This document shows, one piece after another, positions 1 to 64,000 of a stretch of DNA of 64,000 bases. The position numbers and the translations under genes are program-made. The stretch is from Thermoplasmatota archaeon (GTDB lineage Archaea; Thermoplasmatota; Poseidoniia; Poseidoniales; Thalassarchaeaceae), in NCBI GenBank assembly GCA_030828405.1, contig JAURCP010000002.1:3169-67168 (forward strand). The letters run 5' to 3'. The notes under the pieces are model-generated. The model saw nothing but the letters and a program-made list of their open reading frames with translations, made no database searches and was not told where the DNA came from. Position 1 is the stretch's first letter. Every line of letters starts with the position of its first letter.

Positions 1-7
1 CGTGTAT

Positions 8-958
8 TTAGAACAAACGGGAATCAAGAACTCTCAGTTCTCCCTCACCGTCATCATCTTCATCATCATTATCGTATACTCTGAATCTTCCCGCAATCGC
101 TGCAGCCGCTAAAGCAGTAATCATTGTAGTGCCAATCAGTTCAAAACCTGGAAGGTAAACTCCACGGATGTAAAGAGTAACTGATTGGATTTGAGAATTA
201 GGAATTCCTTCAGTCCGCACAGAATAATCAGAAGTTGCTTTGAATTGCAAATTATAGTATTTATCTGTCCATCCTTGGTTCTTAGGGGTTCGGATTTGGA
301 CTCTAACTTTTTCAGGAGGAGATTTAGATTCTATCTCGACATTTACCAGAGGGATACTGAGTGTGAATCCTTCATCACTTAGTTCGTCATAGTTGGCAAT
401 CTCGATGTTCATACGATCTAATGCATTACCATCATTGTATACGTCATATGACACCATATAGTCTACTTTAGGTCTCAACTGGATGAATGCCAGTTCAGAA
501 GCAACTCTAAGTCTACTGAATTGCTTAACAACTGCCAATACCTTGTAAGTTGTAGGTGTGCCAGGATAAGCAACTCCATTTGCTTGCGATACTGTAGCAG
601 TGATAGATATCTGATGTTGACCTTCAGCCATTTGTAAATCTCCTCTCAAAATTACTTGGAAACTTGTTTGAAGGCCTGAGCCAACTGTCAGAGATGCAGG
701 TCCAGCTGATACAAGAGCTCCGGACTGTATTACTATGTCAACCTTAATTTGGTGAGCAGATGGATTTTCTAAATCACAATTAACAATAGACGTTCTTGTA
801 GAGCCAGGATATGTCTCAATAGGTTGAGGGTTTTCACAAGTTAGCGACACGTCAGGAGTGACACCCTGGGCATGTACTGCAGCAGCACCGGCCCACATAC
901 TAAGAAAGTAAACTGCCAGTAATATTAGGACTGGTCTTACGGAGCGGGCAGATGTCAT
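8..958 (-). CDS. Secreted, membrane-anchored surface protein of unknown function, with a signal peptide, a beta-rich ectodomain, a C-terminal TM helix and an acidic tail
   Basis: 316-aa ORF. The N-terminus has a signal-like h-region (RPVLILLAVYFLSMWAGAAAVHA). Near the C-terminus, LPGF is followed by a hydrophobic helix (ELIGTTMITALAAAAIAG), then RFR and the acidic tail DNDDEDDDGEGE. No catalytic motif recognised. Confidence 0.6.
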   Translation of the reverse strand: MTSARSVRPVLILLAVYFLSMWAGAAAVHAQGVTPDVSLTCENPQPIETYPGSTRTSIVNCDLENPSAHQIKVDIVIQSGALVSAGPASLTVGSGLQTSFQVILRGDLQMAEGQHQISITATVSQANGVAYPGTPTTYKVLAVVKQFSRLRVASELAFIQLRPKVDYMVSYDVYNDGNALDRMNIEIANYDELSDEGFTLSIPLVNVEIESKSPPEKVRVQIRTPKNQGWTDKYYNLQFKATSDYSVRTEGIPNSQIQSVTLYIRGVYLPGFELIGTTMITALAAAAIAGRFRVYDNDDEDDDGEGELRVLDSRLF

Positions 959-1081
959 ACAACGAATCCCGTGTGAAACTGTATTTTAGGGTTCTCACTA
1001 TTAGAGCGTGAAATAATGTTGAAAGAAGAGTTCTTGACAAAAAACAATAAATTCTAGAAAATAATTATTTTAACGGAAAAA

Positions 1082-1158
1082 TGGTGGACCCGACCGGATT
1101 TGAACCGATGGCCACTCGGTTATGAGCCGAGCGCTCTAACCAACTGAGCTACGGGTCC
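1082..1158 (-). tRNA. tRNA with CAU anticodon (elongator Met or Ile2), 3' CCA encoded
   Basis: The reverse complement reads GGACCCGTAGCTCAGTTGGTTAGAGCGCTCGGCTCATAACCGAGTGGCCATCGGTTCAAATCCGGTCGGGTCCACCA. It folds as a cloverleaf with anticodon stem CTCGG/CCGAG and loop CTCATAA. It lacks the three consecutive G:C pairs in the anticodon stem and the A1:U72 pair expected of an archaeal initiator. Confidence 0.9.
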
Positions 1159-1220
1159 TTGGAGCGACTCGAATGCGCTTCAGAGATGAACCTTATTATC
1201 TAACACACAAGAAAAATAAT

Positions 1221-2930
1221 CTATAATTTGCTCCTCATTATGATGAATGTAACTAGAATTACAGCAAATATCAAGAACAAGACCAAATTATTTGAATTTA
1301 TAGGTTCATGACGTTTTGAATCAAATGGGAAAATATCGGAATTATCGCCAACACCATCAGAATCAGAATCAAATTTTTCTAGAGGGTCAAGAGGGAATGC
1401 ATCGGAATTATCACCCACACCATCAGAATCTGTGTCGATCCACTCAGAAGAATTATTAGGGAATTTGTCAGTATTATCTCCGACTCCATCTGAATCACTA
1501 TCTGCCCACTCATATGGGGAATGAGGGAATACGTCAGTATTATCTCCGACTCCATCTGAATCACTATCTATCCATTCAGAAGAATCATCTGGGAATAAAT
1601 CAGAATTATCACCGAAACCATCGGAATCAGAATCAAGATTTTCTAAAGGATTCAATGGGAAAGCATCGGAGTTATCTCCTACTCCATCCGAATCACTGTC
1701 TATCCATTCTGAAAGATTATCAGGGAACATATCTGAATTGTCACCTACTCCATCCGAATCACTATCTATCCATTCTGAAGGATTATCAGGAAACATATCT
1801 GAATTGTCACCTACTCCGTCTGAATCACTATCTCTTGTTTCGAATGGATTATTTGGAAATACGTCTGAATTATCGCCAATTCCATCCAAATCGGAATCAT
1901 GAGATTCTGAGTAGTTCAAAGGGAATATGTCTAAGTCATCGGTAACTCCGTCACCATCGGAATCATCTAAACAACCATCGCTATTTTCATCATATCCTAT
2001 TGAATTTTCTTCCGGACAAATGTCATTAGAATCTAAAATACCATCATTATCTATGTCACTATTGTTAACCTGAGGTTGAGGTTCGCACACATCACCCCAT
2101 ATTTCTTGAACGAAACTTTCGTTGTCTATAAATGGGTTGCGATTTCCTTGTATACGAAATATTTCATTGTTTCTATTTGTCTCATATGGGCTGACTGGAT
2201 CTACGATATGCCAATCATATAGCGTACATAAATCTCCTAAAAAGCCATCATTTGAAGAAGTTTGAGTAGTTCCATTAACCAAAGAAAGATTGGGTTCATT
2301 TTCATACCCATTATACCTAACATCCATGTAAAATACGCTTCTTGCCGCATCGCCTTTAGAAATATCAGAAGGTTCCCAAAAATCTGCTGAAGAATCACAT
2401 TCAACACATTCCCAATGTGAATTACTAGCATCACCAAAATCTTTGTCACTTCGAGCAGAATTAACTGTATTGTCGGCAGGCCTTAATGAATGTAAATCAG
2501 TACCTGCAACCTTAGTCATACTAGTTCCAAAATCCCCATGTGACTTAGGCCAAACATGCTCTCTATTCCAAGATTGACTGGTACATTCATTACCGTCGCC
2601 GCATGTATCATTTTCCGATTGCGATCTTTGCATGTAGAAAAGAATAACATTGGCATTGTTTAGTGGATCCTCATCGACTTCTCGTAGATGATCCCAAACA
2701 GAACTATAACTAACTACTGTATGATTGCGGATTATCTCATACAATTCAGCATGCAACAGCTCTCCAGACAATAAATCTACATCCTGATAATAAATGCCGT
2801 AATTGTAGGAATTGAATATAATATTATTTTCTTCAAGGTCATTATCACAGATAATACTGGAAAGGGAGATAAACATATTCAATAATAATATTGAACAAAT
2901 AAATATAGTTCGCATGTATCTTCCATTCAT
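1221..2930 (-). CDS. Extracellular endonuclease I family nuclease fused to a thrombospondin type-3 (TSP3) Ca-binding repeat stalk and a C-terminal TM anchor
   Basis: 569-aa ORF with an N-terminal signal anchor. Endonuclease I-type motifs NREHVWPKSHG and GNRNPFID are present. About 8 copies of DSDSDGVGDNSDxFPxxxxEWI follow. The C-terminus is LVLFLIFAVILVTFIIMRSKL. Confidence 0.75.
   Translation of the reverse strand: MNGRYMRTIFICSILLLNMFISLSSIICDNDLEENNIIFNSYNYGIYYQDVDLLSGELLHAELYEIIRNHTVVSYSSVWDHLREVDEDPLNNANVILFYMQRSQSENDTCGDGNECTSQSWNREHVWPKSHGDFGTSMTKVAGTDLHSLRPADNTVNSARSDKDFGDASNSHWECVECDSSADFWEPSDISKGDAARSVFYMDVRYNGYENEPNLSLVNGTTQTSSNDGFLGDLCTLYDWHIVDPVSPYETNRNNEIFRIQGNRNPFIDNESFVQEIWGDVCEPQPQVNNSDIDNDGILDSNDICPEENSIGYDENSDGCLDDSDGDGVTDDLDIFPLNYSESHDSDLDGIGDNSDVFPNNPFETRDSDSDGVGDNSDMFPDNPSEWIDSDSDGVGDNSDMFPDNLSEWIDSDSDGVGDNSDAFPLNPLENLDSDSDGFGDNSDLFPDDSSEWIDSDSDGVGDNTDVFPHSPYEWADSDSDGVGDNTDKFPNNSSEWIDTDSDGVGDNSDAFPLDPLEKFDSDSDGVGDNSDIFPFDSKRHEPINSNNLVLFLIFAVILVTFIIMRSKL
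1320..1901 (-). repeat. In-frame 69-bp (23-aa) tandem repeats encoding TSP3-like DxDxDGxGDxxD calcium-binding loops
   Basis: Repeated units such as DSDSDGVGDNSDMFPDNPSEWI span aa 344-537 of the nuclease ORF. Adjacent copies are nearly identical at the DNA level. Confidence 0.85.
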
Positions 2931-3051
2931 GTTATTCGTAGACGGTTTATATCAATAATTATTCGCACATTAATAATAGAATAAGTGAAAAAAAATACAC
3001 TAAGTTTGCACTGTAACACTTATCTCCTTGGCCCTTTCGTATAGGTACTGA

Positions 3052-5820
3052 GTGAACAGCATGCTAGACGAAATGAAAAAAAATAGTGCAACAACAATGT
3101 TAGTGATAGGTATAATGCTAGTTGCAGTTAATGCGACGTTGATTACATCGATAACTGATGACCTTATTTCAAATGGATTGGCAGAAAGTTTGGTTTCAGA
3201 TTCTTATGATGAAGAATCAGATTATGATGAAGAATGGGCTACCTCAGAGTATGAAAAGGTATATTTTGGATACAATCTAACAAATATTAGTGCTTTATCC
3301 AGTGATGACCCATCAAATGCATACACTAAAGTTGGGCCATGGATTTACAATGTTACCTCTTACAAAGAAATTCTAGAATGGAATGATGAAGAAGGAACAA
3401 TGACTTATTCGGAATATGAAGTATTCGATTGGTGCGAAGAATGTACTTGGGAAGATCGCGATGGGACAATGGGTCCTGTTGGAGAAATTTACGATTCTGT
3501 ATCTGGTGAAAATGATTTTAGAAATGTAAATATTTTATGGACAGCACAGAGTATAGCAGCTATAGGCGCTGTAGGTTTTGAATATGGAGAACCTTTTGCA
3601 AAAGCTGGTTTCGCTACAAACATGATGACATTGGAGCTCTCAAGTAAAGCCCCTAGTATATGGTCCGCAGAAGATACTGAAGATAATTTGAATTTAGCTA
3701 TAGAATATATGATAGGTGCTGGAATGGATTCAGTTTCTGCTGAGGCAGCTGCACCAATACAGATAATGGATTTAGCATATAATTCATGGAATAACAGTTC
3801 TAGTGCTGGAATAATGACTCCAGATTTTACTTCATCCGCTGATATGATATTGAATGATGCGGTTGATCCTTCAACAGGAATGTGCATAGCTCTGACTTGT
3901 GATTACGGACACATGTTGGTGGCAGGAATGGGAGAGCCAAGTGATTCTGTGACACCTATGAGAGCGATGCTGTACGGGTATGCAGATGTTGCAGAACCTG
4001 AAAGAACTCATATTGATTGGGCTGTTTATGCATTGGCAGGAACTAATTTCTTGACGAATGGTGGAGGTGCAGATTTGACTACTACCGATAATAATAGAGA
4101 GAGATTACAAACAGTCAGCGGAGTAGATATTGCTAATCCAGATGCCCTTGATTTCCTTCTATTTGGGATTAACGAAGATGGATTAGCACAAGGAATTATC
4201 CAAGAAACTGATTTCAATGGCTTACCACTCAATGGGAATATATTATTCCTTCTTGGGGCACAGTCAAACGCTTTTGATACCATGAGTATCTATGGAATTG
4301 GTTTATCGCAACTCCTAGGTATTGCTGATTGGGCTGGTGCATGGATTGGTATGTTAGGAGTTCCTGCTGATTTCCCAATGATTTTAGTCGGTGAATCTGG
4401 TACAATAAACGCTAATGACTGGTGGGTAGAATCTTTCGGAGGAGAAGAACCGCTTGCTGGAGGATATATTCCTCTTGGACTCAACATGGGTGAATGGGAA
4501 GGACAAATAGATATGTCTGCAGAAAGTGTTAGAAATATTCTTTATGATAGCCCATATGCCCTAGCAACCACTGATTTTGGTTCTGAATTTATGTATGGTG
4601 AAGCTAGTGGCAAAACTCTTCCACAAGGCACAGATGGTGCTGAAACAGGAGGTACAGTTTACGATTGGAATAATGAATATGTAGCAGATTTATACGATAT
4701 CACTGTAGATGAAGCAGGAGCTCTTAGAAGTTACATCGCAGATTTCATGGTGGATATTGTTGTACCTACTTTACTTACTTTCCAAACCGGTTCTGAAGCA
4801 TATACAACACAAACAGTTAATCAATGGCTATTTGGTTCGTGTGACGCAGTGCTATTATCCCAATATGGTTCAGAAAATTGTTTCTCTAGTCTTGAAACAA
4901 ATATGACATACTATGGTTCAATTTCAGAAGATCATCCTGATGGTTTGTCGACCGGGGATTATTCAGCCTATGTAATGAGCACTAGAGGCGAAACAATAGG
5001 TCAGAGGTTAATGCAAGGATATGTTAATTCAGATGGCGATGGACTTTGTGACTTCGATTACAGTGAAGCAGGCGTATATCTTGGAGGATATGGTACTGGT
5101 GGATTGGAATGTGAAGATGGACAAATCTATGGAATGACTGAATATTTGACATGGAGAGCACCACACAGAGATATTCTGAACTATGGATTGATGGAAGAGG
5201 CCGTTGGTTCGAGTTCTGATTATGCAATTCTAGGAAACTCAGTCGGAGCCATTGGTAATGCCGATGAATCATTCAAATATAATCTTGGAGGATATGCTGT
5301 AGCTGAAACAATAGTTGGTGAAGAAGTAGAGTTCAAAGGAATTCCAATGGTTGAACACAGTATCGTTCTTGATGCGACTCAGCATAATATACAGTCAAAA
5401 TTAATCCCTCCTAGTTTATCTCCAGTTTCAGTAACGCCGGGAGTTTTGGGGCTGTATTTCAATGGAAATATCGATATGAAAGTAGAGCCAAATACAAATG
5501 CAATAATGTATGGTCATGGAACTCTACAATTTGTTCTAGACATCAGAGGGCTCGGTTATGATAGCCCGGATCTTATAAGTGAAGGAGCAACAGATGCTTA
5601 CCCAGTATTTGAGATTGCAATACACAGTGAAATAGGTGACGAAGACGCAGATGAACTAAGTAAAGCAACAGATAGTTTAGGCATTCTAGGATTCACAAAT
5701 CTAGATGCACCATCTCCAATTAGTTACTTGAATATCGTACAATTAGTAGTTTATCTTGTAGGTTTAGGATTGGCTGTAAATGGTGGTATGAAAATGTCAT
5801 CAAAGAAAGAAGAAGAGTAA
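3052..5820 (+). CDS. CD36/LIMP-2/SR-B (scavenger receptor class B) family-like membrane protein with N- and C-terminal TM helices and a large internal insertion
   Basis: 922-aa ORF starting at GTG 3052, with an alternative ATG at 3061. TM helices sit at aa 15-33 and about aa 890-912. Four collinear CD36-family motifs are present:
- YFGYNLTN...VGPWIYNV...EGTMTYSEYEVF (aa 66-125)
- QTVNQWLFGSCDAVL (aa 587-601)
- EFKGIPMVEHSIVL (aa 760-773)
- YPVFEIAIHSEIGDEDA (aa 850-866). Confidence 0.6.
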   Translation: MNSMLDEMKKNSATTMLVIGIMLVAVNATLITSITDDLISNGLAESLVSDSYDEESDYDEEWATSEYEKVYFGYNLTNISALSSDDPSNAYTKVGPWIYNVTSYKEILEWNDEEGTMTYSEYEVFDWCEECTWEDRDGTMGPVGEIYDSVSGENDFRNVNILWTAQSIAAIGAVGFEYGEPFAKAGFATNMMTLELSSKAPSIWSAEDTEDNLNLAIEYMIGAGMDSVSAEAAAPIQIMDLAYNSWNNSSSAGIMTPDFTSSADMILNDAVDPSTGMCIALTCDYGHMLVAGMGEPSDSVTPMRAMLYGYADVAEPERTHIDWAVYALAGTNFLTNGGGADLTTTDNNRERLQTVSGVDIANPDALDFLLFGINEDGLAQGIIQETDFNGLPLNGNILFLLGAQSNAFDTMSIYGIGLSQLLGIADWAGAWIGMLGVPADFPMILVGESGTINANDWWVESFGGEEPLAGGYIPLGLNMGEWEGQIDMSAESVRNILYDSPYALATTDFGSEFMYGEASGKTLPQGTDGAETGGTVYDWNNEYVADLYDITVDEAGALRSYIADFMVDIVVPTLLTFQTGSEAYTTQTVNQWLFGSCDAVLLSQYGSENCFSSLETNMTYYGSISEDHPDGLSTGDYSAYVMSTRGETIGQRLMQGYVNSDGDGLCDFDYSEAGVYLGGYGTGGLECEDGQIYGMTEYLTWRAPHRDILNYGLMEEAVGSSSDYAILGNSVGAIGNADESFKYNLGGYAVAETIVGEEVEFKGIPMVEHSIVLDATQHNIQSKLIPPSLSPVSVTPGVLGLYFNGNIDMKVEPNTNAIMYGHGTLQFVLDIRGLGYDSPDLISEGATDAYPVFEIAIHSEIGDEDADELSKATDSLGILGFTNLDAPSPISYLNIVQLVVYLVGLGLAVNGGMKMSSKKEEE

Positions 5821-5898
5821 AAATTAACTTTTCTCTTCTTCTCTTCATCACGAAGGGTTCAATGATTCTCGCTCACCCCGAGAATAATAGGGGTTGTT

Positions 5899-6969
5899 GT
5901 GAGGCTAAGATATATCGATCGTATTCGAGCTATTGCCATACTCTGTATGGTTCAAGTACACACAGCTGCGATAATACCACCAGAAGGAATATCAGTTGGT
6001 CATCCAATAGCATTTGTTTCTGCTGCAATTGGAGGTATGGCGGCACCAATGTTTGTCACCATTTCAGGATGGGGAATATTTCGTAGTGCTATCAGAAGAA
6101 GAAAATTAGCAGATAATGGTATTTCTTCTTGGATATATTGGATTATCCCGCGGATAATTATACTAACTATTTGTCAATTATTGGTTAACTCAGCATTGTC
6201 TATAGACAGAGGAGGAAGGTTCGATTGGATGACTCCGGGGGTTCTGACATTATTGGCATTAGCATCTCTAATAGGGCCACTGATAGTATATTTAACAAAG
6301 AAACAAAGATTTTCTATGATGCTAATATTTATGATTTCACCCCTAATTATTGGCGATTTGAATGGAAATGAGCTTTATTGGAGTGAAAGAGTATCATCAA
6401 TCGGAATAGAAGGATGGGTTGAGAGACTTCTATTGAATGGCACCTATCCGGCATTGCCATGGCTGACATTCATATTTTTAGGGAGTTTAATAGATGAAGA
6501 TAAAGAAAATTTAGATGAACAAAATATGGTTATTAAGGTTGGACTAATCATTATCGCCATTAGTATGATTTATTCATTCTATGAAAGAATACCATGGGCC
6601 CTTACGGAAGGAAATGCAATACTAACTTTTTTCCCAGCAAATACCATGTTTATTCTCACCTCCAGTATATTTGTAGTAATATTATTCAGGATTTTAGGAG
6701 AGGAAGAAACATCAGGTGGAGAGCCTTTTGGAGGTGACAAAATGTCATGGTTAGAACCTGCTGGAAGGTTATCTCTAACGATATATGTAGCACACTTTAT
6801 TTTTCTAGGAATTATTGCATATGAGATGCAAAATCAACCTCGATTAGAAATTTACACTGCATTTTTGTTTACGATTTTACACACATCTATATGGATTCCG
6901 TTGTCAATATGGCATGAGAAATATATTCCTAAAATTTCTTTTGAAGAATTACTTAGGAAACTCAATTAA
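5899..6969 (+). CDS. Multi-pass membrane acyltransferase-like protein (DUF1624 / heparan-alpha-glucosaminide N-acetyltransferase catalytic-domain-like)
   Basis: 356-aa ORF with a GTG start. The N-terminal RLRYIDRIRAIAILCMVQVH matches the R..lD..RG.A...M signature of this family. About 9-10 hydrophobic helices. It lies 78 nt downstream of the CD36-like gene on the same strand. Confidence 0.5.
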   Translation: MRLRYIDRIRAIAILCMVQVHTAAIIPPEGISVGHPIAFVSAAIGGMAAPMFVTISGWGIFRSAIRRRKLADNGISSWIYWIIPRIIILTICQLLVNSALSIDRGGRFDWMTPGVLTLLALASLIGPLIVYLTKKQRFSMMLIFMISPLIIGDLNGNELYWSERVSSIGIEGWVERLLLNGTYPALPWLTFIFLGSLIDEDKENLDEQNMVIKVGLIIIAISMIYSFYERIPWALTEGNAILTFFPANTMFILTSSIFVVILFRILGEEETSGGEPFGGDKMSWLEPAGRLSLTIYVAHFIFLGIIAYEMQNQPRLEIYTAFLFTILHTSIWIPLSIWHEKYIPKISFEELLRKLN

Positions 6970-9900
6970 TAGTTGTAGTCCAACTTATTGGACCGAACCA
7001 AACACTATTTACTCCATTTGATGCTTGAATCCTTCCATGATAAGTAGTTGCACTTGATAAATCAGAGATAGTTGTTGAAAAGTTTCCAACGGATGTTTCA
7101 CCTAGATTACTATTATAATTCCAACCTGTATCCTGATTTCCCATATCGCTAATACCATAATAAATGGTCAATGAAATATCAGTCCCATTATCGTAAGTTT
7201 CCCAAGAAATATCTACAGAGTTTGAGGTTTCATTATCTGGCACAATGTCTCTAATTATTGCATCATAAAAGAAAAAATCCTTTCTTAGTGGGTCATCGAC
7301 CCAAACTGGGAAATGAGATAGTGAACTGAATGTTTGTTGTGTTAATGGAAATCCCCAAGCAGAATGATACGGTGCTAGATTGTATCCTGTAGAATTGGAT
7401 AGATGCAGAACCCATGCATTGAATTCCTCATCTCCGGTAGAAGGCACTTCTGAAGAGGGGAGCGTGTAATAGACAGATAGTGCTTCTGTAATTGGGCCCC
7501 ACCCCCATTCTTCTTTAATCAGAATATATGTGTCCAAAGCTATCCAAACTGACCAATTTGAAATATTAGAACCATCATTAAAATAAGACTCCATTCGTAC
7601 TTCTCTTTGTTCTGGATCTACTGCGCTATGACCTTCTATTCCAACTAAATCCTCCATCAAATATACGCTTGCAAAGTTACACCCTGTTTCAGTAGTTCCC
7701 GGAAGTGTCGATGGCATCCACTGATGATTGTGTCCCAACTCATGGAACATACCCCAATCTCCATTTTCACTCATATGTGTATGATTAACCACATCAGGTA
7801 CACTTAGATCGTGCGCCATAAAGGGATAACCTGAATGCATCCAACCGGCTGAAATTTGAGCATCGAAAACTGCTCTTTCTACTCTAGGCCATGGTTCAAA
7901 ACCATACAATTCATGTTCCATATTCAATGCAATATCCCACCAATTCATCAATTGACTTGGATTATCCAGTTCACGTATCTCTAAACTGGGAACTGTCATA
8001 ATAAAGTTATTCGAAACTAATTCGGCCCATGGAGCGGGGTTGCTTCTCTCAGAATAAATCCATTCAAAATCGGAGGTTTCGCCTAATACAAACATTGGTG
8101 CCCTAATGGCTCCAGAAATAGTCAAATTAATCTCACCATAATTAGACCCTGCAGGAATATAAACATAAATCGGTCCTCCAAAGGCATTAGCCACCTCTGT
8201 CGAAGTATTTTCTACAGACCATGTAGTAAATATTCTTGAATGGCGCTTGATGATATCTTTATTCCAGAGACTGTCAGTATGAGCACCTATTAAAATTGAA
8301 AATCCTAAATCAGAAGTTGCTTCATCTACATTTACAGTAACTACCTCTCCAGCAGCAGCATAGAGACCCGTTGACATTCGTATAGAACTTCTAGGATTGG
8401 AATAACCGAAATTGCCAGGAAGACCACTTTGAGTACCATTAACGGTAACAGTTCTAGTTATTCTTGTGGCATTCGAAGGTACTTCACCTGGGAACTCAAT
8501 ATGGCTGGGATGAGCTGGTAATTCATCTGCAGGGAGGCCGAACATCAAGGCATCCTCTAATCGTAGAATGATGTCTGAAACAGGATCTACGCCTAGTTCG
8601 TAACCAGTAGTGCTCCAAAGTGTAGAGTAGGGTATTATCGTATAACCTGTTAAATTCACTAAATCACGTAAAGGTGACCAGAAATTAGTATAATCGAGAG
8701 TTACAATCCAAGTGCAATCAGAAAGTGCAGAATATGCTGCGGCTGCATCTTCAGTACTCATTTCAACTCCATCGATTCTATCTGCAAATACTCCTGAAAT
8801 TGCATTACTAATTGTTGAGTATTCATTAGGCATATTCTGGAAAAATACATCATTATATCCCCAATCACTAGAAACAAAGAGACCTGTTTCTTTTGCAATC
8901 TTATTCCCAGGATAATTGTGAGCTACATCCGTATTTGAGTAGGACCAGTACCATGCGTGGCCACCCATTATTATACCACCACCAGAGAGCATAAATTGCA
9001 CTAGAGCATTATTATCTGAATCATCATGCCCATTCCAAAACTCATCTAGTAAACAATCAAGTCCACTTAAATCAGAAGGTGTTACTGAAAGATGGACATT
9101 ATGACCTGCATCTGTTAATTTGTCTTCAAAATCATCGAACCCTGAACCATATGCCAATCCAACTTCTGCATTCTCTCCACATACCCACTCAACGGCTCTA
9201 AGTGAGAATGGATGATTTTGGGAGTCTACCCAACTTTCATGCCCATAACCTAAAATTTTTCCTTTACCTACATGAGATGCAGATACTACTGGAATACCAC
9301 TTGATTCAAAAGCCACTGGAAATGACCACTCACCAATTGGTAATATTGGAGATGGCCATCCTCCAAAATCTGCCTCACTCATTCCCCTCAATAATTCTTC
9401 TTGATCAGCGCGTAAATCATGAACTACGATCCAAATATTTAACCCAACAGTACCACCAGTATTATTTGCCCAAATTGTATATTCTCTCCAATTAGTTCGA
9501 GAATCAGGAATACCTGATATACTACCATTACCGTTCAGAGTTAAGCCCGAAGGAAGTTCTGGGTATACTTCCCAAGTATCAATATTTGGTCCATTATTAA
9601 TTACTGGAATTGTAATACTTTTATTTGAATGAAGAATATACTCTGATTCTATCCAATATATCTCATCAGGAGGCAAGCTACTGATTTTAATATCAATAAT
9701 TGTTGTAGAATAACCTCCAGAGTTATTAGCCCATATTTGATAATTTATTGTATCTTGAATAATAATGGGAGTTCCATATATTTCACCAGTTTGAATATCA
9801 AAATTGAGTCCTTGAGGAAGATTAGGGTATATCTCCCAAATTTCTGGTGCCCCACCGGACCAAGTTGGTGTTAAATTTGGAATTATCTGATTAATGGTAA

Positions 9901-10942
9901 AATCAAGATTATACGGTTCATAAAGAATATTTAATGGAGAAATATCAATCACTGAAAGAAGGAAGTTAATAGTAATTGAACCCCCTGTATTCGAAGCAGT
10001 CACGTAATGTTCTCTTAAGGCATGTAATTCTGTAGGGGAACCCATAATTGATCCATCATTTGTATTGAAAAAAAGACCTGCTGGTAAAGGGGGTTCAATT
10101 GTCCAATTAATTACTTCTCCACCTCCTATATTTGGGAACTCAACTATCGTTTCACCGAGAAGCCATTGAAATATTTGACTTGAATAATGTAAATTTTCAG
10201 GTTCTTCATGAATGGTGATTATTCTAATATCAGTATATGCTGAACCTCCTGAATTTGTGCCTGAGACAGTATGATTACTATCTCCAAGTTGCTGAGCCAC
10301 ACCATATATTTCTCCCGAAGCACCAATTTCAAGTCCAAGAGGTAACTCGGGAATGACATCCCATGTTTCAATGAACCCTCCGTAAGTAAACGGAACACCA
10401 ATCCCACAGGCTCTTGAAAATTTACAAAAAATCTCATTTGAAGTGTAATTGATACTCTCTGGAGGTTGTGATAAAATTTCTATCTCTAGAATGAAAACAC
10501 TGGAGCCAATTACATTTGTACCAATTATTGTATAACTAGTCAACAAATTTTCAGATTCAGGAGTTCCGGAAATTATACCATTATCAGGATCTAAAATTAT
10601 TCCTTCGGGTAATCTTGGATTAACTAGCCAATTTTGCGGACCATCTCCAATAAAGCTTGGAGTTAATGCTTGCATATCTTGACCTACTACTAGTAACAAT
10701 GTTTCTTCACCGTAATCTAGGTTTTGTGGAGATGTCATCAATCTGCAATATTCGCCTGTAAAAACTTCATTGAAAAAACAGTCATCTTCTGTTTCCCCAT
10801 CTATATCGCAAGTAGGTTCATCTGGCTCTAATTCACAATTCACTAATTCGGAGCTTGAGTCATCTTCGCCAAATAATGACAAACAGCCAGGAGTCAAAAT
10901 CAAGAACGTCAACAGAATAGCCAATGCTTTAATTGAAGACAT
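6962..10942 (-). CDS. Secreted M60-like (enhancin-like) zinc metallopeptidase with about 5 He_PIG/cadherin-like Ig repeats and a C-terminal FN3 domain
   Basis: 1326-aa ORF.
- Signal peptide ending in ...LILTPGC, so possibly a lipoprotein.
- Repeated LP.G(L/I)..(D/N)...G.I.G.P motifs: LPEGIILDPDNGIISGTP, LPLGLEIGASGEIYGVA, LPAGLFFNTNDGSIMGSP, LPQGLNFDIQTGEIYGTP, LPSGLTLNGNGSISGIP.
- HEXXH zinc site MFHELGHNHQW at nt 7721-7744, with a downstream Glu (TTE).
- FN3-like C-terminus (DISWETYDNGT...YHGRIQASNG). Confidence 0.8.
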   Translation of the reverse strand: MSSIKALAILLTFLILTPGCLSLFGEDDSSSELVNCELEPDEPTCDIDGETEDDCFFNEVFTGEYCRLMTSPQNLDYGEETLLLVVGQDMQALTPSFIGDGPQNWLVNPRLPEGIILDPDNGIISGTPESENLLTSYTIIGTNVIGSSVFILEIEILSQPPESINYTSNEIFCKFSRACGIGVPFTYGGFIETWDVIPELPLGLEIGASGEIYGVAQQLGDSNHTVSGTNSGGSAYTDIRIITIHEEPENLHYSSQIFQWLLGETIVEFPNIGGGEVINWTIEPPLPAGLFFNTNDGSIMGSPTELHALREHYVTASNTGGSITINFLLSVIDISPLNILYEPYNLDFTINQIIPNLTPTWSGGAPEIWEIYPNLPQGLNFDIQTGEIYGTPIIIQDTINYQIWANNSGGYSTTIIDIKISSLPPDEIYWIESEYILHSNKSITIPVINNGPNIDTWEVYPELPSGLTLNGNGSISGIPDSRTNWREYTIWANNTGGTVGLNIWIVVHDLRADQEELLRGMSEADFGGWPSPILPIGEWSFPVAFESSGIPVVSASHVGKGKILGYGHESWVDSQNHPFSLRAVEWVCGENAEVGLAYGSGFDDFEDKLTDAGHNVHLSVTPSDLSGLDCLLDEFWNGHDDSDNNALVQFMLSGGGIIMGGHAWYWSYSNTDVAHNYPGNKIAKETGLFVSSDWGYNDVFFQNMPNEYSTISNAISGVFADRIDGVEMSTEDAAAAYSALSDCTWIVTLDYTNFWSPLRDLVNLTGYTIIPYSTLWSTTGYELGVDPVSDIILRLEDALMFGLPADELPAHPSHIEFPGEVPSNATRITRTVTVNGTQSGLPGNFGYSNPRSSIRMSTGLYAAAGEVVTVNVDEATSDLGFSILIGAHTDSLWNKDIIKRHSRIFTTWSVENTSTEVANAFGGPIYVYIPAGSNYGEINLTISGAIRAPMFVLGETSDFEWIYSERSNPAPWAELVSNNFIMTVPSLEIRELDNPSQLMNWWDIALNMEHELYGFEPWPRVERAVFDAQISAGWMHSGYPFMAHDLSVPDVVNHTHMSENGDWGMFHELGHNHQWMPSTLPGTTETGCNFASVYLMEDLVGIEGHSAVDPEQREVRMESYFNDGSNISNWSVWIALDTYILIKEEWGWGPITEALSVYYTLPSSEVPSTGDEEFNAWVLHLSNSTGYNLAPYHSAWGFPLTQQTFSSLSHFPVWVDDPLRKDFFFYDAIIRDIVPDNETSNSVDISWETYDNGTDISLTIYYGISDMGNQDTGWNYNSNLGETSVGNFSTTISDLSSATTYHGRIQASNGVNSVWFGPISWTTTIN

Positions 10943-10987
10943 ATTATTGCTATGAAAGATTTCTTCATAAAGTATACCTTAATACAA

Positions 10988-12268
10988 TTATTCTAGATTT
11001 GGATATGCTGGACCACTTTCAAAACAATATTTTACATTTTGAAAATTAGATTTGAAAGATTTAACATCGGATTTGATTTCAGAAGTTTCTTGATTTTTTA
11101 TTAATGCTCTCGCAAAGAAACGAGCGACATCAGTCATCTCGTCAGTACCCATTCCAACCCTGGTCAATTCAGGCACACCGAGTCTCAAACCACTTGGTTG
11201 CATTGCTTTAGTGTCTCCGGGTAGCATGTTCATGTTTGTAATAATTCCTGAATCCTCAAGAATTTGTGCTGCCTTTCTCCCGGCTCCAGAATCAATATCT
11301 CCATGGCGTGTCAATACCTGATGACTGGCTGTGTAGCCTCGATCTTCTGCTAATACATCAAACCCTTCAGCAGCCAGTGCGGCGGCTAATGCTTGAGCAT
11401 TATTGACAATATCTTTAGCATATTGCGCACCAAATTCCTCAAACTCTGCAAGAGCCACTGATTTACCTGCTACATGATGAAGATGATATGAGGAACAAGT
11501 TCCAGGAAAAATAGAATTGTTTAATTTACGGTGAAATTTTTCATCCGAAGAATCGGATAATACAAAACCTCCCTGTGGTCCGGGAAATGTCTTATGACTA
11601 CTTCCAGTCATTACATCTGCACCCTCTCTAAGTGGGTCTTGAAACTGCCCACCAGCAATTAATCCAAGTACATGTGCGCCATCATACATTACTTTGGCAC
11701 CAACTTCGTGAGCCGCATCAGAAAGTTCTTTCAAAGGAGTAGGAAAAAGAAATACTGATTGACCAAAAAGTGCAAGATTAGGAGATGTTTCTCTTATTAT
11801 TTTCATGGATGCATCAATATCAGGTTCCATTCTATCGATATCCCAAGGATAAGTTACAAGATTAAGACCTCTAACTCCAACCGCACCCATTCTTGCATGT
11901 GATATATGTCCTCCATCAGCAGTTGACACTGCTGTGATGGTATCTCCAGGCTTAGCTAAAGCTTTCAATGAAGCCATATTTGACACAGTACCAGATGTAG
12001 ACTGAATATTTGTAAAGTTACAATTAAACACACGCTTAGCAGACTCTATACCAATAGACTCTATAGTATCAAAATCATCACAACCTTGGTAATATCTTTT
12101 CCCAGGCAATCCTTCAGCATACCTACCATGAAGATCTGAATTGATAGCGGCTGCAACTAGAGGAGAAATTATATTTTCACTGGCAATCATAGGCAAACTA
12201 TCTCTATAATGTATTCCAGAAGATTTTACTGATTCAAGAATTTTGCCGGCTTGGGTTCTCGCGTCCAT
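10988..12268 (-). CDS. glyA: Serine hydroxymethyltransferase (archaeal type)
   Basis: PLP-lysine motif TGSSHKTFPGPQGG and LPMIASENIISP. The ORF track starts at TTG 12292; ATG at 12268 (MDARTQ...) is an equally plausible start. Confidence 0.9.
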   Translation of the reverse strand: MDARTQAGKILESVKSSGIHYRDSLPMIASENIISPLVAAAINSDLHGRYAEGLPGKRYYQGCDDFDTIESIGIESAKRVFNCNFTNIQSTSGTVSNMASLKALAKPGDTITAVSTADGGHISHARMGAVGVRGLNLVTYPWDIDRMEPDIDASMKIIRETSPNLALFGQSVFLFPTPLKELSDAAHEVGAKVMYDGAHVLGLIAGGQFQDPLREGADVMTGSSHKTFPGPQGGFVLSDSSDEKFHRKLNNSIFPGTCSSYHLHHVAGKSVALAEFEEFGAQYAKDIVNNAQALAAALAAEGFDVLAEDRGYTASHQVLTRHGDIDSGAGRKAAQILEDSGIITNMNMLPGDTKAMQPSGLRLGVPELTRVGMGTDEMTDVARFFARALIKNQETSEIKSDVKSFKSNFQNVKYCFESGPAYPNLE

Positions 12269-12429
12269 GACACTACATGGAGTAGAGGTCAAAGAGTTTA
12301 GCGGAACAAAGTTCTCTTAAGAAAAATATTACAAGAGGGAAAAAACACTATTTTTTGATGAAGCATTAGTGAGCAAATAAAGATATTACCCCAATAAATA
12401 CAATAACTAGTAATCTTACGAAATAACGT

Positions 12430-14955
12430 ATGAAGAGTAAAAAACGTATGACTGCTATTTTGGTAATATTACTGGTTTTGTCTGTTTCCGAAACTACTTT
12501 CGGATACAGTAGCGGAGTTACAGGAGCCTCAACAAATGGTTGCGGATGTCATGGAAGTAGTGGAGGAATGACTCCAACACTGTCAGGAATACCTAATGCA
12601 GGATACGAAGGAAATACCTCATATTCCCTGAATATTGGAGGCACTGGAGGTCCCACGGGGACTAAAGGGGGATTTAATTTAGACTCAAATTTTGGTTCTT
12701 GGTCAAATCCTGGCACCAGCGCTAAAATACAAAACGGTGAAGTTACTCATTCAAATTCGAATTCAAGATCTTGGAGTGTTACATGGACTGCTCCAGCTAA
12801 TGGCTCAGGAAATGTCACATTTTCCCTTGCAGTAAATTTTGTTAATGGAAATGGAGGGACTGCAGGGGATGATTGGGCTACAAATAGTTGGATAATATCT
12901 GAGCAAGTCACTTCTAATGGTGATTCCGATGGAGATGGTTGGTCGGATGCTGACGAAGCCTCTTGCGGTACTGATTCGTCAGATAACACTTCAATACCTA
13001 CTGATACTGATTCAGACGGTATTTGTGATCCTGTAGATACTGATGATGATGGAGATGGTTGGTCAGATACTGATGAAGCATCTTGTGGAACAGAATCAAA
13101 CAATTCTACTTCAATACCTACTGATACTGATTCAGACGGTATTTGTGATCCTGTAGATACTGATGATGATGGAGATAGTTGGTCAGATACTGATGAAGCA
13201 TCTTGTAACACTGATTCTCTGAATTCAAGCTCTATACCTATTGATACCGATAATGATCGAATTTGTGACTTAATTGATGAGGATGATGACAATGATGGTT
13301 GGTTTGATGAAGATGAGTATAGTTGTGGAACTGATTCTCTGAATTCAAGCTCTATGCCTACTGATACTGATTCAGACGGTATATGTGACTCTATAGACAG
13401 TGACGATGATGAGGATGGTTGGTCAGATACTGATGAAGCATCTTGTAACACCGATTCTCTGAATTCAAGCTCTATACCTACTGATACTGATTCAGATAGT
13501 GTTTGTGATTTAGTAGATACTGATGACGATAATGATGGTTTCTCTGATGAAAATGATACCTTCCCTTTAGATGGTAACGAATGGCAAGATAGTGATGGAG
13601 ATGGTAGAGGAGACAATGCAGATGTCGATGATGATGACGATAATTGGACAGATCTAGAAGAAGCAGAGTGCAATACTGATTCATTAAATGCCTCATCGAT
13701 TCCTATGGATACTGATGATGACCATATATGTAATTTAATTGATGATGATGATGATGGTGACGGTGTAACCGATGAATTAGATTTGTTCCCCCTAGATGCT
13801 AATGAAACTTTAGACTACGATTTGGATGGAATTGGAGATAATGCTGATGATGATGATGATAATGATGGGTGGTTAGACTCAGAAGAAGAAATTTGTGGTT
13901 CTGAAAGTCAGAATATTAATTCGTTACCAGAGGATCTCGATATGGATATGATTTGTGACATCATGGATAGTGATGACGATAATGACAATGTAGATGATTT
14001 GCTAGACATATTCCCAAGAGACGCAAATGAATGGTCAGATTTAGATCAAGATGGGGTTGGAGATAATGCAGATACAGACGATGATAATGATGGATGGTTA
14101 GATGAAGATGAAGTATCTTGTGGAACTGAATCAAATAATTCACTATCACTACCTATTGATACTGATTCAGATAGCACTTGTAACCAAGTAGATTTAGATG
14201 ACGATAATGATGGATTTGATGATATTAATGATGCTTTTCCATTAGATGCTAATGAGAATAATGACCTAGATGGAGATGGTATAGGGGACAATTCGGATTT
14301 AGATAGAGACGGTGATAGCGTAGAAAATGAAATCGATATTTTCCCCGATAATCCCGATGAGTCAATGGATTATGATGAAGACTCAATTGGAGATAATGAA
14401 GATTTAGATGACGATAATGATGGATGGAATGATAGTATTGAGATTGAATTAGGATACGACCCACTCAACCCTGAGGAATACCCTATTGATACAGATAATG
14501 ATGGGATTGAGAATAAAATAGATACTGATGATGATGGAGACGGTATCTCTGACTCTATTGAAAACTCTTGTAATACAGATTCATTAGATTCTAATTCAAT
14601 TCCTACGGATTTTGATAATGACGAAATTTGTGATGAATTAGATATTGATGATGATAATGATGGAGCATCAGATACGCTTGATGCGTTTCCATTTGACCCA
14701 ATAGAATATTCAGATTTAGACTCAGATGGGATTGGTGATAATGCTGATGATGATGATGATGGAGATGGATGGACAGATTATCAAGAAAGTAAGTGTTTTT
14801 CTAATCCTCAGGATAGTAATAGTTTGCCTCTAGATACAGATGAGGATGGAATTTGCGATTCTATGGAATCAGAAAACTCCTCAGGATTACCCAGTTTAGG
14901 GCTTTTTAGCACGATTTTTATGATTGCATTCGCAGCGTTCGCACGAAAAAAATGA
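12430..14955 (+). CDS. Secreted TSP3-repeat (calcium-binding) surface protein with an N-terminal beta-rich domain and a C-terminal TM anchor
   Basis: 841-aa ORF with a signal peptide (MTAILVILLVLSVSETTFG). The first ~150 aa are Gly/Ser/Asn-rich and carry a CGCH motif. More than 15 TSP3-like units follow (DTDSDGICD..DTDDDGDGWSDTDE.SCGT.S). The C-terminus GLPSLGLFSTIFMIAFAAFARKK is a TM helix plus a short basic tail. Confidence 0.8.
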   Translation: MKSKKRMTAILVILLVLSVSETTFGYSSGVTGASTNGCGCHGSSGGMTPTLSGIPNAGYEGNTSYSLNIGGTGGPTGTKGGFNLDSNFGSWSNPGTSAKIQNGEVTHSNSNSRSWSVTWTAPANGSGNVTFSLAVNFVNGNGGTAGDDWATNSWIISEQVTSNGDSDGDGWSDADEASCGTDSSDNTSIPTDTDSDGICDPVDTDDDGDGWSDTDEASCGTESNNSTSIPTDTDSDGICDPVDTDDDGDSWSDTDEASCNTDSLNSSSIPIDTDNDRICDLIDEDDDNDGWFDEDEYSCGTDSLNSSSMPTDTDSDGICDSIDSDDDEDGWSDTDEASCNTDSLNSSSIPTDTDSDSVCDLVDTDDDNDGFSDENDTFPLDGNEWQDSDGDGRGDNADVDDDDDNWTDLEEAECNTDSLNASSIPMDTDDDHICNLIDDDDDGDGVTDELDLFPLDANETLDYDLDGIGDNADDDDDNDGWLDSEEEICGSESQNINSLPEDLDMDMICDIMDSDDDNDNVDDLLDIFPRDANEWSDLDQDGVGDNADTDDDNDGWLDEDEVSCGTESNNSLSLPIDTDSDSTCNQVDLDDDNDGFDDINDAFPLDANENNDLDGDGIGDNSDLDRDGDSVENEIDIFPDNPDESMDYDEDSIGDNEDLDDDNDGWNDSIEIELGYDPLNPEEYPIDTDNDGIENKIDTDDDGDGISDSIENSCNTDSLDSNSIPTDFDNDEICDELDIDDDNDGASDTLDAFPFDPIEYSDLDSDGIGDNADDDDDGDGWTDYQESKCFSNPQDSNSLPLDTDEDGICDSMESENSSGLPSLGLFSTIFMIAFAAFARKK
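12922..13524 (+). repeat. Five nearly identical in-frame 120-bp (40-aa) tandem repeats, continuing in degenerate form to about nt 14870
   Basis: Compare 12961-13080 with 13081-13200: the two share long identical runs such as tcaatacctactgatactgattcagacggtatttgtgatcctgtagatactgatgatgatggagat. Confidence 0.9.
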
Positions 14956-15032
14956 TGGCGCCGACAGCAGGACTCGAACCTGCGACCTGTGGATTAACAG
15001 TCCACCGCTCCACCAACTAAGCTATGTCGGCC
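14956..15032 (-). tRNA. tRNA-Asn (GUU), 3' CCA encoded
   Basis: The reverse complement reads GGCCGACATAGCTTAGTTGGTGGAGCGGTGGACTGTTAATCCACAGGTCGCAGGTTCGAGTCCTGCTGTCGGCGCCA. Anticodon stem GTGGA/TCCAC, loop CTGTTAA. It abuts the stop codon of the preceding gene. Confidence 0.92.
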
Positions 15033-15062
15033 TAACCTGTCGCCTGCTCTATCATTCATCAA

Positions 15063-15296
15063 TTAATCGGAAGTAAAGACACCTTCTTCAATTAGTAATC
15101 TCATCTTAGTTTCAACTCCGCCCTGTCCGCTATATCCTCCTAAACTTCCATCGGATCTTATCACACGATGACAAGGAATAGTAAGAATGAATGGATTCTT
15201 TGCACAAGCATTAGCAACTGCTCTAGAAGAAGTCGGATGGCCTATAGACTCTGCAATTTGTTTGTATGTTCTAACTTCGCCTGAGGGAATTTTCAT
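15063..15296 (-). CDS. ogt: Methylated-DNA-protein-cysteine methyltransferase, C-terminal (DNA-binding/active-site) domain only
   Basis: PCHRV active-site motif (IPCHRVIRSDGSLGGYSGQGG). The conserved first helix of the domain (TNFQIKVWNEL) lies in frame upstream of the first ATG, so the true start is unresolved. Confidence 0.7.
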   Translation of the reverse strand: MKIPSGEVRTYKQIAESIGHPTSSRAVANACAKNPFILTIPCHRVIRSDGSLGGYSGQGGVETKMRLLIEEGVFTSD

Positions 15297-15348
15297 CAGT
15301 TCATTCCAAACTTTAATCTGAAAATTAGTACCCTCCAGATTAATGTTT

Positions 15349-16302
15349 TCACTCCCATTCTATAGTCCCTGGGGGTTTATGCGTAATGTCATAAACTACA
15401 CGATTTACCTGCCCCTTGAGTGCATTAGTTATCTCAGTACTAATTGAGGAAAGAACATCGTGTGGTATTGGAGAATACTTAGCACTCATACCATCAAGGC
15501 TAGTTACAGCTCTCACTACGACCGTTTCACCATGAACTCTAGCATCTCCATGAACTCCAACAGAGCGGACGGGTAATAGAGCAGCAAAATATTGCCATGG
15601 CAAATCACATTTACCTTCTGAGGCCGCATCTTGAAGTCTCATTTCTACTATGGAGCAGGCTTCTCTACAAGCCTCAACTCGTTCTTTGGTTAGATCTCCT
15701 AGAACTCTAACTGCCAGGCCTGGACCAGGAAATGGCTGCCTCTCACTTGATTTAATTTTTAGTTCGCGTGCTATTGAGCGGACTTCGTCTTTGTAAAATT
15801 CACGTAATGGCTCTACAATATCTAATTCCACATCATCTGGAAGGCCGCCAACATTGTGATGAGATTTAATGACATCACGTTCACCACCACCAGACTCAAT
15901 CCAATCTGGTGCAATCGTTCCTTGGACTAAAAATTTAGCGCCACATAATTTTTGTTCATCTTCAAATACACGTATGAATTGTTCACCAATAACTTTCCTT
16001 TTCTCTTCGGGATCAGTTATTCCTTCTAATTCTTGAAAAAATCTTTCAGAGGCATCGACAACTTTCAGATTGATTCCCATCTCCTGAAACATCTCAGAAA
16101 CTTCAGCGCTCTCATTTTTTCTCATAAATCCTGTATCTACATATACACAATGTAGTAGACTACCCACGGCACGGTGAGCTAGTACCGCAGCGACAGAGGA
16201 ATCAATTCCTCCTGAACAGGCAATAATTGCTGTATCATCTATTTTATTTTGTAACTCTTCAATTGCCTCATCAATCAATATTTGAGTTTGCATAAAACTC
16301 AT
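15349..16302 (-). CDS. guaAB: GMP synthase (glutamine-hydrolysing) subunit B, the ATP pyrophosphatase subunit
   Basis: PP-loop motif SGGIDSSV. The C-terminal dimerisation-domain ending KPPGTIEWE is typical of GMP synthase. A stand-alone subunit B is the archaeal arrangement. Confidence 0.9.
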
Positions 16303-16775
16303 TCACCTCTGAGTGATTTATCATCTGAAATTACCTTTGCGGTTTTCATCACTCTCCATGCATCATATTGCCTTGCTAAGTCAGTATTTGTCAAGGCAAG
16401 CATCTGCACGGCTAATGCTCCGGCGTTATCTCCTCTATCTACTCCTACAGTTGCAACCGGCATACCAGGAGGCATCTGAACAATAGAAAGAAGACTATCT
16501 AGAGGGACTTTACCACCTACTGGAACACCAATTACAGGTAGAGTGGTCATCGAAGCAATAACTCCGGGAAGCGCAGCAGCCATACCTGCCATTCCAATGA
16601 AAACTCTGCAACCAGATTCTATTGAAGATTCAATTACAGATTCAAGAAACTTTGGGGCACGGTGAGCGGAAGCAACCCTTACTTCATGTGATATAGAAAA
16701 CTCATCTAAAACTGATACACACTTATTGGCTACTGGCAAATCCGATTTGGACCCTAATATGATACATACATCCAT
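16299..16775 (-). CDS. purE: N5-carboxyaminoimidazole ribonucleotide mutase / AIR carboxylase catalytic subunit
   Basis: Motifs [24 protein letters not shown] and PVIGVP. It overlaps guaAB by 4 nt. Confidence 0.9.
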
Positions 16776-16833
16776 GCTCCTCGGGTATCAATATAGTTCA
16801 AATGCCTGCCGTATAGGAGATTAGGGAAAAAAA

Positions 16834-17688
16834 TCATTCTTCTTCTATTTCTACAGTGAAAATCTCTGGCCAATGTTCTCCAGAAATTTTCAAAGGAGGT
16901 AGTGAAAGAAAATTATTTATCTCAATATTTGAAATAAAATTTGTGTTGAATGGATCATGAATTATTCGATTGCGATATACCATACTAAATGCAATAAATC
17001 TATAGTTTCGATATGAAACGCCGGTTAATTCGGCTGAATATGGCCCAAATATATCTGATTTAGTGGCAATAAGGCCATTTTTGAATTTATTAGAAGAAAT
17101 TTCCCAACCGTCATTAAGAATATCTTGAGAATAATCGGGTGAAGAGATTGGTAACAACCACCTAGAAGAATTTACGCTCAGTGAATTACTAATATTCCTG
17201 ATTGTTCTACCCCATGCTATCAGAAATAATAAAAATCCAAACCAACCTAATCTAGGATCAATTAAAATATGTAAAATGAAGAATATTACCCCTAAACAAA
17301 AGTAAAGTAAGTCTAGAGGAAAAAAGGTAAAAATTTCATTATTAGAATTGGAAAACCAGACAAATGGCATTAATGTTAGTATCCATGAAAATGAAAATAA
17401 TATTATAGCCAATAACTGATCATCGATTGGTAATTTATTAGGGAAAATTAACGGAACAGAACTTGATATTAAGAAAAAAAGTGACCAAGAAGAGTAGTAC
17501 AGTATTTGTGGCCCTACAGGTTTTAGCCTTTGGCGCATCCACCCTCCACCTCCTAATTTTGGATTAGTATGATTCCAAGATTCAGGAGGTTGTAAATCTC
17601 CATATCTTGATACTGTTGGCTTACTCTCAGAATTAGGCCACCATGAAGATTCGCCAAGTAACCAATCTTGTTCGTTGTCTAAATCCAC
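16834..17688 (-). CDS. Integral membrane protein, unknown function
   Basis: 284-aa ORF with a GTG start. It has 4-5 hydrophobic helices in the central part. No motif recognised. Confidence 0.45.
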   Translation of the reverse strand: MDLDNEQDWLLGESSWWPNSESKPTVSRYGDLQPPESWNHTNPKLGGGGWMRQRLKPVGPQILYYSSWSLFFLISSSVPLIFPNKLPIDDQLLAIILFSFSWILTLMPFVWFSNSNNEIFTFFPLDLLYFCLGVIFFILHILIDPRLGWFGFLLFLIAWGRTIRNISNSLSVNSSRWLLPISSPDYSQDILNDGWEISSNKFKNGLIATKSDIFGPYSAELTGVSYRNYRFIAFSMVYRNRIIHDPFNTNFISNIEINNFLSLPPLKISGEHWPEIFTVEIEEE

Positions 17689-17724
17689 AAAGAGTCCGAG
17701 AGAGTCATTCTTCTAGGTTCTTCT

Positions 17725-19245
17725 CTAATTGACATCACTATTATTGCCAGGATGTCTAAGAATAAGGTTTCTAGCAGCCCATACTTCATCAACACGAGAG
17801 ACATCAGTTGTATATGGAGCACCTTTGATAAGTTCTGGATCTTCGGATAGAACGTTTAGAAAATCAGCTGCAAACTTGTCCAAAACCTCTTTTGATTCTG
17901 TTTCAGTAGGCTCAATCATTAAGCATTCTGGAACTATCATTGGGAAGTAAAGAGTTGGAGCCATTACTCCATAATCAAGCAATCTCTTTGCAATATCTTT
18001 TCCGGTAACTCCCACCTTATCTTTCATTCCTATCATGGATAGAGTAAATTCATGCATAACAAAATCTGTAGGCGCCCCATCTGTAGGCATAGCATGTATT
18101 TTTGATAGAACATCCTTTTCAGGATTCATAATCTTGAAACGAAGATAGTTAGCATTCAATACTGCGTGCTCTGACATCCTCTCAAGTTCTCTACCGTATC
18201 TTCTGTAGAAGGCCCAACAGCGGACTACAGCTCCCGCATTTCCGTGCCACTGCTGAACCTTACCTATCGTATTTTCTGGTGAAATCCAACTATACCAGTA
18301 ACCATCTCCTACGCCCTCAGGATCAGATTCTATGATTTTTCGACGAGAAGCTAGTGGAGAGGGTAGATATTTCGAAAGATGTTTCTTTACACCGATAGGC
18401 CCACTTCCTGGACCTCCTCCTCCATGTGGCTGACTGAACGTTTTATGTAAATTATAATGCACTGCATCAAAACCCATTAAACCAGGATCTGTCTTCCCGA
18501 TTATTGCATTAAAATTTGCTCCATCATAATACATTTGTCCCCCTGCTGAATGAACAATTTCGGAAGCACTGGCTATATCTGGCTCGAATACTCCCAATGT
18601 TGATGGATTTGTGATCATCATTGCAGCAGTATCATCTCCAACGACTGATTGTAAAGCGTCTAGGTCAATTCTTCCATCTTCGCCACTTGGTATCTCAATG
18701 ATTTCGTATCCACACATTGATGCCGATGCAGGATTTGTTCCATGTGCAGAATCGGGAACTATGACTTTGTTCCTATGACCTTCACCTCTTTCACGATGAA
18801 ACTCCTGAATACAACGCATTGCAGTAAATTCGCCTTGTGCACCCGCAACTGGTTGCAAAGTCACTTGGTCCATACCAGAACATATAGCAAGCATTTCCTG
18901 CATTTCATAGAATATTGAGAGTATTCCTTGAATTTGATGTTCAGGTTGTAAAGGGTGCATTCTATCAATCCCAGGAAGATTGACTATTCTCTCGTTAACT
19001 CTCGGATTATGTTTCATTGTGCAAGACCCTAGAGGGTAAAAACCGGTATCAATACCAAAATTTCTTCTAGATAGCCATGTGTAATGGCGAACTAACTCCG
19101 GTTCACTAGCACGTGGCCAAGCAGGTGGACTTGCCCTTAGCATAGAGGAAGGAATTGTACCTAAAACTTCGGGATCTGATAAAATTGGTTCAGGTTGTGA
19201 CCAACCTGCATTTCGAGCACCGTTGAATGAGAATATATCACTCAA
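17725..19245 (-). CDS. gcvPB: Glycine dehydrogenase (decarboxylating) subunit 2
   Basis: PLP-lysine motif NLHKTFSQPHGGGGPGSGP. The length and the 4-nt overlap with gcvPA are typical of the split P-protein. Confidence 0.92.
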   Translation of the reverse strand: MSDIFSFNGARNAGWSQPEPILSDPEVLGTIPSSMLRASPPAWPRASEPELVRHYTWLSRRNFGIDTGFYPLGSCTMKHNPRVNERIVNLPGIDRMHPLQPEHQIQGILSIFYEMQEMLAICSGMDQVTLQPVAGAQGEFTAMRCIQEFHRERGEGHRNKVIVPDSAHGTNPASASMCGYEIIEIPSGEDGRIDLDALQSVVGDDTAAMMITNPSTLGVFEPDIASASEIVHSAGGQMYYDGANFNAIIGKTDPGLMGFDAVHYNLHKTFSQPHGGGGPGSGPIGVKKHLSKYLPSPLASRRKIIESDPEGVGDGYWYSWISPENTIGKVQQWHGNAGAVVRCWAFYRRYGRELERMSEHAVLNANYLRFKIMNPEKDVLSKIHAMPTDGAPTDFVMHEFTLSMIGMKDKVGVTGKDIAKRLLDYGVMAPTLYFPMIVPECLMIEPTETESKEVLDKFAADFLNVLSEDPELIKGAPYTTDVSRVDEVWAARNLILRHPGNNSDVN

Positions 19246-20609
19246 TTAATCACCTCCTTTATCCATTTCTTAACAACCGAAACCAGTGAAGAAATATCTG
19301 AAGGACTGGTCCTTTCATCACAACCAATTAAGATACATGATGAGTGAGATTCCCACCATAATCCTAAAGGAAATCCTGCGATTACTCCTTCAGAATCCAT
19401 GAATGATACTGCTTTTTCTGTATTTCCCGGTATCTTGATGACAAACTCTCTAAAATTCGACGAATTGGGATAGAGTAATTCTACCCCCTCAATTGAAGTT
19501 AGGGCTTTTTTAGTGGCTTCTGTTGACGCTGCAACTCTCTTAGCCAAGACAGTAATTCCATCAGGCCCTAACAGAGACATATGCATAGCACCCATTAAAG
19601 CGATTAAAGTCTCATTAGAACAAATGTTTGAGGTGGCTCTATGCCTTCTGATATGTTGTTCACGAGTAGATAGGGTCAAGGTAAATGCTTTTTTTTCGTT
19701 TGTATCATGAGTCTGCCCTACTATTCGACCGGGCATCTGCCTGATGTATTTCTCATTACAGGCAAATATACCGTAAATTGGACCACCAAAAGTAGGACCT
19801 ATTCCGAACGGTTGGCCTTCACCTACAACAATATCTGCACCCCAATCTCCCGGAGGAGTGACTAAACCAAGAGAAACAGCGTCAACACCAACAATCAACG
19901 CAGTATTCTCACCAATTTTTTCCTTGAGCTTCATTAAGCCTTCATCCAATATTCCAAAAGAGTTAGGCTGTTCAACATAAACCGCACATGAACCATGAGC
20001 AATGGATGCTGCATTGATATCTAAATGACCATTTTCATCATGTTTGAGCATTTGGAGATTAATTCCAGAACCTTGGACATAATTTTCAATTACAGACATT
20101 CTGTGAGGTGGAACTAGTTCAGAAACATAGATTGTATCTTTCTGAATAGCTTTTTTATTATGAACTCTTATTGCGCAGGTAAGTGCTTCAGCTGCAGAAG
20201 TAGATGCATCGTACATACTAACATTAGATATTGGTAAATTTACTAACTCAGAAATCATTGTTTGGAACTCCCACATGGCCTGAAGCATTCCTTGACTAAC
20301 TTCTGCCTGATAAGGCGTATATGAAGTTAAGAATTCACCTCGAGTTGCTAACATCCCCACCATAGTTGGAACAAAGTTTCTTGAAAGACCGGCAGACAAG
20401 AAAGAAGGTCTTGAGTCTAGATCAATATTGGAACCAAGAAGATGCTGGGCGTCTCTCCAGATTTCTTCTTCAGACTGAGGGGCCGGAAGAGGGAGTGGTT
20501 TCTTTCTTCTAACTCCTTCAGGAATATTAGAAAACAGTTCTTCTATTGAATTTAGCCCCATTACAGAGAGCATTTCGTGTTCGCGACCTAAATTGGGTAG
20601 TTGATCCAT
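19242..20609 (-). CDS. gcvPA: Glycine dehydrogenase (decarboxylating) subunit 1
   Basis: The N-terminus (...EHEMLSVMGLNSIEELF) and the TSYTPYQAEVSQG motif are typical of GcvPA. Confidence 0.9.
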   Translation of the reverse strand: MDQLPNLGREHEMLSVMGLNSIEELFSNIPEGVRRKKPLPLPAPQSEEEIWRDAQHLLGSNIDLDSRPSFLSAGLSRNFVPTMVGMLATRGEFLTSYTPYQAEVSQGMLQAMWEFQTMISELVNLPISNVSMYDASTSAAEALTCAIRVHNKKAIQKDTIYVSELVPPHRMSVIENYVQGSGINLQMLKHDENGHLDINAASIAHGSCAVYVEQPNSFGILDEGLMKLKEKIGENTALIVGVDAVSLGLVTPPGDWGADIVVGEGQPFGIGPTFGGPIYGIFACNEKYIRQMPGRIVGQTHDTNEKKAFTLTLSTREQHIRRHRATSNICSNETLIALMGAMHMSLLGPDGITVLAKRVAASTEATKKALTSIEGVELLYPNSSNFREFVIKIPGNTEKAVSFMDSEGVIAGFPLGLWWESHSSCILIGCDERTSPSDISSLVSVVKKWIKEVIN

Positions 20610-20732
20610 AAGCCTATCACCGGTTCCTTACACTTTCTGGATACCAAATAATGACTTAATTGTTCGTTGGTGGAATCTATACATCTAACCGATATCCTCT
20701 TATTGTTTAGGAAGTAGTCGAGGTACGTTAGA

Positions 20733-21572
20733 ATGAAGGTTGCCATCACTGCGTCAGATACTTTTGTTGCCCCATACATAGTGGAAATGTTAGGGGATGC
20801 TGCAGTAATAATCCCTGATGAAGCCATGAAAGAGCAGTTAACTATTGATGCTTTACTAACTCCTTGTAGCGCACTAATACATATTAATTCTAGGCCTGTT
20901 GAGTCATCATTTGAAAGAAATGATAGACAAACTAAATTGGAAATGATGAATGCAGCAAGACCTATTCTAGATGCCGTAGATAGGCATGGAAGTATCCACC
21001 TAATTATAGTGGGGACTCTTAGAGTTCATCCACAATGGGAACCGGGGGAACCATTTTATGGTCTGGATTCTACATTAGCACCTCGAGATACAGCAGCAGA
21101 AGGTCAGTTATGGATGGAAGAAAACGCATTAGATAGGGCACATTCTGAAAAACCTGTTAGCGTTATTAGAGCATCAAATGTACAAGGTGTTCCACTTTCG
21201 GGACCACCTGGAAATGGCATATTACATCGCTGGGCCAGAGAATCTCAAATAGGATGGATCAATGTCCCAGGTGATGGCTCTAGTCCGAAAGATTTTATCC
21301 ATATTGAAGATCTAATACAAGTGATTGGTGGAATAATCGAAAACCCCCCATTAACTAGGGAAGAAATAGCAGTTGGTTCAGGAAAAGGTATTTCTATGCT
21401 GGATCTAGCAAATATATATAATTCAAAAACTGGTTGTGAAATTGAATTAAATCAAAGCGATGAAGATGAAGTATTCGGGCTTGTGGATGCTTGGGTATTG
21501 GAGGAGAGGCTCGGTTTTAGACCTAGAATTAGTCTTGATGAAATGATAGAAGAATCTTTTGAAGTTTCTTAG
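20733..21572 (+). CDS. NAD-dependent epimerase/dehydratase-like protein with a degenerate nucleotide-binding motif
   Basis: The C-terminal region has PKDFIHIEDLIQ, which is typical of extended SDRs. The N-terminus is MKVAITASDTFVAPYIVEML rather than GxxGxxG. Confidence 0.45.
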   Translation: MKVAITASDTFVAPYIVEMLGDAAVIIPDEAMKEQLTIDALLTPCSALIHINSRPVESSFERNDRQTKLEMMNAARPILDAVDRHGSIHLIIVGTLRVHPQWEPGEPFYGLDSTLAPRDTAAEGQLWMEENALDRAHSEKPVSVIRASNVQGVPLSGPPGNGILHRWARESQIGWINVPGDGSSPKDFIHIEDLIQVIGGIIENPPLTREEIAVGSGKGISMLDLANIYNSKTGCEIELNQSDEDEVFGLVDAWVLEERLGFRPRISLDEMIEESFEVS

Positions 21573-23131
21573 ATAGAATTTACTATCAATCTTTTTCTAA
21601 TCCCGTTCCATGAATCAACTGAAACTTGTAAAGACATTTCAGTGCCTGTTAATATCTTACTAGTATCGTAATCATTAACCATTCTAACTTCAATATCATG
21701 TGTTCCAGAAGTTACATGTAAGGTATTACCTCTCCTATATTCATCGGAAATTCCAATTCCAAAAGTACGATCTACTGTATTTACTCTGAATGATAATTCG
21801 AATAAACTCCCTTTAAATACTGTAATAAGTTCTTTCTGTTCATTCAAGAATCTTGCTCCATTCATCTGACTAATTATTTCTTCTAAAGAAATATTAGTGA
21901 CGTCTGATTCAGAAGTATTGTTATCTGAAGTATTTCCATCTGTGAATGATTTAGAGAGAGGCTCACTATCTGAAACTCTTTCAGGTAACTCGACTCTATT
22001 GGGAATTTCAACTTCATTTGTTTCCGCCCAATGTTCGGAACTTTCTTGAGATACTGGTTCAACTCTATCAGAGACTTCGACTCGGCGAGATTCATTCCAA
22101 GAATCACTAGATTCTAGAGTCTCTTTATTTTCTGAGATAGGCATATCAGTTTCAGATTTAGATTCCATTGTATTTTCTTCTTTTTTAGTTCCCATATCGA
22201 TAGTTGATAGCGCACCAACTGCTGCCCCGGCAATACCTAAACCCGCTACGATTTTCGCATTATCATTTGATAATTTAGTTTTAGCAATAGTGACAACAGC
22301 GTCTGACTTAATTTTCCAAATTGCTCTAGCAGGAGCTCGGATAACCAATGGCAGTTGATTAACTTCAGATTCAAACTTTTCATCCATTGAAAGTTTAATC
22401 GAATCAATAGCTTCATCGCTCTCTGGATTTTCAAGCATTTGCCCTAATTCAAGAGACCAATTCTCTACCATTGAAACCATATCTGATTCTTCATCTTCTG
22501 AACCCTCATAGGTATCATTCTCTGAACCTACTTCATTGTCTATAATAGTAATTTTTCCAGCACCTACAAATCGACGTGTGCCCACAGGAATATTTCCATC
22601 AGCTGGAACTCTAGTCCAGCCACCGCCATACCAATCATTACTGCCATCTTGTTCTCTATCATCCAAACTCCAAGATGGAGCACCACCATCATTAGCATTG
22701 TAAAAATATAATCTACAGCCATTGGAGTTTAAATACCAATTTTTACCATTAATCTTATTAGATTGTAACCTATATTCTCCATTATACTTTTCTTTAACAT
22801 GATTTGAAATAACTAAAGATGAAGAACTTATCATAGTTTTATTCTCAATTCCTAAGAGAGCCATCAATTCATTGGAAGATAATTTTCCACTTCCATCTTG
22901 ATCGATAGCAGAAAAAATAGGTTGTAAATAAGAACGAGGAGCTCGACTACCAGTAAGTTTTTCTAAGCCATTGTCAAACTCATCAATATTAATTTCTCCA
23001 TCACCATCGAAATCAAACTTTGAAATCATTCCTTCTGCATTGAGACCCTTGCTGATTAATAATTTTTCAAGGTTTTTCATTGCAGCGGCAACTAGTTTAT
23101 CGGATATAGCCATGCGTATGCGTGAGGGCAT
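21569..23131 (-). CDS. EF-hand calcium-binding protein with a central TM-like segment, unknown function
   Basis: Two canonical EF loops, DFDGDGEINIDE and DQDGSGKLSSNE. Hydrophobic segment IVAGLGIAGAAVGALSTI. The linker is acidic and Ser-rich. Confidence 0.6.
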   Translation of the reverse strand: MPSRIRMAISDKLVAAAMKNLEKLLISKGLNAEGMISKFDFDGDGEINIDEFDNGLEKLTGSRAPRSYLQPIFSAIDQDGSGKLSSNELMALLGIENKTMISSSSLVISNHVKEKYNGEYRLQSNKINGKNWYLNSNGCRLYFYNANDGGAPSWSLDDREQDGSNDWYGGGWTRVPADGNIPVGTRRFVGAGKITIIDNEVGSENDTYEGSEDEESDMVSMVENWSLELGQMLENPESDEAIDSIKLSMDEKFESEVNQLPLVIRAPARAIWKIKSDAVVTIAKTKLSNDNAKIVAGLGIAGAAVGALSTIDMGTKKEENTMESKSETDMPISENKETLESSDSWNESRRVEVSDRVEPVSQESSEHWAETNEVEIPNRVELPERVSDSEPLSKSFTDGNTSDNNTSESDVTNISLEEIISQMNGARFLNEQKELITVFKGSLFELSFRVNTVDRTFGIGISDEYRRGNTLHVTSGTHDIEVRMVNDYDTSKILTGTEMSLQVSVDSWNGIRKRLIVNSI

Positions 23132-23176
23132 GCAAACATGATACTTGCCCCGTCATTATTTACAAATTACAGGTTT

Positions 23177-24316
23177 CTAAATGAAGGGTGTTTGAACAAC
23201 AATTGATTTGATTCTTCTGCGGCTACTTGCTTGAATCCACAACTCTTGCCCTAAAGATACTTCTTCCAAATAACCCATTGCAATACCTGTTTTATTCAAA
23301 CTTGGAGATGGCCCCCCACTTGTTACGTAACCTACTTTTTTTGCAGAATCGCTTGGGCCATCAAATACCATATGCCCAGGCCGAGGATTAGGACCCCTTT
23401 CCTGACAGACTAACCCGACCCATCTAGCACCTGAACTTAAAGATTCAATCACCGATTCTTTCCCAATGAAATCATGATCTAGATTTAATCCAAAGGGGAC
23501 ATTTGTCTCAACAGAATTTCGAGAAAGAAAACCTTCTGGAATTTGTATTTCTGGCTTAATACCTAGACCTGGCCAGAGAAAATCTTGTCCTGAAAGAAGA
23601 TATCCCTTTTCTAATCTAAGAGTATCTCGTGCCCCTAATCCTACTGGAATAGCCCCCGAATTGATTAGAGAATCCCAGAGAATTGAAGCCTGTCCATTAG
23701 GGATGAATATCTCTACACCTCTTTCACCCGTGTAGCCTGTTCCTTGAATCCATCCAGTAATACCTAAGTTATTCTTGCCGATATCTTGACACGAAAATCT
23801 GGAAACAGTATTCTCTTCACCTAAAACATCTCTCAATATTGAAATTGATTCGGGACCCTGTAGGGCGATAATGCTTGTTTCATTTGACATATCGTTAATT
23901 CTAACTGACCCATCTTTTGGAAGTTTTGAATTGAACCATTCCCACATTGTAGAAATCATAGAGGCATTTGGAACCCCAAAAACACTTTTTTCAGAATTTA
24001 TTGCAAAAATCATATCATCAATTATGTGCCCATTTTCGTCGAGAAAATGTGTGTAACCACATTTACCGCTTGGGAAGTTAATAAACTGTTGAGTACCTAT
24101 TGAATTTAGCCATGGAAGTACTCCATCACCTTCAAACTCAAAAAATCCCATATGTGAAACATCAAATAGACCGGATTTATTCCTGCAAGACATATGCTCT
24201 TCTTGGATTGAAGTATACCAAATTGGAAGCTCAAAGCCATGAAAATCTACTATATTCGCCCCTGCTTCTAAATGATTATCATAAAGAGCAGTCCTTACCA
24301 GTTTACCGTCACTCAT
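23177..24316 (-). CDS. gcvT: Aminomethyltransferase (glycine cleavage system T protein)
   Basis: RTALYDNHLEAGANIVDFHGFELPIWY and GLFDVSHMG motifs. ATG at 24316 is preceded by the SD-like GAAAGGGGT. The ORF-track TTG start at 24343 is less likely. Confidence 0.9.
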   Translation of the reverse strand: MSDGKLVRTALYDNHLEAGANIVDFHGFELPIWYTSIQEEHMSCRNKSGLFDVSHMGFFEFEGDGVLPWLNSIGTQQFINFPSGKCGYTHFLDENGHIIDDMIFAINSEKSVFGVPNASMISTMWEWFNSKLPKDGSVRINDMSNETSIIALQGPESISILRDVLGEENTVSRFSCQDIGKNNLGITGWIQGTGYTGERGVEIFIPNGQASILWDSLINSGAIPVGLGARDTLRLEKGYLLSGQDFLWPGLGIKPEIQIPEGFLSRNSVETNVPFGLNLDHDFIGKESVIESLSSGARWVGLVCQERGPNPRPGHMVFDGPSDSAKKVGYVTSGGPSPSLNKTGIAMGYLEEVSLGQELWIQASSRRRIKSIVVQTPFI

Positions 24317-24409
24317 ACCCCTTTCGAAAAGGAACGGGTGCAAGAAGGTGGCGCTTCGAAGAACAGAAAAATCAATTCAAAAAAAAATCCGACTTAGGAA
24401 GTGGAGAGG

Positions 24410-24417
24410 TTTAAATA
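24410..24417 (+). promoter_or_regulatory. Candidate archaeal TATA box (TTTAAATA) upstream of tfb
   Basis: TTTAAATA lies 36 nt upstream of the tfb ATG at 24453. An SD-like GAGGT at 24441-24445 sits between them. The box is near-palindromic and lies in the gcvT/tfb divergent intergenic region. Confidence 0.4.
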
Positions 24418-24452
24418 GTATCAACACGACTATACAACTAGAGGTTGATAAG

Positions 24453-25466
24453 ATGAATAACGAGTACCGGGGTCAAAAAAACACATCGAATCTCGATGGA
24501 AGAAATAATTCGAGGAAAAAGGAAGTTATTCCAAATAAGAGGCCTTCCCGCTCAAGAGGGACAGAGGCTGTAACTGGTAAGTGTGAAATTTGTGGCTCTA
24601 ATTCATGGGACACTGATTCAGCCCGTGGAGAGACTGTTTGTTCCGAGTGTGGTTTTGTTGCAGCAGAAAATATGATTGATCCAGGGGCAGAGTGGACAAA
24701 TCATTCAAGTGGTGAAGATAGGAGTAGGGTTGGTGCACCTACATCTCTAACTATTTCTGATAAGGGATTATCAACAGAAATTAGTAGAGCAGATCTGACC
24801 TCAGGTGCTGCGGCAAGGCACGGCATGAATGGAAAAAACTTACGAGAATGGCGAAGAAGACAAAGGGTTGATCAAAGAAGTAAAACTAGAGACAGTAGAA
24901 GCAGGAATTTAACCATCGCAATGCAATTCATTAGAGACAGAGGAGGGTTACCTAAACAAATCGAACAAGAAGCAGCGAATCTGTACAGACATGCGATGAA
25001 AGAAGGAATAGTTACTGGAAGAAGCATTAGGGGTGTCACAGCGGCTTGTGTATACATTGCTGCAAGGCAAGCAGGAATACCAAGAAGAATTGATATAATT
25101 GCAAAGGCATTTGATATGGTTACTGAAGTAGAAGAAAAAGAGTTGAAGAGAACAATTCGATTGGTTGCTAGAAAAATGAATACTCACCATATCACAGGAC
25201 CTGAGGAATATTTTGAGAAATTCCATTCGGACTTACAATTGCCTCCTAAGGTCTTGGGTTACACTAGAGATCTGTGGGACAAAGTCGGCGGAAATATGGT
25301 ATGGCAAGGTAAGAAACCTTCGGGAATTGCTGGGTGTATGTTGTACAACGCATCACAAAATAGTAATTCACCCAGGACCCAGAGCGAGGTTTGTAAAGTT
25401 TCAGGAATTAGCGAAGTTACACTTAGAGGGCTATTGAAGATTTTAAATCAAATATTAGATGATTGA
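24453..25466 (+). CDS. tfb: Transcription initiation factor IIB (TFB)
   Basis: Zn-ribbon CEICGS...CSECGF, a B-reader/linker (DPGAEWTNH...RVG), and two cyclin-fold repeats. Start assigned to ATG 24453 (MNNEYRG...); the ORF-track extension back to 24348 has no support. Confidence 0.9.
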   Translation: MNNEYRGQKNTSNLDGRNNSRKKEVIPNKRPSRSRGTEAVTGKCEICGSNSWDTDSARGETVCSECGFVAAENMIDPGAEWTNHSSGEDRSRVGAPTSLTISDKGLSTEISRADLTSGAAARHGMNGKNLREWRRRQRVDQRSKTRDSRSRNLTIAMQFIRDRGGLPKQIEQEAANLYRHAMKEGIVTGRSIRGVTAACVYIAARQAGIPRRIDIIAKAFDMVTEVEEKELKRTIRLVARKMNTHHITGPEEYFEKFHSDLQLPPKVLGYTRDLWDKVGGNMVWQGKKPSGIAGCMLYNASQNSNSPRTQSEVCKVSGISEVTLRGLLKILNQILDD

Positions 25467-25654
25467 TTTATGATTTGAACTGATTCCTTCTTCCATCGAG
25501 TCTCTACGGGCCGCCTTATAATATCTAAGTAGATAAGCTATTGCGGCAATATGAATTATGGCTGTAATCACTATAATTGAGTCCATGATACTGTGAATTG
25601 ATAAAAACGAGTTAATATTTTGAAAAGAAAATATTTCAACTATATATATTTGAA

Positions 25655-26104
25655 TTAACCAATTTCGTAAACCGTCAGAGATATTTCACGTTCCTTAGCC
25701 ATTTCAATTATAATTCTTGTCCATTTACTAGTGGGAGAAGGGATTGCGAGTATATCTGTAGCCGACTTTAGTATCTTCTCAGTAAGTGAATTCGGTGCCT
25801 CTGAGCGGCCTCTATCTCTTAGTGTCCTGTTAGGGTCATCCCATTCTTCTGAAAAAATAGCTATTGGAGTTGAATTATTATCTGCCCAACGTTCTGCCAT
25901 ATAATCAACACCGCTTGCACCACCAACTATTATTAAATCAGGATAACCATTATCGTCAACCCAATTCTCAATTAATTCTTCAAAAATCTGAAAATCATAA
26001 AACCTACTACTACCTACTATTGCTAAATTAATAATATTTCCATCCTGATTGAGATCTTTCTTTCCAAGCGAGTCAACGAGATTCTGTCCGGTTCCCGAGG
26101 TCAT
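25655..26104 (-). CDS. SLOG-superfamily protein (DUF2493 / YspA-like Rossmann fold)
   Basis: Pattern IVGSSRF...LIIVGGASGVDYMAERWA...ILAIPSP, typical of DUF2493 and DprA-like SLOG domains. Confidence 0.55.
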   Translation of the reverse strand: MTSGTGQNLVDSLGKKDLNQDGNIINLAIVGSSRFYDFQIFEELIENWVDDNGYPDLIIVGGASGVDYMAERWADNNSTPIAIFSEEWDDPNRTLRDRGRSEAPNSLTEKILKSATDILAIPSPTSKWTRIIIEMAKEREISLTVYEIG

Positions 26105-26203
26105 TAGTTAGACCAAAGAGGTTCACAGAGATAAATGTCGTGTATAAAAAATACATTATTTGATATCTGATTAGCATTACGGTCAGTATGGTGAGAAGTA
26201 CTG

Positions 26204-27427
26204 ATGTTGGATATTGAGGTAATTCGCGCAGATTTTCCTATACTCGATAGAGTATTACCAAATGGTAAAAATCTAGTATATTTTGATAATGCAGCAACCT
26301 CACAAAAACCTCAATGCGTCATTGACGCTATGAGTAACTTCTATGAAAATTATAATTCTAATGCACATAGATCAAATCATACATTGGCAGACGAAGCAAG
26401 TTCTGCATTAGAGAATGCCAGAAATCAAATCTCTAATTTCTTTGGTGCAAAACCAGAGAATATGATTTACACTAGTGGTGCTACTGAAGCAATTAATCTA
26501 GTCTCTTATGGTTGGGCGAAAAATAATTTAGATAATGGCGATGTAATTGTAATTACAGAAATGGAACATCATGCAGATATTGTACCATGGCAAGAACTTT
26601 CCAAAGAGAAAGGCGTAGAAGTTAGGTATGTTCCAATAAATAATGAAACATTTATGCTAGATATGGAAGCTTTTGAAATCGCTCTAGAGGGAGCCGCATT
26701 AGTCTGTGTAACACATACCAGTAATGTTTTAGGGATTAGAAACCCGATTGAAGAAATAATAAAAATGAGTAAAGAAAATAATTGTAAAGTTTTGATTGAT
26801 TGTGCACAAGGCGCGCCACATGAAAAAATAAATTTCGAAGAGCTAGGTGCCGATTTTTTGGCAATTTCTGCACATAAGATGGCTGGACCCACAGGAATAG
26901 GTTGTCTACTAACATCAAATGAAAGAATTCAGGAGATGGGACCTTTCATGACAGGAGGCTCAATGATCAAAAAAGTCACTACTGATGGATCTACATTCAA
27001 GGATGGACACGCAATGTTTGAAACTGGTACTCCACGAATTGCGGAAGCAATAGGTTGGGGCGCCGCAGTTGAATGGTTAGGGCAATTCAAAATGGAAGAT
27101 ATTCACAATCATGTACATGATATCGCAGCATTCGCAGGTAAAGAAATGACAAAAATACCTGGGATAAAGATTTTTGGAGACCCAACGAATAAAGACTCTT
27201 CAGGGGCTGTATCATTTTTACACGATACAATTCAATCGCAAGATCTGGCATTACTATTAGATCAAGGTGGATATGCAGTTCGTACAGGGCATCATTGTGC
27301 ACAACCACTAATGGATGCTTTAGGAGTTCCCTCGACTAATAGGGCATCTTTCTGGATATATAACACACGAGAAGAAGTTGAAGGTTTCATCACTCATCTG
27401 AAATATATTTGTGAAAGATTCGCATAA
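26204..27427 (+). CDS. sufS: Cysteine desulfurase, SufS type (class V aminotransferase)
   Basis: SAHKMAGPTGIG (PLP lysine), RTGHHCAQP (catalytic Cys loop) and HHADIVPWQ. Confidence 0.9.
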   Translation: MLDIEVIRADFPILDRVLPNGKNLVYFDNAATSQKPQCVIDAMSNFYENYNSNAHRSNHTLADEASSALENARNQISNFFGAKPENMIYTSGATEAINLVSYGWAKNNLDNGDVIVITEMEHHADIVPWQELSKEKGVEVRYVPINNETFMLDMEAFEIALEGAALVCVTHTSNVLGIRNPIEEIIKMSKENNCKVLIDCAQGAPHEKINFEELGADFLAISAHKMAGPTGIGCLLTSNERIQEMGPFMTGGSMIKKVTTDGSTFKDGHAMFETGTPRIAEAIGWGAAVEWLGQFKMEDIHNHVHDIAAFAGKEMTKIPGIKIFGDPTNKDSSGAVSFLHDTIQSQDLALLLDQGGYAVRTGHHCAQPLMDALGVPSTNRASFWIYNTREEVEGFITHLKYICERFA

Positions 27428-27468
27428 ATAAACAATCATTTGAATAAAAAAAACCTTTACGACACTAT

Positions 27469-27897
27469 ATGTCTACACTTTGGCCAGAGCATTTAGATGA
27501 TATTGTTGAAGAATTCAAAGATTGTTTCGACTCAATGGAAAGATATGAATTATTATTCGACTATGCTAAAAATAATCCAAACCCACTACCAATAGAGGAA
27601 TGGACAGAAGAAAATCAAATTTTAGGTTGTCAATCAAGAGCACATGTAATTTGTTCTCTAGATGAGGAGGGGTTTTTCTTACTAAAGGCAGGAGCAGATG
27701 CTCAAATTGTCCAAGGTCTAATGAGCATAACCGCAATTGCAGTGAATGGATTAAAACCGATTGAAGTTTCAAAGTTAACTCCTGCATATGTAGAAGAAAT
27801 GGGTTTGAAAGAGGCTCTGAGCCCAAATAGAGCAAATGGTTTCTTGAATATGTTCAATAGAGTGATTAAAGAGGCAAAGATACTTTCGGAGACTTAG
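27469..27897 (+). CDS. sufE: Cysteine desulfuration (sulfur acceptor) protein SufE
   Basis: ILGCQSRAHV active-site Cys motif, at the typical length (142 aa). Confidence 0.85.
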   Translation: MSTLWPEHLDDIVEEFKDCFDSMERYELLFDYAKNNPNPLPIEEWTEENQILGCQSRAHVICSLDEEGFFLLKAGADAQIVQGLMSITAIAVNGLKPIEVSKLTPAYVEEMGLKEALSPNRANGFLNMFNRVIKEAKILSET

Positions 27898-27898
27898 G

Positions 27899-28201
27899 AT
27901 GATTGATAAGAATGATGTTTTTGAGGCTTTAAACGAAGTTGAAGACCCAGAAATGAAGATTTCCGTTATTGATTTGGGCCTTATTTATGACATAAAGATA
28001 GAAAATACACATGCAGAAATTGATATGACTCTGACGAGTCCTGGATGCCCGATAGCACCTGAATTAATGGCTGCAGTACATAGGGCGGCTCTAGATACTA
28101 AAGGTTTAGAAAGTGTTCATGTAAACCTAACATTTACACCTCTATGGGATCCAAAAATACATGCCACAGAAGATGGTAAATTTGAATTAGGCATATTCTA
28201 A
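27899..28201 (+). CDS. sufT: Fe-S assembly protein of the DUF59 / SufT (MIP18) family
   Basis: VEDPEMKISVIDLGLIYDI and MTLTSPGCPIAP motifs. Confidence 0.8.
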   Translation: MIDKNDVFEALNEVEDPEMKISVIDLGLIYDIKIENTHAEIDMTLTSPGCPIAPELMAAVHRAALDTKGLESVHVNLTFTPLWDPKIHATEDGKFELGIF

Positions 28202-28207
28202 ATAGGT

Positions 28208-30799
28208 GTGAATGTGTTTCCAAAAGAAGAAAGGATTTGGGCTTGGCAAAAAATACCTGAATCTTCAAGAATAATATTCTTTGCCAGTATCATAATTATT
28301 ATTTTCTTAACCCCGAATTTAGCAGAAGGATATGAAAGTACTTGGGATGAAGTAAATATTAATTCAAATAATAACTATAATGCAGCAGTAATAGATTCTA
28401 ATGGCGATGCTTGGGTCTTTGGAGATAATGGAGTAATTATCCATGGTGAAAAATTAACTAATTGGAGTATAGTAAATTCACCGACTGTTGAAGATATACT
28501 AACTGCAGATTCTAATGAAAATTTAGTTGTTGCAGCTGGTAAGAATGGAGTGGTAATTTACAAAGAAATTCTTTCAAATGAATGGATAAACATAGATATT
28601 GATAATCAAACAAGAATTAACTCAGTATCAATTAACAATTTTGACGAAATTGTTATAGTTACTGATTTGGGAGGTATTCAGATTTACAAAGACAATGAAT
28701 GGTTACAAATAAATTCATTAACTTCTGAAAAGTTATTTGATATTACATTTGAGAACGAAAGAGGATTAATATCCGGCTCATCAGGATTAATTCTAGGTTC
28801 AGAAGATAATGGATTGACGTGGGAAGTAAGAGATACTCCAGAAATTGTAGCAGAATCAGAAATTATTTCTATTGGGTATTATAAGGCAAATAGGGCTTAT
28901 GCAATTACTTCTGAGGGGAATATCTTGAAATCAACCCAGGAGTCATTAACAACCACAGTTGGATATTCATGGACAATAAAAGAAATTGAATCAGAAAATT
29001 ATAGCACTAGTATGAATGTCAATTTAACTTCTTTAGAGATTTTGAGCACCACAAAGATATTATTGACAGGAGAAGAAGGTTTTGTAGCACTAAGTAAAGA
29101 TGGGGGAAATATTGTAACACCACAATTACTTCCGGATGGAAATACATATCTGAAGATTAACGATATGGCTATGGAAAACGCATTTAGGGGAATAATTGTT
29201 GGTGACAATGGAAAAATCTTCTATACTGAAAATGGAGGAGAAGATAATCCCGTTGGTTTTGAAATTATAGATTTAAGTAATTTCAATGAATTTGTAGATT
29301 TTACAAAAGATAATCTTTGGGAAGGTTTGAAAGCCACGGTGAAAATAGTCATTTTTGGAATTTTACTTGGTTTCTTTTTGGGGATAATGCTAGCCATGTG
29401 TAAAACTGCTCCAACCACATTAAAGCAAATGATTGAAAGTGATCTTGAAAAAACATTAATCTTATTTTGGATTGGGATACCAATTAGTATTTTTTCCACG
29501 AGAGAAAATGGAATTGGTCTAGGCATATTCACATTCCTATCAATAATTTCTATATCCATATTATTAGATCAATATATCAATAAGAAAAACACAGAATCAG
29601 ATGGTTTTCTAGGCATCTTGATACCTGAACAACATAGAAATAAGGTGATTAAAATACTAGGGTTATCACTATTAATTGGTGTGCCAATTTCAGGAGGAAT
29701 GAATATTAATGGGGGGGTAGAATTAATCTATTCAGCGCTGGTTGATTTTCATGATTTTCAACTTGGTTCAGATACTCCAAAGTTATCAGCACAGCTAGCA
29801 TATATCTTTGCCCCAATTGGAAACCCTAGCGCATTCTTTGCATTAATAATTGGAATTGGTTTGACTTATTTAGGAATTTTATTTATTTTGACAAATGGTA
29901 CTTTTACTAAGAAAACAATTTATGCGGGTAAATTAATATTGTTAGTGATTTTATGGACGGTAATTTTGACGGAATTATTCGTGGGCTTTAATTTAGATAA
30001 ATTTGATTTAAATGTTAGTAATTTAATGAAATTTGGTCTACTATTAGGTATTGGATTTTTCTTGACTAGAAGAATTATACCGAAACTATCTCGAAAGGAA
30101 ATCAAAATTAATGATTTCAGTATTTCAATTGACCCTTGGAGTTTGAGGCCTCTAAATAGTATAGCAACTCTTTACACAGATTTTTTCAGGAATACGCCAC
30201 TATTAGTCCAATTCATGTTTATTCATTTCGGAATGCAATTAGGTAAACACATACAAAACATTGGAGTTGATTTCACTGGAGATTTAGCAATAATTTCATC
30301 TTATCTAGGACCACTAGATAATTTAATTTCCCCATTGATTGAATATGTGAATGAGAGTTTATTCGGACCCGGAAAGAGATCATATCTTAGTGCAATTTTC
30401 GCATTGGGATTAAACTCTGCTGCCTATCAATGCGAAACAATCAGAGGAGCAATTGCGGCAATACCATCTGGACAAATGGAAGCAGGTAGAAGTATAGGTC
30501 TGACTTATATGGGAACGATGAGATTAATTATTCTTCCACAAGCAATCAGGATATGCATACCGCCTCTAGGAAATGAAATGGTCAATCTTGTATTAAATTC
30601 ATCTTTAGCCAGTGTGATTGCATATACAGAATTAACCCGTCAAGGAAAACTAGTTGTTGCAATTACTTTCCAAATATTTTGGACTTGGGGGATGGTGATG
30701 ATTGCATATTTCGTCGTTACATGGACTCTAGCTATACTATTGAGAAGATTAGAAGAAAAAACTAGAATTCCAGGATTAGGTATTTCAGGAGGTAATTAG
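28208..30799 (+). CDS. Amino-acid ABC transporter permease (polar amino acid, HisM/GlnP type) fused to an N-terminal extracytoplasmic BNR/Ycf48-like beta-propeller, with a multi-TM insertion of about 245 aa
   Basis: 863 aa.
- Signal anchor IIFFASIIIIIFLTPNL.
- About 7 blade-like repeats: GDNGVIIHGE, GKNGVVIYKE, LGGIQIYKDN, SSGLILGSEDNGLTWE, SEGNILKST, EEGFVALSKDGGN, GDNGKIFYTENGG.
- Permease motifs LWEGLKATVKIVIFGILLG, then about 245 aa later YTDFFRNTPLLVQ, and the EAA loop GQMEAGRSIGLTYMGTMRLIILPQA. Confidence 0.75.
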   Translation: MNVFPKEERIWAWQKIPESSRIIFFASIIIIIFLTPNLAEGYESTWDEVNINSNNNYNAAVIDSNGDAWVFGDNGVIIHGEKLTNWSIVNSPTVEDILTADSNENLVVAAGKNGVVIYKEILSNEWINIDIDNQTRINSVSINNFDEIVIVTDLGGIQIYKDNEWLQINSLTSEKLFDITFENERGLISGSSGLILGSEDNGLTWEVRDTPEIVAESEIISIGYYKANRAYAITSEGNILKSTQESLTTTVGYSWTIKEIESENYSTSMNVNLTSLEILSTTKILLTGEEGFVALSKDGGNIVTPQLLPDGNTYLKINDMAMENAFRGIIVGDNGKIFYTENGGEDNPVGFEIIDLSNFNEFVDFTKDNLWEGLKATVKIVIFGILLGFFLGIMLAMCKTAPTTLKQMIESDLEKTLILFWIGIPISIFSTRENGIGLGIFTFLSIISISILLDQYINKKNTESDGFLGILIPEQHRNKVIKILGLSLLIGVPISGGMNINGGVELIYSALVDFHDFQLGSDTPKLSAQLAYIFAPIGNPSAFFALIIGIGLTYLGILFILTNGTFTKKTIYAGKLILLVILWTVILTELFVGFNLDKFDLNVSNLMKFGLLLGIGFFLTRRIIPKLSRKEIKINDFSISIDPWSLRPLNSIATLYTDFFRNTPLLVQFMFIHFGMQLGKHIQNIGVDFTGDLAIISSYLGPLDNLISPLIEYVNESLFGPGKRSYLSAIFALGLNSAAYQCETIRGAIAAIPSGQMEAGRSIGLTYMGTMRLIILPQAIRICIPPLGNEMVNLVLNSSLASVIAYTELTRQGKLVVAITFQIFWTWGMVMIAYFVVTWTLAILLRRLEEKTRIPGLGISGGN

Positions 30800-31540
30800 A
30801 TGGATGATGATGTGCTAATCGTAGAAGATCTTGAAAAAATATATTCGGGTGGCGTTCATGCAGTTAGAGGAGTCTCATTCAAAGTTAAAAAGGGAGAATC
30901 TGTAGCTATCATTGGTTCATCAGGTAGTGGGAAATCAACGGTACTTAGATGTATCAATAGACTGATTGAACCTACGAATGGGATAATAAAATTAAATGGT
31001 GAAATCATAAATAATCCTTTAGCAGATGTTAATGAAATACGTTCTAAAATAGGTATGGTTTTTCAATCATTTGAACTTTTTTCACATCTTAAAGTCTTAG
31101 AAAATATTACATTGGGGCTCAAGCATGTTAGAGGTATGAATAAAGAGGAATCTGAAAAAATTGCTCTAGAAGTATTGGACAGAGTAGACATGTTGGATAG
31201 AATAGATGCTTATCCAGGAAATTTATCAGGAGGACAGAAACAAAGAGTTGCGATTGCAAGATCTCTCGCAATGCATCCAGAAGTGATATTATTTGATGAA
31301 CCAACCAGTGCTTTGGACCCTGAACTAATAGGTTCTGTGTTACAGACTATAAGGGGTTTAGCGGATGAAGGAATGACAATGGTGATTGTTACTCATGAAA
31401 TAAATTTTGCTAAGGATGTTGCAGATAGAATCATCTACATGGATAAAGGTCTTATTGAAGAAGAAGGACCTTCTGATATAATTGAAAAACCTAAAACGGA
31501 TAGATTGAAAGAATTCCTTTCGGCTATGGACGAAGAATGA
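30800..31540 (+). CDS. Amino-acid ABC transporter ATP-binding protein (GlnQ/HisP type)
   Basis: Walker [10 protein letters not shown], signature [13 protein letters not shown], Walker [12 protein letters not shown]. Its start codon directly abuts the permease stop. Confidence 0.9.
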
Positions 31541-31548
31541 ATAAAAAA

Positions 31549-32904
31549 TTATATTAATCCTTGAGATGTCATTGCCTCAGCAACTTTGAGGAAACCTGCA
31601 ATATTAGCGCCCGCTACATAATTATCAGGCATCCCATACTTTTCAGCAGTTTCAGCAGCATTCTTGTGTATGTTGACCATTATCTGGTCTAATTTAGAAT
31701 CAACTTCTTCTCGAGTCCAGTTGTACCTCAATGAATTTTGTGACATTTCAAGTCCGGATGTTGCAACTCCTCCTGCATTACTCGCTTTACCGGGTGCAAA
31801 CATTACACCATTACTTAGGAAAACCTCTACTGCTTCCGGAGTGCAAGGCATGTTAGCACCTTCTGCAACAGCCATTACTTGGTTATTAACAAGCATTTCT
31901 GCCTCATCTCCATTTATTTCGTTTTGAGTAGCACATGGAAGTGCGACATCGACATTAACGTTCCATAATCCATTTGATGCAGGCTCGGGTTCAGAAGCAG
32001 TGAAACTAGAACTAGAGTATTTTTCTGCATACTCTGAAATTCGTCCACGGCGATTATTTTTTAAATCCATAATCCAAGATAATTTTTCTCTGTCAATGCC
32101 TTCAGGGTCATAAATAAAGCCACTAGAGTCAGACATAGTGACCGGTTTTCCACCGAGATCTAAAACTTTCTCGCAAGCGAATTGCGCGACATTACCTGAA
32201 CCTGAAATTGAAACAGTTGCACCCTCAAAAGATTTATTTTTTGTAGCAAGCATTTCTCTAGCGAAATAAACTAGACCATATCCCGTAGCTTCGGGTCTAA
32301 TTAGAGACCCTCCATATGAAATTCCCTTACCTGTAAGTACACCAGTAAACTCATTCGCTAATTTTTTATACATTCCAAAGAGGAACCCAATTTCTCTTCC
32401 TCCGACGCCGATATCTCCCGCAGGAACGTCTAAGTTAGATCCAATATGCCTCCATAGTTCCATCATAAAAGATTGGCAGAAACGCATTACTTCGGCATCC
32501 GTCTTACCTTTGGGGTCGAAATCTGAGCCACCTTTCCCGCCCCCCATTGGCAATCCGGTCAAGCTATTCTTGAATACTTGCTCAAATGCTAGAAACTTAA
32601 GTATTGATTGATTAACAGAAGGATGAAAACGAAGCCCTCCTTTGTAAGGACCTATGGCACTATTCATTTGGATTCTAAATCCACGATTAACATTTAATTT
32701 ACCACTATCATCATACCAAGGTACCCTAAATTGTATTATTCTCTCTGCTTCAACCATTGATTCTACTACTGGTAAATATTCAGGATGTGCCTGAATAACA
32801 GGAACTAAACTTTCTAGAACCTCTTCCACTGCTTGATGGAATTCAGGTTGGTTCGGGTCTCTTGCAATTACACTATCGTATACTTTTTTCATTGTATTAT
32901 CCAT
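31549..32904 (-). CDS. gdhA: Glutamate dehydrogenase (hexameric GdhA type)
   Basis: KGGLRFHPSV and PMGGGKGGSDFDPKGK motifs. Start assigned to ATG 32904 (MDNTMKKVYDSVIARDPNQPEFHQAV), which aligns with the usual GdhA N-terminus. The ORF-track extension back to 33003 is probably non-coding. Confidence 0.9.
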   Translation of the reverse strand: MDNTMKKVYDSVIARDPNQPEFHQAVEEVLESLVPVIQAHPEYLPVVESMVEAERIIQFRVPWYDDSGKLNVNRGFRIQMNSAIGPYKGGLRFHPSVNQSILKFLAFEQVFKNSLTGLPMGGGKGGSDFDPKGKTDAEVMRFCQSFMMELWRHIGSNLDVPAGDIGVGGREIGFLFGMYKKLANEFTGVLTGKGISYGGSLIRPEATGYGLVYFAREMLATKNKSFEGATVSISGSGNVAQFACEKVLDLGGKPVTMSDSSGFIYDPEGIDREKLSWIMDLKNNRRGRISEYAEKYSSSSFTASEPEPASNGLWNVNVDVALPCATQNEINGDEAEMLVNNQVMAVAEGANMPCTPEAVEVFLSNGVMFAPGKASNAGGVATSGLEMSQNSLRYNWTREEVDSKLDQIMVNIHKNAAETAEKYGMPDNYVAGANIAGFLKVAEAMTSQGLI

Positions 32905-33006
32905 GGGATTCACCAAGGTTTCCGAATCTTGACTAGTTATCGGGTGAGCAGAGGACTGACTAACCCTTTTTGAATGGTATGGATTGAACAACTCGTTAAA
33001 CATTGG

Positions 33007-34323
33007 TTAAGAGAAAATATGCTCATCTGCGAGACGGCTAACTATCTTCTCATAACCAGGTAAAGTCATTACATAAACTACTTCTTGAGAAACCTGCCTC
33101 TTCCTTAATGCCTCTGCTATAGGAGTATGATCTTTGAACCACCTGGTTTTTCCATCGTCACCAATTATTCTAATATCTACCTGAGACATACGAGGTTCAG
33201 AAAGTAATAATTTGACTGATGGAACATCAATCGCAACATACCCTTTATCTAGCCCCGCACGTTTAGCAATTTCATCTTCAAGCTCAATTCTTTCGGAAGA
33301 GTTTGATGCTAAATGGATTAATTTTCCAATTATTTCTTCAGGTAAATCTTGTTTTCTACGACTAGTAGAAATTTTCATAAGTTGCCTATATTTCAATCTT
33401 CGAATCATATCTCTAGCAAACTTCCCTGAATCATAAAGTGCGCCCCAAATTTCTGAATCTACTCTTTTTTGTAAATCTATAGAATCAGGTAAATCATCAA
33501 CACTTCTCTCAACTGCTCTAGAAAGCATGATTTCAGTTATTCTAGTAACTCTATGGAAATAAACTGCACTGTACATCAGACCTCTGGCCATCATCATACC
33601 TTCTAATGCGGGTAATCCCCCTTCTTCGACGGCTACGTCCCCCCCATGCCTCTCTAAACATTCTATTAGTCTGTGATGATCAATTATTCCATGTTTAACG
33701 CCAGTGAAATGAGAATCTCTCAATAAATAGTCCATTTGATCGCAATCAACAGGCCCATGAATTAAATGAGATAATGTGTCGTCCTGATACACAAAATTCT
33801 GTTTTCCTTCTACCCATTCAAGTAGATTTCTTTCGGTGCCGCCAGCGTCTGGGCCACGGATAAGTCCTGCGACTTCTTTAGGTTCAATATCAAAAGATTC
33901 AAGAATCTCAGGGATACTTCTTCTATTTGAAAAATACTTACCCTCATCATTTCTTAGAATATCATATTCACCTAAAATTATCCCTTCAGTGATAGACATG
34001 TGGTCAAGTCCACCCCTTTCATGAAGAATATGTTCCAGAGTATGAGAATAAGGCCCATGCCCTACATCATGCAACATTCCAGCTACTTGAACAGTTGATT
34101 TGTCATGCTCGTTCAGCGATATAGATTCAGCCATCAATCCCGCGATATGAGATACACCTAGAGAATGCTCAAACCTAGTATGATGAGCACCAGGGAATAC
34201 AAGGTGTGCTAACCCCAGTTGCTTAATATGGCTGAGTTTATTCATTTCAGGAGTTTTCAATAATTCTTCTCTAACTCCATCGATTCTAAATTGACCGTGA
34301 ATTGCGTCATTAATCACCTTCAT
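33007..34323 (-). CDS. HD-domain metal-dependent phosphohydrolase (SAMHD1/dGTPase-like, COG1078-type)
   Basis: HTRFEHSLGVSHIA ... MLHDVGHGPYSH ... DCDQMDYLLRD. Start most likely at MKVINDAIHG (ATG 34323). Confidence 0.8.
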   Translation of the reverse strand: MKVINDAIHGQFRIDGVREELLKTPEMNKLSHIKQLGLAHLVFPGAHHTRFEHSLGVSHIAGLMAESISLNEHDKSTVQVAGMLHDVGHGPYSHTLEHILHERGGLDHMSITEGIILGEYDILRNDEGKYFSNRRSIPEILESFDIEPKEVAGLIRGPDAGGTERNLLEWVEGKQNFVYQDDTLSHLIHGPVDCDQMDYLLRDSHFTGVKHGIIDHHRLIECLERHGGDVAVEEGGLPALEGMMMARGLMYSAVYFHRVTRITEIMLSRAVERSVDDLPDSIDLQKRVDSEIWGALYDSGKFARDMIRRLKYRQLMKISTSRRKQDLPEEIIGKLIHLASNSSERIELEDEIAKRAGLDKGYVAIDVPSVKLLLSEPRMSQVDIRIIGDDGKTRWFKDHTPIAEALRKRQVSQEVVYVMTLPGYEKIVSRLADEHIFS

Positions 34324-34407
34324 TTGACTACCTCTGATAAAGCCAAAGAGCACTCCCTATTGAATCGCTCTATTATTCTAAATATTTTATTTTTAAAAAA
34401 TACTATT

Positions 34408-34440
34408 TTGTATTACAATCACAATACAATTGCATTACAT
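34408..34440. promoter_or_regulatory. Operator-like phased AT(T)ACA(A)T repeats and an inverted repeat upstream of the RHH regulator gene
   Basis: ATTACAAT (34412-34419), ATACAAT (34424-34430) and ATTACAT (34434-34440) are spaced about one helical turn apart. Inverted repeat TTGTATT (34408-34414) / AATACAA (34423-34429). The site lies in the divergent intergenic region between the HD gene and the RHH gene. Confidence 0.3.
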
Positions 34441-34474
34441 TTATGTGCTAAACGCATCCTGCTTAGGGTGAGGG

Positions 34475-34852
34475 ATGACTGTGAGAGGACAAAGCCCAAT
34501 GGTTTCATTGAGGATTCCAGAGGATTATCTACTGGCCTTAGATCAAAGAATAGGCTTTGATGGAATGAGAAATCGTTCAGATGTTATCAGGGATGCAGTA
34601 AGGCGTTTATTAGAAGTGAATGTGGTCGAACACGGAGATAGTGTCAAAGTTGATTTGGGGCCAGAATTGACGATTCTGATGAATGACTTCTGTAAAATTC
34701 ATGCTGAAAAACCAGAAACTGTGCTTAAAGCAGCAGCTAGAAACTATATTCGAAGAGAAACAATTGAAGGTATGTCAGTGACAAAACTTCTCCAAGAGCG
34801 CATGAATGAGCTAAGTGCGCGATTCAATGATGATTCGAACGCTCAGAGGTGA
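34475..34852 (+). CDS. Ribbon-helix-helix (CopG/Arc/MetJ-type) DNA-binding protein, apparently with two RHH modules in tandem
   Basis: Module 1 is VSLRIPEDYLLALDQRI...RNRSDVIRDAVRRLL. Module 2 is VKVDLGPELTILMNDFCKIHAEKPETVLKAAARNYI. A strong SD (GGTGAGGG) sits immediately upstream of the ATG. Confidence 0.65.
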   Translation: MTVRGQSPMVSLRIPEDYLLALDQRIGFDGMRNRSDVIRDAVRRLLEVNVVEHGDSVKVDLGPELTILMNDFCKIHAEKPETVLKAAARNYIRRETIEGMSVTKLLQERMNELSARFNDDSNAQR

Positions 34853-34883
34853 GAGAATGAGCGAGGATGGGATGCACAAAAAC

Positions 34884-34909
34884 GTGGGGGGGCATAAAAG
34901 CCCCCTCAC
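34884..34909 (+). other. GC-rich 10-bp hairpin (GUGGGGGGGC-AUAAAA-GCCCCCUCAC) 32 nt after the RHH stop codon
   Basis: Direct reading gives 9 Watson-Crick pairs plus 1 G-U pair and a 6-nt loop. This is exceptional stability for such an AT-rich window. Function unknown. Confidence 0.5.
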
Positions 34910-35073
34910 CCAACAGCATCAAACGGGAATTATTGTGGGATTTTCAGGAATAAGAAGCAGAGCGAGATTAAGCAATGCTGTAGGATATAATGCGAAAGAA
35001 GTCCCTAGGTTTCCTCGCGGGAAAACTCGAATTACCGATAGAGAAAAATTACTCTAAAACTCAAACACACACC

Positions 35074-35096
35074 GCTCCGTACTTTTTGTACGGAGC
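35074..35096 (+). other. Perfect 9-bp hairpin with a U5 loop (GCUCCGUAC-UUUUU-GUACGGAGC) 6 nt upstream of the annotated XPD start
   Basis: Direct reading of the sequence. Function unknown; it could be a terminator-like element, an RNA 3' end, or a translational element. Confidence 0.5.
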
Positions 35097-35102
35097 ACCC
35101 TG

Positions 35103-37175
35103 ATGAAAGACAATCTTCTTGGTCATTCTATTGTCAGGTTTACTTTCATGGAACACGCTGACAATATCCGGGTCGGCAATTTTGTGGCTCATGATAAATT
35201 GAGAAGTGCACAAGAAAAGATGATTAAAGAAGGCATTATTGCCTTAGAGGAAGAGGGTTTTCTATTTGCAGCAGCGCCTACTGGAATTGGGAAAACAGCA
35301 GCTTCATTAGCTGCTGCGATAGAAATAGCTAGAAATAGTGATTACCCAAAACAAGTTTTATTTTTAACAGGAAGACAATCACAACATAAGATAGTAGTCG
35401 AAACAATAAAGAGTATAAATTCTAAATTGAATAAAGAAATACCAGATGTCAAAGTTGTAGACATTATAGGTAGAGAATCCATGTGCAATGAAGTCGATAG
35501 AATTACTGGGAAATGCTCTTGTGAAGAAAATATTGTAGAGGGAAGTAAACAGAAAAGAAGAGATGATCTAAAAGAGCTTATCTTACAAAGCCCAATACAT
35601 GTTGATGAAGTAATCAAAATTGGGAGAAAAAAGAAAATCTGTTCTTGGACCGCTGCCAGATCGGCAGTAAGAGAATGTGACATCTTGATTTGCGACTATA
35701 ATCATGTTTTTGTTGAAAATGTTAGTGAAAGTTCATTGACTGCGATGAAGATAGATTTAGGACAGTGTATATTAGTTGTTGACGAGGCACATAATCTACC
35801 TGATAGAATAAGAAATGGACTCGAGAGAAGAGCGATAATGAAAATCTTTCGAGATTCTCGATTAGAGATTGACGAATATCTTGGTTCAAAAGAACAGGAA
35901 ATAAAGAAATTTGATTTATCAGAATTACAAAACAATAATGATATTTATAGTATAAAAGAGACGCTTAGACAAATGACGAAATTAGAAAAACAAATGAAAA
36001 TTTGGTATAAAATGAAAGAAAGAGATTTGATAAAGTCTGGTAAAAAAGATATGAAAATATCGACTATTGACTTCGTTGGTGAAATAGATTCTATACTTAA
36101 CGAAGAGTTAAATATTGAAATTAATAATAATTTTTCCATCTTAAAAGATTTAATTATTCAATTACGTAGAGTCAAGGTTGACCAGGATGATGATGATGAA
36201 AAAGAAACCGCAAGTACTAGACTAGCAGAATTACTTACAATTACATTAGAATATTTACACAATAACGCCTTAGTATTGGTTTTCGATCTACTCGGGGACG
36301 AAGGTAGGGTCAGAAGTTTCCTATTAGATCCGGGAGTTATTAGTGGACCTATTTTTTCAAGCACTAGTGGAGCTATACTAATGTCAGGTACACTTTTCCC
36401 GCCAGAAATGTATGCAGATTTACTACGGATACCTAAGACAAGAAAAGTCATTATGACCGAATATGATTCGCCATTTTTAGCGGAAAGAAGACCTATCTTA
36501 GTAGCCAAAGACGTCACCACCAAATATACTGAAAGGAATCTGGAAAATACAGAAAAGATTCGAAAACACATTCTAGCAGTTATAATGAATACTGCTGGAC
36601 ATATTGCTTTTTTCTCACCAAGCTACGCATTAATGGATGATGTATTAGGCGATGCAAACTGGTTACCAGGACATATTAGAATAATAGATGAGGATAAAAG
36701 AATGTCTAAGAGCAGAGTCAACGGGATAGTTGACGAATTACTTAATGAAAGAAGAAATCAGAGGCAGGTTCTATTGGCAGGTGTTCTCAGTGGTAAGTTA
36801 GCAGAAGGTGTTGATTATCCAAACAATATCCTAGATGCTGTGATTTGTCTCGGACTTCCTCTAGCCCCTCCGAGTGCTAGACAGGATGCATTGAAAGATT
36901 ATTATGTGGAAAGATTTGGTAATAATAAAGCATGGAGATACACGAGTTCTCAACCAGCTATAAACAGTATATTGCAAGCATTAGGCAGGCCTATTAGAAA
37001 ATCTGCAGATAGAGCTATTGTAATATTACTTGAGAAAAGAATTATGATGAGGCAATTCAGAAATTGTCTTCCCGTTAATGTGGATATTTTTGAATCTCCT
37101 GATCATAATAGAACAGGCAGACTGACAAAAAATTTCTTCAAGAGAAATCCTGAACCAGCTACAGAGAGAGAATGA
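35103..37175 (+). CDS. xpd: XPD/Rad3-family (DinG-like) Fe-S DNA helicase
   Basis: Walker A AAPTGIGKT and DEAH box VVDEAHNL. Fe-S cysteines in ESMCNEV...GKCSCEEN...KKICSW. C-terminal helicase motifs GKLAEGVDYP and QALGRPIR. The start could also be M16. Confidence 0.85.
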   Translation: MKDNLLGHSIVRFTFMEHADNIRVGNFVAHDKLRSAQEKMIKEGIIALEEEGFLFAAAPTGIGKTAASLAAAIEIARNSDYPKQVLFLTGRQSQHKIVVETIKSINSKLNKEIPDVKVVDIIGRESMCNEVDRITGKCSCEENIVEGSKQKRRDDLKELILQSPIHVDEVIKIGRKKKICSWTAARSAVRECDILICDYNHVFVENVSESSLTAMKIDLGQCILVVDEAHNLPDRIRNGLERRAIMKIFRDSRLEIDEYLGSKEQEIKKFDLSELQNNNDIYSIKETLRQMTKLEKQMKIWYKMKERDLIKSGKKDMKISTIDFVGEIDSILNEELNIEINNNFSILKDLIIQLRRVKVDQDDDDEKETASTRLAELLTITLEYLHNNALVLVFDLLGDEGRVRSFLLDPGVISGPIFSSTSGAILMSGTLFPPEMYADLLRIPKTRKVIMTEYDSPFLAERRPILVAKDVTTKYTERNLENTEKIRKHILAVIMNTAGHIAFFSPSYALMDDVLGDANWLPGHIRIIDEDKRMSKSRVNGIVDELLNERRNQRQVLLAGVLSGKLAEGVDYPNNILDAVICLGLPLAPPSARQDALKDYYVERFGNNKAWRYTSSQPAINSILQALGRPIRKSADRAIVILLEKRIMMRQFRNCLPVNVDIFESPDHNRTGRLTKNFFKRNPEPATERE

Positions 37176-37212
37176 ACGACGGGTTCATCCGGGATGGTAG
37201 TTTCGAAAGAGC

Positions 37213-37689
37213 ATGGAACTAACGTGGCAAAGACATGAAATCAAAATTCTTGACAAAGAATTGAATGTTGAAAATCATATGCAAATCTCTACAAATGGTT
37301 TGGATACAAATGCACAAAGATTACATAGAGATTTTATTACAAATCTTCCTCATTTATCTGAAGTTAGGAATGACCATATGGCAATAGTCGCAGATATTAG
37401 TTCAGATATAGAGGCTGGAATAATTAATACTAGAGGTATATTATCAACTGAAGATTTATTGAATGAATTTAATGGAGAAATGGATGGGAAGAGGATTACC
37501 CTCCCAATGAAAATTACTTCTTCGGATGAAATAATTATCCAAAGTAGAATGGAAAATGAAAACCAGATTGTTCAGATAATTTCGGCAGAAATTAATGGAG
37601 GAATATTTAGGAGTTTTATTATGCCAAACGGTTGTGAAATAACTGGTATCTCAAGTGGGAACGGGATCATAGAAATTCTATTTCTTTAA
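37213..37689 (+). CDS. Hypothetical protein
   Basis: 158-aa ORF lying 37 nt after xpd on the same strand. No motif recognised. Its 3' end overlaps the convergent giant gene by 12 nt. Confidence 0.4.
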   Translation: MELTWQRHEIKILDKELNVENHMQISTNGLDTNAQRLHRDFITNLPHLSEVRNDHMAIVADISSDIEAGIINTRGILSTEDLLNEFNGEMDGKRITLPMKITSSDEIIIQSRMENENQIVQIISAEINGGIFRSFIMPNGCEITGISSGNGIIEILFL

Positions 37690-40600
37690 TTCTTCATCTT
37701 CCATTGCAACATAATCATCTCTGACGGGGATATCTTGTAATTGATCAATTTCTTGTAAAACTGCGTTAAGAGCGATTTGTGCATTTTGACGATGTCCCTC
37801 CCCGAGAACGTGACTCGAGTATCTAGCCTCTTCGAAAATTCTGTCCAAAGAAACTAATGATTGTTCACTAATAGGTAAGGCAGACCTAATTGCTATCTCA
37901 AACTCTCTAACTGTTTCAAAATCTCTACGTAAGAATCCTCTTCGCATTAATATTTGACACAGACTTTCGTAGCAATTGTAAATTGCTTCTCTAAACTCAT
38001 CCCCTGCCGCCAAGAGTTCGGCAGTATAACTAAAAATACCTGCTAATTCATCTATTGTTGCACTTCTTCTACGTTGATAATATAGACCACTACCAACCAT
38101 TCCAATTAGTATGATTAAGATAATCGAAGCATAAAGTAACGATTGGAAGATGGAAGATTCTTCAGTAACCTCATACTCAATAGTTACGTGAGGATTTTGA
38201 TTTTGTTGAGTAGCTAACCAAGTTCTGTTTGAAGGATCAATAAAAAGAGAGTCTGTGTAGAAGTTAATGCTTAATTCTCCCCAGAAATCCCTGTCCCAGA
38301 GCGTAGGTAGACCCTCAATTGACTTAAACTCATAAGTAAACAAACCATCTTCATCGGTCATTTCTATTACTCTAAAATGTGTCTGCCCCGAAGATGAGTT
38401 AATTAATGAAGCAGACATTGAAATATTAGCAACAGGTTCAAATGAATCTGTAGAAGTGACATTGACGACCCCTCTAATTATTCTTACATCTCTATCAATT
38501 TTAATAGATTCCGGTGTAAACTTGAAATTAACGGGGACCATTATTGAAACTGACAAATCTTCAGAACCACCATTGAGAAATCTAGTGCTATCTGATTCAA
38601 TTTTGACTACTAGATCTATAGGTCCAGGAGGCATTGGGTAGTGAGCATTCGATTGTATTCTGAAATGACCAGTTGATTCATCCCATTGTACGTTGGCATT
38701 CTCAGGACCATCTGTTAGCCAGTGTAAAGTGACAACCATGTCCTCGATAACATTTCCACCTCCTCCGACTTCTAAAATTCGTCCTTCAATCTTAATTGGA
38801 TGTTCAACATCACTCCTGATTATGGTCTCAGAAATCCATAATATTTCTATTTCAATATCTGATCTAACATAAACAGACATATTATAGCTGATTGGGAGAT
38901 AATAGGTTTCTCCAGAAAATTCTACTAAAATATCGTGTTGACCTCTGTCAATTGAGTATCCTAAGATATGATCAAACTCATAAAAACCATTGGCTAGAGT
39001 ATTTGTCTTTCCAATCTCTTCACCATCTAAATAAATGATGATTTCTCGACCATTTAACCCTGGTAGACCCTCGGAATCAGCATCATACAGTCTACCGGTG
39101 AAATTCCATTGCCCTCCACGAGTAACAATGCTTGACTCAACTTGTAAGGTAATTCCAGAATGATACGCTATAGTAAGATTTGTTTCAGTAATACCTTCAC
39201 GATAATATCCTTGTTGTGGGGCTTTAACTGTGATAGTATGTACACCTACATCCAAGAACTCTGAAACTAGCCAATTTAGCGACCAGTCTCCCTGTTCATT
39301 ACTAGAAGTAATACCAATCAATACTCCGTCAATAAATATCTCAAGAGAATGATTCGAAAGATATCCATTGGGAAGATTGTCTTGCACGTTTCCTTGTAAT
39401 AATAAATTGTCTCCAACTGCCACAGCACTAGGTTCGGATATGAATACATCCGTAGATGAATATACTATGAATACAGATGAGGAATTTGAGGAAAGAATAA
39501 ATTCTTCACCCTGAAACACAATCTTAACAATTCGAGGACCTAATGGCATATCTGAAGGAACTGGTATGAATAGACTGAAATTACCATCTGAATCTACATT
39601 TAAACCAGTTAATAGTTGGTCATTCATATATACAGAAAGGCCTCTATTAGGAAGTGCACGTCCTGCACCATCTGTTAGCATACCCTCAATCACAAGTAAT
39701 TGATTACGATCAATTTCGCCAGGAGGTGTTGTCAAAACAACTTGGGAGGTCTGAGTAACATTGAATATCGAGACAGAAGAAGACGGGAGGTAATATTCAG
39801 GATTTAACGAATCACCCTGACCCATTGGATCGACCCAGGTGAATCCTCCAAAGAAATCCACTTTTACTTCATGTGAGCCAAAGTCAGTGTTTAACGGGAG
39901 TTCATAATTAATCGTCCAATTACCTGTTGATGAATTACTTAGTGTAGTATATATTGCTCCGACGTCTAGTCCATCAATTGACAAATGAATAACTCCGCCG
40001 GAGTTTATTCCATCCTCAATTAGTAATTGGCCATGCTCATCCAACAAAGTCCCATGGAAAGTAACCGATTCACCTGCAATAGAAGTTCCTGTAATTCCCG
40101 TGAGTTCAATTACTGTTGGGGCTAGTACTACTACTCTAGTTACTGATTCGTCCCCAACAAGGCCAGTGGTTCCTTCAATTCCAGAAAATATAACACTGAT
40201 TTCCATAGGGCCTGCAACTCTATTAGAGTCTACCAGTATCGATACATTGGCTAATCCGGATAAATCAGTAGTTACATTCGATATAATTAAACCATCAACA
40301 ATTACTGAAATTATGACAAAATCAACCGGTAAGGCAGAGTTATCAATCAAGGATAATGAGATATTCATCTCTTCGCCTCTTACTATTCTGCTATCAGGGT
40401 CTAAATCAAGTGGGCTGACAATTGTTAGAAGTGAATAGCCTCTACTATCAAAAATACCGGTTCCAGTACTGGATTGATAATAATTAACATTTGGTGTAAA
40501 CGTTGCAGTGATATTGTGAGTACCTCTAGAGAATGTTAGATCTAAACGGATACTTGCTGACCAAGAACCATCTAACTCGACGTTACTACTTACCACGGTA

Positions 40601-43600
40601 AACGTATCATCCTCTCCATCGATTTCAAAGATTAAACTAGGGGCTAGAGTATTTCCTTGCCTATCTATAATTGCGCTTCCATTACTCGATGTTAAAGTGC
40701 CACTGACATTGAATAACTCTCCAGCCGCTGGATTATCAGTAATATTATCCACAGTTATCAAAGTTGATGAGCGCACTGTGATAGTTGAAATCAATGTTAA
40801 AGTGCCGTGTAGAGTAGTTGAACCATTAAAGTAGAATATAGAGTCTATCTGTCCTAATGGATGTGAATCAGGTATGAAGAATGTAAAATTAACTAGTCCT
40901 TGAGAACTAGAGTTGACCTCGTCTAGCCAAGTATCATGGAATTCAGCAGAAACACTCAATCCTTGTAAAGGGATATCGCCATTACTAGATTCTACAATTC
41001 GGGCAGTTAAGGTGACATTAGAACCTCTTTCAACAACTGTATTAATTAAAGGAGACTTATCGATAAATGTAGTAACTCCTCTAACTAATATAGTGTCATT
41101 TCCTGTCCCTGTCAAATAAAATGGTGTACTTCCTTCAACTACACTGACTATTACAGTCTTAATCCCACTGCTAACACCATCACCTAGAGGATCGGTAGGC
41201 ACTGTAATGTTAAAGCTGCCATTGTTAGATGTGACATGGTTTGTAACTAATTTTTCACTTAAATCATTCAAGAAAAATACTTCTACAGCCATTGGCCCAT
41301 CAACAGTTCTATTGGAATCTACTGCATCCAAAACCTGCCCAGATATAGAGAATGTAGAACCAGCAGTAACTTCGGTAGGGAATGGATCTAAAATAATAGA
41401 ACTAGAAACTTGTACTGTTAAATTTGATGTACTTTGATTCCCTAACCATCTTCCCGCATCTACATCAGTTAAATTGTCTAAGATATCATCAGGAGCTATG
41501 ATTGAAACATTATAGAAACCAGGAGGGGTATCTGCAGGAATGACGGGACTGAAAGTAACTATTCCATCGCTTAAAGTTAAACCTGACTGAAGAGTTTGCT
41601 CCAGAGTTCCCCCTGAATCAAAAATAACATCTGCAATAATATCTGAAATTGGAGAACCATCTGCTATATCTGTAATTGTAGCATTAATTTGCATTGTCTC
41701 TCCTGCAATTACTATTAAAGAAGGAGGAGTTGATTCAACAATCATTTCAGTTTGTATACCTGCATCAATAGAATCTGCATCAGAAACTTTGTAGTATTCT
41801 CCACCACTAGGCGGATTTATCGTATAATCCAAAAAGACTCGTAACTCATAAACGCCAGATGCTATATCTCCCGGCATAAAGAAAGAAATATTATATTCTC
41901 CATTTAGCGGATTAATGAAGCCCCCTCCAAGTCTAATTACAGTATCTGGCGGTGGTGAACCATCAGGTAAAGGAGGTAAGTCTGAAGGAACCAATAATTG
42001 CGCGGTTACTGAGGAGTTATTAGCAATCACAGGAGTCCCAAGATTTCTATCCTGAGCAACACCTGAAACCCAGTTGGAAGTACCTCTTGGGGTCCATTCA
42101 CTACCTAAGTTAACAACAGCATTTGATTGCCCTTGAATTCTTACTGTATCAGTAACAATTGCAGGATTAAGCCATGTACTACCAGAGAAATTCAGAACCC
42201 ACGAATAGTCACCAGCTGGAGCAGTAGCTTCTGGTATCCAGACAGGAGTAATTCTCGGAGTATCAGGATCTGAAATATTCCAAACTGAGGTACCATTAAA
42301 ATCTAAAACATAAGTTCCCAAGAAACTACTTAATGAGGTATTGGTATGGTCGGTGAGAAATACTTCAACAGCTGCCTGATTCCCTCTTGATTGGGGGACC
42401 ATTTCATAGGAAAAAGTAATATCACTCCGAATGCCATGTTCAGTCAAGTAATTCACCTGATCATTAGCGAAAAGGCCCTCAGCATCAAATTGGATTTTAA
42501 CTTCAACTGGACCAGAAGGAATAGATACATTATCTCCAGAGAACAACCAACTTACATTGAATTGGCCTGGTGATGAGGTCCAGTTTGAACTATTAAGATA
42601 CCAAGTCTTTAGAGTTTCAAAGGGCCCACTGACTGAAGCACGTCTCATCTGTAAATATAGAGTACCGTTCAATGCCTCAGGTGCATCTCCATAACTCAGA
42701 ACAGTACCATTCAAGAAAATCAAAGAATCGATATCTAAGAATGTATTGTTCAAGTCTACACCCTCTAAAGTGACAGTTAGATTAGGGGCAGGAGTAATAT
42801 TAAACAAGAAATTATCAGTATATGGCCTAATATGATAACTAGGGATTGTCGCATTATTCAAATCAGTCTCATGCCAACCCAAGAATGAAATTGAAGCATT
42901 GATAAGCCCTAATGGTTCTGATTCAGATATAGGTATATCAAACTCATAATAACCTCCAGTACCTACATTTGAAATCATACTAACAGGTCCATCGATAGAA
43001 GTAGTATAATTCAGAACTACTTGCATATCATCTATTAGTGAAACATCGGAGTTCGGAGGATTTTCAAGTTTTAGATAACCAGTAACACTAGAGTTTACAC
43101 CAACACCTAACATTGGTTGGTTTACAGGAGGAGGTGAAGTGAAAGAGGTAGTAGAATCATCGGTTATATTGATTCTCCATGGGAATGAAATTCCCTGAGA
43201 GCCAACATAAGCTTTTTCGAAAATTTGTAATACTAATGCACCATATCCTGGCTTTATTGGCAACAGAGGTTTGCCAGATAGCTCGAATGACCCATTAACA
43301 TCTGTCGAACCTGTTGCAACTAGATAATCAGAATTAGCCGCGGAACCAGGAACAAGATCTGTTTCATTACCTGGGACTAAATATAAATTGAGAGATACAT
43401 TTTCGGCGGACGTTAAGTTATCTACAAATCTCAGAGTACCATTTAACCAAATATCGCTACCAGACAAGTCTCTATCAAAATTATTAGGCCCCCATTCATC
43501 ATCTACAACTTCTAAGATATTTTGTGGAGGGCAGGCTTCAAATGGAACCCAACCTAGAGTTACATTTCCTTGATTCTGATTTGTCTGCATCTGAACTTCT

Positions 43601-46600
43601 ACCCAAGTAGTGAAGTGGCTACCATACACTTCATACGATTTGCCATTCCAATCTCCACCAGAAAAACCAGTAACTTTACGTGCAGCAAAACCAGCATGGC
43701 GGAGCATTACGGTGAAAACAGTTGCAAACTGTTCACATGATCCTTCTTTTGTATTATTAAGTATATAATGAGTTAAATCATTCTCAACATCTGAAAAACC
43801 ATTTGGTACTGTTGGGTCATTATTTCTGAGGAATGTAGTAGTATTATTACCGTTAATTAGAAAATCTTGTATTGCTTCTACTTTTTCCCACGCTGAAAAT
43901 GCACCAGATTCAGCTAAAACAGCCTGTGTGATAGACAATGGTACTGAACTCTGTCGTACAATGTAAGATTGTGGCAAGTCTTTACCGTAATCACTTCCAA
44001 GGAAGGCAGTAGTATTTTCTCTCACTTGTGGACTAAAGAAAACATCTGGGCTACTAATAAAGATTTGATCAACAGACAAAAGTGAGACACCGATGTCCCT
44101 AGTATAATTAGAGAAATTTAAGATTGCTCCCGAATCGCTCCATGAGGTCCAATTCACAGTATTATACGGAACTATCAATTCTCCTCCAGGCCCTATTTCA
44201 GCACCAGGCATATATGTTATTGTCCAATCATTTGTACTGTTTCCAATCCAAAAAGATTCATGCGCAACACCCTGCATTGAACCAATGTCGAAGACTATTG
44301 GAGTTCCACCGACCAGAGTACTATTCACTCCAAAGGATACTCCGGTGTAATAATCATAAGTATGCCATCTCCAATAATTTGTAATACCCAAATCTACACT
44401 TGTAGAATTTTCAGCTATAAACATTAACATATTTGGATCTATATCGTCACTAGGGTCCCAAGGATTGCTAACAGAACCGTTACAATCTAATGACCAAAAA
44501 TCAGGCCCACATTCATCGCCATCCGGAATTCCTCCCCCATCAGTATCGGGGTTTAACCAATCAAGTCCTATTGCTTGCTCTATGGTGTCAGGTATACCAT
44601 CTCCATCCGTATCAAGAGGATTTAAATCATCTTCGGAATTATTTTGAGGATTAGTTCCATCAAGATATTCTTGCCCATCAGTAACACCTCCGTCATCGGT
44701 ATCGGCATCATTCCACAGAGTGAAATAGGTATCAACGGTACCATTTCCTCCGAAACCGAAAATTAAGTCACAGCCAGTTGTGTTTTCGAAATAATTATTC
44801 AATCCGTCTTCGTCAGTATCTAGGAGATTACTACAAGGTTCACTCGGATCAGTTTGATTAAGTATCTCTGATAAGTCGTCTACTCCATCCCCATCAGTAT
44901 CAACAAGATTGGGGTTAGTGGGTTGCCCCCATGTGGCAAGTAGCTCTTCCCAATCCGCCAAACCATCGCCATCAGTATCAAAATAATCATCATCGCAATG
45001 AGCCTCACTAGGCTGAGGAGAAGCATCCCAACACCAAGAATGATTTGTAAATAAAACAGATACTGCAGTAGCAGGTAAAGAAACGTCTACTTCTTTCAAT
45101 TCATTCCCATCAATCGATCCATATCTGAAGCCTACAGTTGAGCCGTTGATTAACTCATAATACGCCATAGGAGCAGAATCTTGCCTCCAGTCAGAGGGGT
45201 CAGGGTCTAATTCAGTAGTAGAATTAAGTAATAATGACAAAGAAGGTGCATCCCAACTAATTATGGTTTTAATAATAACTATTTCACTGATACAAGGGTC
45301 TGTTTGGTGACCTACAGCAAGTTCATCTCCATCATTTACGCCACCTCCATCGGTATCTGCTAAATCCCACCTGGTGCAAGTTAGATTTTCTTCCCAATTA
45401 TCTATACCATCATTATCAAAATCGCCAACATCCTCGATTCTTGTAGGGTCGGTTTCATTAGAATCGACAATTCCGTTTCCGTTAAGATCTTCTTCTCCAT
45501 CATCAAATTGATCACCATCAGTATTGTTATTTCTAGGGTCGGATGCTTGAGGAGGGTCTCCATATTGCGCGTTTACTTCTACACCGTCGCTAATGCCGTC
45601 TGAATCTGTATCGATAGCAGTTGGATCTGTCAAAAGAATTAATGCTTCATACGAATCATTTAAGCCGTCTCCATCTGTATCGTTGTTGTTAGGATCTGTT
45701 TGAGTAATTGAATCGACTTCCGCAGTAAATATAGCACAACCACCGGGGCCCAGCCCCAACACGGGATTACAAGGTGACTCTGTAGCAGTCATATTGTTTG
45801 GACCTGGTCTGAAATATTGTGTAGGAGGAGTGGTAGAACCATTTCTAGTACCCCAAGTTGGGTTAACGTATTCGTACAAATTAATCAGACCATCACCATC
45901 TGGATCTCCATAGGTGCCATCAACATTAGATGCAGAAGTTGGGTCTAAATTATTCGCAACTTCCCAACCATCAGGCATACCATCTCCATCTGTATCCCAT
46001 CCATCAGGATCTTCATCGATTAATCCGTCACCGTCATCATCATCACTGGAACAATCGGCGTCTCCATCTCCATCAGGGTCGAAATTATCTACCAAGCCAT
46101 CCTTGTCATCATCAAATGTATTGAAACAAATGTTACCTACAGGATCTTCATCTACTCCATCTGATCCTGTCCCCTGAATAAATTGCATTGCACTTTCTTC
46201 ATCCCAAAGTCTCACAGGAACTGTACCATTCCACCAAACGCCATTATCGAGAATATTGGCAGTAGTAGGATCATCCCAATTGGCTGGTATTCCGTAAAGA
46301 TATTCATTCAAATTTGTGAAAGCGTCTCCATCTGGATCACCTACTGAACCGTTAATATCAGTTGGTGAAAGAGGATCTAAACCATATTGCCATTCCCATC
46401 CATCAGGGAGTCCATCATTATCGCTATCCCAATCTTGCGGTTGAGTATTGATAATGAACTCTAAACCATAAGTTAAACCGTCTCCATCATCATCAGTTGA
46501 TGCAAGAGCTTCCCAACTTCCAAACTCAATCGCAGAGTATGAAGCTAGTAACATAATCAATGTGAATAAACAGGCTGAGCGACGTTTGCTTACTAGTTTC

Positions 46601-46641
46601 TTGTCAGTCGAAATTACTGAAACGCTCTGCAAACTAGACAC
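37678..46641 (-). CDS. Giant (2987-aa) surface protein with N-terminal TSP3 repeats, a transglutaminase-like cysteine protease core, a long array of Ig-like beta-sandwich repeats, a C-terminal TM helix and a DUF4129-like cytoplasmic tail
   Basis: - Signal anchor ACLFTLIMLLASYSAI.
- Many DxDxDGxxDxxE units, e.g. DSDNDGLPDGWEWQYGLDPLSP.
- Transglutaminase core EGSCEQFATVFTVMLRHAGFAARKVTGFSGG...GSHFTTWVEV, with the Cys codon at nt 43735-43737.
- TM helix LLYASIILIILIGMVGSGLYY followed by QRRRS.
- Tail FREAIYNCYESLCQILMRRGF...TVREFE...IFEEARYSSH, resembling DUF4129, which accompanies transglutaminase cores. Confidence 0.8.
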   Translation of the reverse strand: MSSLQSVSVISTDKKLVSKRRSACLFTLIMLLASYSAIEFGSWEALASTDDDGDGLTYGLEFIINTQPQDWDSDNDGLPDGWEWQYGLDPLSPTDINGSVGDPDGDAFTNLNEYLYGIPANWDDPTTANILDNGVWWNGTVPVRLWDEESAMQFIQGTGSDGVDEDPVGNICFNTFDDDKDGLVDNFDPDGDGDADCSSDDDDGDGLIDEDPDGWDTDGDGMPDGWEVANNLDPTSASNVDGTYGDPDGDGLINLYEYVNPTWGTRNGSTTPPTQYFRPGPNNMTATESPCNPVLGLGPGGCAIFTAEVDSITQTDPNNNDTDGDGLNDSYEALILLTDPTAIDTDSDGISDGVEVNAQYGDPPQASDPRNNNTDGDQFDDGEEDLNGNGIVDSNETDPTRIEDVGDFDNDGIDNWEENLTCTRWDLADTDGGGVNDGDELAVGHQTDPCISEIVIIKTIISWDAPSLSLLLNSTTELDPDPSDWRQDSAPMAYYELINGSTVGFRYGSIDGNELKEVDVSLPATAVSVLFTNHSWCWDASPQPSEAHCDDDYFDTDGDGLADWEELLATWGQPTNPNLVDTDGDGVDDLSEILNQTDPSEPCSNLLDTDEDGLNNYFENTTGCDLIFGFGGNGTVDTYFTLWNDADTDDGGVTDGQEYLDGTNPQNNSEDDLNPLDTDGDGIPDTIEQAIGLDWLNPDTDGGGIPDGDECGPDFWSLDCNGSVSNPWDPSDDIDPNMLMFIAENSTSVDLGITNYWRWHTYDYYTGVSFGVNSTLVGGTPIVFDIGSMQGVAHESFWIGNSTNDWTITYMPGAEIGPGGELIVPYNTVNWTSWSDSGAILNFSNYTRDIGVSLLSVDQIFISSPDVFFSPQVRENTTAFLGSDYGKDLPQSYIVRQSSVPLSITQAVLAESGAFSAWEKVEAIQDFLINGNNTTTFLRNNDPTVPNGFSDVENDLTHYILNNTKEGSCEQFATVFTVMLRHAGFAARKVTGFSGGDWNGKSYEVYGSHFTTWVEVQMQTNQNQGNVTLGWVPFEACPPQNILEVVDDEWGPNNFDRDLSGSDIWLNGTLRFVDNLTSAENVSLNLYLVPGNETDLVPGSAANSDYLVATGSTDVNGSFELSGKPLLPIKPGYGALVLQIFEKAYVGSQGISFPWRINITDDSTTSFTSPPPVNQPMLGVGVNSSVTGYLKLENPPNSDVSLIDDMQVVLNYTTSIDGPVSMISNVGTGGYYEFDIPISESEPLGLINASISFLGWHETDLNNATIPSYHIRPYTDNFLFNITPAPNLTVTLEGVDLNNTFLDIDSLIFLNGTVLSYGDAPEALNGTLYLQMRRASVSGPFETLKTWYLNSSNWTSSPGQFNVSWLFSGDNVSIPSGPVEVKIQFDAEGLFANDQVNYLTEHGIRSDITFSYEMVPQSRGNQAAVEVFLTDHTNTSLSSFLGTYVLDFNGTSVWNISDPDTPRITPVWIPEATAPAGDYSWVLNFSGSTWLNPAIVTDTVRIQGQSNAVVNLGSEWTPRGTSNWVSGVAQDRNLGTPVIANNSSVTAQLLVPSDLPPLPDGSPPPDTVIRLGGGFINPLNGEYNISFFMPGDIASGVYELRVFLDYTINPPSGGEYYKVSDADSIDAGIQTEMIVESTPPSLIVIAGETMQINATITDIADGSPISDIIADVIFDSGGTLEQTLQSGLTLSDGIVTFSPVIPADTPPGFYNVSIIAPDDILDNLTDVDAGRWLGNQSTSNLTVQVSSSIILDPFPTEVTAGSTFSISGQVLDAVDSNRTVDGPMAVEVFFLNDLSEKLVTNHVTSNNGSFNITVPTDPLGDGVSSGIKTVIVSVVEGSTPFYLTGTGNDTILVRGVTTFIDKSPLINTVVERGSNVTLTARIVESSNGDIPLQGLSVSAEFHDTWLDEVNSSSQGLVNFTFFIPDSHPLGQIDSIFYFNGSTTLHGTLTLISTITVRSSTLITVDNITDNPAAGELFNVSGTLTSSNGSAIIDRQGNTLAPSLIFEIDGEDDTFTVVSSNVELDGSWSASIRLDLTFSRGTHNITATFTPNVNYYQSSTGTGIFDSRGYSLLTIVSPLDLDPDSRIVRGEEMNISLSLIDNSALPVDFVIISVIVDGLIISNVTTDLSGLANVSILVDSNRVAGPMEISVIFSGIEGTTGLVGDESVTRVVVLAPTVIELTGITGTSIAGESVTFHGTLLDEHGQLLIEDGINSGGVIHLSIDGLDVGAIYTTLSNSSTGNWTINYELPLNTDFGSHEVKVDFFGGFTWVDPMGQGDSLNPEYYLPSSSVSIFNVTQTSQVVLTTPPGEIDRNQLLVIEGMLTDGAGRALPNRGLSVYMNDQLLTGLNVDSDGNFSLFIPVPSDMPLGPRIVKIVFQGEEFILSSNSSSVFIVYSSTDVFISEPSAVAVGDNLLLQGNVQDNLPNGYLSNHSLEIFIDGVLIGITSSNEQGDWSLNWLVSEFLDVGVHTITVKAPQQGYYREGITETNLTIAYHSGITLQVESSIVTRGGQWNFTGRLYDADSEGLPGLNGREIIIYLDGEEIGKTNTLANGFYEFDHILGYSIDRGQHDILVEFSGETYYLPISYNMSVYVRSDIEIEILWISETIIRSDVEHPIKIEGRILEVGGGGNVIEDMVVTLHWLTDGPENANVQWDESTGHFRIQSNAHYPMPPGPIDLVVKIESDSTRFLNGGSEDLSVSIMVPVNFKFTPESIKIDRDVRIIRGVVNVTSTDSFEPVANISMSASLINSSSGQTHFRVIEMTDEDGLFTYEFKSIEGLPTLWDRDFWGELSINFYTDSLFIDPSNRTWLATQQNQNPHVTIEYEVTEESSIFQSLLYASIILIILIGMVGSGLYYQRRRSATIDELAGIFSYTAELLAAGDEFREAIYNCYESLCQILMRRGFLRRDFETVREFEIAIRSALPISEQSLVSLDRIFEEARYSSHVLGEGHRQNAQIALNAVLQEIDQLQDIPVRDDYVAMEDEELKK

Positions 46642-46710
46642 CTCTAATGTTCGTGGCGCTTAATAGAGGTCTTAAGAAGAATGGAGCGTCGTTCGGACGA
46701 GTGAACAGAA

Positions 46711-49665
46711 TCATACAAGTTCTATATCATCATCATCATAACGATTAGGATCTGGTAACTCTTCAATCATTGGCATTGGTTCTTCAAATTCGACATCTTC
46801 ATCTTCATCTCCACCATCACGATTCATAGACTCAATTAGTGCCATATGGCTAGCCCATTTACGGCGATTCATACTACTTTGTACTCCTGCAATAATCAGT
46901 AAAAATCCTACTACCAAAACAATTAGAGTTAGGGGGCGAGGATGACTAATTTCATTAATAATAATATCAATTACATTACCTAAATCTACAGTCATAATTA
47001 CAGTCTTTTTAGCAGTGAAATCATCTGACCAACTCTGACTAGTATCCAGAGTTCCGTCAATCACATAAGCCAATGGCATTGCAGTAACTAAAACAGGAAT
47101 TTTGTCACCATTATTTGCATCGGAAGGAACGAATACTTTGAGATTGAAACTTAGTTCTTCATATGCACCTAATTGGATAAATGTTGAACCAGATGGGCCC
47201 TCGATTTCTGCAGTCCATCCTTGCTGATCTACTTCTGCATCTAATAGAATTGTCATTTCAGTATTTCCTTCATTTTTTACTTTCATCTGGATAGAATAGT
47301 CTTCTCCTGGGAGTAATTTTCTATCTTGAGTAACTTGGACTATCTCTAAATTAGGCATATCAGAGGCAATCTCAAAGGTCATAGGTAAGTCGAAGTATCT
47401 AGGGTTGGATTCTTCGGTATCTTCAATCACTCTCAGATAAATTGTATGGTTACCTTGTTCGACTTGAGTTGTGAGAGTGACTGTTACAAATACTTCAATA
47501 AATCCTCCGGGGCTTAGTGAAACACGAGGTACTGCTTCATTATTTTCATCTTCAATCCTAAACTGCCATTGACCATATATCGGGCTAATATCTAAATTTT
47601 CCTGTAGAGTTGCAGGGTTCTGAATTCTCCACCAAAGAGCAGTATCTCCAGAATTAGCGCTACTAGTAATTCTGGCCCTTAAATCTACAACAGCGTTATC
47701 TGAACCGGGAGAACAAAGTGAAACTTCAATCTGACCTAGTGGTGAACCATCACAATCTTGTGATACTTCCGCTCTTATACCAAATGTCCTCTGAATAGTG
47801 AATATTATTGTACTTCTAAGTGACGAATTACCAGAACTAGTGACTTCAATTTCTATAGTTCCTAAGTCGTCATCGGCACGATCATTAGATGGTTTGATAT
47901 TTAGCAATAATACTTGAGTCGCGTGCCTCTCTAAGAAAGAGGAATGGAATGTCCCATCTCCAACATCCTCTAATATTCTTTCTCCAGTATTATTATCATA
48001 GACTTGAATTATGGATTTGGAGCGTTTTAGGACATCTATACGGAACATGTCTGCATCGAAACCTGTATTAAATATTTCAAGGAGGAATGGTGTGAACTCT
48101 CCATATTCAACATATCTCGGTATAGTATTATCGATATCATCGGGACGGGTAGAGTTGGCAATAGGAAGTTCATGTTCTTCGTCCCAAACAGATACTGCTG
48201 GAGGTTGGAAAACGTCAATCTTCTCTAGTTTCACATTCAAGGTATCTTGATGCACAACGGTTTGAACCCCATCAACTTCAGCTTCAGCTACAGCACGGAT
48301 ATCTATACTACTAGGAGTCCCAGTTAAATCATCAGGAGCCTGCAATGTGAGAATAGGATTCAAGATATCTCCACCAGCATCCAAAGAATAGATACTTGAA
48401 TCTGAATCAAATTCGATTAACCAAGAACTACCGAGATTTGTCATTACTTCAAGTTCAACAGACATAGATTTAGTAGAGTCTCCCCTATGGACTAGTTGGA
48501 GAGGTATCGGAGTTATTTCGCCAGGAGCGATATATTCTGTTTGCCTATCCATTCCATGATTAATTGAAACACCAAATTGATGCATTTCAACGGGCTGATG
48601 TTCAATCAAGACTAAGTTCCCTTGTATGTCTGTCACTTCTAATTCCACAGTATATTCGCCAGCAGGTACGCCTCCTGGGTATGTCCAGGAATAATGTCCA
48701 AATATTCCTTCATTTGTATCATCAATGTCTGGATCATCGTCACTAATTTCTTTATCTATCCTATAGTTCCCTAGCGAATCTCTAAGTAATAATCTAACAC
48801 TATCAATATCATATCTACCAAATGCACTTTTTACGTCGAAAGTGAATTGCATCAATCTCTGATCGATAATATCGTTAGGATACCATTCTAAGACTGGACC
48901 TTCTGAAAGTTCATCTCCATCTCTTTGTAAATATACAACACTATTGGAAATTGCATTTGTTTCTACTTCAATTTCAGAATGGCGATTAGATTCACCATCG
49001 ATTTCATTCCATGCAACTTCTGCAGTACAAGTGGAGCCGAATGGCCCGCCACTGCTATCACACCCTGACATTTCCGCAGAAATTGTAATTTCAATGGTTT
49101 CATCTTCTAGTATCATGAAAGAACTGGTAGACCCAAGGTCAACTTCAAATTCTTCATGATCGAAGTTACAACTATTACCAATTCCAGTATTGCATGCATC
49201 TGCACTCCACTCTGCTTGTCCTATGGAAGAGCCACCCGCTCTCACATTGATTGTCCAATCAACTGATGACCCGCTTGGCCCAACTGCTTTCAAGAAAAGA
49301 TCCAGTGGCAAGTAATAAGTTCCAGAACTTGAACCTTGATTGGGACGACCGAATACCTCTATCGATGATAACAATTCTTGACTAATAAATTCTATTGTTT
49401 CGTCCAAAGCACTGGCTGTTTCTTGACCGCCAGAGTCAGGTATTTTTGTAGTAATTAATCCGTCCCCATCAGTTGTAGAATCAGCAGAAGCGAGATAAAG
49501 TGTGTAAAGTTCAATTGTTTCCTCTGTATTGCTTAAAATTGGCCTTTCCTCCAACTCTAAATTAGTTATTTGAGAAGAATACATTGGAGTTAACATTAGT
49601 AATGTCAGAAAAAGAGCAATACGGGCGGTTTTGACACCTCTCTGAGCGTTCCTAGACACTTGCAC
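46711..49665 (-). CDS. Large secreted, membrane-anchored surface protein (CARDB/NEW3-like beta-sandwich repeats) with an acidic cytoplasmic tail
   Basis: Probable GTG start at 49665 or 49659, giving the signal peptide (M)QVSRNAQRGVKTARIALFLTLLMLTPMYSS. The ORF-track N-terminus (to 49869) runs antisense through tRNA-Leu and is an artefact. The C-terminal TM is LTLIVLVVGFLLIIAGV, followed by a tail rich in DGGDEDEDVEFEE...DDDDIELV. Confidence 0.7.
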   Translation of the reverse strand: MQVSRNAQRGVKTARIALFLTLLMLTPMYSSQITNLELEERPILSNTEETIELYTLYLASADSTTDGDGLITTKIPDSGGQETASALDETIEFISQELLSSIEVFGRPNQGSSSGTYYLPLDLFLKAVGPSGSSVDWTINVRAGGSSIGQAEWSADACNTGIGNSCNFDHEEFEVDLGSTSSFMILEDETIEITISAEMSGCDSSGGPFGSTCTAEVAWNEIDGESNRHSEIEVETNAISNSVVYLQRDGDELSEGPVLEWYPNDIIDQRLMQFTFDVKSAFGRYDIDSVRLLLRDSLGNYRIDKEISDDDPDIDDTNEGIFGHYSWTYPGGVPAGEYTVELEVTDIQGNLVLIEHQPVEMHQFGVSINHGMDRQTEYIAPGEITPIPLQLVHRGDSTKSMSVELEVMTNLGSSWLIEFDSDSSIYSLDAGGDILNPILTLQAPDDLTGTPSSIDIRAVAEAEVDGVQTVVHQDTLNVKLEKIDVFQPPAVSVWDEEHELPIANSTRPDDIDNTIPRYVEYGEFTPFLLEIFNTGFDADMFRIDVLKRSKSIIQVYDNNTGERILEDVGDGTFHSSFLERHATQVLLLNIKPSNDRADDDLGTIEIEVTSSGNSSLRSTIIFTIQRTFGIRAEVSQDCDGSPLGQIEVSLCSPGSDNAVVDLRARITSSANSGDTALWWRIQNPATLQENLDISPIYGQWQFRIEDENNEAVPRVSLSPGGFIEVFVTVTLTTQVEQGNHTIYLRVIEDTEESNPRYFDLPMTFEIASDMPNLEIVQVTQDRKLLPGEDYSIQMKVKNEGNTEMTILLDAEVDQQGWTAEIEGPSGSTFIQLGAYEELSFNLKVFVPSDANNGDKIPVLVTAMPLAYVIDGTLDTSQSWSDDFTAKKTVIMTVDLGNVIDIIINEISHPRPLTLIVLVVGFLLIIAGVQSSMNRRKWASHMALIESMNRDGGDEDEDVEFEEPMPMIEELPDPNRYDDDDIELV

Positions 49666-49783
49666 GCTTCTCGGCTGTTCACAGGGTGTTAAAGAGTTCT
49701 CATCATAAGTTCCGCATATGCATCTATTTCCGGGACATATTGGAGCCGCGCGATTCAAGACTAAGTTCGTACGCCGATGGCAC

Positions 49784-49868
49784 GCAGGGGTACCCGAGTG
49801 GTCAAAGGGGCCGGACTTAAGCTCCGGTGGCAAGGCCTTCGTGGGTTCGAATCCCACCCCCTGCACCA
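49784..49868 (+). tRNA. tRNA-Leu (UAA) with long variable arm, 3' CCA encoded
   Basis: GCAGGGGTACCCGAGTGGTCAAAGGGGCCGGACTTAAGCTCCGGTGGCAAGGCCTTCGTGGGTTCGAATCCCACCCCCTGCACCA. Anticodon stem CCGGA/TCCGG, loop CTTAAGC. Class II variable arm. Confidence 0.92.
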
Positions 49869-49890
49869 TAAACTTAAATTTGTGTGAAAA

Positions 49891-50310
49891 TCACTTGATT
49901 TTCGTCATTGAACAACCTAATCTTCCATCACCATGTAAGATATCTAACTTAGTTATAACCAATGATGCTGCTTTCACACTGTTTGGAGTAGATATCTCTT
50001 CGAGTAATCGATTTGCTAATGTCTCAAGTAGAGAAAAACGACCAATCGATAACACTTCGTCTAAAGAATCAATGAGATACTCATAGTTCAATACTTCATT
50101 CAAATTATCATTATTTGGATTTATAATGTCTGAAATCATTACGTATATGTCAAATCTTACTTTTTGAGGATTACCAATTTCGAAATCGTGAACTCCAATA
50201 TCTACGTCTCTAACTACATCTTCTAAAAATAGTGTTGTTACTCCACTGTAAGAAGACAATAAATTAGTAATCGCATCTTTGTGAGAGGTCATAGAATCAC
50301 TCAGTTTCAA
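49891..50310 (-). CDS. folB: Dihydroneopterin aldolase-like (FolB family) protein
   Basis: Tunnel-fold pattern: IGVHDFEIGNPQKVRFDIYV ... VLNYEYLIDSL ... FSLLETLANRLLEEI ... ITKLD. An alternative ATG at 50292 would remove the 14-nt overlap with the upstream SDR gene. Confidence 0.5.
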   Translation of the reverse strand: MKLSDSMTSHKDAITNLLSSYSGVTTLFLEDVVRDVDIGVHDFEIGNPQKVRFDIYVMISDIINPNNDNLNEVLNYEYLIDSLDEVLSIGRFSLLETLANRLLEEISTPNSVKAASLVITKLDILHGDGRLGCSMTKIK

Positions 50311-51055
50311 ACACTACATCCCTTGTTCTTGAAAGGAACCTTTCACCAGAATCGACATAGATGACCTGTCCAGTTACGGCCTTTGCAACCATCAAATAAC
50401 ACACAGCATCAGCAATATCTCCGGGACTTGGCCCGTAACCCAGGGGAGAACTAGATTGCGCAAGCTCGAAACCTTCGCTAGTTTGTGAGTTACTGGCTAA
50501 TGTATGTCCTGGTGAAACAGCATTCACTCTAACTTTAGGCGCTAAACCTCTTGCTAAGGTTTCAGTTAGTCCTAGCATAGCATATTTCGATGCAGTATAA
50601 GATAAATGATCAGGATTAGGATTATACAATTTTTGATCTAAAATATTGACTACACTGCCTCTTCTGTTTCCTTCTAATGAATCATTCATCTGTTTAATCA
50701 TCATCAAAGGGACTTTTGCGTTAATTTTCATGTGCTTATCCCATGAATCAGAAGTAATTGTAGAAATATCGTCATGAATAAAAACTGACGCGTTATTTAC
50801 TATTGCATTAAGATAACCGAATTCCTTTACAGCATGAGATATCAACTCCCTTGCACTAGATAAATCTGACAAGTCTGCCTGGAAAATAGTAGCAGAGCCA
50901 CCATTTGAAATTATCATTCTTGCTGTTTCTTCGGCATCTTCAGATGAACTTCTGTGGTGAATAATGACTTTGTAACCTAAATCTGAAAGACGAATGCAAA
51001 TCTCACGACCAATTCGCTTGGATCCTCCCGTCACTAACACAACGCCTTGATCCAT
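50297..51055 (-). CDS. Short-chain dehydrogenase/reductase, pteridine reductase / FolM-like
   Basis: VLVTGGSKRIGREI cofactor motif of the PTR1/FolM type (TGxxKRIG). Catalytic YTASKYAM (YxxxK). Confidence 0.6.
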   Translation of the reverse strand: MDQGVVLVTGGSKRIGREICIRLSDLGYKVIIHHRSSSEDAEETARMIISNGGSATIFQADLSDLSSARELISHAVKEFGYLNAIVNNASVFIHDDISTITSDSWDKHMKINAKVPLMMIKQMNDSLEGNRRGSVVNILDQKLYNPNPDHLSYTASKYAMLGLTETLARGLAPKVRVNAVSPGHTLASNSQTSEGFELAQSSSPLGYGPSPGDIADAVCYLMVAKAVTGQVIYVDSGERFLSRTRDVVFETE

Positions 51056-51155
51056 AGTGTTGCGAGAGTGAACTAAGATATGACTTCTTGTATAGGATTA
51101 AGTTAACAATTTACTATCAGAATAGTTTTCGTCATGACCCTGCTCGTAGGTATCA

Positions 51156-52199
51156 ATGTCAACGCGACTTCCAACGATTAATGATGAAAATCATTCGATT
51201 AAAGAAGTTTTAAGACATAATGGTAAAAGTTCTCTTGAAAGAAGGAAAGAAAAAAGGAAACGTCTACCAGAATGGTTTAGAACTAGTCTACCGACTGGAA
51301 ATTCGCAAAGAAATTTTAACATTACAAAGGCGAATGTACATGAACATGGACTACACACAGTTTGTGAAGAAGCAAGGTGTCCAAATGTACATGACTGCTG
51401 GGCTAGAGGGACAGCAACTTTCATGATTGCTGGAGAAGTTTGTACTAGAGGATGTAGATTTTGTGCGGTCGGTACAATAAAGAAGCCTCCAGAGCTAAAT
51501 CCTTTGGAACCAAAAGAGTTAGCGGAAGCAATAGAAAAAATGAATATTACGCATGCAGTTGTCACTGTAGTGAATAGAGATGATTTGCCCGATGGAGGAG
51601 CAGAACATTACAGAAGATGTTTGCTAGAAGTTAACAAAAGAACACCAGATGTTGGATTGGAATTGTTGTGTTCAGATTTAGAAGGAAACTTGGACGCCCT
51701 TACAAGCCTACTTGATGATTTACCAATTAAGGTATTTGCACACAACGTAGAATGCGTACCTCGACTAGATAGTATTGTTAGAGACCCAAGAGCTTCATTT
51801 GAACAGTCTCTAAAAATATTATCTCATGCCAAAAAGGTGAGACCAGATTTGAAAATCAAGTCAAGTATTATGGTTGGTTTGGGAGAAAATGATGATGAAA
51901 TTGTAGAGGCAATGAAATTACTTAGAGAAGTAGGTGTTGAAATGATTACATTGGGCCAATATCTACAACCAAGTGACAGACACCTTCCAATCGACAGATT
52001 TCCAGAGCCAAGACAGTTCGCAGACTGGGATAAAACTGCTAGAGAGTTAGGGTTCAAAGCGGTAGCGAGTGGGCCTTTGGTCAGATCTTCATACAGAGCC
52101 GGACTATTGTACGAAGAGGCTGAAGGGGCGGAACCAGTAGTTACTAGAGAATCTACAGGCTCTGCGGTCAGTTACCTAAATTCAATGAGGAAATTGTGA
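51156..52199 (+). CDS. lipA: Lipoyl synthase
   Basis: Auxiliary cluster motif CEEARCPNVHDCW and radical-SAM motif CTRGCRFCAV. Confidence 0.92.
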   Translation: MSTRLPTINDENHSIKEVLRHNGKSSLERRKEKRKRLPEWFRTSLPTGNSQRNFNITKANVHEHGLHTVCEEARCPNVHDCWARGTATFMIAGEVCTRGCRFCAVGTIKKPPELNPLEPKELAEAIEKMNITHAVVTVVNRDDLPDGGAEHYRRCLLEVNKRTPDVGLELLCSDLEGNLDALTSLLDDLPIKVFAHNVECVPRLDSIVRDPRASFEQSLKILSHAKKVRPDLKIKSSIMVGLGENDDEIVEAMKLLREVGVEMITLGQYLQPSDRHLPIDRFPEPRQFADWDKTARELGFKAVASGPLVRSSYRAGLLYEEAEGAEPVVTRESTGSAVSYLNSMRKL

Positions 52200-52244
52200 T
52201 TGGCGAAAGCCAACAAATATGAGTAAGAAGATGGTGTTAGATAC

Positions 52245-53483
52245 ATGGTGAAGAAGAAGACGGAGTCAATCCATGTCCCTGACGCACCTCATCGTCCAGG
52301 AGATGAAACAAAATTTGAACAATGGAGTTGGAAGCCAGAAGATTTGAATAGATTGGATATTGAATGTTCAGTTGATGATGCAATAAATCACGCTACAGGT
52401 TTAGTTAGAGTCCTAGATGATGACCATGAAGCAAAGGGCGAATGGAATCCTAACCTTACTTCAGAAGAATTGATTTTAGGCTTAGAACATATGCTAAGGA
52501 TGAGAATTTTTGATGAAAGAATGATGAAAATGCAGCGTACAGGGAAATTATCATTTTACATGAGATCTTTTGGAGAAGAAGCAATTGCGATTGCTCAGAC
52601 CATGGCTCTAAAGAATCAAGATTGGTTATTCCCTACATACAGGCAACCAGGAGCACAATTTGTTAGAGGAAGAGACATGGTCAGCATGATTTGTCACTGT
52701 ATTGGAAATGAAGAAGACAATGTCAAGGGCAGACAAATGCCAGTACATTACACGTATCGTGAGGGGAGATATATTTCGGTCTCAAGCCCAGTAGGTACAC
52801 AATTTAGTCAAGCAGTTGGTGTAGCATTGGCATCTAAATACAAGGAGCTTGATGAAGTTACCATTACTTGGATAGGAGACGGAGCTAGTGCCGAGGGAGA
52901 TTATCATTATGCACTTAATTTCGCTAGTATATTCAAAGCACCTGTGATACTCAATGTAGTAAATAATCAATGGGCGATTTCAACCCATTCTAATTTTGCT
53001 AGTAACAATCAAAACTTTGCAATAAGAGGGATACCATATGGAATCCCTAGTATCAGAGTTGATGGGAATGATTTTCTCGCTTTATATTCCGTAACTAAAT
53101 GGGCTAGAGAAAGAGCCGCAAAAAACCTAGGACCAACACATATAGAGGTGCTAACTTACAGAGCAGGTGCGCATAGTAGTAGTGATGACCCATCTAGATA
53201 TAGGCCGAAAGATTCGAATGATTTTTGGCCCGGTGGAGACCCTATCGAGAGATTGAAGTTACATTTAGTGCAAACAAATAATTGGTCAGAGAAGATGCAT
53301 AAAGAACTAGAAGAAAGAATAGATTCAGAAGTTATGGACGCATACAAGGAGGCTGTGAAATTTGGAGATCTGGCAAACGGCCCATATCCATCCTCCGATG
53401 CGATTTTTACAGAAGTTTATGAGACTCCTCCTTGGCATTTACTAGAGCAATGGGATGAAATGAAAAGATGGAGGGATGAATAA
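52245..53483 (+). CDS. 2-oxoacid dehydrogenase E1 component alpha subunit (branched-chain/pyruvate type)
   Basis: TPP-binding motif IGDGASAEGDYHYALNFASIFKAPVILNVVNNQWAIS, plus YRQPGAQFVRG. Confidence 0.88.
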   Translation: MVKKKTESIHVPDAPHRPGDETKFEQWSWKPEDLNRLDIECSVDDAINHATGLVRVLDDDHEAKGEWNPNLTSEELILGLEHMLRMRIFDERMMKMQRTGKLSFYMRSFGEEAIAIAQTMALKNQDWLFPTYRQPGAQFVRGRDMVSMICHCIGNEEDNVKGRQMPVHYTYREGRYISVSSPVGTQFSQAVGVALASKYKELDEVTITWIGDGASAEGDYHYALNFASIFKAPVILNVVNNQWAISTHSNFASNNQNFAIRGIPYGIPSIRVDGNDFLALYSVTKWARERAAKNLGPTHIEVLTYRAGAHSSSDDPSRYRPKDSNDFWPGGDPIERLKLHLVQTNNWSEKMHKELEERIDSEVMDAYKEAVKFGDLANGPYPSSDAIFTEVYETPPWHLLEQWDEMKRWRDE

Positions 53484-54493
53484 TGCCTAATATGAATATG
53501 GTTCAATCTGTAAATAGTGCCCTTGACAATATGCTATCAAGAGATTCAGACATAGTGATCTTTGGAGAAGATGTTGGATATTTCGGGGGAGTATTTAGGA
53601 CCTCTGATGGCCTACAAGAAAAACATGGCAAGCATCGTGTTTTTGACTCGCCTCTTTCCGAAGGAGGAATAGCTGCAACAGCTTTTGGGATGGGGATAAA
53701 TGGCCTCAGACCAGTCGTAGAAATACAGTTCGCAGATTATATCTTTCCAGCATATGACCAAATTGTGAATGAGATGGCAAAGGTTAGGCATCGTTCAGGA
53801 GGAGAATTTTGGTGCCCTGTCACAATTAGAACTCCCGCAGGAGGAGGTATTAGAGGAGGTCATCATCACTCGCAATCTCCAGAATCTCAATTTACACATA
53901 CTCCCGGGTTGAAAGTGGTGTATTGTTCTACGCCATTCAATTCTAAGGGTCTTCTAATTAGTGCTATTGAGGATAACGATCCCGTGATTTTCTTTGAACC
54001 AAAAAGATGTTACAGGGGTCCATTTTATGGAGACCCTCATAATGTTCCAACATGGAAAGAACATCCAGAAGCCGAGGTCCCTGAATCATATTATAAAATA
54101 CCATTAGGAGAGGCGAGATTGGCGATGGAAGGTGACAAATGTACTGTAATTGCTTGGGGCACAATGGTACATGTGGCAGAACAAGCAATAAGAAACTCAG
54201 GAATTAGTTGTGATTTATTAGATTTACAAACATTAGTCCCTTGGGATAGAGAGGCTGTAGTTAGTTCAATTGAAAAGACGGGTAGATGTGTTGTTGTACA
54301 TGAAGCACCGAAAACTAGTGGATTTGGGGCCGAGATGGTTGCTTCGATACAAGAAAGATGTTTTTATCATTTAGAAAGTCCAATAGAAAGAGTCACAGGA
54401 TGGGATACGCCATTCCCACACACAACAGAATGGGATTATATGCCAAGTCCCTCTAGAATTGCTGAAGCGATACTAAAAACTCAGGAGGAATGA
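53483..54493 (+). CDS. 2-oxoacid dehydrogenase E1 component beta subunit
   Basis: FGEDVGYFGGVFRTSDGL, DSPLSEGGIAA and EIQFADYIFPA motifs. Start and stop are coupled (ATGA) with the alpha subunit. Confidence 0.9.
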   Translation: MPNMNMVQSVNSALDNMLSRDSDIVIFGEDVGYFGGVFRTSDGLQEKHGKHRVFDSPLSEGGIAATAFGMGINGLRPVVEIQFADYIFPAYDQIVNEMAKVRHRSGGEFWCPVTIRTPAGGGIRGGHHHSQSPESQFTHTPGLKVVYCSTPFNSKGLLISAIEDNDPVIFFEPKRCYRGPFYGDPHNVPTWKEHPEAEVPESYYKIPLGEARLAMEGDKCTVIAWGTMVHVAEQAIRNSGISCDLLDLQTLVPWDREAVVSSIEKTGRCVVVHEAPKTSGFGAEMVASIQERCFYHLESPIERVTGWDTPFPHTTEWDYMPSPSRIAEAILKTQEE

Positions 54494-55782
54494 ATATGGG
54501 AGATTATGTTTTCAAGTTACCAGATATAGGAGAAGGAGTAGTAGAAGGAGAAATAGTGTCATGGCATGTCAAGGTTGGAGATACAATAGTTGAAGATGCT
54601 CCAATCGTCGATGTAATGACCGACAAGGCAACTGTTACCATACCTTCTCCAACAAGTGGGATAGTAAAGGAATTGAGTGGAGAAGTTGGCGATATGATTG
54701 CTGTAGGCACTGCTCTGATAACTTTCTCAGGAAGTGGAGATGATGTCTTTTCTACAGAAGAAAATACAGAAACTATACCTGTTCCCGAACCAGTAATTGA
54801 AGAAGTGGTTGAACTTGAGGAAAAGGTAGTTGAGGTTGTAGAAAAAAAACCAGCTCCTGAAAAAGTTCTCATTCAGAAACCAATTAAAACTACAAAGGTG
54901 AGACAGAATACTAGGGTGTTGGCTAGTCCTGCTGTAAGAAGAAGAGCTAGGGAGGCCGAACTAGACCTAACTTTCGTATCCGGCTCTGGACCCGCTGGAA
55001 GGATTAGACACGCAGACTTAGACGCATATATCGCAGCAGGAGGAGCAGTTACAGGTGCACCTCCAAAATCATATTCTACAAAAAGAACAGAAACAAACGA
55101 AATAAAGGTCGTAGGTTTAAGAAGAAAAATTGCTGAACAAATGGTCAAATCAAAATTTTCTATACCTCACTTCTCATATTTTGAAGAAATTGATGTCACT
55201 GAGTTAGAAAAACTCAGGAAATTTTTAAACTCCACCAAAGACGAAGGGCAGCCAAAATTAACTTATCTGCCATTCATAATGATGGCTTTGGCTAAAATAA
55301 TGCCGAAACATCAAGAATGTAATGCACATTATGATGAAGAAAATAATATTGTTACTCAACACTCTGCAATCCATCTCGGAATTGCCACACAAACAGATAG
55401 AGGATTATTTGTTCCTGTCGTAAAACATGTTGAAGCAATGGACATATGGCAATCAGCAGCTGAAATGCAACGAGTTTCAGGCTCAGCTAGAAATGGCACT
55501 GCTAGCCTAGATGACTTGACAGGTTCCACATTTACAATTACAAGTCTCGGAAGAGATGGAGGGTTAGGAGCCACACCAATCATTAATCACCCAGAAGTTA
55601 GTATTCTGGGAGTACATAAAGCAAGAGAGATGCCTGTAGTTCAAGATGGAAAAGTTGTTGTTAGGAGGATAATGAATGTGTCAAGTTCTTTCGACCATCG
55701 AATTGTAGATGGTGCTAATGGAGCCGCCCTGGTTCAGTCATTGAAGAAAATGTTAGAACACCCGGCTCTAATTTTTATGTAG
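54490..55782 (+). CDS. Dihydrolipoamide acyltransferase E2 component
   Basis: Lipoyl domain DVMTDKATVTIPSP, a peripheral subunit-binding domain (LASPAVRRRAREAELDL), and the catalytic SSSFDHRIVDGA. Confidence 0.9.
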   Translation: MNMGDYVFKLPDIGEGVVEGEIVSWHVKVGDTIVEDAPIVDVMTDKATVTIPSPTSGIVKELSGEVGDMIAVGTALITFSGSGDDVFSTEENTETIPVPEPVIEEVVELEEKVVEVVEKKPAPEKVLIQKPIKTTKVRQNTRVLASPAVRRRAREAELDLTFVSGSGPAGRIRHADLDAYIAAGGAVTGAPPKSYSTKRTETNEIKVVGLRRKIAEQMVKSKFSIPHFSYFEEIDVTELEKLRKFLNSTKDEGQPKLTYLPFIMMALAKIMPKHQECNAHYDEENNIVTQHSAIHLGIATQTDRGLFVPVVKHVEAMDIWQSAAEMQRVSGSARNGTASLDDLTGSTFTITSLGRDGGLGATPIINHPEVSILGVHKAREMPVVQDGKVVVRRIMNVSSSFDHRIVDGANGAALVQSLKKMLEHPALIFM

Positions 55783-55790
55783 GTGAAAAA

Positions 55791-57227
55791 ATGAGTAATA
55801 ATCGTAAATGTCAAGTTTTAGTCATCGGAGCGGGGCCTGGAGGATATGTTGCTGCAATAAGATCCGCTCAATTAGGTCTCAATACAATAATTGTTGAGGG
55901 GGAAAAAGCAGGAGGAGTTTGTCTAAATGTTGGTTGTATTCCAAGTAAAGCCATTATCCATGCGGCAGAAAGATATGAAGCATTGGGTAAACATTCCAAA
56001 GAAGAAGGGCACATGGGAATTACAGTTTTAGGAAATACCGAAATTGAAATGAAAGGTATTGTGGAATGGAAAGATGGGATAGTTCAAAGATTAACCAAAG
56101 GTGTAGAAACATTGGTTAAAAATGCAGGTGCTGAATTAATACATGGTTGGGCCACATTTTCTTCATCGAAAAACTGTACTGTTAAGACCGAAAATGGAGA
56201 TATAAATATCGAAGCAGAAAATGTAATTATTGCAACGGGTTCTTCTCATATTGATTTGCCTTTTATGCCGTGTGATGAAGAATTCGTTCTTTCTTCAACA
56301 GGTGCATTGAGTTTGGAAAAACTACCGAAGAAGGTCGCCATTGTAGGAGGAGGATATATAGGACTAGAGTTAGGTTGTGCGTTAAGGAAATTAGGTACAG
56401 AAGTCACTGTAGTTGAAGGGATGGATAGTATCTTAGGAATAATGGATAAAGAAATCAGAAGACCACTTGAAATATGGTTGAAGAAGAACAAAGTTACTGT
56501 TTATACTAATGCTCTTGCAAAAGGAGCTAAAATCAAAGGTAAAGGTGCATCAAGAAAAGTTGAACTTACATTTGAAAAGGATTCTGAAGAACAAAAAATT
56601 ACTGTTGATAAGATTTTAGTTACTGTTGGAAGAAGTCCAAACTCAAAGGGATGGGGGGTTGAAAATATGGGAATAAGGATGGATACATCTGGTAGATTTA
56701 TTAGAATTGACCGACAATGTAGGACCTCAGCACCAGGAGTTTATGCAATCGGCGATGTTGCTGGAGAACCAATGCTGGCACACAAGGCAAGCGCCCAAGG
56801 CGAAATGGTGGCAGAGATTATTTCCGGTGAAAAGAGAGAATTTGACAAAGTTGCAATTCCTGCAATTGTTTTCACTGAACCAGAAATTGTCTCTGTTGGA
56901 CTGACTCCTGATGAAGCGAAAGAAAAAGGTGAAGAGGTCATTATTGGGAAATTCCCTCTAGCTGCCAATGGAAGAGCTCTAACTATAGAAGCAGAAAAAA
57001 CTGCAGGTTTCATAAGAGTAACTGCAAGGAAAGAAGATCATGTAATTCTTGGTATTCAAGCAGTTGGCAGTCACGTAGCCGAATTACACGGTGAATTCAT
57101 TTTGGCTCTCGAGATGGGAGCACAGTTAGAGGATATTTCAGATACAGTTCACGCACACCCAACAATGACGGAGGCTTTTCATGAAAGTGTATTGAAAACA
57201 TTGGGTCACGCAATACATACTTCCTGA
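55791..57227 (+). CDS. lpdA: Dihydrolipoamide dehydrogenase E3 component
   Basis: FAD motif VIGAGPGGY, redox disulfide GGVCLNVGCIPSK, and C-terminal HAHPTMTEA. SD AGGTGA lies upstream. Confidence 0.92.
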   Translation: MSNNRKCQVLVIGAGPGGYVAAIRSAQLGLNTIIVEGEKAGGVCLNVGCIPSKAIIHAAERYEALGKHSKEEGHMGITVLGNTEIEMKGIVEWKDGIVQRLTKGVETLVKNAGAELIHGWATFSSSKNCTVKTENGDINIEAENVIIATGSSHIDLPFMPCDEEFVLSSTGALSLEKLPKKVAIVGGGYIGLELGCALRKLGTEVTVVEGMDSILGIMDKEIRRPLEIWLKKNKVTVYTNALAKGAKIKGKGASRKVELTFEKDSEEQKITVDKILVTVGRSPNSKGWGVENMGIRMDTSGRFIRIDRQCRTSAPGVYAIGDVAGEPMLAHKASAQGEMVAEIISGEKREFDKVAIPAIVFTEPEIVSVGLTPDEAKEKGEEVIIGKFPLAANGRALTIEAEKTAGFIRVTARKEDHVILGIQAVGSHVAELHGEFILALEMGAQLEDISDTVHAHPTMTEAFHESVLKTLGHAIHTS

Positions 57228-57233
57228 GGTGAT

Positions 57234-57911
57234 TTGTTGAAAAATATCCAAGTCCTAAGGGCTGGAATTGTTGAACATTCTAAAGTTTCAGAGATTATGC
57301 GCGTTATGCAACAAAAAAGAATTAGTGATGAAATTATTGACTCTATTATTCTCGTAGAACATCCAGAAATAGTTACCATTGGCCCAAAGGCCAGTAGGGA
57401 AGGAGTAGTAGTTAGTGACGATTATGAACAGACAATTGTAGATAGAGGTGGAGGAATCACATGGCATGGACCCGGGCAACTAGTGGCTTATCCTATTGTG
57501 AAATGGGATAATGATGAACAAAGTGTCAGAAAAATTATTAACAAAATAGAGGATTTGGTAATTAAAACCCTGAAAGATCTTGGCATTGATGGATACAGAG
57601 ATTCTGCAATGATGGGGGTATGGGTTGATGGAAAAAAGGTATGTTCTATAGGACTTGCATTTCTTCATTGGGTTAGTAGGCATGGTTTAGCGTTGAACTA
57701 TGCTACTCCTGGAAATAGGATTGAAAATCTCGCTTGCTGCGGATTAGATGTAGGTACAACAACATCATTAGAAAAATTGGGATATAAGAAAAATAATAAT
57801 CAGAAAATCACCAGAGAGTTACTTGAAAATACTCTAATCTCAAATATCGAAAATATACTTAATAGAGTACCAGTTGAAGACGAAAATTGTAATCTTGAGG
57901 ACTTTCTATGA
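57234..57911 (+). CDS. lipB: Octanoyltransferase (lipoyl(octanoyl) transferase)
   Basis: RGGGITWHGPGQLVAYPI and KVCSIG motifs. TTG start preceded by the strong SD GAGGTGA. Confidence 0.88.
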   Translation: MLKNIQVLRAGIVEHSKVSEIMRVMQQKRISDEIIDSIILVEHPEIVTIGPKASREGVVVSDDYEQTIVDRGGGITWHGPGQLVAYPIVKWDNDEQSVRKIINKIEDLVIKTLKDLGIDGYRDSAMMGVWVDGKKVCSIGLAFLHWVSRHGLALNYATPGNRIENLACCGLDVGTTTSLEKLGYKKNNNQKITRELLENTLISNIENILNRVPVEDENCNLEDFL

Positions 57912-59104
57912 ATAGACCGCAGAAAAATCTTATGTCTGAATTTTGGGGACTCGATGTATCAACCATTTTCTTAAATCATGGTTCATACGGAGCTACACCT
58001 AAAATAGTTCTAGAAGAACAAAAACGATGGCAACAACTTGTAGAAAAAGATCCGGTGAAATTCTATGAAGAAATCGCCCCTAAAGCATTATTAGAAACTA
58101 GAAAAGCGATTGCTAAATTTGTTAAATGTGATTATGATGATTTGGCATTGATTGAAAACGCAACATCAGGAGTCAATACAGTATTGAGATCGCTAGACTT
58201 CAACATTGATGATGAGATATTAGTACCTAATCATGCTTATCAAGCTTGTAGAAATACAATAGATTTTGTTGCTAGAAAGAATAATGCTAAAGTTGTTACT
58301 TGCGAAATACCATTCCCGATTAACAATGAAGAAATTATAATTGAAGAGATTATGCGATGTGTTACAGAAAGAACGAAATTAGCATTAATTGATACAGTAA
58401 CTAGCCCTACTGGGATAAAAATGCCTTTTGAAAAATTAGTTGAATTACTAGAAAATAAGGGAATTAAAGTACTTCTTGATGCGGCTCATGGAATTGGAAT
58501 GATTCCTCTAGATTTAGAACAAATTGGTGCATCGTTTACAACTAGTAATTGCCATAAATGGCTATGTGCACCTAAAGGTTCAGCGTTTTTGCATGTAAGA
58601 AAGGATATGCAAGAATTTATTCACCCTCTAACAATTAGTCATGGAATGACTGCTCCTTTAGAAGGAATTTCAAGATTTCGACACGAATTCGATTGGACAG
58701 GAACTAGAGATATATCCGCATGGTGTGTAATCCCATATGTTATCAGTGAAGTTAGCAAGATAGTGGGAATGAGTTGGGAAGAAATAATGCAACATAATAA
58801 TAACTTGGTAACTGAAGCAAGAAAATATCTATGTCAAGAATTGGATATTTCCCCACCTTGCCCTGACAAAATGCTAGCAAGCATAGCAACTATAAAATTA
58901 AATTTTGATGATTACACTAATCTTTCTATTCATGAACCTGATCCAATACATCTAGATCTTCTAGATGAATACAATATACAAGTTCCAGTTTGGTATTGGC
59001 CTAACCCAGAAGGAAGGTATATACGTATTTCCGCTCAGATTTACAATAACTTAGATGAGTATGAATATTTAGCATTTGCATTAAAGAATGTCTGTAAAAA
59101 TTAA
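57908..59104 (+). CDS. Class V PLP-dependent aminotransferase (isopenicillin-N epimerase / cysteine desulfurase-like)
   Basis: TSNCHKWLCAPKGSAFLHV (PLP lysine). It overlaps lipB by 4 nt. Confidence 0.7.
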   Translation: MNRPQKNLMSEFWGLDVSTIFLNHGSYGATPKIVLEEQKRWQQLVEKDPVKFYEEIAPKALLETRKAIAKFVKCDYDDLALIENATSGVNTVLRSLDFNIDDEILVPNHAYQACRNTIDFVARKNNAKVVTCEIPFPINNEEIIIEEIMRCVTERTKLALIDTVTSPTGIKMPFEKLVELLENKGIKVLLDAAHGIGMIPLDLEQIGASFTTSNCHKWLCAPKGSAFLHVRKDMQEFIHPLTISHGMTAPLEGISRFRHEFDWTGTRDISAWCVIPYVISEVSKIVGMSWEEIMQHNNNLVTEARKYLCQELDISPPCPDKMLASIATIKLNFDDYTNLSIHEPDPIHLDLLDEYNIQVPVWYWPNPEGRYIRISAQIYNNLDEYEYLAFALKNVCKN

Positions 59105-59122
59105 GCAATAGTTCAAGATGTC

Positions 59123-59713
59123 TTGTTCTCACGGCGTTTCATGCCATCCGCTGTTGTAGCCTTAACAGGTGCTTCTGGTGCACAGTATGCTGTACGACTT
59201 GTAGAAGTACTTTCTGAAGCTTCTTGGGAGGTAGATTTGATAGTAACAAAAACAGGTGCAATCAACTTGCATTTAGAATGTGACATGACAGCAAAAGATT
59301 TATCCAAAATTAGAGGAGTAACATTGCATGAAAATCATAATTTAGCTGCAAAACCTGCTTCTGGATCTGCAAAATATGACGCATATATCATTTGCCCAAC
59401 TAGTGGTACTACTATAGGCAAAATTGCAGCAGGAATCTCAGATAACCTAGCGACTAGGAGTGCTCTTGTTGCTCTCAAAGAAAGAAGAAAGTTGATTCTA
59501 GTCCCTAGAGAAACTCCTTTTGCAACCGCTCACCTAGAAGCAATGACAAAAATGTCAACTTGGGGAGTCATTATACTCCCCGCAAGTCCTGGATTCTACC
59601 ATAAACCAAATACCATTGAAGAATTGATAGACTTCGTTGTCGCAAGGATACTAGACCAACTTGACATTGAACATAAATTAAGTAAGAGATGGTCTGGTGA
59701 AGAAGTAAAATAA
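59123..59713 (+). CDS. ubiX: Flavin prenyltransferase UbiX/Pad1 family
   Basis: ALTGASGAQYAVRL and ICPTSGTTIGKIAAGISDNLATR motifs. The true start may be the ATG at 59141 (MPSAVV...). Confidence 0.85.
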   Translation: MFSRRFMPSAVVALTGASGAQYAVRLVEVLSEASWEVDLIVTKTGAINLHLECDMTAKDLSKIRGVTLHENHNLAAKPASGSAKYDAYIICPTSGTTIGKIAAGISDNLATRSALVALKERRKLILVPRETPFATAHLEAMTKMSTWGVIILPASPGFYHKPNTIEELIDFVVARILDQLDIEHKLSKRWSGEEVK

Positions 59714-59719
59714 ATTAGC

Positions 59720-60202
59720 CTATCTTTTACAAAAATCAATAATTTCTTGATAATTAGGTTCTATACCCGGATTATCAGCAATCCAGCAATAACCAATTTT
59801 TCCATCCTCATTAATCACAAAAACTGACCTCTGTGCAGCAGTGTATCCAGGCATAACAAAATCAATTCCAACACCATAAGAATTTGTAGCATTTCTATTC
59901 ACATCGGAAAGCAATGGAAATCCTATTGAGTTTATTTTTGAAAACTCATTATTGGAGAATATTGAATCAACACTGATTCCAAATACTTCAGCCTCAATAT
60001 TTTCAAAATCACTCATAAAGTTTGTAAAAGTACACATTTCAGCCGTACATACACCTGTAAAAGCAGCAGGATAGAATGCTAAAACCACTTTATTTCCAAT
60101 TGAGTCACTCAGAGTAACCATATTTCTGTCATTCGCCATCAAAGTAAAGTCAGGTGCTGTGTCGCCTACTGATACCATACACTTGCGGGTGGACTGGGCC
60201 AT
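59720..60202 (-). CDS. bcp: Peroxiredoxin (Bcp/PrxQ-like, AhpC/TSA family)
   Basis: LAFYPAAFTGVCTAEMC peroxidatic Cys motif. Confidence 0.85.
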   Translation of the reverse strand: MAQSTRKCMVSVGDTAPDFTLMANDRNMVTLSDSIGNKVVLAFYPAAFTGVCTAEMCTFTNFMSDFENIEAEVFGISVDSIFSNNEFSKINSIGFPLLSDVNRNATNSYGVGIDFVMPGYTAAQRSVFVINEDGKIGYCWIADNPGIEPNYQEIIDFCKR

Positions 60203-60233
60203 TCAAAGATAACCATCGTCTAGAGTTGATTAA

Positions 60234-60545
60234 ATGAACGAAATAATATCAATTTACGATTGGGAAAACATCAATAGAAAATCTGATTATTTACTTCTAA
60301 TAACAAAAGAATCATGTGATGATTGTAAGGAAGTTGAGGAATATCTAGAGAAAAATAATAATAAAGTTAAAAATTATATTGTTAATAAAATTAATTTGGA
60401 CAATCCTCATTCTAAAGAACTAATTAACGAACTAGAATGGATAAATGTCGAAGTTGACTTTGTACCATTTTGGAGTTTAATTCTCAATTCAAAAAGAATT
60501 AAATCTGTCAGAGGAAATATAAAAATGGTAAAAGAAATTATTTAA
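60234..60545 (+). CDS. Small thioredoxin-fold-like protein with a CxxC motif
   Basis: 103 aa with LLLITKESCDDCKEVEEYL (CDDC). It is divergent from the peroxiredoxin gene. Confidence 0.4.
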   Translation: MNEIISIYDWENINRKSDYLLLITKESCDDCKEVEEYLEKNNNKVKNYIVNKINLDNPHSKELINELEWINVEVDFVPFWSLILNSKRIKSVRGNIKMVKEII

Positions 60546-62291
60546 TTACATATTTTCTGGTGTTTCAATCCCCAAAAGTCCTAGTCCTATCTTCAATGTC
60601 CTCGCAGTTAAATTACACAGAGCTAATCTACTATTCATCTTGACCTCATCATTAGAGTCTAAAACAGGACAATTCTCATAGAATGAGGCGAAATCTTGCG
60701 CTAAATGATGTAAGTAAACTGCCAAACGATGAGGGCTATAACTATTTATTGTCTCATCGATTGATTCAGAAAATCTAATTATAGATTTGGAAAGAGACTT
60801 TTCGAAATCATTTACTACTAAGATTTCAGAATTAAATGTAGATTCACGAGATATCGATGATTTGCGGAAAATACTACATATCCTTGCATGTGCATACTGT
60901 AGATAAGGAGCGGTATTCCCATCGAATGATAACATTTTATCCCAATCAAAAACATAATTCTTATTTCTATCAATAGATAAGTCTGCGTACTTTATTGCAC
61001 CTATTCCAATCATTTTAGAGACTTTTTTACGATCTGAATCAGACATAGAAGAATTTTTCTCAAGAATCAATTTTTCTGCCCTGTTAACTGATTCTTCCAA
61101 TAATTCTTTCAGAGTGATTGCTTTGCCTTCACGGCTGGCTAATTTCTTACCATCTGAGCCCATGACTAAACCAAATGAGACATGCACTGCTTTAATCTTC
61201 TCATCCATAAATTCTGCATCTTTAGCTACTTGAAAAACCATAGAAAAATGTTGTGATTGCTCAGCGCCAACAACATACAGCATCTCATTACATTCAATCG
61301 ATTCAACACGATTTATTATACAAGCAAGATCAGTGGTGGCGTAGTTGTAACCACCATCACCTTTACGAATAATAAGAGGCAGAGGTTCATTTTCACGATT
61401 AAACCATCCTTCGGGGAACACAACTAAAGCACCTTCGCTTTCAACAATTAAATTCCGAGATTCGAGACGTTTTACCACTTCAGGAAGTAGATCTTCATAG
61501 ATTGATTCTCCAGCCAAATTATCATCATTTAGAAGGACGCCTAGCATTTGGTAGACTGAATTAAAATTAACTAGTGAGAAATCTACTAATTTTTGCCATA
61601 AATCAATCGTTTCAGCATCTCTAGACTGAAGTTTGACAACTCTTTGCCTTGAACGTAGAGCGAAATCATCGACATTTTCAAATTTATATCTAGCTTCTTT
61701 ATAGAAAGTTGAAAGATCTATTTCGCCAACATTATTATTATCACATTCAATAAAGTGTTCAATCAACATACCAAAAGGGGTACCCCAATCTCCGATATGA
61801 TTCTCACCAACTACATTATGCCCCTTAAATGAAAAAATTCTTGACAAAGCATCGCCAATTACTGTAGAACGCAGATGACCTACATGCATCCTTTTGGCAA
61901 TATTTGGTGAAGAATAATCTATAACAATGGTTTTTCTATCTTCTAACTCTACACCCAACCTAGGATCTGAATTCATGGAAGAAATCTTCTTAGAAATCCA
62001 AGAATTTTTAGCCTTGAAATTAAGAAAACCATTTACAATATTGATTTCTACAATTTCAGATAGTTCAGAATCGATATTATTTGCAATCTCGATTGCTATA
62101 TCGTTAGGAGATTTTCTCAAAATTTTAGACAATGTATGGCAAGGTAGAGTTATATCGCCATGGGTTTTATCTGTAGAACTTCCGAGTGAATTCAACCATT
62201 GATTCTCATTTAATCCTAATTTCACCATAGCAGTGGATAACTTTGGAACTATTTCATTATGAAGTTCCTTCATTAAATCACCTAGGACCAC
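60546..62291 (-). CDS. argS: Arginine-tRNA ligase
   Basis: HIGH-type motif SSPNIAKRMHVGHLRS. The anticodon-binding C-terminus has the typical ...RLALC...GLLGIE..E.M ending. Confidence 0.92.
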   Translation of the reverse strand: MVLGDLMKELHNEIVPKLSTAMVKLGLNENQWLNSLGSSTDKTHGDITLPCHTLSKILRKSPNDIAIEIANNIDSELSEIVEINIVNGFLNFKAKNSWISKKISSMNSDPRLGVELEDRKTIVIDYSSPNIAKRMHVGHLRSTVIGDALSRIFSFKGHNVVGENHIGDWGTPFGMLIEHFIECDNNNVGEIDLSTFYKEARYKFENVDDFALRSRQRVVKLQSRDAETIDLWQKLVDFSLVNFNSVYQMLGVLLNDDNLAGESIYEDLLPEVVKRLESRNLIVESEGALVVFPEGWFNRENEPLPLIIRKGDGGYNYATTDLACIINRVESIECNEMLYVVGAEQSQHFSMVFQVAKDAEFMDEKIKAVHVSFGLVMGSDGKKLASREGKAITLKELLEESVNRAEKLILEKNSSMSDSDRKKVSKMIGIGAIKYADLSIDRNKNYVFDWDKMLSFDGNTAPYLQYAHARICSIFRKSSISRESTFNSEILVVNDFEKSLSKSIIRFSESIDETINSYSPHRLAVYLHHLAQDFASFYENCPVLDSNDEVKMNSRLALCNLTARTLKIGLGLLGIETPENM

Positions 62292-63529
62292 GCATATCTT
62301 AACATTGCTGCAATACCTCCAAACGAAGTACTCAAAGTAGAACCTTCTTCAGTATCTAATGAAACTAAAATGACTTTAGCCGATGTATGAGATGCAAGTT
62401 CTGTTAATTCATCTATCAAATCCATTGTTTTTTCAGGATCTTCAACTATTCTATCCGACCCACACTCGGGGCATTGTGGTATATCTGTCAAACTATTCTG
62501 TGTTTGACTCCATTCATTAGAACATGATTTACAAGTCCATCCAACTCTGCGTTTTCTCAAACCCTCGGAAAGTAATAAGGTCGCTACTGCTCCCTGATCA
62601 AGAGCGGCTCTAACCATCATCTCTCCGTACGTGGCCTTAGGATGTGTTTGCATTACTTCTCTAAGAAAATCATCAACTAAACGTCTTTCAACATCCAACT
62701 CAATTTGGTCCATCAACCCTCCCGCCCTTTGAATTAGTTCTCTTAGGCCAGAATCATTTGAGTATCCTACATCAAAATGTGGTTCTCTAATTAATTTCTT
62801 GATTTCATGATGGAAATAATTATTTTTTACTACAAAATCTTTAGTAGCACCCGGGCCACCAATAATTATTCCTTTCAAATCTTCAATCATTGGTAGCCAG
62901 TAAGCACAAGCTCTTTCAGCTGACTTCTTGAAAAAGTTATGAGCGGCCTCCTCGATTAATCTTTCGAATCTTTGAGCAGATTGCCCACCTCTTCCGTGCT
63001 TAGATGGGACTTGTGAGGTAATATGCTCTTGACAATGGTGTCTCTTACCAGATGCTAAACCATAAGCCGATTCTGATCTATCAATTACGAATAGTCCATA
63101 AGCCGTTTTATCAATTAACATATCTTCAAGTTGGGAAGTTTCGAAAGAAGAATCACAACGATATCTGAATGATGGGAAAGGTTCGGGCGGGTCATCAACC
63201 ACTACTGAAATTAGTCTACTTTTATTATTTCCAGTAATTACATGGCCCACAAACAAAGCAATTCCTCTTTCTCCTGGTGTCTTATATCTCCCTAGTGTAG
63301 AAACTGCTGATTCTATGGCATCAGTTACATGTTTTCTAGTAGATTTTGACTTAATATTTGCTGCTTGTCCACCTTCTTGAATTAAGTGGTGGCGAACATC
63401 AGATAACATCTTCTCAGGAGGTATGATTACTGAAACTAACTCAGTACCCATACCTCTCATCTTCGAAACTTCTTCGAGAGTCTTTCGTGCGCGAAGTTTG
63501 CGTTTTTGCATCTCTAAGTCCTCTGACAT
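62282..63529 (-). CDS. prf1: Peptide chain release factor aRF1
   Basis: NIKS stop-codon recognition motif (AANIKSKSTR) and GGQ motif (GRGGQSAQRF). It overlaps argS by 10 nt. Confidence 0.92.
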   Translation of the reverse strand: MSEDLEMQKRKLRARKTLEEVSKMRGMGTELVSVIIPPEKMLSDVRHHLIQEGGQAANIKSKSTRKHVTDAIESAVSTLGRYKTPGERGIALFVGHVITGNNKSRLISVVVDDPPEPFPSFRYRCDSSFETSQLEDMLIDKTAYGLFVIDRSESAYGLASGKRHHCQEHITSQVPSKHGRGGQSAQRFERLIEEAAHNFFKKSAERACAYWLPMIEDLKGIIIGGPGATKDFVVKNNYFHHEIKKLIREPHFDVGYSNDSGLRELIQRAGGLMDQIELDVERRLVDDFLREVMQTHPKATYGEMMVRAALDQGAVATLLLSEGLRKRRVGWTCKSCSNEWSQTQNSLTDIPQCPECGSDRIVEDPEKTMDLIDELTELASHTSAKVILVSLDTEEGSTLSTSFGGIAAMLRYAWS

Positions 63530-63624
63530 AGCCCACCCTCGTGCATGGGCAAAGAGGCGGGCATTTCAACCCTTCATCCTTAACCTAGCCTAGACATTGA
63601 TAGAGAAGTAGTGTCTCCGTATAC

Positions 63625-64000
63625 ATGATGACCATCATTGTGGCAGCAATAGGCGGTAGTTTGTTGCGTCCAGAAGTAGAACAAAAACATGTTTGGTTAA
63701 GTCAATTAATTTCGATAATCAGAGATCGGGTCTCTGCAGGTGACAGGTTGGGATTAGTTATTGGAGGGGGTGCTCCGGCAAGAGAAGGGATAACATTAGC
63801 TAAACCATTGATTAGTGATGGCTATCACTTAGACAAGATTGGTATTGCAGCAACTAGACTCAATGCCACAATAATTAGAGAGGCTTTCACAGAAGCCGGA
63901 ATTTCTGTTTCAGGGATTATACCATCAAGTGTTAATGAAGCAGTTCAATTGCTCGAAGAAAGACCGGTTGTAGTAATGGGTGGAACTGAGCCGGGACATA
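63625..64000 (+). CDS. pyrH: Uridylate kinase (archaeal PyrH), 5' partial, continuing beyond the window
   Basis: Read manually: MMTIIVAAIGGSLLRP...LGLVIGGGAPAREGI...LDKIGIAATRLNA...VVVMGGTEPGH. This is the amino-acid kinase fold of archaeal UMP kinase type. No stop codon before the window end, so it is absent from the ORF track. Confidence 0.7.
   Translation, partial: MMTIIVAAIGGSLLRPEVEQKHVWLSQLISIIRDRVSAGDRLGLVIGGGAPAREGITLAKPLISDGYHLDKIGIAATRLNATIIREAFTEAGISVSGIIPSSVNEAVQLLEERPVVVMGGTEPGH

Follow-up and report, generated by a model that had tools for sequence, protein, structure and literature searches.

A divergent CD36-family membrane protein with an expanded apex domain in Marine Group II archaea

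The protein of 922 amino acids studied here is almost certainly a genuine, very divergent archaeal member of the CD36/scavenger receptor class B (SR-B; PF01130) superfamily, as judged from both homology and architecture. The gene, which lies within the window, that is, the whole 64-kb stretch of DNA that we analyzed, is inherited vertically and belongs to the core genes of Marine Group II (MGII), being found mostly in the Thalassarchaeaceae (MGIIb). At its apex the protein carries a domain of about 380 amino acids without detectable relatives by sequence or fold. For the system as a whole, the explanation of a divergent CD36-family surface protein with an added apex domain, which would shuttle or take up lipids, is the one that we favor with moderate confidence.

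Gene structure and membrane topology

The open reading frame (ORF) list places a GTG start codon at position 3052 (Table 1). Several homologs begin at “MLD.M,” and because residue M4 is invariant across the family alignment, the ATG at position 3061, which encodes this residue, is the more probable conserved start. By eye, we spotted a TTTATATC box about 100 nt upstream of the ORF, which is a candidate promoter element, and a T-rich tract after the stop codon, which is likewise a candidate element.

A Kyte-Doolittle hydropathy analysis of the whole protein revealed only two hydrophobic segments, at residues ~12–36 and ~889–913, and the AlphaFold (AF2) model predicts terminal helices at residues 2–52 and 890–921. 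The original prediction of one transmembrane (TM) helix per terminus around a large ectodomain is thereby borne out. The N-terminal TM segment aligns with the N-terminal TM segment of CD36 proteins in both Pfam and hhalign comparisons, and the C-terminal segments align in hhalign. The ectodomain is acidic, comprises about 850 amino acids and is tethered to the cytoplasmic membrane through a single helix at either end. Basic residues flank the tail side of both TM segments, and we infer an orientation with an outward-facing ectodomain and short tails in the cytoplasm.

Table 1. Domain map of the CD36-family gene, with positions in the window.
Feature	Position	Strand	Basis
Whole gene, CD36-family membrane protein, 922 aa	3052..5820	+	ORF; Pfam PF01130
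Basic cytoplasmic tail (MNSMLDEMKK) and N-terminal TM helix, aa ~12–35	3052..3156	+	Kyte-Doolittle; AF2
N-terminal CD36 barrel part, aa ~64–163	3241..3540	+	Pfam profile 1–113; hhalign; AF2
Family-specific apex insertion, aa ~164–545 (382 aa)	3541..4686	+	Deletion test; pLDDT; conservation
Apex helix aa 552–579, strand 584–588 and TTQTVNQWLFGSCD (motif 2)	4687..4866	+	Profile vs. PDB; Pfam; hhalign
Expanded middle region with beta-hairpins, aa ~606–735	4867..5256	+	Invariant columns; hhalign gaps; AF2
C-terminal CD36 barrel part, aa ~736–875	5257..5676	+	hhalign; HMM stretch; AF2
C-terminal TM helix, aa ~889–913, and charged cytoplasmic tail (KMSSKKEEE)	5716..5820	+	Hydropathy; AF2

Sequence homology to the CD36 family

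The original prediction of a CD36/LIMP-2/SR-B homolog in an archaeon is upheld by Pfam, hhalign, an HMM of CD36 proteins and Foldseek. The protein matched PF01130 at 38.6 bits (E = 6.1e-10), above the gathering cut-off of 26.5 bits, over positions 1–113 of a profile that is 463 positions long, and when residues 136–545 were deleted the match rose to 51.1 bits (E = 9.8e-14) and extended over profile positions 1–181. All 31 family members that were scanned matched PF01130. The profile-profile comparison proposed in the original prediction covered both halves of the ectodomain, since hhalign against bona fide CD36 proteins gave 99.6% (E = 4e-24) for residues 11–163 and 98.4% (E = 6.1e-15, 292 columns) for the C part alone (residues 540–922); profile-profile comparison was needed for the latter, which had no match in Pfam. 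Furthermore, an HMM trained on 13 bona fide CD36 proteins matched this ORF solely among the 106 ORFs in the window, with E = 3.4e-31 and in three collinear stretches. With the MGII family profile against the bona fide CD36 proteins, the C-terminal stretch was located at profile positions 770–885. Against PDB sequences the family profile matched LIMP-2 only, in two collinear stretches, and residues 122–164 of the LIMP-2 chain aligned with profile positions 546–589. An NCBIfam scan of the protein matched nothing, a single-sequence phmmer search of the PDB gave just a chance match to a cyanophycinase (E = 1.8), and queries with MGII, CD36, Asgard or short-form proteins revealed no paralog elsewhere in the window.

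All four of the predicted family motifs are in place, at residues 67–101 and 114–125, 587–601, 760–773 and 850–866; the first of these had been set at residues 66–125 and is present, but starts one residue later. The N-terminal barrel part carries YFGYNLTN and GPWIY (motif 1) and a conserved CxxC (C128/C131), and the short strands there end in NVNILW. VEFKGIPM (motif 3), IDMKVEPNTN and PVFEIAIHSEIGDEDADE (motif 4) are located in the C-terminal barrel part. In the hhalign alignment to CD36, IDMKVEPNTN is placed against IDVEPITG, such that “EP.TG” reads “EPNTN,” and the canonical “PHF(L/Y)..AD” segment is absent from the C-terminal barrel part. Between the two, the middle region aligns mostly to gaps in the CD36 profile and is modeled with a pLDDT of 74–88. 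It contains the Cys pair C666/C687 and an invariant GYxNSDGDGxCD (residues 656–667), which resembles a calcium loop and may bind calcium.

Predicted fold and the apex domain

The AF2 model of the 922-amino acid protein has a pLDDT of 84.7 and a pTM of 0.76 with an alignment of 68 sequences that included the Asgard proteins; an earlier alignment of 31 sequences gave a pLDDT of 53.5. When the model was compared with the PDB using Foldseek, as the original prediction had suggested, the top 13 matches were exclusively CD36 and LIMP-2 entries, with a probability of 1.0, ~345/~390 residues aligned and E-values down to 7.8e-6, but with target-normalized TM-scores of just 0.34–0.37 and an rmsd of about 10 Å. 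LmcA came next, after all of the CD36 and LIMP-2 entries (E = 0.095–0.18, TM ~0.30), and the same ranking was obtained from the weaker first model. Long beta-strands are predicted at residues 64–76, 91–111 and 116–127 in the N-terminal barrel part, and at residues 754–773, 801–830 and 849–860 in the C-terminal part. The ectodomain is thus modeled as a CD36-type beta-barrel that is expanded at its membrane-distal apex. Since the TM-scores are modest and the rmsd is high, the geometry of the barrel may depart substantially from that of CD36.

In the CD36 family, the barrel is asymmetric and antiparallel, and the apex above it is normally formed by a three-helix bundle (α4/α5/α7). The insertion sits at this apex, probably between the counterparts of helices α4 and α5 of LIMP-2. 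According to the Pfam deletion test and the AF2 model, the helical domain of about 380 amino acids precedes the helix at residues 552–579 and replaces the short α4 region. The LIMP-2 stretch aligned to this helix, WSQVHFLREIIEAMLKAY, is what we take to be helix α5. An inserted domain had been foreseen in the original prediction, but its size is about 380 rather than about 450 amino acids, and the middle region at residues ~606–735 represents a second, smaller expansion.

The insertion is mostly alpha-helical, acidic and rich in glycine and alanine, and it has a conserved Cys pair (C278/C283). Its conservation equals that of the barrel (0.659, compared with 0.664/0.647) and it is confidently folded in the AF2 model, with a pLDDT mostly above 90; it is therefore functional. 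Neither the insertion alone against Pfam nor its profile against PDB sequences gave a match, no Foldseek match in the PDB could be attributed to it, and hhalign detected no similarity between the MGII and Asgard insertions (probability 0.1%). The eukaryotic SR-Bs also expand the apex, lineage by lineage, at what is their ligand-sensing site (PMC10715195).

Distribution and genomic setting

At least 219 homologs were identified. The gene is present at 77 loci in metagenome-assembled genomes (MAGs) of the Poseidoniales, on contigs of up to 1.6 Mb, and about 70 species of Poseidoniales (MGIIb) carry it, with identities of 39–89% and retained synteny. In the window, the intron-less gene is surrounded by archaeal tRNA and housekeeping genes, with a uniform GC content of about 38%. 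Two of the 77 loci are labeled as bacterial MAGs, but they show the same MGII synteny, and these are therefore mis-binned contigs. The survey proposed in the original prediction thus demonstrates vertical inheritance in a syntenic archaeal clade, as opposed to contamination or recent transfer.

A gene for a TctA-family carboxylate transporter directly precedes the family gene in a co-directional cluster at 38–40 of 78 loci; the window's own clade is without this neighbor. The usual downstream neighbor, at 48 of the 78 loci, encodes an integral-membrane acyltransferase-3, although 4–6 kb interrupts this adjacency in many genomes. Together with the acyltransferase-3, the conserved neighbors are mostly surface hydrolases (a nuclease and an M60 peptidase), and there are also surface-anchored neighbors with adhesion-type modules such as TSP3 repeats, He_PIG and a Reeler-like domain. 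No lipid-metabolism genes were found within the window, and the neighborhood suits a lipid pathway no better than it suits a general “surface protein island.” In other lineages, a PLD-like neighbor was considered as a phospholipase; it was left out of the evidence for lipid functions because NCBIfam places it at least as close to the PLD-family nucleases NucT and DrmC. We also rejected as over-reading a “lysosome-like” pair of an HGSNAT-like acyltransferase and a LIMP-2 homolog, since the former is an ordinary member of Acyl_transf_3 and in many genomes does not adjoin the CD36-family gene.

These data bear on two further explanations. One is that the gene was recently transferred from a eukaryote to an archaeon, or that a contaminating or chimeric contig contains a eukaryotic CD36 gene, as might be suspected from the bacterial labels on two loci and from the fact that the described members of the family are mostly eukaryotic (PMC10715195). 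We reject it as highly improbable, given the archaeal surroundings and lack of introns, the uniform GC content, the conserved synteny across species, the mis-binning behind both bacterial labels and the identity to eukaryotic CD36 proteins of about 18%, which is below the level observed among the eukaryotes themselves. The other is that compositional bias or chance motifs have produced a spurious likeness to CD36, to which we assign a negligible probability. The limited span of the single-sequence Pfam match and the lack of a Pfam match for the C-terminal part alone could be taken in its favor, but the three matched segments are collinear in both search directions, the PDB matches by sequence as well as by fold point to CD36 and LIMP-2, and the hairpin topology is identical to that of the CD36 family. 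Chance similarity is effectively refuted by the hhalign, CD36-only HMM and Foldseek results.

Hypotheses for the function

In CD36, SR-BI and LIMP-2, a hydrophobic ligand is caught at the apex and then passes through the barrel tunnel to the membrane. Both the tunnel and the lipid ligands of the family are known across the Eukarya (PMC10715195). Mycobacterial LmcA combines the same fold with cavities of lipid size (PMC8972800). By analogy, the large apex domain of the MGII protein would serve as a module for the recognition of ligands or particles, and fatty acids or other lipids would travel through the barrel between the exterior and the archaeal membrane, a lipid-handling mechanism for which we consider the chances to be even or somewhat less. 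The MGII archaea are photoheterotrophs. The catabolism of fatty acids and lipids has been widely inferred in this group, and beta-oxidation genes are widespread and highly transcribed (PMC9723583). For these reasons, import of fatty acids or lipids from the surroundings would be the likeliest direction, and we put forward uptake specifically as a tentative suggestion for the role of the protein. The TctA-family gene that adjoins the family gene at about half of the loci lends contextual support, whereas the modest TM-scores, the absent “PHF(L/Y)..AD” segment, the altered “EP.TG” motif, the lack of a TctA neighbor in the window's own clade and the lack of lipid-metabolism genes in the window weigh against this explanation.

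The barrel could also act as a carrier in envelope biogenesis, transporting endogenous lipids or lipid-linked molecules away from the membrane in the manner of LmcA/PgfA, for the assembly or repair of the envelope or S-layer; candidate cargoes would be isoprenoid lipids, lipid-linked glycans and carotenoids. LmcA/PgfA are the sole characterized prokaryotic proteins with this fold and function in lipid and lipoglycan trafficking (PMC8972800, PMC9678360), LmcA is the best structural match behind CD36 and LIMP-2, the gene behaves like a conserved core gene of its lineage, and the downstream acyltransferase-3 belongs to a family that modifies extracytoplasmic glycans. Nevertheless, we find such an outward transport unlikely, since the model resembles LmcA weakly (E ~0.1), the protein lacks a Pfam match to PorA/DUF3068, the acyltransferase adjacency is broken in many genomes and the huge, exposed apex seems better suited to capture or recognition than to an export conduit. 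We see even less reason to believe that the protein is solely an adhesion or recognition receptor, whose apex would bind particles, algal surfaces, polymers or partner proteins on a barrel that is mainly a stalk without lipid transfer. There are precedents for such binding, in that LIMP-2 binds glucocerebrosidase, and CD36 binds thrombospondin or PfEMP1. The highly conserved MGII insertion is located at exactly the apex site that in eukaryotic SR-Bs senses the ligand and is repeatedly expanded (PMC10715195), and both the surface-anchored neighbors with adhesion-type modules and the possible calcium-binding loop NSDGDGxCD would fit a receptor of this kind. However, the barrel is conserved as strongly as the apex, which speaks against a role as a mere spacer, and no known adhesion or carbohydrate-binding domain was found in the insertion with Pfam, the PDB or Foldseek. 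Moreover, recognition is compatible with lipid transfer, and the eukaryotic members do both.

Evolutionary implications

The latest survey of SR-B evolution covered eukaryotes only and set the origin of the family at LECA (PMC10715195), and in a full-text literature search we found no paper that links CD36, PF01130 or IPR002159 with archaea. The original prediction had treated the family as essentially eukaryotic, a view that is contradicted by the CD36 matches in the Asgard archaea, the short archaeal CD36/PorA-like forms and the fold of LmcA (PMC8972800). A broader scenario, which we regard as speculative and rather doubtful in its entirety, is that the CD36 “lipid-tunnel” ectodomain represents an old prokaryotic superfamily with the MGII, short archaeal, DUF3068 and Asgard proteins as its branches, and that the eukaryotic SR-Bs arose from an Asgard-type ancestor with an expandable apex. 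The MGII protein would then be the first candidate for an archaeal surface system that captures and imports exogenous fatty acids or lipids, with the apex domain as its recognition module. With a conserved, ancient-looking archaeal branch and the much more eukaryote-like Asgard proteins, the history of this receptor fold before the eukaryotes can now be tested directly.

The MGII are among the most abundant archaea in the surface ocean. The MGII papers that we consulted name no route of lipid or fatty acid uptake, and a core surface protein of the group provides a concrete candidate for it. The apex domain is also of importance for protein science, being confidently predicted and strongly conserved, with relatives undetected by sequence or fold.

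Comparison with related systems

The eukaryotic SR-Bs (CD36/SCARB3, SR-BI/SCARB1, LIMP-2/SCARB2 and the insect SNMP/Croquemort proteins; PF01130) have the hairpin topology in common with the MGII protein, and the ectodomains are homologous throughout. The long-strand motifs GP(F/Y/W)xY, T.TV.EWLFG..D, KGI, VEP and (E/S)EI.DE.A are kept. M1, M2 and M17 are the most conserved pan-eukaryotic long-strand motifs (PMC10715195); at its long strands, the MGII protein has YFGYNLTN and GPWIY, VEPNTN as compared to VEPITG, and no PHF(L/Y) segment. Besides this absence and the change to EPNTN, the MGII family differs from the eukaryotic proteins in its set of cysteines, its archaeal host and an identity of only ~18% over shared columns. 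It is also about twice the usual SR-B length because of the apex domain and a middle expansion of ~60–100 amino acids.

The Asgard CD36 proteins (Lokiarchaeota/“Promethearchaeota,” Hermod- and Hodarchaeota) are annotated as “hypothetical protein,” are 780–980 amino acids long and share the hairpin topology as well as a large insertion, which occupies the same position in the apex. Their barrel is homologous to that of the MGII protein, with 97% in hhalign for the N part and collinear middle and C segments. They are, however, much closer to eukaryotic CD36, with about 280 bits in Pfam compared to 39–51 bits for MGII, and unlike the MGII protein they keep PHFL and EPITG. Over shared columns, the identity is 25.7% between Asgard and eukaryotic proteins and 24.7% among eukaryotes, whereas MGII is at ~18% to both.

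The actinobacterial DUF3068/PorA proteins (PF11271), which include LmcA (MSMEG_0317/PgfA, Rv0227c, NCgl2760), belong to another phylum with another envelope. Like the MGII protein, LmcA is prokaryotic, extracytoplasmic and membrane-anchored; it has a CD36-like asymmetric beta-barrel with lipid-sized cavities but no helical bundle at the apex (PMC8972800). PF11271 did not match the 922-amino acid protein at E ≤ 10, none of the 31 scanned family members matched it at E ≤ 1, and the weak likeness of the model to LmcA would be in line with a shared superfamily rather than with DUF3068 membership.

Lastly, two short archaeal CD36/PorA-like proteins, P0223 and P0238, are encoded on archaeal contigs in a genomic context that differs from that of the MGII gene. 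At 522–534 amino acids they are of canonical length, without the large apex insertion, and they match both PF11271 and PF01130, unlike the MGII protein. They nevertheless share its hairpin topology and acidic ectodomain, align to the profile of the MGII family over three collinear stretches and represent, with an identity of 21%, the closest outgroup to the MGII family.

Homology to the CD36 family

The original prediction, that this window encodes an archaeal homologue of the CD36/LIMP-2/SR-B scavenger receptors, is supported by the Pfam match, by hhalign of both parts of the protein and by a reverse HMM search. CD36 (PF01130) is the sole Pfam family in the protein and scores 38.6 bits (E=6.1e-10), above the gathering score of 26.5 bits, with the match to the intact protein limited to aa 18-130, that is, profile positions 1-113 of 463. 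When aa 136-545 were deleted, the score rose to 51.1 bits (E=9.8e-14) and the match reached profile position 181, which shows that the second CD36/LIMP-2-like motif belongs to the domain in collinear order and that the sequence between the first two motifs has been inserted. In a single-sequence Pfam scan, the last 383 aa by themselves gave no match. Aligned by hhalign with 13 bona fide CD36 proteins, the Marine Group II (MGII) family matched over aa 11-163 (99.6% probability, E=4e-24), and the C-terminal sub-alignment alone (aa 540-922) matched over 292 columns (98.4%, E=6.1e-15). In the C-terminal part, TTQTVNQWLFG..D, VEFKGIPM, IDMKVEPNTN and PVFEI..HSEIGDEDADE are in register with the CD36 consensus segments TRTV.EWLF..D, v.KGI.L, IDVEPITG and P..W.E..GEI.d..A..F, respectively. 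An HMM built from the 13 CD36 proteins only recovered this ORF alone among the 106 ORFs of the window (E=3.4e-31).

A 31-sequence family profile searched against all PDB sequences retrieved only LIMP-2, weakly (E~0.2), in two collinear stretches corresponding to motifs 1 and 2. Against 1.8 billion representative proteins, it reached bona fide CD36 proteins (173-457 bits by Pfam), matching them at three collinear segments of the profile (7-120, 520-620 and 770-885). The four motifs first recognized from the sequence alone were all found, essentially where they had been placed (aa 67-101 plus 114-125, 587-601, 760-773 and 850-866), and the proposed single transmembrane (TM) helix at each terminus agrees with the presence of just two hydrophobic segments (aa ~12-36 and ~889-913). 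The intervening ectodomain is strongly acidic (D+E 15.9%, K+R 2.8%). The true start is probably the ATG at 3061, judging from the sequence alignment, because the corresponding M4 does not vary among the homologues, several of which start at this residue.

Predicted structure and the apex insertion

With an alignment of 31 close homologues, AlphaFold gave only a low-confidence model (pLDDT 53.5). A second alignment of 68 sequences, with divergent MGII members and Asgard proteins added and the anchor residues in register, gave a model with pLDDT 84.7 and pTM 0.76. This model has long strands at 64-76, 91-111, 116-127, 754-773, 801-830 and 849-860 and a helix at each end (2-52 and 890-921); between ~163 and ~580 it is predominantly helical, with pLDDT >90 for the most part. 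The best 13 Foldseek matches in the PDB were exclusively CD36 (5LGD, E=7.8e-6) and LIMP-2, at probability 1.0 and with ~345 of ~390 residues aligned, but with target-normalised TM-scores of only 0.34-0.37. LmcA of M. smegmatis came next (E~0.1), and the ranking was identical for the weaker first model.

The N-terminal homologous block stops at NVNILW (aa 158-163, hhalign), and homology picks up again at a helix (aa 552-579) aligned to the LIMP-2 stretch WSQVHFLREIIEAMLKAY, which we take to be apex helix α5. The alignment thus places the insertion (aa ~164-545, 382 aa) inside the membrane-distal apex. A large inserted domain had been predicted and is indeed present, its size being ~380 aa rather than ~450. 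In eukaryotes, the SR-B apex is the ligand-sensing region, where independent lineage-specific expansions have been documented (PMC10715195). Across 40 MGII sequences the insertion is as conserved as the predicted barrel (mean column identity 0.659 versus 0.664 and 0.647). It had no match in Pfam or among PDB sequences, no Foldseek match in the PDB was attributable to it, and hhalign found no similarity to the same-site insertion of Asgard proteins (probability 0.1%).

Distribution and origin

The window is archaeal in gene content (TFB, XPD helicase, split GcvP and GuaA, SHMT, a 2-oxoacid dehydrogenase complex, ArgRS and tRNAs) and uniform in GC (~38%). At least 219 homologues were found, and those with a named source belong to Ca. 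Thalassarchaeaceae or to further ‘Euryarchaeota’ MAGs. A scan sampling one genome per GTDB species yielded 77 loci, almost without exception from Poseidoniales; the proteins are 39-89% identical, and the contigs reach 1.6 Mb in length. The conserved gene order is a 316-aa surface protein (−), the CD36-like gene (+), an acyltransferase-3 (+), an M60 peptidase (−) and SHMT (−). Over 443 shared columns, the mean identity of the MGII family is ~18% to eukaryotic and to Asgard CD36 and 21% to short archaeal forms, as compared with 25.7% between Asgard and eukaryotic proteins and 24.7% among the eukaryotic ones. The archaeal window, the Poseidoniales distribution, the synteny and the ~18% identity to eukaryotic CD36 exclude contamination or recent transfer, the two alternatives that the phylogenetic survey was meant to separate from a vertical clade, and by these identities the MGII family is the most divergent PF01130 branch among those compared here.

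The gene also occurs on two contigs of MAGs labelled bacterial, NYYT01000082.1 (L056, ‘Pedosphaera sp.’) and PBPC01000098.1 (L067, ‘Gemmatimonadetes bacterium’). Both carry the 316-aa protein, acyltransferase-3, M60 and SHMT, and are therefore probably mis-binned archaeal contigs.

Gene neighborhood and function

The 316-aa protein is the conserved divergent upstream neighbor in 52 of the 78 loci, and the acyltransferase-3 the usual downstream one (48/78), with 4-6 kb separating it from the CD36-like gene in many genomes. The M60-like peptidase is syntenic in 44 loci. The Endonuclease I protein, probably a surface-tethered nuclease, lies upstream in only nine. Elsewhere in the window, the Reeler domain is of a type known mostly from eukaryotes, an ABC ATPase gene comes after the beta-propeller/permease fusion, and the true start of the 1052-aa ORF is probably further downstream, because its annotated 5' end overlaps an opposite-strand tRNA-Leu.

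Features in the window and at related loci
Feature	Position	Strand	Description
316-aa protein	8-958	-	Signal peptide, C-terminal TM segment, acidic tail; no family match
569-aa protein	1221-2930	-	Endonuclease I (PF04231, E=1e-39), ~ten thrombospondin-type-3-like acidic repeats, C-terminal TM anchor
CD36-like ORF	3052..5820	+	922 aa, GTG start
GYxNSDGDGxCD region	4966-5052		aa 639-667
Acyltransferase-3	5899-6969	+	Integral membrane protein, HGSNAT-like; start 78 bp after the CD36-like gene
M60-like peptidase	6962-10942	-	1326 aa, secreted, enhancin/mucinase-type, He_PIG Ig-like domains
841-aa protein	12430-14955	+	Borderline Reeler (PF02014, 22.5 bits vs cut-off 21), bacterial TSP3 repeat
520-aa protein	21569-23131	-	Canonical EF-hand motifs near N-terminus (PF00036, E=2.5e-11)
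863-aa fusion	28208-30799	+	BNR/YCF48-like beta-propeller region, ABC-transporter permease domain (BPD_transp_1)
Giant 2987-aa protein	37678-46641	-	Transglutaminase core, Big_3_5 domain, TSP3 repeats
1052-aa ORF	46711-49869	-	No Pfam match; follows giant protein
tRNA-Leu	49784-49868	+	
520-aa/TctA/CD36-like cluster	L015:4682-10742; L052:4696-10670		Example loci
Asgard CD36 proteins	L003:885-3368 (P0215)		Also P0270-P0310, P0240, P0264, P0269
Short CD36/PorA-like forms and nearby PorA-only gene	L001:8001-9569 (P0223); L001:3701-5365; L081:62-1666 (P0238)		

For a surface protein whose architecture, homology and conservation are established, a lipid-scavenging role is plausible by analogy with its relatives. 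CD36, SR-BI and LIMP-2 move hydrophobic ligands through the barrel, and LmcA/PgfA are implicated in lipid trafficking. For MGII archaea, fatty-acid and lipid catabolism has been inferred, and beta-oxidation genes are highly transcribed (PMC9723583). Furthermore, in 38-40 of the 78 loci, across divergent subfamilies, the CD36-like gene comes third in a compact co-directional cluster, after the genes for an acidic, signal-anchored protein of 520 aa without a family match and for a TctA-family (carboxylate transporter) membrane protein. On these three grounds we favor the hypothesis that the apex domain may capture exogenous fatty acids or lipids, which the barrel would then deliver to the membrane. 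In 30 loci, the cluster is followed by a gene for a 1029-aa surface protein with PLD-like and lamin-tail domains.

Several observations speak against lipid uptake, however: members of the window's own clade do not have the TctA cluster, no lipid genes lie near the CD36-like gene in the window, the PLD-like neighbor is equally nuclease-like and lipid-like, and the conserved neighbors are for the most part surface hydrolases. Two alternatives to capture and delivery of exogenous lipids are a carrier of envelope lipids that would act in the manner of LmcA, and an adhesion or recognition receptor.

The CD36 family in prokaryotes

The family had been regarded as essentially eukaryotic, a view contradicted by strong PF01130 scores (~280 bits) in Asgard proteins and by matches in short archaeal forms. 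The best non-MGII matches, P0215 and its relatives, are 780-980-aa proteins from Promethearchaeota/Lokiarchaeota, Hermodarchaeota and Hodarchaeota (NCBI names), with an insertion of ~300 aa at the same apex site as in the window protein. There are ~45 clusters of CD36-family proteins in Asgard archaea, all annotated ‘hypothetical’, with tandem paralogs in some genomes (e.g., ACFFAS_20980/20985). Their similarity to eukaryotic CD36 proteins is no lower than that of the eukaryotic ones among themselves, and they potentially represent an unlisted ‘eukaryotic signature protein’.

Short hairpin proteins (522-534 aa) on archaeal contigs match PF01130 as well as PF11271 (PorA/DUF3068), and 3 kb from one of them there is a second gene that matches PorA only. 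The barrel of DUF3068 proteins (LmcA/PgfA) is CD36-like and contains cavities of lipid size (PMC8972800), and these proteins were described as actinobacteria-exclusive (PMC9678360); in sequence, the short archaeal forms look like intermediates linking DUF3068 and CD36. The main SR-B evolutionary survey covered eukaryotic proteomes only (PMC10715195), and precomputed PF01130 matches for the archaeal proteins are already in public databases. In the full texts open to search, which do not include supplements or subscription journals, we found no paper that connects archaea in general, MGII or Asgard with CD36, scavenger receptors, PF01130 or IPR002159; an earlier mention is possible.

The GYxNSDGDGxCD motif of the window protein resembles thrombospondin-type-3 (TSP3) or DxDxDG calcium-binding loops, and TSP3 repeats are also present in neighboring genes. 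Compared with canonical CD36, the protein lacks the segment PHF(L/Y)..AD..G..P, and its region aa ~606-735, which includes this invariant motif, is expanded. The protein thus adds a new and far-diverged archaeal form to the CD36 family, one that carries a novel apex domain.
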